This document shows, piece after piece, positions 1 through 64,000 of a DNA stretch of 64,000 bases. The position numbers were made by a program, and so were the translations under genes. Below the pieces are notes generated by a model. It saw nothing but the letters and a program-made list of their open reading frames with translations, had not been told where the DNA came from and searched no databases. This DNA is from Bugula neritina. Its lineage: Eukaryota; Animalia; Bryozoa. Within the stretch, counting starts at the first letter, position 1. Every line of letters begins with the position of its first letter. The stretch lies in NCBI GenBank assembly GCA_964035545.1, contig OZ037768.1:1302001-1366000 (forward strand), given 5' to 3'.

Positions 1-212
1 ATTATATCACTACTCAATATTATATTAATACTTAATATTATATCACTACTCAATATTATATCAATATTCAATATTATATCAATATTCAATATTTTATCAA
101 TACTCAATATTATATCAATACTCAATATTATATCAATACTCAATATTATATCAATATTCAATATTATATCAGTACTCAATATTATAACAATATCCAATAT
201 CCAATATCCAAT
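1..212. repeat. Intronic AT-rich minisatellite (~18-bp unit CAATATTATATCAATACT)
   Basis: About 10 degenerate copies visible, followed by CCAATAT x3. Confidence 0.85.
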
Positions 213-331
213 AGAAACTAAACATATCTTAAATAGGCACCAGGTTACAGTTATCACAATAACGCAAACAGCTAATATAAATGATCTTATTGGGTATGTT
301 GAAGAAGCAGGAAGTGAAAAGAGGACCTTAC

Positions 332-3300
332 CCAATCATAAACATCGGCAGAGTCTTCACCCAAACTCCGTTCATTAGCGAACTTAACTTTCCTGGAATA
401 CAACAGAACTCAATACACGAAACCAAAGCCTGAACAGCAAACAAATGAAACAAAACGGAAATGCAAGAGAAATTTCCAAGTCTAAGACTACATACCTTCG
501 CTCATACTGGCGGTCTAAATCATCCAATTGTCTTTCATTCTAAAAGAAAAAAACAAAAACTTATACACCGGACAGAAATGTACTACAAAGCAGTTGGTAG
601 CAAAATTTGGCACTAGATTTGAAATAAGATTGTTAGCTGCCAATGAGTGCCTGTCAGCTGTGAGACACACATTGTACAATTAAACAAGTCAGCCTATTTC
701 CTATTGGCTGATTAGATTGAAGCAGGCGGGTTACAGCAGTGGAGACAACTTTTCAAACAGTGTTCATCTAGGTCAAGGCTGACTCAACACTGCTATGAAG
801 GAGTAAATAGTGAACTCACAGTGTGAAAGAGCCCAGGCTGAGGGTGTGCATTACGACTATTACTTGGTATAGCCTCGGGATCATTCCTCCTCCTACAAAG
901 TTCGCACAGACCTTATTAATGCCAAACTTGAGTCAAAATATTGTACAGAACTTTCTAGAAGAATATTTCACCAACTTCTGTTAATATAAGATAGCCTCAC
1001 AAGACCTTTACTTGACAGAGTTAGGCCACGGTCAACTTAATTCAATGAATAGCCAACTAAGTCAAGTTACGGTTGAGAGAGCAACTCCAAGTATAAGTCA
1101 AATGAGTCATTATTAGATACCCTTTATAACAACTAATAATGAATAAGTGGAAATTCAGATCTCTTTTCAGTCAAATCAACATTTGGACTGGAAGTCACTC
1201 AGATTCAGTAACAAAGTCTATTATAATAAAGATATAAATATTCCCCAGCAGTGGCGCACAACTCCTTTATCTGGTTACTATAATAAAGATAGAATATGTC
1301 TTCATTTTCACCTGTAGGATTGTTCCTGCCTTCGTTTCTCCTCAAGCAGATGCTCGTAACTTGAATTGTTGTGAGCTCGTCTTGGCGACTCTTTAGTGTG
1401 AGAGATAGGATTAGCTGGCTGTGCATGCAAAAATAAATACATTAAGATAAACTCAAGTGACACAGATGATGGTACAAAACTTACCACACTAACAATGAAA
1501 ATACAAATAAACCCAACTGATATAAATGTCATTGAATAGCAGAGAATAACGACAGATGTGTGGCACCTCTTAGACATAAACTGGTCAATGATATCACCGG
1601 TTGTTGTTCACCTTCACAGCAATGCTATAGCTCTAGAGGTTAATTGACAAATGAAAAGCATTTTATTTACTTGTAATAACTCTAAAATTAAATAAAATTG
1701 GTTAAAACTAGGCAACTTTGATATAATCAGTTTATGGCGAATAAACAAATTTTCCAACCAAGTTTATGGCACCTCTACGTACTAAATGTACTTGTACAAA
1801 ATCAAGATGACCAAGTTTATATTCTAAGAGAGATAACTTCACACCTGTGAACAATAACACCAGGTAGTCTAGTAGAGGAGAGAGAGGTGAGGCGTTGAAG
1901 AAAGGCTAGTAGGAGTGGGATCAACAGACACACAGACAGACACACAGACAGACACACAGACAGACACACAGACAGACACACAGACAGACACACAGACAGA
2001 CACACAGACAGACATTAGGTTGATTATTACTGCAGACAAAGCTAACCCATTACAGTAAGATGCAGATAGTAGTTTTAGAAGTCTAATATTAGAGAGTTGT
2101 CCCCCATGCTAACTGGTGCTCATACAACCACACACTCATACTGTGAGATGATAGAATGAGAACTAAATTGCAAGGCAGAACGGGTTAGTTAATCAAATAA
2201 ACTAATGCTTTCTCTAACTTCTGTTACCATTCTTAGTGTACTGTCATATTCAGACCGCCCCTGTATACATAAACATACTGTAAAACTGATATTCAGTATC
2301 ATATGATGAAAACCATAGCCAGTTTCCACCGAGAAAAACTCACAATAACAACTAACAAGTAACAAGTACTGAAACAGAGATGTTAGGCAGGGGGAGTTGT
2401 GATTATATCAAATTAGTGAGCAAAGCACATGTAATCGATGAATCACCGTGTATAAAATAACACATTTATATACTGTCTGAAGGTAATTGCATGACCACTG
2501 CAGAGATTGTATAATAGATATAAGGAGTTATGCTGTACTGTACATATACGGTAGATATGACACACGTGCAGGTATATATGATACAGGTATAGGTATATAT
2601 GATACACGTGCAGGTATATATGATACAGGTATAGGTATATATGACACACGTGCAGGTATATATGACACACGTGCAGGTATATATGACACACGTGCAGGTA
2701 TATATAACAAACGTGCAGGTATATATGATACAAGTGCAGGTAAACTACCTGAGGATATTGCTCAACTGGTAGGCCCTTCTTGTCTGCAAATCGGTTGTTC
2801 CTTTTCTGCTCCTCGGCCCTCAAAAACTCATTATATTCAGCATTTCTCTGCCTTGCCTTGATGTGGGTGGCTGACGGATGATCTCGCAGTCCAGGTATCA
2901 CACTCTCTCCAGTATCATTGTGACGCCCTGCTCTGTGTCCCTCCGCCTGTGGTAATACCCCAACACTCTAACCACCAGTTGCTGCATGCTTACAGTTATA
3001 TACAGCTTTAAATCTTTCATCAACAAGTAATCCTTGCAAACTGGTCACCAGTTGACAATTTCCTCTAAACAAAGAAATGAGACTCAGCACAAACCTGAGA
3101 AAGCTTTTTGTTGTACTCGTTGTGTCGCTCCACGTCCAGCACTTTTCGTCTCGTCTCGTATTGACCTAACTTTGAGAATATTCCGGTATTCTCATTGCCA
3201 TCCTCGCCATGAAGTGGACTCTACAATGTACCAGTTACAACGCACTGATATGTACCAGTTACTACACACTGACATGTACCAGTTACTACACACTGACATG

Positions 3301-4432
3301 TACCAGTTACAACACACTGATATGTACCAGTTACAACACACTGATATGTACCAGTTACAACACACTGATATGTACCAGTTACTACACACTGATATGTGCC
3401 AGTTACTACACACTGATATGTACCAGTTACTACACACTGATATGTACCAGTTACTACACACTGATATGTGCCAGTTACTACACACTGATATGTGCCAGTT
3501 ACTACACACTGATATGTGCCAGTTACTACACACTGATATGTACCAGTTACAACACACTGATATGTACCAGTTACTACACACTGATATGTGCCAGTTACAA
3601 CACACAACCACAATGGGTTTATACATGATTTAGTAAACAGCTTTAGAAGGGTGATAGCAATAGATTATTCAAAACTTAACATATTATATGTTTGAGTTAT
3701 TAGTCAAGTTGAACACACAAACCATAAAGCACTAAACTATATTGAGTACTTCAGTTACCACTAAAACATATTAAATAGAGAGTCAATATTCAATGTATGG
3801 CTGCTTTAGAATGAAATAAACACTCAGGAATTCGCACCGACTTCACTGGTTGAGTTCTGGCATTATATTCTCTTTTTCTTTCCTCATTCAATAGTTTCCG
3901 CTTTTCATCATAATCTCCAAATGGTAATAAACTGGAAGAAGTTTGTTTAGAGGGTTTGTTTGTAGGAGCTGGTGAAGTTTGTAGTTTTTGTTCTGTAGCA
4001 CCATTTACCTGGGTATCATATATCTAAAGAATTTTCATAAAATTTATCTGACATTGTAACTTTAGACTAAATATTTATATTATGAGTAAGATTGAAATAA
4101 AATCAAAAACAAGAATGAGCCTTTGATATAAAACTAAAGACCTTAGAGATTAGTGCTATATAAAAACATTCAATATAAGTCACAATGTAATTTACTTTTT
4201 ACATTACAACTTTGCATTAGTATTTATTCATTTAAAACATGCTTTACAAGTATTTTAGCAAAAATATAGTAAATTAATAATGATCGTAAAACGCAACTGT
4301 TTGTCGGTTTTCTGGTTGTGATTTTGAGTGTTGATAAATTCCATCTCTCTCTTGGGCCAGCTTTTGCTTCTGAAGCTGAATAAAAGCATCTATATCATTC
4401 TCCGTTCCCATCTTGTGCTCTACACCTGACAT
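332..4432 (-). CDS. CSPP1: Centrosome and spindle pole-associated protein 1-like, 5' portion (continues off the left edge)
   Basis: Phase-consistent GT-AG exons 4298-4432, 3838-4023, 3095-3220, 2749-2946, 1312-1418, 820-892, 496-539, 332-392. N-terminus DIDAFIQLQKQKLAQER and LPFGDYDEKRKLLNEERKREYN resemble the CSPP1 N-terminal coiled-coil motifs as I recall them ([37 protein letters not shown]). No stop codon within the window. Confidence 0.7.
1925..2013. repeat. Compound microsatellite (ACAGACAGACAC)n
   Basis: About 7 near-perfect 12-bp units in a CSPP1 intron. Confidence 0.9.
2552..2742. repeat. 21-bp minisatellite (ATATATGACACACGTGCAGGT), ~9 copies
   Basis: Tandem units; begins a few nt inside the CSPP1 donor at 2747-2748. 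Confidence 0.9.
3226..3604. repeat. 24-bp minisatellite (ATGTACCAGTTACTACACACTGAT), ~16 copies
   Basis: Tandem units ending a few nt from the CSPP1 acceptor at 3221-3222; source of four overlapping repetitive ORFs. Confidence 0.95.
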
Positions 4433-5308
4433 ATTTACTAAATTATACAGCAAAAAACCAGCAAGCTCATACAAGTAGAGCTAGGTAAAGTATTGAAGAG
4501 AAATTAGGAAAAGCCTGTGTTCTACATAAAAACTTCACAGAAGTTATTTTTGTGAGACTTTCAAAATGCATCCCAAACCGAAATTTATAGACAATTGGAA
4601 ATATTTCTGCAATTATTTTTCATCTTTCATGTTTAACTTTGCATGCTGGCTATAGGTTAATTCAATGCTTAGTAGTAATACTGGAAAGAAGTGTAACTGT
4701 AATTGTTGCGGTTAATTTACTGAAAATCAAATAGGTTTGAGCAACTTTTACAGAAAGTGAATTTGCCTATATTAAACTTTAATTTATTGCTTCTAATTAC
4801 ACAACACAAAACCATTCTTTACTGAGTTAGCAATTGACAACTTTGGCAACCACATATCTTATAGGAATACAAATAAAATCTTGATTTTTAGATCAATTAT
4901 CCACCATGAAAAGTTAAGACTATGACTATTATAGCCATATTAATACTAGCAGTAACTTTGATGATAGTTGAACAAAAAGTAAAAACTTAGAGTGATAAGA
5001 CATACTAATACTAATAGTAATAGTCAAACTCAATTACAATGGAGAAACTTAGACATTATGATTACAGACTTATAAATTGCAAGTTATAATAATAATAAAA
5101 CTCATACAGATATTCATATTGACACTAACTTTAACATTGACATCCAAATTTAAAATAAGGCCCAAAGTCAGTACAAATATATTAGCCTTAAACTCAAGTA
5201 AAAAGCAATTAAATAGTATCAATAAAACATTCCATTGTAAATTTAAATTAAAACTGATATTATTACGTCTACACTTGTGGTTTACAAACTCTAAGTTTCA
5301 CTTATCTC

Positions 5309-5447
5309 ACAGTCACTACTTAGTCTTAATACTTACTAATAGTAATTAATTACCAAGTAATAGTTGTGTCACTAACAGTAGCACAACTATTACTTGGTAA
5401 TTAATTACTATTAGTATTAGTAAGTATTAAGACTAAGTAGTGACTGT
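5309..5447. repeat. Long inverted repeat (60-bp stem, 13-nt loop)
   Basis: 5309-5368 is the reverse complement of 5382-5447 apart from one 6-nt insertion (ATTAGT). Confidence 0.9.
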
Positions 5448-7234
5448 AGTGTTAGTGAGTGAGTTACTCACACTCAATCTGAGTCTCACAGTCACTGTCA
5501 GAGTACCATTCAAAATTCATTTATTTTTATTTTAAATCAAGGTCTTTTTATTTTTCAATCTACTTTACTTCTTAGTCTAACAGTTATTATACTTACAGTT
5601 ACTTGTAGTTGTTACTTCTAGTCATTAGTCTAATCAGATTAGTGATTACTGATTAGTGGAAGTGCTACACTTACTCTTAGTCTTACAGTTACTGTCAGTG
5701 TTAGTCATAGTGTCCATACTGTCACTTTTAGTCTGAGTCTAACATTCACTTTTAGTGTTACACTTTACTAATACCAAATATCAATATTTTATTATTTACA
5801 CTTAGTCTTACAGTTAGTGTTACAGACTGAGACTGAAACTTGAATTTAAAGCAAACAATCACAATGATTCCGGACAATGTTACTGTCAGTTGATTAAACG
5901 TATACTTCATCATACATGCTAACTCGGTTTAAATATTTAAAAACTTCAGTAATTGAATACCGGTAAAAAATTAAAGTAATTGAGAAAAGTTAAAAAATAG
6001 AGGGAAAGCACAATTCTAATTTGAAATTCTTAGACTTAGCATGCAAGATAGAGATTTGTTTATAGTTGGTATGCGCAACGCAAATAACTTCGGATGCAAT
6101 TGACCTCTTCAGATCTTTATCAACTATGACATCGCCTTGCAATTTAGAGGCTATTGTATAATATACATAATTTAGAAAAGATAACTCTATAAACAATAAA
6201 ATTTTGAGATTCTATGAAATAATAGTGTTTCCCCCAATGAACTCAATTAATATTATCTTTTCCAGCTCAGTGGTTTCCCCAATACAAGTATGCTACAAAT
6301 CATAGAATACTCATTCTGGCAATTTTATGATATACAATTTTCAGAATAAAGGATCTCATCTCAACCAGTTCCTATTTGTGACCAGTGTAGGCTGCATAAG
6401 TGCTTGTGTTTTTAGTGACAGTTTTGCAGAAGGTATTAATATACATTGTGCGTTGATTGCTACTGTTTATGCTAACAAAGTCATTTTTTTGCAGACTACA
6501 TATCTTTAGCATAAATTTGTTAAACCTAGTTCCCAAAACTGACAATTTTATCAATGAAGGGAAGAAAAGCAGCACACAGTTGATTAAGTCAAGGCTAGCT
6601 ACATGCAACTGCACCACACTTTGCCATCATTGATTAAAGCATATTTTGCATCGTGAATTTTTCTAATATTTTCAATAGTTCATAAATTTGAAGTAAACTG
6701 CATATTTCACCATAAGTATTATTTGCATTTCTTGATAAACTATATAACATATTTATAACATTTATGCCTCTGACATCCAATCACCTAGATTCTACATAAC
6801 TAGCAAATCAATAGCTTCATGCTTTTAGTCACTTTTTCTAGAATAACCGATTTTAGAAAAGGTTTCATTAAATTTATTACAAATATCTGCAGTTTGTATA
6901 AAAATATATAAAAAAGGCATCATTCATATCATCTAAAAACTGAAGTAATACTCTCTGAAGTAATAGAAGTCAATAAGAAAGCATCAGAAGTGAAGGAGCC
7001 GCAATGCGACATTTTGACCGGCAAGATGCATTGAGCTCCACAGAGTAACGGTAAAGCATCACATACATGGTATGTGGAAGTTTGAAAATTACTAACACTA
7101 GTTTAAAATATCTATAAACTATATAAAATATATAATATATAGATTGATAACAAAATAATAATACACAGTATTTACATGATTTATAATAATATATTAGAAC
7201 TGAGAGTAAAGAAGCTGCCAATTTGTATAGAAAG

Positions 7235-10200
7235 TTAGTACAGGGAAACAGGAGAGACCTGGAGAATGGCCCGGCCGTGGATAGAACAGTCTGAAAGACC
7301 TTGGAACACTTGGTCTGCCTCATCCAACTTGAAAGTGTTGAACTCTGGCACTGATATCTACAAGTCACCATTATTTACATTGTTATATAAAGTGTATCAG
7401 ACATCTAGCAGATGGTAAAACAAACTTGGTGCAAAATTGTTATGAGAAGTTGTCTTCTCAGGAAAAACAACTCCAAATACGCCACAGTTGACTTTGTTAC
7501 TATAATTATTGCTCTTATACTGGACACCAACATCTTTTCTCTTTTTTATTCAGATGCCTAACTAAAACCATGTTAGATATCAAATTAATCTATTATCATA
7601 AACCAATAGTAACTTTATTAAACACTCTTTGAGATTTGCTAACTTCACCCATCACTATATTTGAATAAAGATGTTTGCAAAAAATAATCCTTTAGAATTT
7701 CTTTGTTGTGCGATTGAATAACAAGTACCTGGTGATAAATCAGGCATTGAAATTCTAACTATTCAGGTTTACAAAGCAAGTATCAAATGGCAGGTTTGAA
7801 ATGATAAGAATCATAAGACACCCACCATGCCAGTAGAGACAAGCTGGATAAGGCGAAGTAACTCCTCCCTTGTACCCTTCCTCACTCCAATGACCACCTG
7901 CTCTTTCTTAGCCAACTCAGATATGTTCATCTCAACGGTGTGCTGGGAGTTACCTCCCACGACTAGCACTCCTCTCTAAAACAGATGACATGAGAGTTTA
8001 TAACGTGACAGCAGGACTGAGTGAGTCACACAAAAGCCTTTTTGTTGGCAGAGTCTAGCTTTTAGACACATTTAACCTTGAACAGCAGTTAACCAGCATT
8101 AAAAACTGAAAATGTAAGTTAAACTAGCACTAGAGGTCACATGTGTGAATGATTAGCAGGTCAACTGTACAACTGCTTATCAAATAGATAACATCAGTAG
8201 AAGCACAACTATAACTATATCAAACCTAGTTCTACTGCTACTACTACTACTACTGTTAGTGGTGCAATGCTGCTGCTACTACTGTTAGTAGTACTGCTAC
8301 AGTTCTACTAACACTTCAACTAGAGTTACTGCCGGTTACTATATTTCTTATCAAGAGCAAAGATGTAGATTTTTGGTTAGTTTCAGTTTTAAAACCTTTA
8401 TTTAGGAAATTGAATTTGAAGCATTTCAGTTTTTTTCCAGTAGAAAACTTCTCAAATCTCATATTATAGATGATTGCCACTAAGATGGCTCTACTAACAC
8501 AACCAACATATCGCGGCTACTTCGTTACTCAACTGCCTTTCCAGTTTAGTTCTCAACGTAGTGATTGCACTGACTGTAGACATCAGTTAAGGAAGTCTCA
8601 CCTCATTAAGAAACTTGGTAGCCCGGGAGATAGTCCGTGGTGAACTGACAAAGTCAATTACCACGTCAATCCCATCAGGACACACATCCTTAGTTCTCTC
8701 TATAACTTGCTCCTCGTAACAATCTCTAGGCCAATGAACAACGCTGTAACATCCATGTTTCTTAGCAACTGTCAACTTCTCGCTCTAAGAACAACAAGGA
8801 AGTTGACTCATCAAAGATGGGGCGGAGCTTGTTTTCACATATGATATGTAATATATTATACTTAGGTGAAGACATTAGTGTAAAGTGAAACACAATTGAC
8901 AGTGTGTTGACATTGTCATTACTCATAGTCTAGTTGTACAAAAAAAAAACAGAATAAGACTGTGGTGAGGTGATGTGGCCAGTGTAGGCTATCCTGATAC
9001 ACACATATCTTGCTAGTCGAAGAAATTACTCTCAAAAACTTGCATTAAATTACCTGAATTACATTAAATTACTTACATGAAACTATATAATATTAGAATA
9101 CATTACATGAAACTATATACCATTAAATTACACTACATAATTGTGGATTAATGTTCTCTTACTCAGCTCACAATAGTGTTCACTTGTAAAAAGCTATTCT
9201 ATCAATTTCTCTTTATTTTATTTTTCTCTGACAACTTCCAGAGTAAATTTAATCTCAACACAATAAATCATAGTATGCAATACCAAACTAGTAACAGACT
9301 ACAATACCATATTATGTAATAAAATTATGTTATTGTAGTCCCTTCTTAGCACTTGTTAAATATACCAATTTATGACTTACGTTTGTGTCAGCTACGATAA
9401 CTTTGACATTTCTATCACAAGTTCCTACGGGTCCAGTGAGATGGGACGCCATTATGGTGGCCCACAGTCCTAGTCCGCCAGCACCGACCACAAGTAAATT
9501 ACATTTACCTGCAAACACAGTCTGCATTGTGTACATATACATATAAACAGGAGACAACATTCATACTTGTTATTTACTAAGATGTTAGAGTTCCAGTCCA
9601 AGACCTGTTTACTTGTTGATATGACTATATCCCCAAACACAATGATATCTCAGTTTATATATACATAGATATACAGTTGTTGTATTTATCACCTACGGCC
9701 CTTTGAGCTGGGCTAAGCCCTCTGAATTGGGCTAGTGAATAATTAAGAGCAATGAACCTATTAATCATAATATGGGAAGACCACAACATATCAACAACAA
9801 ATCCTGGAAGCAGGTTATTTTAGTTGGATCCAAGCATACATTCTATCAAAACAATGTAATGAAGCAAACATAAGTTTGTAAAGCTTGTAAACCAAGTCGA
9901 ATTGTTAGAAAATTTACTTAGCTGGCTTCACTATTGGTTGACCTAGTTTTTTTAATACCTGACCTAATTCTACCAGTAGCTACTATATTTTTAATATTAC
10001 TTGACCTACTTTTACTAATAGTGAAATTAACACTATAAGTTGACCTTTTTTTCAATAGCAGTATAGGAGTAAGTTGACCTAATTCTATATAATCTGACCT
10101 ACCTTTGCGTTGCTCGCAGTCCTGTATATAGGGTCGGGCTCGAAGGCATGCAGTGTATGCAGTGAGACCTCCATTGGGGAGTAAAGCACCAATCTCTAGA

Positions 10201-12041
10201 CTAATATCATCAGGTAGGGGAATTGCATTCTCCGGGTTTTTTATAATAACATACTCTGTGTACCTGTGATCAGGGAGAGACTGCTGTTAGTTTAAAGTGT
10301 ACAACATTCTTAGTATATATACAACATTATCCATAGCCTATATTAATGCGAAACTGAAATTATTGGTCTTGTGTAGCCTCTAAGTCTACTATATATACAT
10401 ATACATATACAGTTAACTATGAGCGGATAAATTCCACTTGCTTTACGGTACAGAAAAACAGTAGGGGACGTTTCCCTCACCCACCCGTTGTCAAAGCCAA
10501 TATCCTCCTCCTGGTACAGAAGAACTTTGTCTCCACAGCGCAGCTTGGTGTCAACATCTGGGCCTATCTCATCCACTATCCCTGAGATTTCATACCCTAA
10601 AATAATTCAATAAATAATATACACTTTATTATAATATAATATTACATAGTACACATAAATCATGATAAAGTATATAATATTATTACATCAGATGATGCAA
10701 TACCTGTCTGTCTATTGGCATAAAAGTATATCAAATAATTTACTGCAACTTCCACGCAATGACTTGCCAACAGGAAACTCGAGAACAAATTGCCCAATCA
10801 GCATTCAGGAATTTATAGTTTTTATAAATGCTAATAGTCAAATATTAGTAAAGCTCTACAGGCCTTTATAACTTCCCTTATAAGCTGTGGAACCATCATG
10901 TCCTGCTAATGCTTATTATATTTAGAGAAGACAGCTTTACAAAGTTCTACTGTGGGCATACACTCCAATATAATCTTTTTGTGAGAAACTTCAATTACAG
11001 CAAGATGATAAAATATAGAGAAATGTTAGCAAAACTCAGAAAATGGAAAAACCATTTCCCCACATTACACAGTGAGGATTCTATTGTAAATCACCATAAA
11101 GATTATAGTTGGATATATGCATTTGGGAAAACGCAGGAATAATTTAGCCTTGCAAACTGACATGCTATCAGAGATTGTGTCTGCATTACTAATGCTGGCC
11201 TCACCACCCTATTTGAGTGAGATAAGGAGCACAGGCTCATAGAGTGAGAGCATGGCTACACGCAGTACCTGGAAACAGGGACGTGTCCATCAGCCCCTTA
11301 TTCCTCACAGAATTTCTTTTTCTTTGAGTGTCAGGAGAGCACACACCGGCAAAGCACACCTAGCAAATGTCACCATATTATAGAACACAAGTTAAATGAC
11401 TAAATTTTACTCTTCTGTTTACTTGCAACGATATAAATATTGATATTAATGATAAGTTACCAGCGCTTTAGCATAGACTAGTTATTATGAATGCTAGTTT
11501 TAGTTTACAATGTAACAGTGTAATGTGTAATATTATATAACATAAGAAAAATGTGTAGGTTGGTTCAAAGGGTAGCATTGTAGGTTACTAATAATGTTGT
11601 TATCTACATAATATGATCTAACAAACATCCAGGGTAGTGTAATCATGGATAAATTCTTGGGTGTGCAAATCTTTGCGCATAATAATTCCTAAATTAGTTC
11701 AAAACGCCAACCTTATGCCACTTCATTGCAGTCTTAATGCACGAAAGTAGAGCATTAATTTTGGAATTATTTGCATCAATTTATTATTCATTCAGTGATT
11801 TTTAACTATTACAAAATATGTCAACATATTAAGTGTATTCCAGTCAAAGCTCCTAAGTGAAATGCTAAATCATCCCACAGAATGAGAGAAAGGAGGGATA
11901 ACTCACCCTGAGTCGAATACAACTGGCCGGAAGTTCTGGAAGGGGCTCATTCTTTGAGACTTGGAACTTGGTAGAGCAGACCATGTTCTTGTCGATACTG
12001 GTCATTCTAACCATCTTCCTCTGAGCAGGGGCTGCAGGCAT
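7235..12041 (-). CDS. Medium-chain dehydrogenase/reductase (alcohol dehydrogenase-like), ~360 aa, canonical Zn ligands altered
   Basis: Exons 11907-12041, 11269-11359, 10485-10596, 10103-10263, 9381-9508, 8602-8784, 7826-7975, 7235-7357 (1083 nt, in frame). Motifs: FAGVCSPD, PGYEISGIVDEIG (GroES-like GHE motif variant), GDKV, LLVVGAGGLG (Rossmann), VIVAD, GIDVVIDFV, C-terminal GRAIL. Confidence 0.85.
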
Positions 12042-15000
12042 CTTGTAGTGCTGTTCTGTGATCTAGAATCAGTTTGATATACTGAACATTCGCAGCCAAG
12101 TCCCGCTCATTAAGAACTATAGTCTAAGAGCTTGGGGCTAGTGGTTCTAAACTCCCCAGTTGGAACTAGCAGAATAGTTATACTAGTGAATAAAAGAATT
12201 CAGTCAAAATTATTATTATTTGATCCAATTTTGTGATTAATGAAATAGCTTTTCACCAGTTTGTAAATCAATCAAAGCTTTTTCATTAACAAATACTAAA
12301 CATAAATATTAAATAGTAATTATAATATAATCAATGAAATCACTCACAATCTTTTCACGTGTAACCTCATCAATTCAACGGTATTTGTCAGCAAAACAGC
12401 AGTTGGAAAACGTAAGTGGTTAAATCAAATTAAAATTTGCAACAATTTCAAAAAATGATTAAAATTTGTCAATTACTGTTGTGGTAATTTACCTGATGGA
12501 ACCAAAAATGATCGAAACTTGCTACTAGCTCCAACGAACTACGACTGCTATCTGCTGCAGAGATAACAGCATTGCAAGCATTATAATATAGCAATGAGTT
12601 TGTCCTTGCACGCCTCAGTGATTATGAGAGTACCAGGGGCAATGAAAGGTAACAGGTTTAGGGACACGAGTACAACGCTTGCATCGAATTTTAATACCGA
12701 ACTGCCAATACCCTGTGGGCTGTGGCCACTTTCAAATTACTATTATTATACTTAAAGTTTAGGTTACAAAATCCAAGGCCAGTGACCGACACTGTAGTAA
12801 TTCTAGATAAAACACAATGACTGCATCAAATTTTAATCTGCTTATATTCATAGTTTTAACCCATGAGTTTTTACACAACCATCATAATTTCACAATTTGG
12901 ACTATCAACCATACTGGTTGGTGTGTAATAGCATTATAATTATAGTGCAGACTCTAATTTGAAGACTAATTAACATGGCAGCAAAAATATTAATTCATTT
13001 AGGTTTACTACAAATGATAGTTTTACAACATGCAGCAGTAATGGTTATGATCAACAAGCCTTCTTTTCAGTAGAAACCTTGAAGATACATGACTTAACCA
13101 TTTAGTGGCTAGTTAAGAATGCCTTCATTTGGCCTCAAACAGTAATAAGGAACAACTAGCTGTTACAGACTCCAAGAGATTTTATGACCAATCAAATGTC
13201 TGTTTTATACAAAAATAAACCATAATTTCCACTGAAATGAAATACATGGATGTAATCCAACTCAGTGATGATTGCTGTATATTTATTACTGCCAGGTTTT
13301 TCTTCTAAAAAAAGGGGGGGGGGATTTTCAAGAAGAAGAGAAAGCTAAGATTACTAGAAGTGACTAGAACTACAGATTACAATAAGTTATCATATGAATC
13401 AACCCATTGCTAGCTATCAAATGATGATACTGTTATGAGAGTTAACTGAGACTGCTCTACTTATGATTACAACTAAGCATGACTGTCCAGTAGCTACATG
13501 GAGGTGAGGAAATAATAATATACAATGGTACGAATATAAGTACAAGATCAACTTCCAGCTGTTGTGAGACTATGATAGTATTAGACTAGTACAGCGTTAG
13601 TGTAGGTTGCACCACAAGAATAATATAGGCCCTTATTATGTATTTACTTTTGAGCCCAGTGGTGTCCGATATATGGGTTGGCTTACTAATAAAATAAACA
13701 TGAGATAACACCTTTCTAAAGTTTTTTTTAGATATGCATAGTTACTTTATCACAATGACAATGCTAATCACTAATGCCAAGTTGAAGTTTCTATTGCATT
13801 CACATTGCTATACACTATACACTATACAGGTGTACTAAATATAAGCTGAAGTTGAGTGTAGGCTTACCTGCGTTCCACTTGCAGTACGTGTTACTATGGT
13901 CATAGTGTGTACTGTGTATCAATAGAGTGACCAGAGTTCAATTTGTCAATTTGAGATTTCTTTCCTTGTGTTGAATAGTTCTTGCTAACTGCGCTCTGTT
14001 GCAAATGTATATTTATATATAACATCATCCCACTACAAAAAGTAGACCCTTGTATTCTATTGGTACATCAGGGATCACCCTGATAATGCGTGATAGTAGA
14101 TCATGTATAAAGTTCATGATCTATCTGATGCGAGCAAAAACGTAACCAATCATTACGCTGGAATTTCCATCATACATGGAAGATGTGAAAATATGAAGGC
14201 ATTCTGTAGATATAGCCTTTATTACTATATACGCGTTACGCAACGTTACAACGAGCATTGTACATTGAGTTTCATATAAATTCTCTTGCAATAATAATTG
14301 TTACTAGTTAGTTAGTCCACAATTCACAGAATAAAGAGTTGAATACGTTGCTAATCATGTTGGAAAACCCCCTACTTGCCAGTCAATGATCATCCATTGT
14401 TCATGAATTAAAAACATGACTTTGTGTAGAGCCCATGAACTGTATGTCTGATTGAGAGAGCCTATGACTCAGTCAGGATACTGTATCTGGGGAACCAGTA
14501 GTTTGTGTTTATCGCCGTTGCCATGGCTCCAAGAAAAACATATCAGGATGCCCACTATGGCTTTGTTAGTTCACCATTTCAGCACACTGATTTACTTAGT
14601 AATAGTGATCATGGTCAAACCAGATTTTTGTCAAAAACAAATGTTTATGATATGAAATTTGTCTCCATTACTAACTTTTTAACCATGGATACATTTTGGT
14701 GCCTAGAACATTGCTTCAAACACACAGTTTTAATTGTATTATACCTATATGAGAAAAACACCATACACTAGTTGCAAGTTGTTATTGTAGATACAAGGTA
14801 GATAGGATGAGGGTTTGTACAGTATAATATATAAAATATCATAATATAATTTATATATATAATATTAGAAATAAATATCTTTGCCACATAATTTCTATTA
14901 CTTTATGGTTTATAATGACTCAGCTGTGTCAAGGTTATTAGCTGCCTTTCAGGTTCTGCTCCAACCATACAGCACAAGTGGAAGCTCCTCTAGTATTGGT

Positions 15001-16716
15001 ACTTATGACTGTCATTTATAGTATTAGTATACTTATGACTGTCATTAAAGTAAAACAATGCATTTCAAAACAGCCTAAAAGTCCACAGATACAGTTTCCA
15101 TCTAAAACCTACAGCCTCAAGTAAGACATATAATATTGCTCTCAGACAGTGATGACTCCCAGGGCTATATACTCCCAGGGCTACATACTCCCAGGGCTAT
15201 ATACTCTGTCTATACACACTTGTCATATATCAAAAGACAGGGTAATTATACAAAAAGGAATAACGAGCTATACAATATAGCTCACAATACTGGAACATTC
15301 TGGGATAGAAAGCTGAGAGAAAGCTTGATAATAAAATATGAATCGCAATTCATTATTTACATTTTAGTGTACACTATACCATATTATAATATAAAGAAAA
15401 TAATAGCCATATATAATAAAAGAAAAGTAGTGAATAACATGCCATTAGTTTTTGTGTTTACTGCAACATAGAAACTTCAATTAGCATTGCATCATCCACC
15501 GCAATGGTACACTTTGTGTATGGTACATAGGAGGTAACACATTTCTGTTCATCATGAGGTTGTCACAATACAAATTATGTACATGGGCCTGTCGTGTGAT
15601 TCATGCAAAGCTGTGAGCCTGTTATATAGGGCTGGTTGAAACCCTACCAGCATGATAGTTGTGTGATCCTCAGCTTAAAGCATGTTGTATCTGGTAAATA
15701 AATGAGTGGGTGCAAAAAATATATATTCATATTATATTATAACCCCACACACAGATGGGCTCATATACATCAAACTGTAATGACTCTATTTAGTTAAGCT
15801 TTAATATATGGTTTTGTTCACTCATGTGCATAAGTGTTATGTGTCACTTTTTATTCAACTCCATTTTTATTTTTGGAGCATACTGGTTTCACTTCCACAA
15901 CTCTGACTTTCTTGTTGATCAACTGTGAAATGTTTGATAATTTTAGAATAGCAAATGGCAGTCTCATTTTCTGACGCATTTCATCTACGTACCAGTCTAT
16001 TATATAAATGAAAATTATAGAAAATAAGTCTTCAGAGCTTGTCTTAGAAAACTTTTTCATTATTATTAAAGAACAGCCAAGAAATTTCAATTACATGTTA
16101 TTTAAATATAAACGATTAGAAATTTTCACAAATTTGTTACAATAAATAGAATTTGACTAATGATAAACTTTCAAGAAGCAAAAATTATGGCTTCTATTCA
16201 GAGATTAGAATAGCTTGCGGGCTGGGCATTCTCACCGCCCTCCTTTATTGCAACAAGTTGAAGTAGTCTGCACTCTGTATGTTTCTGAAAATGTAGTATA
16301 GAAACATGACCTGAGCACACAACTCCAAATGAAACTTTCATACTATTTTACAGCTCTGAACAGTATACTGTTTATTAAAGTTCAAAGTACATGCAATAGA
16401 GCAATATAATGTTTATATATACACACTACAGACTGTTAAACAAATATTAATAATTTTGAAAACAGAATATGAAGAAGCCATCTTTTATACAGAATTGAAA
16501 ATTATACTAATTTAAAAAAGTATTTACAAACTTGTGTCATGTTCAACACAGTACCAGAAATATAAACAGAAGTTGGCCAGATATTCTGACCATCAGTAGG
16601 AAAAATAAACTATAAAACTTCAAATCTGTTCAAAACAGTAAGAATGAGATTTCCACATGCAAGTCAGTCTGCTGATGCTAATACTACGTATGGGGCTGCT
16701 CTCACGCTGAGCAGAG

Positions 16717-19700
16717 TCAAGAGTACTTCGGGGCCAGTCTGTAGGGCTGACGTTGACTCAGCATATAACTCTGAGGTTGAGGGGGTCCGATGGTTGACGG
16801 GGGTGTCATCACTGGGTACAACATTGGTGCGCCGGCGGGAGAGACTTGACTCCTTGAACCAGACTGCATATGCATGGGTTGGACTGGCAGCTAGACAGGT
16901 AAAGTACTTCACGTGATAATACAGTCATCAATAGATAGTATATACTTTATATAGCATAGTACTCAGTGTGCTGGTAATAACTGTATGAGAAAAGAGAGAG
17001 GTTAGCTGAAGATGAGATGTTGGTGTATTGAGTACAAATAGACTGACAAGAGAGAGAATTCTAGCATGCATGATATTATAGACGTAGATCACACAACTCC
17101 CACAACCACCTTCAATGAGACGAGACAACCAGTAATTTGAGAGAGAGAGTTGTTTAAAAGGAAAGAAGTGATATAGTGTGAGTTATGCTAAACTGATCTG
17201 TTTATTCCTAACAGAGTAACAGTTTAATCAACTTTTTGTGGAACCCTTACAAAGGCTTAACAACAAACCTTTTCTAACTAAACTACATAAAAAAATAATG
17301 TGACAATGTGTATAACAGAATTGTATAACTTATATGCCTTATCAGTTGGCTATAGAAATCATAAGTACAGTACAGGTGTACATACTACATACACAGTACT
17401 ATTTATATAACATAGCGTAGCAAGGCAATGATCATGTTAGGTTAAAATTTAGCAAGAAATTTCCGTAGCTTTGTCTACCACAAAGTCTTGTATATCTACA
17501 CTGAGCCAGATTGACAGAGTGAACACACAGATAGAAACTATGACTTCTATGCTGGCTGAAATCATGGAGAGGTGAGTTATAGAAAACTGGTGAAAGAGAT
17601 CAAATCTACTTACCGCGTGGCACATTATTTTTTCAACAGAAGAATGTTCTACCAATAAACGACAAGCATTCCAAGAACTGATAAAGTGTAGCAGATATTA
17701 AAAAGCAGAGTTGAGTAGAGCTAAGAAATCACAAACCCCTAAATGTTATGTGGCCGCTGTGCAACAGACAACTACTAACAATGCTTGTCCGGAAATTATT
17801 TGAAGTTGTCGTTACTTTTCAGAAACGCGCTATTAGCAATTGCAGTAGAGTAATAATTTCAACATAACGAAACACACAAGTTATGAAACTAGAAATATTA
17901 ACTTGCAAACATGTCACAAGTAATCGCAAAACATTTACAAGAAATCTCTGTAAAAAATCACGAGATTTTTAACCAAACTCTACATAACTATTTACTCTTT
18001 ATTTATAGATGCTATGTAACTGCTGACAAGTTCTCCCAATCCAGTCAAAGAGAGTCTTGCTGTAACTGAGTCAGCTGTTTTGAAATAGAAGCCAACTCCC
18101 AATAGCCATTACAAATAAAGTTGTCTATTACTTGAGTCTATAGAAATAAATACTGAGTAAGAGCCTCACCTGTGCCTGGTAGACATGGCTGGCATTGGCT
18201 GAAACGGCAGCAGGCATGTACTGGACCTGACCCTGCATCAGCTGGTACTGGGGGGCAGCGGGCAGCTCACTGCCTGACGATGAGGGGGTCGGCATATAAG
18301 GGGGTGGAGGGGGGTTAGCGTGCCCTCTCTGAAACACACAGTGACAGTATCTCTAAGGCTCCACAACATCTGAACTAAATAGTTTCAGTATCAAGAGTAA
18401 GAGGTGTACACCCTGTCTCGCTAAAGGAGCACACTTCCTACGCTTGATATTGCATTGTCACACACACCTCCTACGTTTGATATTGCATTGTCACACACAC
18501 CTTCTACATTTGATATTGCTCAGCCACACCCCTCCTATGTTTGATATTGCATCGCTACACATCTCTTACATTTGACACTGCATGGCCACACACCTAAGAA
18601 GCTGTACTAGAGTCACACACCTAAGAAGCTGTACTAGAGTCACACACCTAAGAAGCTGTACTAGAGTCACACACCTAAGAAGCTGTACTAGAGTCACACA
18701 CCTAAGAAGCTGTACTAGAGTCACACACCTAAGAAGCTGTACTAAAGTCACACACCTAAGAAGCTGTACTAGAGTCACACACCTAAGAAGCTGTACTAGA
18801 GTCACACACCTAAGAAGCTGTACTAGAGTCACACACCTAAGAAGCTGTACTAGAGTCACACACCTAAGAAGCTGTACTAGAGTCACACACCTAAGAAGCT
18901 GTACTAGAGTCACACACCTAAGAAGCTGTACTAGAGTCACACACCTAAGAAGCTGTACTAAAGTCACACACCTAAGAAGCTGTACTAGAGTCACACACCT
19001 AAGAAGCTGTACTAGAGTCACACACCTAAGAAGCTGTACTAGAGTCACACACCTAAGAAGCTGTACTAGAGTCACACACCTAAGAAGCTGTACTAGAGTC
19101 ACACACCTAAGAAGCTGTACTAGAGTCACACACCTAAGAAGCTGTACTAGAGTCACACACCTAAGAAGCTGTACTAGAGTCACACACCTAAGAAGCTGTA
19201 CTAGAGTCACACACCTAAGAAGCTGTACTAGAGTCACACACCTAAGAAGCTGTACTAGAGTCACACACCTCTGAGTTGCTAGGCGCAGGACTCTGTCTCT
19301 GCTGCGTCTGTTTCTTCTCCGTCGACTCCGGATCTTTGGCAATCTGGGCGCAAGTCTTGAGGTGGTTGGGCCAGTGTTTCTGCTGACACGGGTAGTCGCA
19401 GTAGCTGGTGTTCCAGCAGCAGTAGAAGATGGCCTCCTTGCCACACATGGCACACTAAACACACAGTAAACAGTAGAAGATGGCCTCCTTGCCACACATG
19501 GCACACTAAAGACATAGTAAACAGTATAATATGGCCTCCTTACCACACTTGGCACACTAAACACACAGTAGAACACGTACCCACTGTTTCTTCTTAGTTT
19601 CTTCAATAATCTTCTTATATTTGTGTTCCAACTGCTTACGTAGTCTCCACAGAGCTCGATCTTTTTCCAACTCTACAGACTTTCTCATTTCCATTGCAGT

Positions 19701-22700
19701 CAGTTCTATGAAATAATATAGAAACATGAGAAAACATGAATTTAATTGGCACAGTATTAGACAGACATTAACCGAAATATCTAATTGTGTTCCAGCTTGA
19801 ATCCTGTCTAGTATTTTAAAACTCTTATAATTACAAAAGTAAAAGCTTTACAAGCCAGAGGTCTAAGAGGAAACTGAGTACTGGAGTGATACCACCAGCG
19901 ACAGATGCAAACCCCATCTAGTATTCAATAAAACATGAGACAAACCTGCGCTGTGTTTCACTGCCTCAATCTCGCACTTATGTTTCCACGTCAGCTTCTC
20001 CACGAGCTCGCTGCTGACGGCCACGCTGTCAGCAGGAGTCTCAACTGAGTTCTCAGCAGAAGCCTCTCCTTTCACCGCTGCTTCTTTCACGGGTGACTTG
20101 TGATTTGGTTTAGAACTTGTTTCTTCCCCAGCACTGCTAGCAGCAGGTGCTGAGTCATCCTTGTTTGGTTTATTGTCAGCGCTGGAGTCGGCAGCATCAG
20201 TACTGGTTGACGGAGTGTTTGTTGACTCTATTTTATCCTCGGCTGGCACCGTAGGCTTTCCGTGTCTGAACGACTGCCTCACAATGTCTTTGATTGTAGA
20301 CTCTAACCCGTCTTTCATCAGGTCTAGCAACTATTCAATGTGAATATTTTACAGTCATTACATAGTTTTAAATTTGTACTATCATGCATCAAAAGACAAA
20401 TAAGATAATTTCATGAACTATAAAGTATTTTAATTCTGAAGACATATTCTCCTATCTAAAAACACACTCTCCTATCTGAAGAGATGAAGACATACTCTCC
20501 TATCTGAAGAGCAGAATAACCACACAGAGTGTGTAGTGATGGACCAGTGAGTATAGAGGTACACAGAGTAACTTGTATACCATACGATACAATACACAGA
20601 AGACTAATGAGTTATCACATACCTGATCAGTGACAGCATTCTCTTTTTCAGACAATATATCTCGGACATCAACCCTACAAGCAAATAGTTAGGGATATCT
20701 CATCATACTATAATCAATCAGAACCTGATTTGTAGATGTTGAAGAGACTAACCGGTGCCGAGAGCGGCTGACATAGTACCGCCTCTTCCTGCGGCCATGA
20801 TAATGCACTTCCTCCTCAGATTCCGACTCTGAACTTGATTCACCTTCACTTGATTCGTCTTTGGCTTCCTGAACAAGCAGAAGATATAACAGAGTGTAAG
20901 TAGAAAAGATGACATAACAGAATGTAAGTAGAGAAGAAGACATAACAGAGTGTAAGTAGAGAAGAAGACATAACAGAATGTAAGTACAGAAGAAGATATA
21001 ACAGAGTGTAAGTAGAGAAGAAGACATAACAGAGTGTAAGTAGAGAAGAAGACATAACAGAATGTAAGTACAGAAGAAGACATAACAGAATGTAAGTACA
21101 GAAGAAGACATAACACGATGAAGGCAATACATCACCATCTTACTAGCTGTGTGCAATAATGACCCACCCACCTGAGATTCTTCTACACCCAGCTGATTTC
21201 TACAAGAGTCAATTGTTCCAGATAACTTGTCTGTATACTGTTTATCTGTGGGTAGAGTTGATTGCTTAGCACTAGAAGTGGTGGTATCCATCGGTTCAAC
21301 TGATAGCTGTGATGACTTGTCAGTATCTGATACCGATGAGGTGTGTGGTTGATGTGAGGAGCTGAGGTGTTCTGAAGGAGCTGATTGAGAAGTGGACTCT
21401 ACAGAAGGCTGGGGGGTGGAGGGGACTGGGGGTTTGAGTGATGACTCAGGGGGTTGAGTTACTGGCAGCAGTGGTTGACTAGATCTATTAGATACTGTAT
21501 CCTGACTAGTTTCTGTCTTCTCATTATTTTCTTCCACCAGATGTCCATTACCAATGGCAGCTCTACACACAATAACTAGAACTATTTACCGCTTGCGATA
21601 CAATATCCAACATAAATCTCTTAACATGTAATACTGGACTGGAGAGCAAATAAAATGAACAAAGATTCAGCACTATCAAAGCATTTATTGTTAGCCATCA
21701 CTTGCTGTAGACGCAGTCATAATCACAAAGACAGCAGCACTTTACTCACCAAACAATACAAGTAAGAGAAATAAAAGTGCTAGTTGCTACTCACACTTCT
21801 GGTGTATCATTAACCAGTGTCTGTGAGTGTTGCTCAGCCTCCATAGCCAACTTCAACTTGGCCTCGATTTTATTCATAACAGTTTCAGTACGCTCGGGAG
21901 ACGCACCGTCATCTCTGAGGGCGGAGAGGTCAACACTAGTGGCAGCAGACAGCACTTCGTCACTGACAGTGAACACTCCTATTATGAGACAAAATATTGT
22001 CAACTTGCATTTAACTTTCTATGACTGGAAATAATATATTAGACAGTCTAGTGAGTACGTCTGTTAGTATAGTGAGTACGTCTGCACTTACCTGGCCTAT
22101 TTGGTTCACGTTTCACTTCAGGAGTTTCTTGCTTCACAGAATTTTCTACATACAGAAAAAAACACATCAAAATGAAAACATATCTTACCAACCGATGTGT
22201 ACACAAAATACTCCGATATAAGCCTAGTGACTTGGTAATCACACATACACACACCAATTTAGCTGGCCTGAATGCTACTATTACACCATCTAATACCAAA
22301 AACTACCAAATACTCATACCTTCTGCAAACTTCTTCGCAGCTGGAATTTCCTCTTCGCTGTCCACAGGAAGTGGCCGTTTCTTGATCTCGGATATAGACG
22401 AAAGTTGTCCATTATTTGATCTGTACGGTTCTTTAGGAGGATAGTAGGTGAAGGTGCCGTATCTTGCCCTACAGAATATTACAAATAACTTCCTTATTAG
22501 AGGAGAGGGGGGCATGTCTATCAAAGCTGGTTAGATGCAATATTCTACTATCAGTATTCGCAAATATTACAATATGGAGAAACATATGCAACAAAAAGCT
22601 ACTTATGTTGGAATTATTAGCCTAAACTGGCTTCCATTAGTTTAAAACTGGAGGTTGAGCAAGTAAGAGAGACGTACTTAAATTTGGTGATGTACTTGTC

Positions 22701-25589
22701 TAGTTCACTCATGGCATCTTCAAACCCTGACCCCTTCTTATTCTTCACAGGCGCTGGGGGTTCACTGGATAACATGAACACCTGGTGTGAAGGCACCCAC
22801 GCCCTGTAACACAGTGAGAATATTTCTACACACAACCAAAGGGCAATTCTAGACATTAGGATAGAAAAAAAAATCAACACAAAGCTTCACACTGCTTCTT
22901 TACCTGCTAATATCAAATATATTTAGAAAATCATTGGGTTACTCCAGAAAGCTATTCATAAACTGCACACAACATGTTCGTTACAATAAATAGCAGTTAG
23001 CTGCGCAGTAAACCACATGGCTTAGAGAACAATTTCCAGATGTTTCAAGCTGCTATCTCAAACAGGCATTTTAGTGCACAACAACATGTGACACACCAAA
23101 ACTATCTCAGATTTTAATAAACAATCAAGTTGTGCAGGTCACAGCTAATACAGGTTAGCCAATAAACATGTCACAGCTCACACAGGTTAACCAATAAACA
23201 TGTCACAGGTCACACAGGTTAGCCAATAAACAGGTCACAGGTCACACAGGTTAGTCAATAAACAGGTCACAGGTCGTACAGGTTAGCCAATAAACAGGTC
23301 ACAGGTCACACAGGTTAGCCAATAAACAGGTCACAGCTCACACAGGTTAACCAATAAACATGAACCTTACTTGTCATGAGCCCCAAAGAATCTGCAGTCG
23401 ACTTGACCGTCCGCTTCTCTCAAGGCCTTGGCTGGCCAGTAAGGATAGCCTTTGAGCTTAGCCCAGACTAGAGGGTGGCTGAACCTCTACAACACAGAAT
23501 TAGTGAGTTAGTAGAACCAAGGCTATTGTTGACAGGAAGCACTCTATTAGTACATGAGAAGGGAGTCATTCAGCAAATGACAGCAATTAGTGTAGAAGTA
23601 TTTTGACTCACACATGGCGTACAGAACCAGTTGTTCTCTTGTGTGCAGGAGGCAAGAAAGCAGTCGGGACAAGTTTCAATCTCGGATATCTGATGACGAC
23701 AGGCCTTCAACACTGCCTTGGCTATCACTGTGTACTTATTGTGCACTACAACACATTGTTAACAATGCCAATCTTCACAAGCAACTGTTTTACAGCAATT
23801 TACGACTTAAAACTATTGGAAATTGTTGGAAGAATTTTCAATGCACCCTTGAGCTGCTCATACTAGACAATATGACTGTTGCTAGCTGTCAAAACGCCCA
23901 CACTCTACCGGTCACATGATTTCTTTCAAAAGTCTTTCGAATGTAGCAAACATTGACAGAAAAAATATAACAATGTACAAGAAGTTACGTACTGCCATTG
24001 TATACAATACTATTATGCAATATCCACTTGGCGTCAGCATGGAACGCTTCAGTGCTGCCGTAGACTTTCTTAGAGACATTCTTATCTAGAGTAGACATGT
24101 CCATCGGGTGTGCCACTATGTTGTGGTACTCTGGCTCCATGGCTGGATCCACTGGCACCTGGAACACTTCACTCTACAAGACACATGGTAACCAACAGTC
24201 ATTCGACTTGAGAAGCAAACTCAACTCTCAGAGTTTTGCTCTAGTGGAAACACACAAACACATGAGATGCGACAGACAAAGCTATAACTAGGCAGACTAT
24301 TATCCTGCCAATGAATATAAATATGAAGTAGATCTTACGTTGGGGACTTTCATTCTCTCCAGAGTGTAGTGCAGGCATGTGATCAGTTGGTCAATACTGA
24401 GACTACTCATTGCTTGAGGTCTAGTGTCTTCACACTCTGACCGCATCACCTTCTACAAAAAACATGCACCAACATTGCACGTAGACATCAGTGTAGATCA
24501 ACAGAGTCTCTATATATAGAGAGAGATAATGCAGCTCTCCATCTCAACTTACTATAGACTGAGAACTCACCTCACACTCCATGCATATCCAATCCTCTTT
24601 AGGAGCTGCTTGTAAACCCAGACACTTCAAATGATATACTCGCGGGCAAAGCTGACATGGGATGACAATACCGTCCTTACGACATATCCAGCAATATTTA
24701 TCTGATTCCTACAGTGTAGTGGACGATGTTAGTACAGCTGTATATAGGAGAACAGCACTAAACGAGTGAAAATAATAATCAACAACAAACCTCATCAGTG
24801 TTCAGCTTATTGGAAGATCGAAGGCTCCGTCTTGTAACTTGAGATGAGGCTGCAGGTGCGGCAACCATCCCCATTTTACTACGCTTCACTGAAGTTGACG
24901 GATTCAACGATGACGGGACAGGGTTATCTGCTGCAGCTTCGTCCGGCACACTTGAAGATGAAGTGTTGTTAGATTCTGGAGTAGGTGTTGGTGTTAGACT
25001 GGTTTTGTTGCTAGCAGGTGATGTTGAACCTTCTAGATAAATAGTGTTTAAAATATTACTTTGTCTTCTTAGATATCTTTAGGAAAAAGGTATTAAACAT
25101 GTACATTAAGTAACACAAATTAGAATACTTGAAAAGCTGAATGTGAATGTCACTTTTAAGAGCATGAATTCACTAAAACATGGTACACCTGTTAGTGCAC
25201 CCCTGTCTACTGTCTCACTAACACAACCAAGGCTAGGCTATTTTGGTAGTATAGCGAGACGAACTCAACTGGGAAAAATGGTGACATAAAAATATTTGGT
25301 TTACATAAGGTTTAATTTAAATTCTTCTGTAGGCAAACATAAATTTCCACAATGTTTACTTAAACAGAACAAAAATGATTGATTGTTGGTTTTTGTTTTA
25401 ATATCATGAAGCAAGTTTTATTTTAGAAGCTATTATTATTTCTATGTAATAAGTAAGGGAACTTTATATAGCATTGAAAGCTCTAAACCACAACTTTATG
25501 AGTTAGCACACACCCATAGAAGACCGAGTTATTCTTTGCTTTTGCTCTCCAGCAGCACCAGTTGCACCAGGGGCAATGGCTTCACTCAT
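16717..25589 (-). CDS. ZMYND8: ZMYND8 / PRKCBP1 / RACK7 chromatin reader (PHD-bromo-PWWP ... MYND)
   Basis: About 19 exons. [27 protein letters not shown]...WICMEC (24571-24708); bromodomain FQVPVDP...[12 protein letters not shown]...[14 protein letters not shown] (~23993-24173); Zn linker CPDC...WFCTPC (~23612-23745); [21 protein letters not shown]...FFGAHD (23371-23486); coiled coil then KKQW|[39 protein letters not shown] (19269-19454). ATG at 25589; last exon 16717-16890. Middle low-complexity exons approximate. Confidence 0.93.
18432..19270. repeat. Compound minisatellite: ~25 x 27 bp (CACACACCTAAGAAGCTGTACTAGAGT) plus ~4 degenerate ~33-bp units
   Basis: Near-perfect 27-bp array at 18586-19270 overlapping the ZMYND8 MYND-exon donor; variant bases at 18745 and 18961. 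Confidence 0.95.
19421..19572. repeat. 51-bp triplication of the MYND-exon acceptor and first codons
   Basis: Acceptor AG copies at 19455-56, 19506-07 and 19557-58 (minus strand), each followed by TGTGCCA.GTGTGG.AAGGAGGCCAT. Confidence 0.9.
20880..21115. repeat. 28-bp minisatellite (ACAGAGTGTAAGTAGAGAAGAAGACATA), ~8 copies
   Basis: Fills most of a ZMYND8 intron, ending ~10 nt from the acceptor at ~20869. Confidence 0.9.
23136..23362. repeat. 32-bp minisatellite (CCAATAAACAGGTCACAGGTCACACAGGTTAG), ~7 copies
   Basis: Starts ~8 nt inside the donor of the PWWP exon (23369-23370). Confidence 0.9.
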
Positions 25590-26739
25590 TGTGACTCACA
25601 CTCACAGTTTGACAATCTCTGCAAAAAGCATCAATTTGAGGCGATAAGATTCATCTACTAACTGATCAACTGAGCAGGAACAAAATGTAGCCAGAACAAC
25701 AATATAAATCATACACTAGTAAAATTTGTGTTTACCAAATATCTAGCCTATATTAATACATTGTCACTTATCACAAAGTATAAAAGATAATTACTATTAT
25801 AGGAAAAAAAATCAAAAATGTATTTTTCTAAAAGGAATGTATTTATTTTAGAAAAATGAATATACTCATCTACATGTTTGAATCTTAGAGCGGTGATAAT
25901 CAAATTGAAAAGCTACACAAATCATTGGTTATGACTATGATAGAATCAATAGAATTAGATAGGCATCAACAAATAAAATGCTGAAACATAACAGAAAGAT
26001 AGCAGCAGCAGCTGCACATCAAATCAATAGTAAAACCAAATTAAAAGCCTTAGAACTGATCATTAGGCTTAGCTGACTTAGGCACCTGATACTTTTATAC
26101 TAACAGAAATATTTGAGTTAACTTGGCCAATTAGACACTAGTAATAGAAGTGAAGTAGTTGTCAACATTTAAACCTGTATTATAATTTAAACTTTTATTA
26201 ATATTAAAGTTATAATAACTTTTGAAAATAACCTAAAACTAAAATAAAATCACAATTACAATGCATTGCAGTTGCTTATGCAAGCACAAGAAAGCGAGAT
26301 ATTAGTATTACATTTACTGCTACAGTGATTACGTTATACTTTTTGTTTCTTTATACTTATAGTTTGCATTACTATTACTATTTTAATTTTTACGATTACA
26401 CCTTGACCTTTGGAGCTTTACCGTCCAGCTGCGCTATTACTATGACTATGTGATCGAGTATCACTCTCAGTATAACATTGAGGTCGACTTACACTTAGAC
26501 TTACTCTTAGTCTTACTTTTACTTTTAGTCTCACATTTACAGGTTTAGTCAGATGGCCATGAGGCATGAGAAATATTAAATACATAAGCTACAGCTGACT
26601 AAAGTAATTCTAACAAATATCAAAAAAAAGTTGAAAGCATCAAATACAATGACCAACATGATTTTACGAAAGTGTAAAAAAAAAAGATTATATTGCGCAG
26701 CAACAATAATTTGACTTAGTTTAAAGAAAATCAAGATGG

Positions 26740-27110
26740 AGGACACGGTCATTTTCTAACCATGGAATTTGTAGAGTTTTAGTAGGAGGAGCTTCATTTC
26801 TCTGGAGTTCACTCTGATTCCTGATTGGACGTAACAAAACCCCTCGTATGCAAATTAGGTTCTTTGGAAACCTTGCGATGGCTAGGATCCACGATTTTGA
26901 CAAAAACAAGCATGTCTGTGAAACCGTAGATAACTGAATTCGTTCGACCAATTCTATAGTTTAATAACCTTTAATGTTGAAAATTACATTAAATTGCTGG
27001 AGTTAAACTATTAAAATAACCGTAACTGCAGTTTTGAAAAAACACTTACAGCACAAATGTTTTGTCGTCAGAGTCGAATCACTCATTATTGGATCTAATA
27101 TACTGTAACC
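26740..27110. promoter_or_regulatory. Probable bidirectional promoter shared by ZMYND8 and CCDC6
   Basis: Head-to-head genes with ATGs 1.5 kb apart; locally CpG-richer; CCAAT/ATTGG boxes near 26824, 26948 and 27088. The TSS positions are not determinable. Confidence 0.5.
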
Positions 27111-30100
27111 ATGGCTGACAGCGCGAGTGAAATGGAATCTGACACAAGCTCAGTAGATGGAACGTCTGCTTTAGCACCACCTCGTGCTGCTCAAAACAGT
27201 CAAAGTAAACGTATTGACAGTTTGTCCCAAGAAAATAGAGTTCTCCGCATTGAAATTGATACGTTGAAACTCAAAAACAAATCTTTGCAAGCCGAAAATC
27301 GAGAGTTGAGGCAAAACAGCGTAAACATCGTGAGTTAATTTGAATTTTAAAGTAAATTACCACAATTATTATAAAGATTTAATTTTATCAACTGTGAAAT
27401 TCAAATTTAAATTGCATAGGTATACATTTGTCTTTGATGATATAGGCGAACGAATTACAGTTTAGAGTAACATTAACACACCCCCAGTAACTATGAGTAT
27501 CAGTACGGAGTATGACTATGAGTAACACTTACAGTTACACTATGACTAACAGTTACAGTATGAGTGTAACACTAACAGTAACGCTAACAATAACAGACAA
27601 TCGGACACCGACAGTAAGCGTAACACTAAATGTAAGATTAAGTGCAAGTCTAACAGTTACTGTTAGTGTTACAGTGAAGTTCAAGTTATACTGTAGTGAA
27701 GTGAAGTTATACTGTATATATCATTTTGGTTTTAGTTTTACAAAGAAACTAATGATAGGCTCAACTATGTTTTTATTATACTTATTCAGCATCTGAATGT
27801 CCACTAATGTGTAAATGCTAAGATTGGTATTTATTTTTAAATAAAGTTCGTTCCAACTCTCTTTGATTTGCAATTTGCTTAAATTTACTAAACTTCAAAA
27901 CAAACCATGTTTATCAGCTTGTGCAATCTCACAAGTTTATTATTATTATCTTACAGCAAGCTAAGGCTGAACAAGAAGAAGAATATATCAGCAACACTTT
28001 AATGAAAAAGATAAACTCTTTAAAAAAAGAAAAGGAGATGCTAGCTGTAAATTATGAGCATGAGGAAGAGTTTTTGACCAATGATCTTACTCGCAAGCTG
28101 AATCAGGTTTTTATCTGTAATCATAAGTCATGTGTGACTCTGATGAGCTGTAAAACATTTTTAATTGACTGTAAAGGGTCGAATAGAAATTAACTTGGCA
28201 TCCATTTAAATGTATTCCTATGTTGCTGCTATTGTTCAAGCTGCGTAGTGAGAAAGCTCACCTGGAACAAACACTGGAGCAGGAGCAAGAAGCTCAAGTA
28301 AACAAGTTGCTCAAACGGATAGACAAGTTGGAAACAGAAGTTGTGAAGAAGCAAGACACACTGGAACAGTTGAGACGGGAGAAAATTGAGCTGGAGAATT
28401 CCCTGGAGCAAGAGCAGGAGGCTCTCGTTAACCGACTCTGGAAACGCATGGACAAGCTCGAAGTTGAGAAAAGGTATCTTCATCATGCTTTTCATTTCCT
28501 AAATATAATATAATATGAAAATAACATTCAAAACATAAAATGTTGACTGCTCAAGTTAGTAGTAATTTTTTTTCTTAATTCAATTTTTGCTAGTGTTCTA
28601 GTTATCAATCTAGTGTTTTGTTAGTTACTTCTTTAGTACTAACCTCCTTCACTAACTCCTGATGTTCTTCAGAATGTTGCAAGAACGACTAGATCAACCG
28701 ATTTCGGCGCCACCCTCTCCCCGATCAGGAGATCGCAGCGTGTCGCAGCTGACGCAGAATATTATGAACTTGAGACAGGAAGTGGCTCGATACAGGCACA
28801 TGCTCACAGCTACTCGCGAAGAAAGTGAGTTTGTTACTTTGCTCTCTTATTTGGGAACTGTTCAGTACTTGACAATAAATTGAGAAATTTTAAGGTAATC
28901 AAGATAATAGTATACATAGAAAGCCTACTTGCACCTACAAGTAAGAGGTACCTGGTAGCTTTCTCCATCATTACCTTAAGATTTATTACTAATTACTCAT
29001 AGTTAATAGATATTATCTCTTCTAGATATTCTTGTAGACGTTATATATATATATATGTTCAACATAGAGGCACACATATACACATTATTGGTGTCATGTG
29101 TTGATTATCTGATGCATGGGTTGTGTGCATAGAATTACACGCGTGCAGGTGTAATATAGGCACGCATACCTGTGATGACACACACATGCAGGTGTGATAT
29201 AGACACACATACATGTGTACCTTCGGCCCTAGATTTGAAGAAGATGAATGCACTGCAAGAGGAAGAGCGACAGATAAAGGAGGAGAACCTGAGACTACAG
29301 AGGAAACTGCAGATGGAAACAGAAAGAAGGGAGGCCCTCTGTAGGCACCTATCTGAGAGTGAATCCAGTCTAGAGATGGACGATGAGCGGTGAGTAGATG
29401 TAATGTGCTCTTTCTTTCTTTTTAGTCAGGTTGTACTTCACTTACTTTAGACATCATGGCCTTTTATATCTTGTTTATGTCAGTTCTGGTGCAGATATCT
29501 ATACTGTGTAGATTCAGTGAGTTTTATGATTTATATTAACATAGTATAAATAATAGGTAGCAAAATGATCTTTATTGTGAACTAGCCAGCTCAAAATAAA
29601 TAATTTGTTAACAAGATGCGTAGACAGTTGAGCATGCTATATAGGGTATATGTATGATATAGATTTGTCCATGTGTAAATCTGTGTACATACCATGTCTA
29701 GTTCTTATAAAATTATATCGGTAATAAATGGTATATGTAAGAGATGTTCTTGTATTCCATCACCAGATTGTTTCCTTATTATTTATGAGACTATTTCAAC
29801 TAGCAAATCTTATCCTGGAATTACTTTTTGGCTGCTTTTTGTAGGCATTTCAATGAGTTTGCTAAGTCACATGATGTTAAAGAAGGGACAAGAACTAGAA
29901 CAGTGTCTAGTCCAGTGCCATACCATGGCAACATCACCCCCACCAAACCTATAGGTTTGCCCTTTACTTCTCCTTTTAACTCTGTTGGCATTAACACAAT
30001 AACACAGGTCTACATACATAGGGTGTGTCTAGTTGCTATAGTTTGCTCTTCTCAGAGTTAAGCATATATTGCATAGCAAGTTCTCAGATAGTTGTGTGAT

Positions 30101-30782
30101 ATTTTTGTTCCTTTATCTCTCCTCATGTAATCTTGCTGCCAGAATTTATTTGTTTTTCCTGTTAGACGTGTTTTCACAGTCTCCTACACATTTCAGCTAT
30201 GGCTGTCACCACGAGCCCGCCCACTCCAATACGCTGCAATAACTGTGGACACATATTCACGTGTGGAGGCGGGTCTGTGCCAGTCAGCATGTCAACTTCG
30301 CTGCCGAGCATGTCTCCGCCCCCCACACAGCTCACACACCACTCTGCATTCGCCAGCAGTAGTGGTGGTCAGGTGTCTCACACCCACAGTTCTTCTTCCT
30401 CTTCCAGTCACTCTTCACAGGTGGTAAGTAGTCAACTATCTAGTAGTCAACTATCTAGTAGTCAACTATCTAGTAGTCAACTATCTAGTAGTCAACTATT
30501 TAGTAGTCAACTGTCTAGTAGTCAACTGTCTAGTAGTCAACTATTTAGTAGTCAACTATCTAGTAGTCAACTATTTAGTAGTCAACTCTGCTCAATAAAA
30601 GCCAATAATTGTGTTTAAGTTTCTATTTTGCTTACAATTGGTTGAGATGACATGTCAATCAATTCATTTAGTTGAATTGAATTCTAGAGGTGACAGCTAA
30701 GCAAAATAGTATTTTTGCTTTACTGTTATTTTAGAAGTCAAATGAAAGATTTGCTAAACCACCTTTACCAACGGGAAAGTAG
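27111..30782 (+). CDS. CCDC6: Coiled-coil domain-containing protein 6 (H4/D10S170)
   Basis: Start [14 protein letters not shown]; [96 protein letters not shown]. Exons approx 27111-27329, 27956-28107, 28241-28473, 28673-28824, 29232-29389, 29845-29954, 30197-30423, 30735-30782 (3' exons less certain). Confidence 0.93.
30427..30587. repeat. 15-bp minisatellite (AGTAGTCAACTATCT), ~11 copies
   Basis: First unit overlaps the GTAAGT donor at 30424 of CCDC6. Confidence 0.92.
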
Positions 30783-31620
30783 TTGTCGGTGAACCTAAGG
30801 GACACATGCAAGCACCTGCTTTACTGACATGTATGTTACCAATAGCTCACGCCAATCTGTGCCACATCTTATCTGCTGACCAATATTAAACTGCTGTCAC
30901 CTGGATACCCAGCCTATATTCTAGTCACAACGTATCATCTAATGAATTACTTCTCTTCTCCCTTATATTTTTGGCTTATTATTACCTTACTACAGTTATT
31001 TCTCCTATATCTATATTATGTCAATCAGTCTATGAAATTATTTTTTAATTCAAAGTGTGTACTCTAAAATTCTTTTTTTTTGCTGTCGAGTTGACAATGT
31101 ATGTTTTTGTGGAAACATCAATTCTAACCATAGTGTTTGTACTTTGTGTATGTGTGTCTAAGGGAGACAACTTCCCAAAATTTACTGTTAATTGAAATGT
31201 TCTTGTTTTCTTAAGTAGAGAATTCCTTCGTCAATTTTTTTGGCTTTCATTTGCAAGTGCGTACACTTATGAGTATATGTATGGTTTAATTATTCATATA
31301 ATGATGTTGCAGTGTATGGCTTGGTTTGGATTTGCTTATGACACTGTAGATCTATCCTATTCATTCTATTAGCATTTGATTAATTTTTATAAAAATAATA
31401 AAGCCTAAATTTAAAATATTTCGTGCTGTTAATTGAAAATAATTCGAATATGCAGTAATTTATGGAAAATCAACCAGTCATTGTTATATATTACTTTATC
31501 CATGTTACATTACAAGTGTATGCTAACGCTATCCAAGCTCATAGTAAATTAGAGGGTATGTGTAGAGTCGAGGTGAGAAGACTAAAAGAAATTATATTAT
31601 ATTGCACTGTATGCATTGCG

Positions 31621-31923
31621 TTGAGTTTACAACTTTGATTCTAATTTAACATTATACTATATTATGTTATGTGCAAGCCTATGTACGATGCCTGCCAATA
31701 TACCAGGACATTACTGCGGCATTCATATAGAAGAAAATTATGAGAAAACTATTTTCAAGTACAAAAATGGTGGTAATATATTAGAAATCAGTTGAAAATG
31801 TGTAATGATTAGCAGTCATTTATAATTAAGAGAATTGAAAATCAACTAATGTAAAACATTATGCCATAGAACTGGTGTGAAAAATTTGGTAGACAAGACA
31901 CTTTACAGTGAAATAAGATTCAA
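31621..31923. repeat. Diverged direct copy of the CAPZA 3' UTR segment (copy 1)
   Basis: Aligns by eye with 39216-39600, e.g. shared TACAAAAATGGTGGTAATATATTAGAAATCAGTTGAAAATGTGTAAT and TTGAGTTTACAACTTTGA. Confidence 0.85.
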
Positions 31924-32766
31924 AACTATAGTAGTTTCATGTACTTGAGCCCTAAAAATAATTGTATTTCTGAATTTAGTCATAAATTTACAACCAAAAA
32001 ATTATTTATAAAATTTTAGTGTACGTTTATAAAAGATTGCTTAATATTTAACTTCAGAGAGTGACAATGACTTAAATTGATAAAAACAATGTTAACACAA
32101 ACATCTTCTAGGACCTAAAGCTACCCGAGCCCTCCGGTTAAACTTACACACTTTTTAAATATACTTTGGTTGAAATGTAAGTTTCTCATTGCAAATACTA
32201 TTTATATAAAATAAAGTAATTCGAAAAATTAACAAAGAAAGTAATACTTCTCAATTAACTTACTCATATTTATACAGGGTTGAATAAACTCAAAAACAAT
32301 TTTCATATAAACCAACAAATCAATGGAATTTTGAAAGTTTAAATATTAAGTACGTATAGATGTCAGAGCAATTGCAAAGTAGTAATAAAATCCTCAATGC
32401 AAAAATATGCATCTTCTATAACTCAGTAGAATGACTGTGATCTAAAAATAATAGGGATTTGAAATATATACTATATATTTAACCAATACTTAAATATATT
32501 GACAGGGGATGACAAACGCTTGAAATTTTCAGAATAGTGGGGAGCCAACATGCAACAATTGGCGGGTGGAGCCCATTAAAAGCTAGTATTAATGTGTTCC
32601 ACCTGCCAATTTCTGCATGTTGGCTCCCCACTAGATGTGCAATTGTTGTTATATGCTGAATTCCAATGTTGACCTTCACCTTTTACCCAACATAACAAAT
32701 TACAATGAGCGGTGAGCATTTCTAAATGCCAATTTAATAACATGTGCCCCAATTACCTAGTAACTG

Positions 32767-35700
32767 TTAGGATAGAAAGAGAGTAAGTAGTGTGGCTGCA
32801 AGGGTTAGACACGCAGACAAACCATGATATGCAGTAGACGAGGTTGGAGGTGGTGGTGGTACAAGTGGTAGTTTGAGTTCACTCCACGGATAGCTGGACG
32901 TATGCTTATAGAATACAGGTGGTTGGCCAATTGGAGCTGGAACCGTAGCTTTCATCTGAATAATCAACAAAACATATCACTCTGTCTTCTACGGTGATGC
33001 TTATTATCACACACACATATATGCATTAAATATTCAATCTCCTAACAATTTTCATTACACTTTTCAGCACCCACAGAACAAGTGTTTAAGCCTTCATATT
33101 ATAGGTAATATACATGCAAAATGCAATGCTATGCCATGTATGCATATAAATTACAATACTGTGCCATACATATATATTACAATACTATGTCATATATACA
33201 TATATGTCACCATACTATGCCATAAATATATGTTACAATACTATGTCATACATATATATTACAATACTATGTCATATATACATATATGTTACAATACTAT
33301 GTCATACCCATATGTTACAAGACTGTCACATATATTACAATATTACATAATATATATATATACATATATAACACCTACTGGTCCCGTGTAACTCTTGTCT
33401 GTCCAGAGATGAACCCAGTTTCCAGGAGGAATGTACACTTTCCATTCACTCACATTCGCCTGCAAATGTTTTATACAATATATTATCAAATTACTTACAC
33501 ACATTATCTAATACTATGCTACATAATATACATAAGATAATACCGGTAATATACATAATATACTATATACACTATATACATAACACGTAATATATATAAT
33601 ATATAACATGATATAATACCTGTAATATACATAATATACTATATACACTATATACATAACACGTAATATATATAATATATAACATGATATATTACCTGTA
33701 ATACGGGAGCAACTAGCAGCTCATCTCCATACATATACTCATGTTCAACCTCCCAGCTGCCAGAGTCTTGAGAGAACTCACTGGAAAGTGATCTCTGCAG
33801 CGGTTTGCCAGTGAGTTTATAGTCAGCATAGGCTGTCTTAGTGTAGTTACTCAGAGCTGTGTACATCTCAACTAGTCTGGCAAACTGTTTCATTGTATCC
33901 ACATCTGAATAGACCTGCCAATTCTCACTTGGTCTGTTGCCTGGAGCATTAATATGACACATATATTACATGTATATTACAAGTATATTACATATATATT
34001 ACATGTATATGACAAGTATATTACAGGTATATTGCAAGTATATTACATATATATTACATGTATATTACAGATATGTTACATGTATATTATAGATATATTA
34101 AATGTATATTACAGGTATATTACATATATATTACATGTATATGACAAGTATATTACAGGTATATTGCAAGTATATTACATGTATATTACAGATATGTTAC
34201 ATGTATATTACAAGTAGATAACAAGTATATGACATGTATACTACAGGTATATGACATGTATATATTACAAGTAATATTACCTTCATGAGTACGCATTGTA
34301 GGTGTGAACACAGCCATCTCAGCTGACCTGAGGAGAAGCTCCTTATCTCTCGTAACTCCAAACAGACTTGTATACAAACCAATATCATAATGAGTCATTC
34401 CAATTCCCTGCCATCAAACACCACCATACAGTTAACACCAGCAAAAGATGTGCTGTATACATTTATTTCTGATAAACGTTAAGCTACCTGAAGTCCAACG
34501 GAAAGGGCGGCTGGTATAACGGAGGGTAAACCATCAGAAACAGTGTAGTCGACATTCTGATCTCCAGCCCAAAAGAGTGTGGTGTATTTGGACAGACCAG
34601 CGTATCCTGCTCGCATCCAAAACACGACTTCTCCAAGTTTTCCAGCCTCTTCAACAGCTTCTCTGTTGAGTTTTGCCCACAGCAAAGGCCACTGATTGTG
34701 CAGCTCGAGGGCAGACTGACCGCTGAAGAACTTGGCGTTGTCTACCATTAAATACTCACTAAAGTCTGCCATCCAACCCGATATTCCCAGATCTAAGGCT
34801 CTCTTTACGATTCGAGCTAACAACAAAAGAGAAATAATTAGTTAGCAAACACTTGGCTGCCATATTGTAAGAATCCTCAATTTATGCATTTAGTGCACAC
34901 AAACAAGTATAAACAATAAACTGAAAATTCTTAAAATAGCGGTACAAGGAAAGAAACAGAATTGTCTTCTTTACCTCATGAGTGGATAACTCTTACAACA
35001 CAATACTGATTGATCTTTTATGGTGAGATAATATTACATAATACAATATTTATAATATAATTATCATAACTAGATTATTAAATAAAATGGAGTTAATAAG
35101 GCAAGACATCCTTGTATGTCTAAAACGTATCAACTTGCCTTTAACTGTAAAATTTTCAACTTCAAACAAAATACTTTACAAAAATCATTATTACTACCAA
35201 CTACAATCTGTACTCCATCAGTATATTATGTACAAGTACAAGAATAAACAGAAATGACTCATACTATAAAACAACCTAGCACATTATCGTAGTGACTCAC
35301 CCTTGTACCAGTTTACGGCAGCAGGATTAGTCAGATCGATAGTACCGCAGTAGAACTCCCCAAAGTCAGCTATGTATGTCTGATCAGAGCTGTTCTTTAC
35401 AAAGTAACCTAGACTGTCAGCTTCTTTAAACAGGGGTCCTTCTATGTTCAGGTACGGGTTTATGTAGACCAGCACCCGCACACCCTTGGCCTTTAGTTTA
35501 GGGATCTCAGTATCCAAACCTGTGCCAACATATTCCAATATAAATGAAGAGAACTTTCTAATGGGTTGTACTTTAACTTAGTAATAGTGGCAATAGTGTA
35601 ATAGTAATAATTTAAATGTCCGAAATAGAGTAGTTGCAGCTTTGATAGTCATACACACTTTTCACTAGATGTGGTAAAAATTATAAGAAACATTTCCCTA

Positions 35701-38700
35701 TTGTTCCCATTTCCTGTCGTAACAACATAATATTATCTACAGATATCATCTGCATATATTATAACTATTCTGAACATGTTTTTAAATTATTACCTTCAAA
35801 GGAATAAAGACAGAAATCACTATTAAGAAGGATTGAGAATTTAAGTATTGGAAAAAATTACAACCTATTACAAGAGTTGTCTACTCAATGAAATACATTG
35901 ACCGCCAATTAAAAAGCATATGAATAGACCTGGATACTGTTCATCATTCCACTCCCAGTTCCAGAACACTCTACTACCAAAGGAAGTCCTGATCTTCCCC
36001 GCCCAGTCCTGTATCCAGACAGCTGATACTTTGACTCCGTTATCTTCTACTTTATTGAGTAGCTGATTCATCCTGTCTGTACCGCCTTGCAGACCCACAA
36101 TCGCTCCTTCAGATACCCAGTCCGGCAACTCGGGCATCACACCGGTGGCCTTGACATAGACTTGAGAAAGATCACTGATTGTCATATCGACGCCCCCGGC
36201 AACCTGGAGTGACCTTGAAAAAGAAATAATAAGCGACTCAGTCATTTCCTTCAGAATTCCCAACATTTAACAGCTAAGATTAAAATTCATAATCTTACAG
36301 ACATACTCAATACTTTGTAGCCAGAAATTAAAATGAAAAACATGTTAATAAAGTTCATAATCCACCAATTTTGTTGTTCATAATCCATCAATTTTGTTGT
36401 TCAAAAACAGGAAAACACAAAAATCCGATGTGGCTAAACTATTGGAGTGGAAAATATCTCAATATGAAATCAAAGTAGTATAACTCCAAAATTGTTACAT
36501 AAAACCGGTCAAGCACTACCACTTACCCAACATTACCATGCACTTCAAGTTCATGAACACTAGTACTTGTAAAATCTAAGATGGTGTAGTAGGTGGCAGT
36601 AGAGTGCACCATGTAGCCTCTGCTAGAGAAGAAAGTTGGCTCCCCATAGTAGGTGGTGTAGTAGTCGCCACCCGCACCGCCAGACAATGTGTCAGCATAG
36701 AACGTGACTATTGAGGACTTGTTTCTCCCGACACCTTAAATCACACAATTCTAGTGAGAAACAAGAGACAGGGCAGCCACCTCTCAAACCTAGACTCTAA
36801 ATTTAATGACAAACACAATAAACTCTTCCCACCAGCAATTTCCTTCCATATTTCATACTTATAAAAGCTATGAATAATTTTAATATAAAAGAATTATGTA
36901 ACACACTTTATTCAATAGAAGAGATGCTGATAAAATGAATCACATAAATTTACCCTGTTCTCTAGTCCAAATAGGGTATTTTCTACCCCGTAGATTGAGG
37001 GAGGTAAACTGCTCGCCCCCTCCGTATACATATTCAGACTCCTGGGCTACAAACCGTATCCATATTCTATCATAACCATCAGGCAAGTCAGTGAATTGTA
37101 TTTCACCAAATGGATCTCCATCCACAAGAGTTAGAGTAACCTATCAAAACGAATATGCATTGAATAAGAAATGGAGAGAAGGAGATTGAATGTAAATTGT
37201 GAATATTCAAATATATTTTTAGTATGACTGTTATCTATAGTCAACAAACACACACCTCTGTGTGGCTCTATCAAGGAGCCTACTGATAAGATGGCAGTAG
37301 CCTGTGTTTAATAGATAACAGCAATACTTTATGTGCTCAGGCTGAGTAGGTGCAGACATGCATAGCCTTAGTTCCTATTACATTTCTTAGATGAGAGATG
37401 GAGAGTCCATGAAAATAAAATGAGCACTCTTCGAATCTAAGAGCTAAATTTGGAAATTAAAAACTCAAGTCAAATCTACAAATATTTTTTCTCAGAGATA
37501 GTTTCATGCAAAATTATTTCCTTTCCTTTAGCTAGTAGTGTACTGAGAGGGAGAATTTTGTTCTTGAGAAAACGGGTAAAATTTATTATATGAAAAGATA
37601 TACAAGCTCTTAAATTTGACGCTGGAGTTGGAAATATTATGAGCTCTATACCATGAGCTCTACAATATAGTAAATTACCGCAAGAGATGAGTCGCTGACA
37701 GAGGTGAATTTATATTGTCTATGGGATACGGCTGTTAAAAGAGACAACGGAATTCTTCGCTCAACGGTGTCCACAATGTCAAAGTTTCCATGGTACTCAT
37801 TAAATGTAGTGGTTCCAGAGCCAACATAGACACATGGATATTGGCCAGAGTGCTCTATAACCTAGATGTCAATGGATACATGACACGCACATTCCATATT
37901 ATTCTATAACTCTGCATATGTTCAAAGTCCAGCAATGATTAGAGAGTCTGTGAACATGGTGTGAGACTTGAACTGATAAATAGCAACCCTAATCTTAAAA
38001 GCAAATAAACTTGAAGCTAACTTATACCTGTAGACCTAGTATGATTACTATAACTATTGCTATTAGCAGTTACTAAGTTACTCATGCTATTTTAGTTTTA
38101 CCAAGGTGAATTTATTACAAAACTATCAAGACAAAAAAATCATTGATTTTCCAGTATAAGTTTTACTGAAATCACTTTATAAATATTACATAGAGTGACA
38201 TTAACATTTACATTCATATTGACATTGCACCCGTAAATTAATAACTAATCGGAATCCTAATCCTAAGGCTAATGATAATTACAAAAATACTAATAATAAT
38301 GATGATCACTAACTATTACTTATTACTAGACTGCCACTATAACTATTCCTGCATTTCTTTTAAGTTTTTGCGAGTTACAATCCTACTAATACCAATAGTA
38401 ATAGTAATACTACGTCAATATTTCAAGTTCATACTTGATAAATTTATAGTCGTAGCTTTTGATTTGAACTTGAAGGCCGGAATGAGAATCACAGCCAGAA
38501 AATAGTTCTATTTTAGTATTTACAGTTTTAACTTACCTGCATGGCTAATATTAATAACAACTACAAGTTAACCGTAAACACAAAAATATATCATGACACA
38601 ATAACTATTAGTATTAGCATTAATGTCAAAAAATACAATTAATATTAATATTATATCTTAAAATTATCTTGTAATCTACCTTGACGGAGTTGATTGCAAA

Positions 38701-38817
38701 AGAGGTTTTCCCTGCTGTTGAGCTATCCGTATCAACAGTCCATGTGTTAAGTGCTGCCGACGCCAAACAACACACATTTAGCACATGCAAAGCACAAATA
38801 AAATTTAATTTAAACAT
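32767..38817 (-). CDS. GH31 glycoside hydrolase, sulfoquinovosidase (YihQ)-like, ~729 aa, with signal peptide and GPI-anchor-like C-terminus
   Basis: 11 phase-consistent exons: 38680-38817, 37679-37861, 36954-37140, 36527-36734, 35930-36213, 35301-35519, 34488-34816, 34281-34407, 33696-33940, 33379-33459, 32767-32955 (2190 nt). Motifs: YGGGEQF, WTREQGVGRNK, GAGGDYY, GLQGG, WIQDWAG...TSFGSRVFWNWEWN, YINPY, GWMADFSEYL (nucleophile), WAGDQNVD (acid/base), HYDIGLYT, TPTMRTHEGNRP, YMYGDELLVAPV. Confidence 0.9.
33150..34277. repeat. Three AT-rich tandem repeats in the last three introns of the GH31 gene
   Basis: ~30-bp unit at 33150-33345; 76-bp unit at 33541-33702; 11-bp unit with a 132-bp higher-order duplication at 33960-34277. 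Confidence 0.85.
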
Positions 38818-39215
38818 AATAAACTTTAACTATGCCTTACTGGCACTACTTAGCAATTGCTCTTGAGAGAGTACTTTTCGTAACTGCAACACCGGGTACG
38901 AGCAAGGTCAATGTGCACGAAATGCGCTGTGCAGCATGACAGCTATGACCTCCATGACCTTGTTTACAAAAGCCCGATATAAACGAGGGATGTTTACTCT
39001 CTGAAGTGTAATCTACACTATAATTATATTGTTTCAGCATTGTGCACGCAATTTGTAAAATTACTATCACGCGAATAAATTATTATTATTTTGTGAAGTT
39101 GATGGTTATGCAATAGAGAGTTGTCTTCTTAATAAACGAGATATCAATTTAGTATGTCATGCAATGTACCATGAATTTATACTGCATTATAATTATAAAT
39201 TAAACCTATATCGAA

Positions 39216-39600
39216 TTGAGTTTACAACTTTGAATTTAATTCAAAAATTATACTTTATGTTATATGCAAGCCTAAATATAAAGTAGAACTAGACACCAGA
39301 AATTTTTATAGATTGTAATTGATAAATTGCATGTAAGTTCAAGATGACTACCAATATACCAGAAAAGCTTTGTTAACGAAGTCCAACTTTACGGCGACAT
39401 TCATATATAAAAAACTATGAGAAAACTAGTTTCAAATACAAAAATGGTGGTAATATATTAGAAATCAGTTGAAAATGTGTAATAATTAGCAGTGATTTAT
39501 GATTAAGAGAATTGGAAATCAACTCAAGTGAAATATTATAACATGGAATTGGCGTGAAAAACATGGTGGAAGAGACATTTCACAGTAGAATAATGTTCAA
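39216..39600. repeat. CAPZA 3' UTR segment duplicated at 31621-31923 (copy 2)
   Basis: Starts about 23 nt downstream of the CAPZA stop codon (39624-39626); same orientation as copy 1, with two extra internal blocks. Confidence 0.85.
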
Positions 39601-39623
39601 GACCTAAAGAGCAGAGAGTCCAT

Positions 39624-42600
39624 TTAATGCTTCAAATCTTGTCCAATTTTGTATCCAAGAATATTATTCCAATCAAGTTTACTCTTAGTAACAGGGAGTT
39701 GTCTTCTCAAAGCCTTGAACGTAGTGTCAGACATGGCTACGTAATTATCAGTGATTCCCATCTGTAACATGGCATTATATAATTAAGGTAGAACACCACT
39801 TTGAAACTCTTTTCATAACTTGTAATCCTTTCTAACTTAAGCTCAGATAAGTATCAGGCATATAGGAAATATATTAGCAGTCCTTGGAGTCGTCACCTAC
39901 CTGATATTCATTCTCTGCCCGCTTCATTACAGCCAATAGCTCCTTACACAACTGCTGCTCGTTCTGCACAGTTACAAGCATAATACAGTATAACTTACAT
40001 ACATACATACATCAATATATACTTAGATATATCAATACATACTTATATACATTAATACATACTTATATACAATAACTTACATGCATACATACATACATAC
40101 TTATAAGTTATATACATGTCAAGTGACACAGAATACCTTACAGCATGTATTACCATATAACTTATGATAGACTATACTGTACAACTTACAGTGAATGACA
40201 GAATATAACTTACAGTAAATGACAGAGGATACTTACATTAAATGACACGGTGTCTTTAATCTCCTTAGAGCTCACCAGCTGTACATTACCGTCCTCATAG
40301 TAGTGCACCTGAACCTTCAGTATCCCAGTGACCTCCACATTGCCGCCAGACTCGGGGAATGTCAGAGACCACTGAGATCGCCACTTGCCGTTCCTACAAC
40401 AGGAAGCAGTAGGAGATAAACCCAACATGCGCACTTCTAACATCGAACACCAAATTAGAGTTCTACATACTAACAAAATAGTAAAAGATACCTGTATTAT
40501 AGTTTATCATCTCTCAATTACTATTTCATATAGTTTATGGTCGCTTTTACCAATTCAGAGAAAACAGTGACTAATGATTAAACATAAAAATCAATATTGA
40601 GTGACAACTGCAGCGGAGCAAACAGGAAATGAGATTAGAGGAAAAGACAGGAAATGGGATGTCGGAAAGCTGCTATACTGACCAGAAGTTGTGTGGCTGA
40701 TATTGATGGCTCTCAATGCACACAATAAGAGTGACGTTCCCATTGGCACTGGTTCCGTAGACTGAGCTCACCCCAAACTTATAGTGGTCTTTGATATATG
40801 AATTTATTGTCTTCTCTAAGGCCGACCTCCATGGCTCTGAGATGGAGTCAGACTGGGCGGGCTGAATGTCAGACGCCTCCTTGCGCATGTGATCAAATCT
40901 ACACACAGGAGTATACACCATGTCGTCACACAGCATAGCATCCAACAACCAGAGTAATAACTTACTAACAATTCTCATTTATACATTTGAAAACTATTGC
41001 ACAACAGTTGACAATATTATTCAACAGAAACTCTGACAGAACAAAAAATATGTCAAGTAAACACAAGTAACTAATTTCTAATATAATTTGGTAATGATTT
41101 AGACAAACACATAACTTAATAAATCAGCTGAGCCAAATGATACAACGTTATGTACAATCATAAAATGTTATACATTATATTTAATTATATTATATAAAGC
41201 ATCGTATACATATTACAATGTGCATAACTATATATGTGACCAGTCGCGACAAAACCGGGATGTGGCGGCGTTTATAAAGTGTAGTAAATGAAGGTTTAAT
41301 TTGGAAATACTTAAATTTGAAATTAATTTCCAATTTTTAGATTTTATACTTTTCTAATACATAAAAATTCAAGGATTTCAAAAATCATATTTTCGTAAGC
41401 ATTTGATGATTCCTTCAGCTCTAAAATTGCATTTAAAGTTGGTAACTAAGGCTTTCAATTTTTTAAATGATGAAAAAATTGCGAAGTTATCAATTAAAGA
41501 AAGAAGACAGTTTTAGTCATTTTCATAGCGTGAGATCTTACAAATTCATTTTTTATCAAATAAATTTAGCTTACACCTCTTTCTTCGTATTGTCAGAAGT
41601 ATCATATTTAAAATCGAAGGCTAGTTTTAGTTTTTCATCGTGTTCCATCCTAAGTTAGCTTTCAAGTTACTGAGCTGTTTTGCCATTTGGTGATAAATGC
41701 TGAACTTAATCTTTATCTTTAGCGTTCAAGCTTGAAAACCACAACAATACAGGTAATTATACTCAAAGCAATAATTTACGCTACTAACTTAGAATTGTTG
41801 CCAGGATTATTTGTAGTTATCAATTTATTATTATTTATACCATCACTAGGAGTATGTCTTAGTCTATTTTTATTCTATACTACTACTACTGTACTAGTAA
41901 CTATTTAAATGACTCTCACTATGACTCACAGTTTGAGGTACGGTTACTCATAATGAATATTATTCATGATTTATTGATACTGGTATTTAGTAGTAAAACC
42001 AAATGTAGCACTAGCTCATTAATATTAATAGTATAACTACAGTATAAGTAATTAATAATTATAAATTCACTATTAGTATTAGTATTACTATTAGTATCAC
42101 TGTATTAGTATTTGAGTCTGACTCTGAGTTTCGCCTTTGCTCTTAAAACTTGATACTCATACTGATAGTATTATATTTATTGATATATTCTATAGTTAAT
42201 ATTTCAATTTACATTAGACTTACTCTTAGTCTTGGTAACTTTTAGCCTCTGTCTTAGATTTTGTCAATACAGTTACTGATTACTATTATTATTAGTATTA
42301 ACATTAGGCCTACTAGTACTAGTCAAACTACCAGTTCCTTTTGTGATTGTTAAATTAGCTCAAAGTTTGCTCTAAAATATAACGATAAAATCTTTATCAC
42401 ATTATGCACGCTTACAGTTAGTGTTACTGTCAAAACTCAATTGATAATCATATTTATATTGATGAAAGCATCACCTATAACCAAATTGAAATGATAAATG
42501 TGACTAAATGCAAATGAGTATAATGATGAAATATTAATGCGAATTCATGATGATTCTATAGTTGGCTGACTTAGTTTTTCAGTAAGTTACTTTTAGTCTT

Positions 42601-45600
42601 ATTTAGTGAGTAGTAACACTAACTGAATGCATAAATAGTCTAAACTTTTTAATTTTATTATAAGATGAGCAAAAATTTATTCATATTTTAAAGTAATTTA
42701 TTGAATTCAAATTGATTTTATAGTAAATGTCTTTAATAGATTCAGTTGCACTTAGCTAGCTTTTTTACTCAATTGAATGCCTGAGTGGTTAATAGTTATC
42801 TAAAGACATTGCTTCAAAATTGCCAATTGCAGATATGCTAGATATTCAAGTGCATAATGTGTAATTTTACTGATAATACTATGTTAATATGGAATAATCC
42901 GATATTCTGTACATTTTAGAAAGTGGACTTGTGAGGGCATTAGAGTGAAGACTTATACCTACACAACTTTACTACCTATCAATCTAATACTTCTAATGTA
43001 GACACTCCGAATTTTGGCTTGCAAGGTTATGGCTTCTGCTTATTTCATTCATAAAAAGGTTTGTAGTCTTTTAATGATGTGCTTGAAAATTATCAAGAAT
43101 CTTTTTAATTTAAATTGTTCTGTTTAATTCAATAAATTTAAACGTTGATGAAATGCAGGATTACAATTAACTGCTGCCATAATAGTATCACAAGAGTGTT
43201 TAACCAACTAATTTTTTATAATATAACTGGGTATAATTTCTAATCAAGCTACCGTTTCCTTTTGTTATTTAAAAAAGTCACCATTCTACTTTCAGCTCTA
43301 GAATAGACAATAAGTGGGTAGATTGGCAGGATGGATGTCAAGTAGCAGCATCTATAATTGCTAGAAAATCAGCTGATGATAGTGATGAAGCTTGTGCCAC
43401 ATACATGATGTTATGTGTCCATACTCCGTAAACTCATATTTTGAAGACCAAGGAAGTAGAAAGATGATAAGTGCCTTCTTTGCAAAAACCGTAGAAGCTC
43501 CCTAATTTTCTTTTCTTGATAAGAGTTAATTCAAGCATAATGGTTGTATCCAGGCTGGATTTTTTACTGCATTTAATTGGTTTTTCAAAATAATGTATTT
43601 GATGTTTTAAATGTGAATATTAATGCCTAAATAAAACTCAAAAGTTCTAATAGCTGATTTTATGTTTATATTTTCAACATCTCAGCCAAATCAATTGCTA
43701 AATTTAGTTGCCGTTAGAGATTATAAAGATATTTATGAATGAACCTCGCATGATCTCATAATGGTCAAATAATTTTCTCATAAGTGTTCTACTCATTAAG
43801 CAATAATTATGAAACAGCACAGCTCAATAGCTGCAGTTTGATATATTACACAATATATTAGAGGAAAGGGAGATATTCAATGTATAAGAGGAAGCAGCTG
43901 CCATTTTGTTTTATTTGACTTCCTGCTGACTTGGATGCCTAATTGAAATATCTCAACACACAAACTTGCTGAAACATCCTCTTCTTTGCTGGAATTGTTA
44001 AACCTTTCAACCATTAAACAAAGCAAAAAGCAAATTGACAAATAAATTAGACAAAAAGTTTGACGGCCATATTTGACCTAATTTTATGTTGAGGCAGCAG
44101 GAAATTTAGTTTAACAGAAAGCCCAAACTTTCACAATTATTTTGATACCAAATTTGTCACTATTTCTTTTATACAAAGACCCGTTGCTAAGGCTTGTAAA
44201 TTGTAAACAAATAATTCTCAACTTATTCTAGAGTTGCCAACTTTAAACGCGATTTTCTCGAAACAGTAATTTAGAAATTCTAAAAACGTTGAAGTTTTTA
44301 AATACTGATATCTCGAGTTCTATTTATGCTAGAGACTTCAAATAAAGTGCAAAATGTTCGAAAAAGTCTGCTCTATCACTCCATAGTAATAACTAGGTTT
44401 TCAACAATTTATATACATCCCTTGTTTTGTGGTGCCAGGTCACATATATATACATATGTAATGAAGCATGTACACATTGCAATATATAGCAAAGTCTATG
44501 CACTACAATGTTCAACTGGTACAATATAATATAGATATGCAATATATAATACGGTTTATACAATTTAAACTATAACTTAGTATATTATATAAGCATATTC
44601 ACACCTAAAAGAGCATTTAGACTGAGGATCAAAGAATCTCCCTTCCCCGAGGTTACCATGTTCAGTGATCAGACACTGGTTAGCGTGGCCCTCCAATCGG
44701 CAAGGTGTGAACTGATCTTTATTATATTGAGCAAACGCCCTGCAAAGAAACACTCAAAGCTGTTGATATGCCATTCTGTTAGACTAGAATAGACTTCAAG
44801 GTCACATGTTTACTAGACGTTGTAAAGAATTGATTAGAAACAAACTTGCTAGGTCATGGTTCACTGGTTATACTGTACTTCGAACTGTAATTATTACCAT
44901 CTAAAAGTTGCACAAAACTCCTAACCCTAACATATTGTGATTAGTGCAGCTTTGCAGACAACTCGGCAGTGGATATAATTTGCTATCAAACTTTATAATA
45001 TAATATTTGAAATTTTGATTTCATAATAAAATACAAGTTGACATTATTTATTAGCATTGTGTATGCAATATATAAAATATGACCTTTACATGACCTTTAC
45101 ATGACCCATGACCTTCACATGAACTGTACTTACCCTCTGGCACCTTCACGGAGCAAAGTATCATTGTTTAATAGTATTCTTGTATCTAAAATAAGTCAAT
45201 AAAATGAAGACGTGGTACTTGGTTGAATGAGCTATTAAACCCTTTCTGTTTAGGGCGTATATTACATAGAAACCAGCCACATATACAAAATACAATTCAA
45301 CAATATGGTCACAGAAAGCGGTTCCTTCTTAAAATCAAAAATATGTTGCTACCATAAAAGATAATTAGAAAAAGACTAAATTTGTCGTTCAACAAGTAAA
45401 TTACGCAGGCATTGTTTTTTATTTTTTGAAGTCAAAACTAGCAAACGAGGTGCAATTGAATAAAGTTATAAGATAGCCAATTTAAGAGTGCAGTATTGTT
45501 GCTATATGTTGAGAAACAATCATGGGATCTTATCGCTAATCACATTCATAACAATCACGTGACAATATACTAACTAATTGCTGTACTAGAATCGCTGTAT

Positions 45601-48596
45601 ACTTGTTTTACCCCTTCTCTTCCGTTCTCTGTTATACAAAACCATCGTCATGTTTTTAATTCAAATAAATATTTTATTACCAAATAATTAAATCAGTCAA
45701 TCAGTTTGCTCGATAAGTTAAATCAGCAATCAATATCCTATTTCACAATTAATACTTTACACAATGGCAACACATTCAACACTATATTTTTGTCAAATAA
45801 AATTTTGAATTACTTATTAGAGGTACCGCCTTAATAATCAAATGCCACTTTGTTTAATTTAACTCCTTTTGCAGCTGAGTTTTGCCATATAGCATAACAA
45901 GTTATTTATTTATATTATGAAGCCTTTTACAAAACTTGTATAACACAAACTGGTGTTTGAGACTCTATTAAAACTGCTATTTACTATAATTTATAAACTA
46001 TTTAATGTTAAGCACTTTTCTCATTGATACTGTGGTGAATTTTGGGTTGTCTATATTGTTATTTACCTGTCGTAGTTATAATCACACATTTTCAATGGCT
46101 ATGTAATTAACCCGCTATGGTTAGTAGTTAGTGGTTAGTAGTTAGTGGATAGTTATCATTCATAACCCTCTAATGTCACGTAGATAGTTTACTGATGTCA
46201 CGCCATCGGCAATGGAACACTGCCGGCAGCTATGACCACGGACTGTAGTGTAATGCGTATGCATGATCATTATAATAGGCTGCTAGAACTAGTAGTTAAT
46301 GTCCAGCTTGACTGATAGCCATTATTAGAGAGTACGTATGCTGTCTGTTAGCTACGTACGTACTAGGAATCACTATGCATGCCTAGCTTGACTGCATCAC
46401 CATTATTAGAGAGAACGTATGTTGTTCCATATTAGATACGCTATGGCCATTCACTTAGCCTAGGGCCACACGGTGCGTATTTTCGCATGCGAAAATTGAA
46501 ATCACAAGTAGCAAAGGTGTCCACTGTAGCGTCAGTGATGCGTGATAAAGCTTTCATTTTTAAATCGCACTTGCTTTCAATAAAACGCAATTTACTGGAA
46601 TGTAGCACTAAAATAAAGAAATGGGGCTCGCTGAATAACTATCAGCCAATTAGGTGACGACGACAGTGACGATTCGCACTTGCGTTGAGAATGCTGAGCG
46701 ACAAGTGCGAATGTTTTCTCAACGCGTACAGTGGACACCTTTGCTACTTGTGATTTCAATTTTCGCATGCGAAAATACGCACAGTGTGGCCCTAGGCTTA
46801 GCTGGACTCTCTCATCAATACATCAGTTAACTATATGATAACGTTCCTTTGTGCCGTATGGCACGCCGTGAAATGTGGCACTCCCCGCGGTCCACCGGAA
46901 CCCATGGACCAATCACCATCAAGCCAGCTGTGGCTGTAATGACTAATGCTTGTAGTCGTCTGGGCAAGTTTGGGGATTTTCCATCATCAAGCGACAGCTA
47001 CGCATCAGCTTGCCCGGATGAAGCTAGAACGTTCCGAGCTTCCGTTTAGATGAACATGTGGATGGACGATGATTGGCTGGCTGGCCCCGCAGTGTTATTC
47101 ATAAGCTTAGGCTTATTGGTCAGCCTGTAAATGGGCGTATCTCAGTATATAAGGAGGTGACCACGTCAGCCCAGCGAGTCGGAGGGTAGTTAGTTACTGT
47201 TGTGTTCTTAGATTGTGTACTGTTATTTTGCTATTTGTAATTATGCTTTTGTTTGGATAATAATAAAGGAAGTAGGTTTGGTCTGTACAATAGACCAACC
47301 TACTACGATTATGCCTACTCACGGAATACTCTAGTATCTTTCTTCCGAATAATAACATTAAATTAAGTGATTGCATTGGTTCTTCTCAATAACCCACAAA
47401 GTGGAATTTGCATACTCCGAAATTCCACAACAATACTACCAAAAAGATACAGATTATTAGGAGCAAAAAGAAAGTTATATAACAATAAATATAAGAATAA
47501 AGAGGAAATATGGTTATGCATATGCAGTTCTTACCATTGAACACTTCATTAAACTCTCCAGGAGGGGCATGGAGAATGAAACCAGAGGCTATGCGAACCT
47601 AAAGCAAAATGAATTACTTTATTATGCAGGCACAAATTTTTATTCAACATGGTCTCAATATTTCTGCTACCAACATTTTTGCTACTATTTAAAAACAACA
47701 TTGATGTTTAAAGTGTTAATGTTAATAACCAAATAAATAATGAACTGACATAGCATTCTACCATGAAACATAGGCATTATGACTATATTACATCTGATAG
47801 TAATACGACTTTAATTTCATAAAATTGACAGCTCTAAAAATTTATTTATTGTAAATTAATCTGTTTGAAATTTGTATAAAGAAAGCCACCATTCTTATAC
47901 TTATAGTTGCACTTGATTGGTTTCAATTTTTTCTAAAATTTTAGAGCCTTATCAAAAAAATGAGGCATCATGATCATGCTCAACTCATCAACTTTGAGAT
48001 AGTAGGTAGTTTAATTTTACGGTTATACTTATAATAATAATGAATATTTATATACCATCACTAATATCATTTAATGACTAAAACTATCATTATAATTATT
48101 GGTTATCACCATTATGATTTAGATTACTATGTTTATAAATATATAAATATTTATTATTTATAATATTAATAATGATAATCACAAAAATTAGACTCAGTCT
48201 CAAGCTCAACTCGGACTTCGATTTATAAACTACACTAAACTTAGGCAAACTTAAATATAAAAGCTATACTCACAGTCAAAAATAAACTAAGAACTGAGAT
48301 TCATATCTAAATTGTAGAACTGAAGTTTTAGTTTAACTTCAACTTCAAGTTAAACTTGAAGTTTAGTAAAACTAAATTGATTACGAAATCAAATTGAAAT
48401 TCAACCTAAGCCGTATAATGCAATTTAATAAACACTACAAGCACAGATATTGAACAACATTATGAAAGATGCTATAAAATATAGCTTAGCCAAAATATCA
48501 CAGTGCAATGGCTCTTTGATGAGCATAGTGTGGGTTAAATAAAAGAAGTTCCTGCTTTACCTTGTCGGCATCTGAAATTTCTTCAAACTCAGCCAT
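39624..48596 (-). CDS. CAPZA: F-actin capping protein subunit alpha, 286 aa
   Basis: Exons 48561-48596, 47535-47598, 45134-45185, 44605-44739, 40683-40898, 40237-40393, 39901-39963, 39624-39761 (861 nt). Motifs: [66 protein letters not shown]. Confidence 0.96.
41235..44444. mobile_element. Degenerate ~3.2-kb DNA transposon with imperfect TIRs, inserted in a (TA)n tract in CAPZA intron 4
   Basis: Left end TGTGACCAGTCGCGACAAAACCGGGATGT (41235); reverse complement of right end TGTGACCTGGCACCACAAAACAAGGGATGT (ends 44444); TATATA on both flanks. Accounts for most of this unusually long intron. No intact transposase ORF. Confidence 0.65.
46031..47432 (+). mobile_element. Solo LTR (4-bp TSD, Gypsy-like) in CAPZA intron 2, interrupted by a MITE
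   Basis: Begins TGTGGTGAATTT, ends GAAATTCCACAACA (TG...CA with short imperfect inverted ends); ATAC direct repeat at 46027-46030 and 47433-47436; internal ATTGG boxes, TATATAA at 47146 and AATAAA at 47262; GC-richer than the surrounding intron. Confidence 0.7.
46458..46797. mobile_element. 340-bp MITE, PIF/Harbinger-type
   Basis: 71-bp TIRs (46458-46528 and 46727-46797, one mismatch) starting GCCTAGGGCCACAC; TTA target-site duplication at 46455-46457 and 46798-46800; non-coding. Confidence 0.88.
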
Positions 48597-50718
48597 TTTA
48601 CTTCCTGTTGAGTAAATACTTCGGACAAATCCGACAGATGCGTCAATTGTCGTTTATGAAGGTTTACAATGACGGCTTGTTGTTTGTTGTGTAAATAAGT
48701 TCTTACGATAATCGTAGCAGACCACATTGCAGACCGTTAGCGTGTTACAGTTTCGACTGCTAGCCGATCAATTCATCGTTGCATTGCTTTACAAATGTCC
48801 AACCAAGCCTCAACTTTGTAGCTTCATTGCAAAATATTATAATGTTACACAGCCTTTTATTGTATAAAGTTGTGAGATGTGTAATTTTTATCATTCAGCT
48901 AAAGAAAAGAGTTCAAAAAGGAAAACGGCAGCTAGTATAAATAATACTTTGTTATAAACTATAGCTATAAATATTATTATATCAGAGTCAGACGCTCAAG
49001 GTCAAAGTCAATCTAAAACTAAAAGTAAAAGTGAAACTGGAAGTAAAACTCAAACTGAGAATCAAAGTGAAAGTGAAATTGCCAAGTGCCAATGGTCGTG
49101 AAATAACATGAATCTAGGAATAAAGTAAGTAGCAAATTAAATTTAATTGTTAGTTAAATCAAGTAAAACCCGAACAATAGACATAGACTTACACTTTCAT
49201 TTTGTTTAACTTTTAATTTAAAGCAATGTTAGAGTAAATTCGAAATAAATTTCATCATCATCATGCATTATGGTAGTACCAACTACCAGTAGTTAGTGTT
49301 ACTGTTAGTGCAGTACTAGTAGTTAGCTCTCAGCTCTGCATACAGTAATCATAGGGTTAGATGTTGATTACTGATGGTGATAGTGATAGTAACAGTAGAT
49401 GAGAAAAGGTGTAATACTAATACTAGCTCAAATAAATAATAGTAATTTTCTAGAAGTATGTACATTCAGTACGAGTATATATTATAAATTTAGTGCAGTA
49501 ATACTATGTTGATGCTAATAAGCACAGTAGTCATGGTGCGCTAATGGTAACTAATGATAACTATCACTATGAGTATGGTGATAACTTGTACATCAATTTA
49601 TACTAGTACAATGTAAGCAAAATAGTTATTTGTAAAACTTTTAGCGTAAGCTAGGTTCTATTTTTAGTAAAACTAGTAAAATAATTTTGATCTTTATAAA
49701 CAGGTATACCTAATTAATCTACTAAGTCTCATGAGGTTGTTGATGCGTTATAATTTGTGTAGAATAGATTGGGCAGTTTCTGGTGTCACTATTATTATAT
49801 ATAGAAAGAGCTGTTTCTTTGGATCGGCATACCTTAGATTACTAATTGTGAACTTATATAATTATTTGTTGAATGGCTTTTTCTATAACTTCTGAATTAA
49901 ACTAATGATATATTTTTCATAGTTTTTGCTTCAAATTTATGGTAATTTTTTTATTCCTCTTCTCTTCGGTTTCCTGGAAGCATATTCCACAATAAATGAG
50001 ACTGGCTTCTTGCGCTGCGAGTTAAAAAAGCTTGCAATGAAAACATGCCTGCATCATATCCATTACATATTTCACTATTTATTAATTGGAATACATAATG
50101 CAAACTTTGAGCACTCTTTATAATAGCAAAAAGCTTTTGCATAAAAACATGCATCAACAAAGTTAATGAGCAATGGTAAAAATTCAAATTAGCACATTGA
50201 GAATTGGTTATAAGCAACAGAAAAATAATATATCAAGCATATAACTTATGCATAAAAATCTGATAAATTGTTAGCAGTTTAATTATATAATATAAAGCAA
50301 CTATTGTAAGTTCTTTTACAATATTTTAAGCATAAAATGTTCAACTATAGTGGTTAGCATAAGTTTGTTGTTATTTGGTGAATTAATGCTTAGAAACTAA
50401 AAAAACTAAACTTTTAAGTTGAAATATTACAAAGGATCAAAACGATTTAAGTTATTGTTGTTTAGTTAGTTCACCTCAAAAACAATTTCTCAGAAAATAG
50501 TTGACACAAATAGATATGTTTGAGATACAAATAGCTATCCAATTACAAATATAAACATAATTTTAATGGCACGTGCGTTAAGTACTAATGGTTAAAATGA
50601 TTTGGCAATCAGTTAATAGTTTAAACTAAAGCAAATAATGCATCATATAAAAATTATGGCTTTACTCTAATGGAAGCAAGTGTTTTCTTAACGATATAAT
50701 ACTCAATCGATATAATAC

Positions 50719-53700
50719 TCAATCGATGCATACCTTATCTTCAGGTACACATAGGAATAGCTTTTGAATAAAAGTGTAAAATGAGCGAGTGGCTCTGAAA
50801 TATGCAGCGGGTTTGTTTTTCCAAGCAACTCCGACAGCGTAAACCGGCAGCCCACATAGACAAATGGCTATGCCAATGAGAGAAGATTTGGCTCCTTCAT
50901 ATAGAGTCATACACAGTAGAAACAGGCAGAATACTAGGTATGCAATGGGGAAGAAGAGGGACACCTAAAAATAAATTTGTACACACCATGAGTGCTATAC
51001 AATAGAAAGCAACAGTTAGTTGATGTTTTTATTGCAAAATTTGTTAGACAAATGATTTGTACAGTAAGTTAACATGTATGTTACAGTATCTGAGAAAAAT
51101 CAAACTCATATCAACTTGTATGTCGTTGATCTAAAGTTAAGGATATTTTATGGTTGCTACATTTGCAAAAAAATTATCATGCACTAATTGCGTGAAACCC
51201 AAGCAATTTAATATCATGTTTCTCTTTAGAGTTCAATTGATTGAGTATCGCATTTATAAAGAGATAGGATATATTTTATCTAAACTATGTTATTAGATAT
51301 TATAGTCATTGTGGCAATTTTGTATACTTTTTTGTAATTTTTACCTTGAGTGGTCTTGCTAACTCTGGATATTTCTTCCTCATATAAATAAGACTAGAAA
51401 CTGTTAGCCCAATGAACATTGTTTCAAAAAATGTCCCGTAACTAATCAATCCTTGTACGTCTGATGATATAGTACAGCACACAGCAACAAAAGCCTGAAA
51501 TATTAAAGTACAATTTATATTCAACTTAGTGTTTTATAAATGTTTTGATTGACCTCTAACCTCCAAATAGAAGTTCCACTATGGTGTTAAGAAAATTTGA
51601 GACTAGAGCAAAAGTATTGTCATCAAGTCCTTACAATTTTTTAGATTTAGTAGTCTAAAATTAGGCAAGCATGGTATTACTTTATCGTCTTTTTAGTAGT
51701 ATATAAAGTAAATGCTTTGCTGCTTGAAAATTGTTCAAAAATAGTACAAAAAAGTACCTGAAATGCTATTGAGATGAGTAGTAGTAGTAGTAGTAGGACT
51801 GGAATGTATTATTACGAATTTCTCACCTGAAACACAACAGAGACTATTGGAGTCATCCACTTTGTACTAACATAACCAATAGGCTCAGGGAGTTGTCCTT
51901 TCCTTGCTGCTACATAGTACAGCCTACAACAGAGCCACAGTTATAATGTGCCGATAATGCATGCAAATTAACTATGCAATTAGCTGTTGTCTAAGTATAT
52001 AAAGTAGGATGTGGGTGCATGCAGTAGAATGTAACTATTTAGTAGAATACAGGTGTACGCTAGTACACCTACTGCTATAAAAATGAAATACCATCTAAAA
52101 ACTCAAGTTCATTTTATGTCCGACTTGCATAACTTTTTGTAAGATAGTCTTTCACAAACGTAATGATTTCAAGGTTTTCACCTGGAGGATGTGAACATTG
52201 CACCGTTTAAGCTTCCAAATGTAGAACAAGCTACAAACACTGGGATAATCCAGTTCATCTTGCCAAGTGCTTTGTTTCCAAATGCCTAAAAATATAATTG
52301 TGCATAATCAGGTCTTCAGATATAATAACAACAATAAATATGTATGCATATTATGCTTTCTGGTATATCAGATTTTATTTACATCGATCACATCAGGTTC
52401 AAGGCAAAAATATCTTTCTCAGCAATTTAGAAAAGTAATTAATGAGAGAAAACCTTGCTCTACTGGTGCGGATACATTATTTTCACAAGATCAAAAGCTC
52501 CATGATCTCTGCGTAGTGGTTGCTTTTAAACAAACAAAAAATCTTTGAAGTGGTTTTTCAGATACTCACCACTGCAACTGCGTCTGCGTCTTTCATCTCA
52601 TCTTGAGAGAGCACTGTGAAGAATGCAACATTGGCGCAGATATACAAGCTTGTGATAAGAGTTATGGAAATCCATATGGCTTTTGGTAGAGTTCTGTTAA
52701 ATTGATTGCAGCAATATTGCAAAATAATTCATAGTTTTCAAAGTTATTAATATATTTTTGACTTGCGATCTATAGACTATTGGCTTGAAATACTAGCATA
52801 AAAGAAAAATTTTATCACAGTAAGGGTACATGTTAATGAGCAATTGTTCAAAGTTTTATTGACTTTATCACCAAACATGTGTTAGGTGCAGAAAGATTGG
52901 CTATTTCTGTTACAGCAAATTATCTCTCATCATGCTGATGGCATGGTGAAAGGCAAGGCCATGTATAGCCACTCCAATGCTCTTGTAAACAGGGGTTCTG
53001 GACACTTTAAACAAACATGAATTTTTGTGTTAGGTGCTAAAATAGACCAACATACTTCTCAGGGTTCTTCACTTCTTCTGTAACCAGGTTTAGATAGTTC
53101 CTAGCAAAAATGCAGTAATATACATAAACATAAACATCTAACTAAATGTCTCAGATGAGAATTCTTAAAATAGGCTTGACTTTAGGTGATGGTATTATTC
53201 GACTCTATGAGAAAGCTTGTTATGTGAGAATTTGATCCTATTTATTTATAAAAATTGTGTGAAAAAGAGATCAGCTGTTTCTTTAAAAGTGGCATAACTA
53301 CATGTTTCACTGTTTTAAAATGTAATAAAGATTATTTACATACCAACCAGAGTATGAAAACACCCCAGCATAGATTCCTTTTGCCCAGTCTACTGGTTTA
53401 GGACTTGTACCTTCCCACGGTTTTTTCCAATACTGGGATTTGCCTGCAACAGTTGCATATTGCAATTCATAGAAAGTTATATTCGTTATATAACAATTAA
53501 ACTTGTCATTAGACATATAATGTAATTTTAAAACTGCCAGATAAGCTTTTAGGTAAACATTCACACCAATCTTGTCTTTGATTAGTCATATATTAGCTAC
53601 TAATTGATTAAACCTCAGCCAACCCAAGTATTATACTAAGAATTAGTGTATTATGTATATTCATGCTTTAAAGTGATTTGTTCATTGTGTGCTGCTTTAT

Positions 53701-56101
53701 GCTACTTCGTAAATTATTGCAATTTGCGATAGCGTCCCATTTTTGGCCTGGACACTAGTTTGTTATCTACTCTGCAATCCTAGACCTTATAGTTCAAAAG
53801 TAGTCAGTATACGAACCTTTTCCGATCCATACAAAGCCAGTTACTGTGATGGCCAGCAAAGCCAAAACCTTGGCTACTAGAAACACATTTTGAAGTCTTG
53901 CTGCCCATGTGACGTCCACACAGTTGATAATAGCCAGGAAAACTGCAAAATTATATTGATATAGAACATATACTGACTTGAAAAATAGCAATGGAATAGT
54001 GTACAACAGTACTAAAATTATTTGCCATCCAGTTAATCAGTGGCTAGAACTGTAAGGTTTTTCAATAGTCCAATATAACTCATGCAGCAAATTAAATGAG
54101 AAAGTAATTGTTAAACAAGCAAGGTCAAAAGAGGTCAAACACATATTCTTGCATGTACCTATAAACATAGTGTCAATTTTATTACTGCATGACTACTAAA
54201 TAAGATACATGTAAGTTTGTCTTTACTTAGTTTACATAACTGACCAAATGAGCAAATAATTTTGTTTTAGCAGGTTGATATATTTTTATTTAATTACAAT
54301 ATTACAAAACATTAACAAATTTTGGGGTTGGAATAAACAATGCTTTTGAATGATGTATTAAAACATGTTACTTGGTGGAGTTACTACACACTCTTGTGTC
54401 ACCGATTAATAACCAGTGACACAAGAATGAGTATATAGAGCATTTCTCCTACCTTATTGTATGACTAGCAAAAAGTACTTTCTGGTGGAACAAATCAGTT
54501 ATTAAAGATTTAGAATTTATTAAAGATTTAGAATTTAAACTAACTGCAGCTGTATTCATAAATGCATGCAGTTAAAATATAGTCGCACAATTTTTTGTCG
54601 TAACAGTAAAATAACATAAACCAAAACAAGTATAAGTATAAAGACAGCACCTTATAAATTGAAAATATGTAAAGGCTGTTCTAATTATTACACAACTATT
54701 GTATTTAATTGTAATTTAAAATTACAAAGCTTGCAGTAATTGAATTTTTACTCAAAAGCTATCATTCAAAGAGTACATAGAATTATGTAAAGTATGTTGG
54801 AATTTGTGTAGAAAGATATCTTTACTCACTAATGATGAATCCCGCTGTCAAGATAACAGCACTTTCTGGTGGTGTGCAGTCTGGGTATATCGGTACCAAT
54901 ACGTAGTTTGCAAATGTAAGGGCAATGATTGCAATGGCAATCGGGAAGACTATCAGTGAATATGCCCACACAAAGATAAACTGTATTACATTTCCATAAG
55001 CTTTTCCTAAAAATTATTGAAAAAATATCAGTTTTTTGAAATGCAAGACAATATTTGGGTGAAGACTAAAAGTTTACAACTTACAAACTTACAACCATTT
55101 GTGTTAATAACAACCCAGCCATTAGCAGGTGCTATAATAGTATGCCATTTATTGTAAAAATTCTTTAATGCTTTGTTCATTTAATGCAACAAATTCAAGC
55201 TACTTTTTGTTTTTTCAGAAATGGTTTGTTTTTACCAATTAAACATTGGAACGATGAATGAAAATAAAACATTTTATTCAAAAAGTTTATGCACAGCAAC
55301 TATCATTCGAAAGACTAACTGTTAACATTCAAATCTTTGAAAGTAAAAGCTAGCTGTTTACATAATTTAGATTTTGAATGTCAAGCAGGCAATAGGCAAG
55401 TTAAATCTGGCTTCAATATTGCGCTAAGCTTTAAGCATGTTAAAGCAAAAATGTTTATTAGCATTAATTGTTTTCCTAGGAATCTTGATGAAGTAAGAGC
55501 TACAGCAGAACAGAGTTTTATAGCATGTCCAATTAATTACGTATTAAAACTAATGTTTTAATTAAGAAGCGCTTCAGATTTGGGGAATAATAGATAAATA
55601 TTTGAATAAGTACCTGAATACTTGAATAAAAATAAATGTGCTATTTCACTTATTACAGAATGTACTAAATGAGGCATACCGTTAACTGTTTCTGCAATAT
55701 TTGAAATGCCAGATATTTCTCACAAACATCGGCACTTTTTACAGTATCTATATAATTTAGCATCGTTTACACAGTGATTCCACACCAAGTTCTCTCTATA
55801 GACACTTACCTATGTATGAATAATCTCCACCACTAGTTTGAATGGAAGTTCCCAACTCCACGTATGACATGGAACCAATAGCGGCAGCGAGGCCTCCAAT
55901 GCACCACAGAATAAGCGACAGTCCTATGCTGCCTGCGTTCTCTAAAACTCCAACTGGAGATACAAATATTCCACTTCCAATCACTAATCCTGTTAACATT
56001 GACACAGCACTGAATAATCCCAGATTCTTCTTCAGTTTAACTTGGCCATCTTCAAAAGTGATGGACTCCATCGAAATTTTCCCATTTGCTTTGTTCGCCA
56101 T
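50719..56101 (-). CDS. SLC7 family L-type / heteromeric amino-acid transporter light chain, paralog A
   Basis: About 10 exons (approx 55810-56101, 54829-55006, 53797-53942, 53344-53443, 53057-53100, 52570-52693, 52182-52283, 51827-51923, 51345-51494, 50719-50963). Motifs: [15 protein letters not shown]...SGGDYSY, PIYPDC (heavy-chain disulfide Cys position), [12 protein letters not shown]...[30 protein letters not shown]. Confidence 0.9.
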
Positions 56102-56149
56102 GCTACTGCTGTTAGGTCTGTAAGGATTAGACTCCTCTGGTAGTCTAAA

Positions 56150-57400
56150 ATATTGTATACTGAAGGTGTAATAGCAGTGAAAAGTTAGGCTTATATGAAA
56201 TTATTACCTGCTTATGTTAAAACCAAAAGTTCTCAACTAATTACTACTGTGGCATACCTCTCAATGTGCTGTAGGTGCAATACTCTAATTCACCCAATTC
56301 TATGAATGCTAGACTGATTTCATATAATCACTCGAAACAAATGTAATGATGCATGCACAAAGACCTATTAATTAATGCTGCTGGTGTGGCTTTGCTTTCT
56401 TTTTATGTGTTTCTCCTCCTACTAATGCCATTAGATGCTAAAATAGTAATTTATAGCCAATACTCTGAAATGCATCAGTCTATATATGTAATTAAATCTT
56501 GCCTATATGCTGGAAATCATAGAGACTGCCTAATCATTTTTGCACTATCTTTTTTTAGCTTTACTACCTACACAACATGCAGCTGAACTTTCTACAATTA
56601 TAAGGAATATAACGAAATGCCAACACCCCTGTACTCTTGACTCTTGTTGGCAAAATGACATTTTGCTAACAAAAGTTCATCTCTTATGAAATTATATTGT
56701 ACATATAGTAGTTCAGAAAAAATAATAATTATGTACGGAGTTTTAATTTAATTACTGCTGACAATTATACGGTAAGGTACAGAATTCTTTGAACTATGTA
56801 AAAAATTCGTTAGCTGGTCATTAAAAAACTCAAAGATTTATGTTCTTGATGACATAAAAAAAATGAAAGTATATCTTTTATACTTTGTCTATTTCCACTA
56901 GTCTGTATTAGGCTATGTTAGATCTGGAAGATGAAGCATGTTTATATACGGAATACTGTAAAGGAGTCTATACCATTCATGGTGTTTGTTTATTCATTAA
57001 AAGGTACAAAACAATGTAGGCTTCACAAGGCTTTAGACTATCACGACTATGTCAAATATTGCAGTGTGAAATGGTATTGGTTGCGCTAAGAATATTGATT
57101 TGTCTAAGTCTATTACGTACAGTTGTATATAGTAGATATTGTGTGTAGTGTACGGCAAACAGTGTATATATAGTTGCCCGTGTCCCTTAGCAATACTACT
57201 AAACCCCTGCCTGCAGTAGTAGTAACAGTAGAGGGAATCTGTTATTCATTCAGTATTAATTGATAAACATTGCATCAGCACATTCACAAAGAGAAGCTCT
57301 CAACTCCTGATTGCACTCCTTAACTGTTCTATTGTTGCTGTTAAGGAATTGGGAGTAGCAGACGTAGAGCAGTATACTCGACTTCAACAGTTCTCGCCTA
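56150..57400. promoter_or_regulatory. Divergent intergenic/promoter region between the SLC7 paralogs
   Basis: 1.3 kb between the two start codons; TATA-like TATATATA near 57165; a probable 5' UTR intron of paralog A at ~56145-56207. Confidence 0.4.
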
Positions 57401-57411
57401 CACCAACACAA

Positions 57412-60400
57412 ATGTCGTCAGAATCGGTCAAGTCAGCAAATGGCTCCGTGGGCCTCAAGAAAAATTTGGGACTATTCAACGCCATTGCTATGGTGGTGGG
57501 CCTAGTGGTGGGCAGTGGAATATTCGTATCACCAGTGGGTGTCTTGCGTAGCTCTGGCAGCATTGGACTATCTCTTATACTATGGTCCGTGGGAGGCATT
57601 GCGTCAGCTATTGGCTCTATGTCGTATGTAGAGTTAGGAACTTGCATACAGACAAGTGGCGGAGATTACTCTTATATAGGTATGGCATGTGAAAGCACTC
57701 TAAGTTACGTTAACTACTCTTAGTTAATTACTCTTCTACAAATTTATGTTGCTGCCATTAGTACAGAGCACATTGCAATGGTGTAAGAGCCAATGCGTAT
57801 AATATGATACTGGTATAAAGTGATAGACTTCTACTTCCTTAATGATTTGTTGCATTAAGCTTGGAGCTAAATAACAGCATATTATTTAGCTACACTTAAA
57901 ATATTATTAAGCAATACGTATTTCACAGATTATACTAATTTTTATGCAAAATGAAGTTTTCTGATTTAACAGCATTTTTCACATTTTTGAAAAAAATTCA
58001 GCAGATGTGATTGGCTGCTCTCTTATGCTGCCAAGCATACTGGAAGCTGCCAGTAAAGAATATAGTTCTCTAAAATTAATATGTTATATCCTTGGCCTTG
58101 TTGGTAATCATTTTAACAGGCCTATTTTATGAGCTATTATGGGGTTTTTCACCATAAATATGCAACTTTTAAAAACATGAAAGTAACTTTGATGTGCCAC
58201 ACTTTTTAAGATATAAATTGCACTCACCGTCTTAGCTTGGCTGCTGATGTAGTATTCCTCAAAACCTCTGAACTTATATGTATTACAACGCTCACTTGAT
58301 TCTGTATTTGCTGCCTTTGATATATTGGCTCAGCAGCGTTACTAGGTTCTGTCAATAACACTTTGACTTGACTAGCTTAGCATACGTTTCAAACACATTA
58401 ATGCACATAACGGTTCAATATTTACTCTTTCAATACTTGTTTGGTTCAATACTGAGACTTTTGTTTAATTCTGATATTGTTTGCTTTTTGTAGGAAAGGC
58501 GTTTGGACCAGTTGTACAGTTCCTTTTTGTTTGGGCGTTTTTACTTATAGTTTTTCCAATTGCGAATGCAATAATCTCGTTAATATTCGCCAATTACATA
58601 CTCGTACCGATATACGCCAACTGCCCGCCTCCTGCTGATGCTAAGACTTTGGTGGCAGCAGTAGTCATCGGTAAGATAGTCTATATGCGGCATTCAACTC
58701 CTTACACATAGACACATGTTAGCAGTAAATTTGTCCTTAGTTTTTTGAGATGAAGAAATTGCTATAAAACTTATAATGAGTCAGTCACTATAGATGACTC
58801 ACTTACAGTCACTACAGATGACTCACTTACAGTCACTATAAATAATTCACACGCAGCAAATTATGCAATCACTCTAGATAACTCTTGTTCAATGCTCCTC
58901 AAACACATGCTGATGTGTCCAGTACATAATATGTTTAGCTGTAGTAATTTATCCTTGCTACCCATTTCCTCTAAGCATAGGCTTGAAAATTAGCTAACCT
59001 CTATGTTTACAGAAACATGCATTGCATTATTAGTATATTAGTTTATTTAACATTGCTTCTTATTTTAGTCCTGCTGTCTGCAATCAATTGTTTCAACGTA
59101 ACGTGGGCTGCCCGGGTCCAGAATGTGTTTCTGATTATGAAGATAGCTGCACTGCTAGTTATCTCCGTGACCGGCTTTGTTTGGATAGGGCAAGGTGAGG
59201 GTCACTAATTATACCCTATTAGAGTCAAGTGATAGAGACTAAATGTCAGTGTCATTTGTAGAGATGAACATTTCCGTGGGCTGGTGAGCTGGACTTTTGA
59301 TGCTGTGTAAATTTGTTCATCACGTAATAGTGAAACTTTACATGATACACTATATATAATATGTATTTTAATGTAAAAAGTTCTATTAATAGAGTGTTTT
59401 GCAGTGTTTTGCTGCCATTTTTCAAGTAATAAGATGAATAAATAGCATTGAGCTTCACCGTTAGTTGGGGTCACATACTAGTAAACATGTTTGCAGTATA
59501 CTCACATATTTTCAAGATATTGCACTAATTTAATTTACCATTGGTTAGCCTCATTAACTACAAAATTAATAATTTCTTTGAAATAAAACCAAAATCAGTT
59601 TTTTGGTGGTTTTCTGTCTCTTGGCATACCATTAGCAATGGCAATAACAAAATTTATTAAATGTTAAAAGCAGCTTGCACCAACCACTTGTTATATAAAA
59701 TAAACTATAATGTAATGCATGTCTGGCAATGTGCTTGCTTTAGTAACACTCCTGGCCTTCATGTTCAGTTACTGATTTTGTAAATTGAATAATGATTGAG
59801 AAGTTTGAAGACGACATTTGACTTGTTCACTCTGAATAAGAATGCATAAAGAAAATAGATGCATCAGTTTGCATGCAGGCTGAGCGATTTAAAAAAGCTG
59901 GGAGCAATTCACCAGGTCAATGCTCTATTTACAGTTCTTTGTTTATTCAATTGAAACAATCAAATTGTATAGACTTTCATCTATACAACAACAACGCTTG
60001 GTTCAGTTATTTTCAATTATGAAGCTTGGTGTTCAAATGCAAGTGATAGATGAATAATTATGGCCCAATGATTATTTCATTGACATATTTGGTGGTTACT
60101 AAGTGCTGCCAACTGCTGCTACTGCAAATATTTAACTTCTAGTTGATACTAATAGGTGAAGCTGTCACAACAGAGTGGCCTTTAGTCAATGCTGCCCTGA
60201 CCTTGAAATATTGCAGGGTGGCCTTACTGAATCAGAAAGGAGTATACCTAAACTATTTAAATAACTTGCAGAAACTGTTAAATAAAGTGCCTAAAATAAT
60301 TTCTCGACTTGTTGAAAAGCTGATAAAAGAATAAAGTTAGGCTGCTAACTGTATTACCTTGATATACTGAGCTTGGAATAAGTTATTTTACTCTAGTAAA

Positions 60401-63400
60401 GCTAAATTATAGCTTTTGTAAAAGATTACATTCAGTCAAATAATACTGGCCTCCTATTATCACAATAACACTTTTATGTAGCTGTATTTCGCTATTTTCT
60501 TTTACAAGCTATACAATTACATTCTTGTATGCTACGATACTAATATTTATGTCTTTGGGATCACGTATTTTGCTATTGTCATGTATTGTATATGTTTAGG
60601 TAAAACACAGTTTTGGGATGAACCGTGGGAAGGTACAAGCCATGAGCCAGTAGACTGGGCAAGAGCAATTTATTCTGGCGTGTATTCTTACGCAGGATGG
60701 TGAGTTAGGCTGTCATGTGTAACCCCCCTTACTCTGCCTTGTTACCTAAACTTGGGCCAACTGGTTCAGTTTAGTATGCATGATTCATCAACTCAAGAGT
60801 TGTGAGTGAAGTTCCTCTAAAATGCATCACACTGAGACACAGTGTGCCAGACTGGCCACTAAAGCTATAAACAAGACAAACACACCAGGTCATTGGCCAC
60901 TCCAGGTCAATATATAAGATCATGAAGATCACTTTCCTTTGGAAGAGTGTAGACTGTGAAACTGACACCAGCAACTCTGGAAGACAAGGGGGACTCAAGG
61001 AGACAGGGGGGGACTCAAGGAGACAGGGGGGGGGGGTAGGGGGGACTCAAGGGGGTGGGGAGCTCATCATCAACTGAAACTGAGCCTTCACAGAGATTAG
61101 CTAGAAGTATTATTTGCTAATTGGTGGCATCAAATGACTGTCAACAGCAGCTGAGTTCAGATTAAATAATTAAAACAAGATTATAAATATTTCCTAAACT
61201 CATTAGTACAGATTATTGCTTTTGTGCCGAAGTTGTTGGTGAAACTTCTTCCCAGAGCTTCACAGCTGCTATGTACTGTCACACTTCAGGTGTGAGTGGC
61301 TACTAGAACTCTATTAACGCTTGGCAAAGGTTTATACTATTCACTACTATATTAACCTAGCAATGCTTTCCACTACGTAATGCCCCCAACTAATAGCCGA
61401 GTTTTTAAATGTGTAGCTGGTTGGGATATTCAGAAGGTAACTAACATTTAACGATCATTCATGGCCTTCAAACCCAACACTTTAGCTGACACTCCAAACC
61501 AGGGGACATAACTTCTACACATAAGATACCTGATAGAGCAATGCTGGGTCATGTATACATATATACATGTATGCAAGTATACTTAAATGCTTTGTGCAAT
61601 AAAATTTCTCATTTTTTTCCAAGTTACTGTAGTAATTCCTTGGCTAGGAGTTATAGAATACAATGAATAGAGCTGGTTTCTAACAACATAATATTATATA
61701 TCTAATGTTTTAGGAACTACTTGAATATACTCACCGAAGAAGTCAAGGCTCCAGAAAAGTAAGATTATTCTGCTTACAATTCAATATAAACTTTAATAAC
61801 ACAGAATAACATTGGTCTGGAATAACATAGAATAATATGGAATATCATGTGGTAATATAGCGTAATATGTCAAGGTATAAAATACAGTTTTGTCTGAATG
61901 GGCATGGCGTGTAGCTATTTCCATGTAACTCTACATAGTATATATACTGTATAGCTTTATGTAGTGTATATATTGTAATAACGCCGTTGTATTAGCTCTG
62001 TGTTTGTATCAGAGTGTTTAGTATCTTGTTACTGCATCCACATTAACGCTGGAATATATAATAATATCGTAACTGTATCTCCAGTAGTAACGTATCTTGT
62101 AGCCATGATGGTATATTTATTACTAGTAGTATTATTATGTAATAAATGTAAAAATGCAGGATGAGTTGCAAAGCATGTAGCTTTAAGCTGGTAAATGCTA
62201 GCAGCTATTATGTAATAAAGTACACTACTCCCTCCATATTTCACTATGCTGCTGGTACAGACCTTAATTCGTGACATAGTGATAGTATGATAACATATTT
62301 AACTTACTGATCAATTAAATCCGGCCATTTTGTCTCTATACACACCTACATAAGCCACAAAACAAGGGCCCAAGCCCTTCTCCTAACCCATGGAACTTCG
62401 TAAGAAATGGATTCGTGAGATATGGAGGGTGCACAGTAATACTATTAGTTGGGAAGTTTTCTTGCAACTGTGTCGCTTACCAGTTAACATAAGATGCCTT
62501 GGTCTATCGTAGAACTCTGCCCAGAGCCATATGGATATCTATACCTCTCATCACAGTTCTGTATGTGTGTACCAACATAGCTTTCTTCACTGTGCTCTCC
62601 AAACAGGAAATGCTAGATGCTGACGCTGTCGCTGTTGTAAGTGTCTTGTCTTGGTGCAGCATCTGGCACTATGCTACACTGTATTGCGTTATGTCCCACT
62701 ATGTCAAACTGTGTCACACTCTGTCATACTATGTCACACTCTGTCATAGCTTGTCATGCTGTGTCACACTATGTCATACCTTGTCATGCTGTGTCACACT
62801 GTGTCACACTATGTCACACTGTGTCACACTATGTCACACTGTGTCATACCCTCTCATGCTGTGCATTGTATTTCCTTGCTTTAAGATGTAAATATACCTG
62901 ACTGTCTTATTATACTTTAAGTCTTAAGATGTGAATACGCTTGCGTGTTTTATTCACAAAAATGCTGACTTGGGGGAACTACTTAAAATGCTGACTTGAA
63001 GTTTTCTTCAGCTTGTAGTTTCAATAAGCACAATTAGGCTGTTAGTTGTACTAGTTGCAGCAACTACTGACATTTAACTCTACACTAATCACCATACTGT
63101 CTGTAAATAAACAGCTGCCAAACATGAAGTTTAGCTAATGGGTTGGAGGGAAAATATTTATAATTCAACAATTCTAACAATTTGCAAAGTATTAAAGAAC
63201 ATGCTATGCAATAAGCATTGAGCAAATGTTTCGCTAGTTTTAAGATGGTGAAAGCAGCTCTTTAGATAACAATATTGTATTTTCCACAATTGCCTGCACT
63301 TAGTATATCATAATTTACAAAAGTATTTGGATAAAGTTTTCGACTGGGCACTCAAATTTGACCGGTATAGGGCGCAAGGCTATGTCAAGGTTAGAAGATG

Positions 63401-64000
63401 TCACAGGATGCCTAATAGCCTGAAGTATTGAAAGTTTTTATAATCATTTAGAGATTTGTTTTAGAAAGTTTTCACAACGGTATACCAATAAACTTACGAA
63501 AACAAGACTACAATAATAAGATAACTCCAAATAAAACTGTATTATAATTTCTAAAGCAAGTTCTTATTTCACTGATGTCTCTACTGTTTCAGCTGTTTGG
63601 AAGCAAGACTCTGGGTGTGATGTCATGGATTATCCCCATATTTGTAGCTTGCTCTACATTTGGCAGTCTTAATGGGTCTATATTTGCCTCATCTCGGTAT
63701 GAACACTAGAGCTATCTGCCCTGTACTGTGCTGTATAGTAGTATAATACCGTGTTACGCAAGTTATAACACATATATTGTGTATATATGGTTACTTATGG
63801 TGAGAAATGTGATGTGTATACTTTGTGTGCTAAAGTAGTATTTGCTGCGTGATAACTGAATACCTGTTCATGAATTTTTTTAAATTGAAAATTAACTACC
63901 AGCTGTTGAAATAAAGATTTATTAACTCTGGAATACTGCATTCAGGCTGTACTATGTGGCAGCAAGGAAAGGACAACTCCCTGAAGCAATTTCTTATGTT
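57412..64000 (+). CDS. SLC7 family L-type / heteromeric amino-acid transporter light chain, paralog B (3' end beyond the window)
   Basis: Exons approx 57412-57679, 58494-58670, 59069-59194, 60600-60700, 61714-61758, 62513-62636, 63592-63696, 63946->64000. Same motifs ([50 protein letters not shown]) and same intron positions as paralog A. Confidence 0.9.
62700..62860. repeat. 10-bp tandem repeat (TGTCACACTA/G)
   Basis: About 15 degenerate units in an SLC7-B intron. Confidence 0.85.

Follow-up and report, generated by a model that had tools for sequence, protein, structure and literature searches.

A YihQ-type sulfoquinovosidase gene with a predicted GPI-type tail in the bryozoan Bugula neritina

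Sulfoquinovosidases of bacteria and animals

Microbes are given the credit for the turnover of sulfoquinovose (SQ), estimated at ~10 billion tonnes per year (PMC10755693, PMC13436972); in the 2026 SQ review among these two sources the word 'animal' does not occur. The bacterial sulfoquinovosidases (SQases) of subfamily GH31_13, namely E. coli YihQ, Agrobacterium SmoI/AtSQase and the E. rectale and B. megaterium enzymes (PDB 5AED, 5OHS/5OHY, 6PNR and 8R56), have their fold, their catalytic Asp pair and the QQRWY set that binds sulfonate in common with the Bugula enzyme described here. They are soluble and carry neither signal nor anchor, whereas the Bugula gene has introns, a leader and a tail. 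Furthermore, YihQ sits within a sulfoglycolysis gene cluster, whereas no downstream pathway genes were found for the Bugula gene. YihQ-type enzymes are reported to be inactive on pNP-glucoside and pNP-xyloside (PMC12780224). The same reaction is performed by the Alteromonas GH31 SQase SqgH and by the GH188 enzyme SqgA; however, SqgH forms a separate GH31 clade with other binding residues, and SqgA is NAD+-dependent (PMC12780224, PMC13436972), unlike the Bugula protein with its YihQ set.

Animal SQases were described in a February 2026 preprint by Uchida et al., who reported them from 65 species of Mollusca, Arthropoda, Bryozoa, Brachiopoda, Echinodermata, Hemichordata, Chordata and other phyla, with a distribution that tracks algae-eating aquatic animals (bioRxiv 10.64898/2026.02.11.705467). 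Besides signal peptides, the predictions gave GPI anchors for many molluscs and for a subset of deuterostomes, and transmembrane helices for certain echinoderms and chordates; NetGPI predicted no bryozoan GPI anchor. In Mercenaria, Aplysia, Branchiostoma and Tridacna, digestive organs were the main site of orthologue expression, and the authors proposed that algal SQDG is digested and that SQ is supplied to the microbiota (bioRxiv 10.64898/2026.02.11.705467). That work used prediction and RNA-seq only; intron positions, unused there, are used here. Our literature searches found no assay of any animal SQase, and RefSeq already labels dozens of animal proteins 'sulfoquinovosidase-like'.

The Bugula gene is a further member of this group, with the same clade, the same seven key residues, a signal peptide and a candidate C-terminal anchor signal. 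The preliminary description of the locus had presented the anchored architecture and the animal-encoded role as new; both were already in the preprint, and its gut role with SQ feeding to the microbiota was likewise anticipated by the preprint's gut expression and identical hypothesis. What we add is the GPI-like tails of two bryozoans, dating by shared introns, and a duplicated CAPZA region that brackets the gene.

Gene model and enzyme class

The window is the whole 64,000-nucleotide stretch of contig OZ037768.1 that was analysed. The SQase gene occupies 38817-32767 on its minus strand, in 11 exons without any in-frame stop that sum to 2190 nt (729 codons plus TAA) and encode a product of 729 aa. 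All ten introns are GT..AG, ranging from 80 to 818 nt, and an in-frame stop lies directly upstream of the ATG. The exons are as follows.

38680..38817, minus strand, exon 1: ATG, predicted signal peptide at about residues 1-21 (38817-38755), first strands of the N-terminal domain
37679..37861, minus strand, exon 2: N-terminal beta domain; PRK10426 30-74; 50% identity with Watersipora
36954..37140, minus strand, exon 3: N-terminal mutarotase-like domain, WTREQ at its end; PF13802 (E 2.6e-9) and PRK10426
36527..36734, minus strand, exon 4: GVGRNK and GGDYY motifs; PRK10426 (E 1.3e-14); 75% identity with Watersipora
35930..36213, minus strand, exon 5: Q281, Q307, R320 and W323, equivalent to YihQ Q262, Q288, R301 and W304 (sulfonate and hydroxyl recognition); its significant structure matches are SQases only
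35301..35519, minus strand, exon 6: TIM barrel; PF01055 (E 4.9e-8)
34488..34816, minus strand, exon 7: nucleophile D424 (34766-34764, in GWMADF) and acid/base D492 (34562-34560, in WAGDQ)
34281..34407, minus strand, exon 8: Y528 (YihQ Y508, sulfonate) and H557 (YihQ H537)
33696..33940, minus strand, exon 9: end of the barrel and start of the C-terminal beta domain; PF21365 (E 1.9e-8)
33379..33459, minus strand, exon 10: C-terminal beta domain, by Watersipora and YihQ alignments
32767..32955, minus strand, exon 11: the YihQ fold ends here, followed by a Pro stalk (P700-P704), an omega-site candidate (S706/S707), a hydrophobic uncharged tail and the stop

The closest relative is a 'sulfoquinovosidase-like' protein of another bryozoan, Watersipora subatra (GCA_963576615.1, OY755164.1). 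Exons of the Bugula gene were searched singly, and this orthologue served as the proxy for the full protein in fold and tree analyses. The two are 50-86% identical per exon (86% in exon 7) and have both termini in common, including a similar hydrophobic tail. Because all ten intron positions and phases match those of the Watersipora RefSeq model, the Bugula gene model is supported independently. In the RefSeq model, ~214 additional N-terminal residues are joined by splicing midway through the signal peptide; an in-frame ATG and a clean leader lie just upstream, in the exon encoding residues 215-245 of that model. The Watersipora gene also differs in its neighbouring genes and in two additional introns in the enzyme region. 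In the exon-wise profile scan, exons 2-9 and 11 matched PRK10426 (NCBIfam, the YihQ family) collinearly, and exon 10, which lay outside the scan, aligns with YihQ 624-646. The intact 11-exon, 729-aa reading frame of the preliminary description is thus confirmed by the GT-AG introns, the lack of stops and the Watersipora intron match, and a pseudogene is rejected.

A genome search gave no second copy of the gene, which encodes four N-glycosylation sequons. An AT-rich repeat lies inside intron 8 (33962-33998). RNA-like runs contained only 0.08-0.10 of the words, where the calculated value for an identical spliced transcript is ~0.30, and a search with the C-terminal part of the Watersipora protein found no spliced SQase protein from Bugula.

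In the alignment, all eight key residues of E. coli YihQ (Q262/Q288/R301/W304/D405/D472/Y508/H537) are identical in the Bugula SQase (Q281/Q307/R320/W323/D424/D492/Y528/H557), as had been claimed for the catalytic and sulfonate-binding set, and overall 276 of 566 aligned residues (49%) are identical. The three-part GH31 architecture of N-terminal beta domain, TIM barrel and C-terminal beta domain is matched by PF13802, PF01055 and PF21365, in that order. Against the PDB, exon 7 scored 108-135 bits with SQases and 32 bits with the next GH31 enzyme. Modelled by AlphaFold (mean pLDDT 89.5), the Watersipora orthologue superposes on SQase structures with TM 0.90 and rmsd 1.2-1.9 Å, versus TM 0.67 for YicI; a single-sequence fold of exon 7 alone (pLDDT 44) was uninformative. 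Score gaps among solved structures and NCBIfam profiles, and the tree, in which YicI is the sole row from another subfamily (MYORG, GAA and GANAB being left out), place the protein with YihQ over other GH31 enzymes. Residues, profile scores, tree and modelled fold therefore support its assignment as a GH31_13 (YihQ-type) sulfoquinovosidase, in agreement with the preliminary description, and identity as MYORG or an alpha-glucosidase is rejected by the residue set, the bit-score gaps and the tree with its YicI row.

Leader, tail and proposed function

Both termini are hydrophobic, with a best 11-residue Kyte-Doolittle mean of 2.1 at either end. The N-terminal signal peptide is indicated by hydropathy and by conservation in Watersipora, where an in-frame ATG and a hydrophobic leader lie in the same exon. 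At the other end, the exon 11 tail is 54% identical to that of Watersipora over 54 aa; small-residue omega candidates lie 23-24 residues before the end in Bugula and 27-28 in Watersipora, and the last 12 positions of the Bugula protein are uncharged, with no cytoplasmic segment. The Watersipora model shows the tail region as a linker of low confidence that leads to a helix lying outside the enzyme fold. Both hydrophobic ends noted earlier are borne out. The layout is GPI-like in both bryozoans when judged by rule-of-thumb criteria rather than by a trained program, whereas NetGPI in the preprint was negative for bryozoans; anchored forms would then occur in two bryozoans, as opposed to the preprint's none. 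We regard the tail, conserved in a second bryozoan, as a candidate GPI signal, and a GAA1 transamidase gene is present in the Bugula genome.

We propose, at a probability of about 0.72, that the gene, present once in the genome, represents bryozoans in an old GH31_13 clade of animals, and that its product is anchored and cleaves algal sulfolipid in the gut. Activity, GPI attachment and gut location are here inferred, and the digestive role is plausible. The signal peptide would direct the enzyme into the ER, where GPI transamidase would cut near S706/S707 and add the anchor, and the enzyme would come to lie on the lumenal face of digestive cells, at the cell surface or in the endolysosome. There it would hydrolyse the alpha-sulfoquinovoside of algal SQDG, lyso-SQDG or SQ-glycerol by retaining double displacement, with D424 as nucleophile, D492 as acid/base and the sulfonate bound by R320/W323/Y528. 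The animal would gain glycerol or acylglycerol and clear an anionic lipid. Searches of the Bugula genome with E. coli YihS, YihT and YihV as queries, run without a positive control, found none of the three; on that account free SQ would probably be left to bacteria or excreted.

Alternatively, the protein may be a true SQase that digests in soluble form, in the lysosome or after secretion, and not as a GPI-anchored ectoenzyme; its tail would then be trimmed off or serve as a transmembrane or retention segment. Intracellular digestion is common among filter feeders, and 12 of 38 animal homologues entirely lack a hydrophobic tail, which implies that anchoring is dispensable. The preprint's lack of a bryozoan GPI prediction and its transmembrane helices in some echinoderms and chordates point the same way (bioRxiv 10.64898/2026.02.11.705467). 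However, the uncharged end without a cytoplasmic segment and the omega spacing in both bryozoans are a typical GPI layout, and we consider this alternative unlikely.

Still less probable, in our judgement, is that the SQase pocket was kept for a different anionic alpha-glycoside as the physiological substrate in animals, such as a glucoside carrying sulfate or phosphate or a glycolipid of host or microbes, or that the enzyme is mainly a general alpha-glucosidase. The substrate range of the animal members is a prediction from sequence, and several paralogues kept in echinoderms and molluscs leave room for divergence. Against this, all specificity residues are identical to those of YihQ, YihQ-type enzymes reportedly do not act on pNP-glucoside or pNP-xyloside (PMC12780224), the animal distribution follows algal feeding (bioRxiv 10.64898/2026.02.11.705467), and the Bugula genome carries several further GH31 loci.

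Age of the animal gene

Six introns of the SQase gene recur in a mollusc, a brachiopod and a shrimp, and one is shared with deuterostomes. With Watersipora as the proxy, animal SQases form one clade among bacterial SQases (support 100; all supports are SH-aLRT under LG+G4), and Bugula exons 5 and 7, analysed separately, are each sister to Watersipora with support 99-100. Through Watersipora and these two exons, the Bugula SQase falls within the non-rotifer animal clade, which has one PF01055 domain and a signal peptide. From the shared introns and the single clade among bacterial SQases, any transfer predates the protostome ancestor. In our reading, the gene has been vertically inherited since at least that ancestor, and probably since the bilaterian ancestor, with a likely bacterial origin before this descent. 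Of the old horizontal transfer suggested initially, the old origin stands; the transfer itself is compatible with the tree but unproven, as the AU test (p = 0.41) does not reject a grouping of animals with Paramecium.

Recent acquisition from a bacterial symbiont in this lineage alone, or contamination of the assembly, might be read from the ~49% identity to bacterial SQases and the nesting of the clade among bacteria. It is refuted by the spliceosomal introns, ten in all, of which six are shared as above, and by the grouping of the Bugula exons with animals; the position of the gene on a large contig, flanked by CAPZA and a CCDC6-type gene, also speaks against it. The 3' region of CAPZA is duplicated directly, and its two 85%-identical copies, the only ones found genome-wide, bracket the SQase gene:

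39216..39603, unstranded, upstream duplicate: starts ~20 nt past the CAPZA stop; probably the CAPZA 3' UTR
31621..31926, unstranded, downstream duplicate: 85% identical; 840 nt beyond the SQase stop

A hydrophobic C-terminal tail is present in 26 of the 38 homologues checked from animals, versus 0 of 95 bacterial-sized homologues, and remodelling of the C-terminus is therefore an old shared animal trait rather than a species-specific one. More tentatively, and with doubt, we raise the possibility that the GPI form is ancestral, a bacterial gene having gained leader and anchor in the bilaterian stem, with repeated later loss of the anchor in arthropods, pulmonates, Lingula and giant clams. This opposes the preprint's suggestion that the anchor was gained in molluscs.

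The shared introns help to date the animal SQase gene, and the Bugula gene offers a clean single-copy candidate for biochemical assay. Should animal SQases prove active, the gateway step of SQ turnover would be performed by grazers and filter feeders, a case already made in the 2026 preprint from prediction and RNA-seq. If, in addition, the GPI form is ancestral, a sulfolipid hydrolase at work on the brush border of filter feeders would open the SQ cycle in the guts of grazers.

Gene model and genomic setting

Six-frame translation combined with splice-site reading gives a minus-strand gene that runs from 38817 to 32767 in 11 exons, with a coding length of 2190 nt (729 codons plus TAA), introns that are all GT..AG and no in-frame stop in any exon. 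The coordinates, exon count, length and motifs quoted in the preliminary description are all correct on this reading. The gene is single-copy, lies on contig C4 of the 216-Mb genome, and is flanked by the genes for F-actin capping protein alpha (CAPZA) and CCDC6/DUF2046. Exons were compared one by one, and the Watersipora subatra orthologue served for the whole-protein model. Ten exons have a match, and for nine of them this protein is the best one (50–86% identity), which very probably places the host among the cheilostome bryozoans. When mapped onto its own locus, the protein shows introns at all ten positions and phases of the gene described here; its neighbours differ from the CAPZA/CCDC6 setting. 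A further, third bryozoan-like fragment was found on an ENA metagenome contig (L003).

The Watersipora RefSeq model (P0267) carries ~214 extra N-terminal residues, spliced into mid-leader, which appear spurious. At its locus (L002, around 12520–12800), an in-frame ATG twelve codons upstream of the annotated acceptor yields a clean hydrophobic leader in an exon equivalent to exon 1 here. Thus, both termini are conserved between the two bryozoans.

Three features flank the gene in the window.
39216–39603: upstream direct copy, starting ~20 nt after the CAPZA stop and probably CAPZA 3′ UTR
31621–31926: downstream direct copy, 85% identical to the upstream one
32535–32633: inverted repeat with arms of 45 nt that are 89% complementary (folding z = −7.3)

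The two direct copies bracket the gene, and no others were found genome-wide; the simplest reading suggests that the gene moved into the CAPZA–CCDC6 interval with duplication of the flank. Little room is left for a promoter, as the ATG lies only some 400 nt from the upstream copy. The inverted repeat, about 130 nt past the stop, is probably a small MITE-like element, because related pieces occur on contigs C5 and C7. Elsewhere in the window (about 50700–64000) are paralogous genes for SLC7/LAT-type amino acid permeases, at least two in number, which are oriented in opposite directions and have 66–89% DNA identity in matching pieces.

In 12 RNA-like runs from four studies, 8–10% of sampled words were present, as opposed to the ~30% expected arithmetically for an identical spliced transcript, and this word content is only suggestive of expression.

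A YihQ-type active site and fold

NCBIfam PRK10426, which represents the YihQ family, is matched collinearly by exons 2–9 and 11. Exon 7 scores 108–135 bits against six solved sulfoquinovosidase (SQase) sequences, compared with 32 bits for the next GH31, and exon 5 has significant matches to SQases only. In the alignment to E. coli YihQ (NC_000913.3), 276 of 566 residues are identical, including all eight key residues.

Key residues of the Bugula enzyme and their YihQ equivalents
Q281: Q262
Q307: Q288
R320: R301
W323: W304
D424: D405
D492: D472
Y528: Y508
H557: H537

The Watersipora orthologue, as modelled by AlphaFold with a mean pLDDT of 89.5, superposes on SQase crystal structures with a TM of 0.90 and an rmsd of 1.2–1.9 Å, versus a TM of 0.67 for YicI. 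It is well supported, from sequence and predicted fold, that this is a real gene encoding a YihQ-type SQase, as had been proposed from the motifs. At least eight other GH31 loci are present in the host genome (on C1, C2, C3 and C9), two of them in tandem on C3 near 31.0 Mb.

Age and origin

The animal SQases sampled fall into a single clade with SH-aLRT 100. It comprises 28 named animal proteins, joined by two Logan proteins that are unnamed but have animal-like tails, and is nested within a clade (support 97) of YihQ and the SQases of Firmicutes and spirochaetes; window exons 5 and 7 are each sister to Watersipora. Patella, Lingula and Penaeus have six of the ten introns at the same phase and position, two of the six agreeing to within 1–2 alignment columns, and one is common to Branchiostoma, Lytechinus and Ptychodera. 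Because introns are shared across these phyla, the gene was already spliced in the protostome ancestor and was probably present in the bilaterian one. Comparison of the same ten positions and phases with Paramecium found no intron in common.

An old horizontal transfer had been suggested. The age of the gene is borne out by the shared introns; an ancient bacterial transfer is itself a likely origin rather than a certain one, since a clade of animals plus Paramecium withstands the AU test (p = 0.41) and fungi, plants and choanoflagellates lie outside the tree sampling. The test rejected a grouping of animals with the green alga Cymbomonas (AU p = 4e-5).

The Paramecium sonneborni protein (P0251, locus L010) begins with a hydrophobic leader, its gene has two tiny introns, and it falls among Firmicute-type enzymes in the free tree, apart from animals; it is possibly a separate acquisition by another eater of algae or bacteria. 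A deeper metagenomic group of SQase-like GH31 proteins (P0133, P0116, P0038, P0132, P0032 and P0077) has signal-peptide or lipoprotein-like leaders, which makes its members candidate extracellular bacterial SQases. One metagenomic protein of 4269 aa (P0001, JGI) contains two SQase-like matched stretches.

Probable membrane anchor and proposed role

In the tail, five prolines precede small residues at S706/S707 (23–24 from the C-terminus), after which come a short spacer and a hydrophobic terminus free of charge. The Watersipora tail has the same layout and, in the Watersipora model, forms a linker of low confidence followed by a terminal helix, both outside the enzyme fold. Of 38 animal homologues, 26 have a hydrophobic C-terminus (in molluscs, echinoderms, hemichordates, amphioxus and tunicates), and none of 95 bacterial-sized homologues has one. 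The host genome encodes the GAA1 transamidase subunit. Judged by a rule-of-thumb sequence test, a GPI anchor is probable. Of the architecture first described, the leader and the GPI-type tail hold and extend to Watersipora, while GPI attachment itself is inferred from them. With GPI-like tails in two bryozoans and the spread among deuterostomes, an ancestral anchor with repeated losses is a fair alternative to the molluscan gain suggested in the preprint discussed next.

Much of this has a precedent, and the bryozoan enzyme belongs to a kind described in 2026. Animal SQases from 65 species, spread over nine phyla with Bryozoa among them, were reported by Uchida et al. (bioRxiv 10.64898/2026.02.11.705467, 13 Feb 2026), who checked the same active-site residues. 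They predicted a signal peptide for most of these proteins; a GPI anchor was predicted for many of the molluscan ones and for some from echinoderms and chordates, but for none from bryozoans. They also showed expression in digestive organs, detected none of the downstream sulfoquinovose (SQ) enzymes in Tridacna, and proposed that SQ feeds the microbiota and the host gains DAG or glycerol. The novelty claimed in the preliminary description therefore lapses, its hypothesis being matched almost point for point. RefSeq already names animal homologues 'sulfoquinovosidase-like', and the literature searched held no assay of any animal SQase.

The sequence shows an undisrupted gene that encodes a complete active site, a leader, four sequons and a tail of GPI type. 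Attached to GPI near S706/S707, the enzyme would occupy the lumenal surface of digestive cells, with algal sulfolipid (SQDG) or SQ-glycerol as its substrate. By established GH31 chemistry, the hydrolysis would be retaining, D424 acting as the nucleophile and D492 as the acid/base. The animal would keep the glycerol or lipid part and leave SQ to bacteria, which fits the lack of any match to E. coli YihS, YihT and YihV in the host genome, in a search run without a positive control. Unlike the preprint, in whose text the word 'intron' is absent, the present analysis supplies intron evidence for the age of the gene; this, together with GPI-like tails in two bryozoans, is what it adds to the account of animal SQases.
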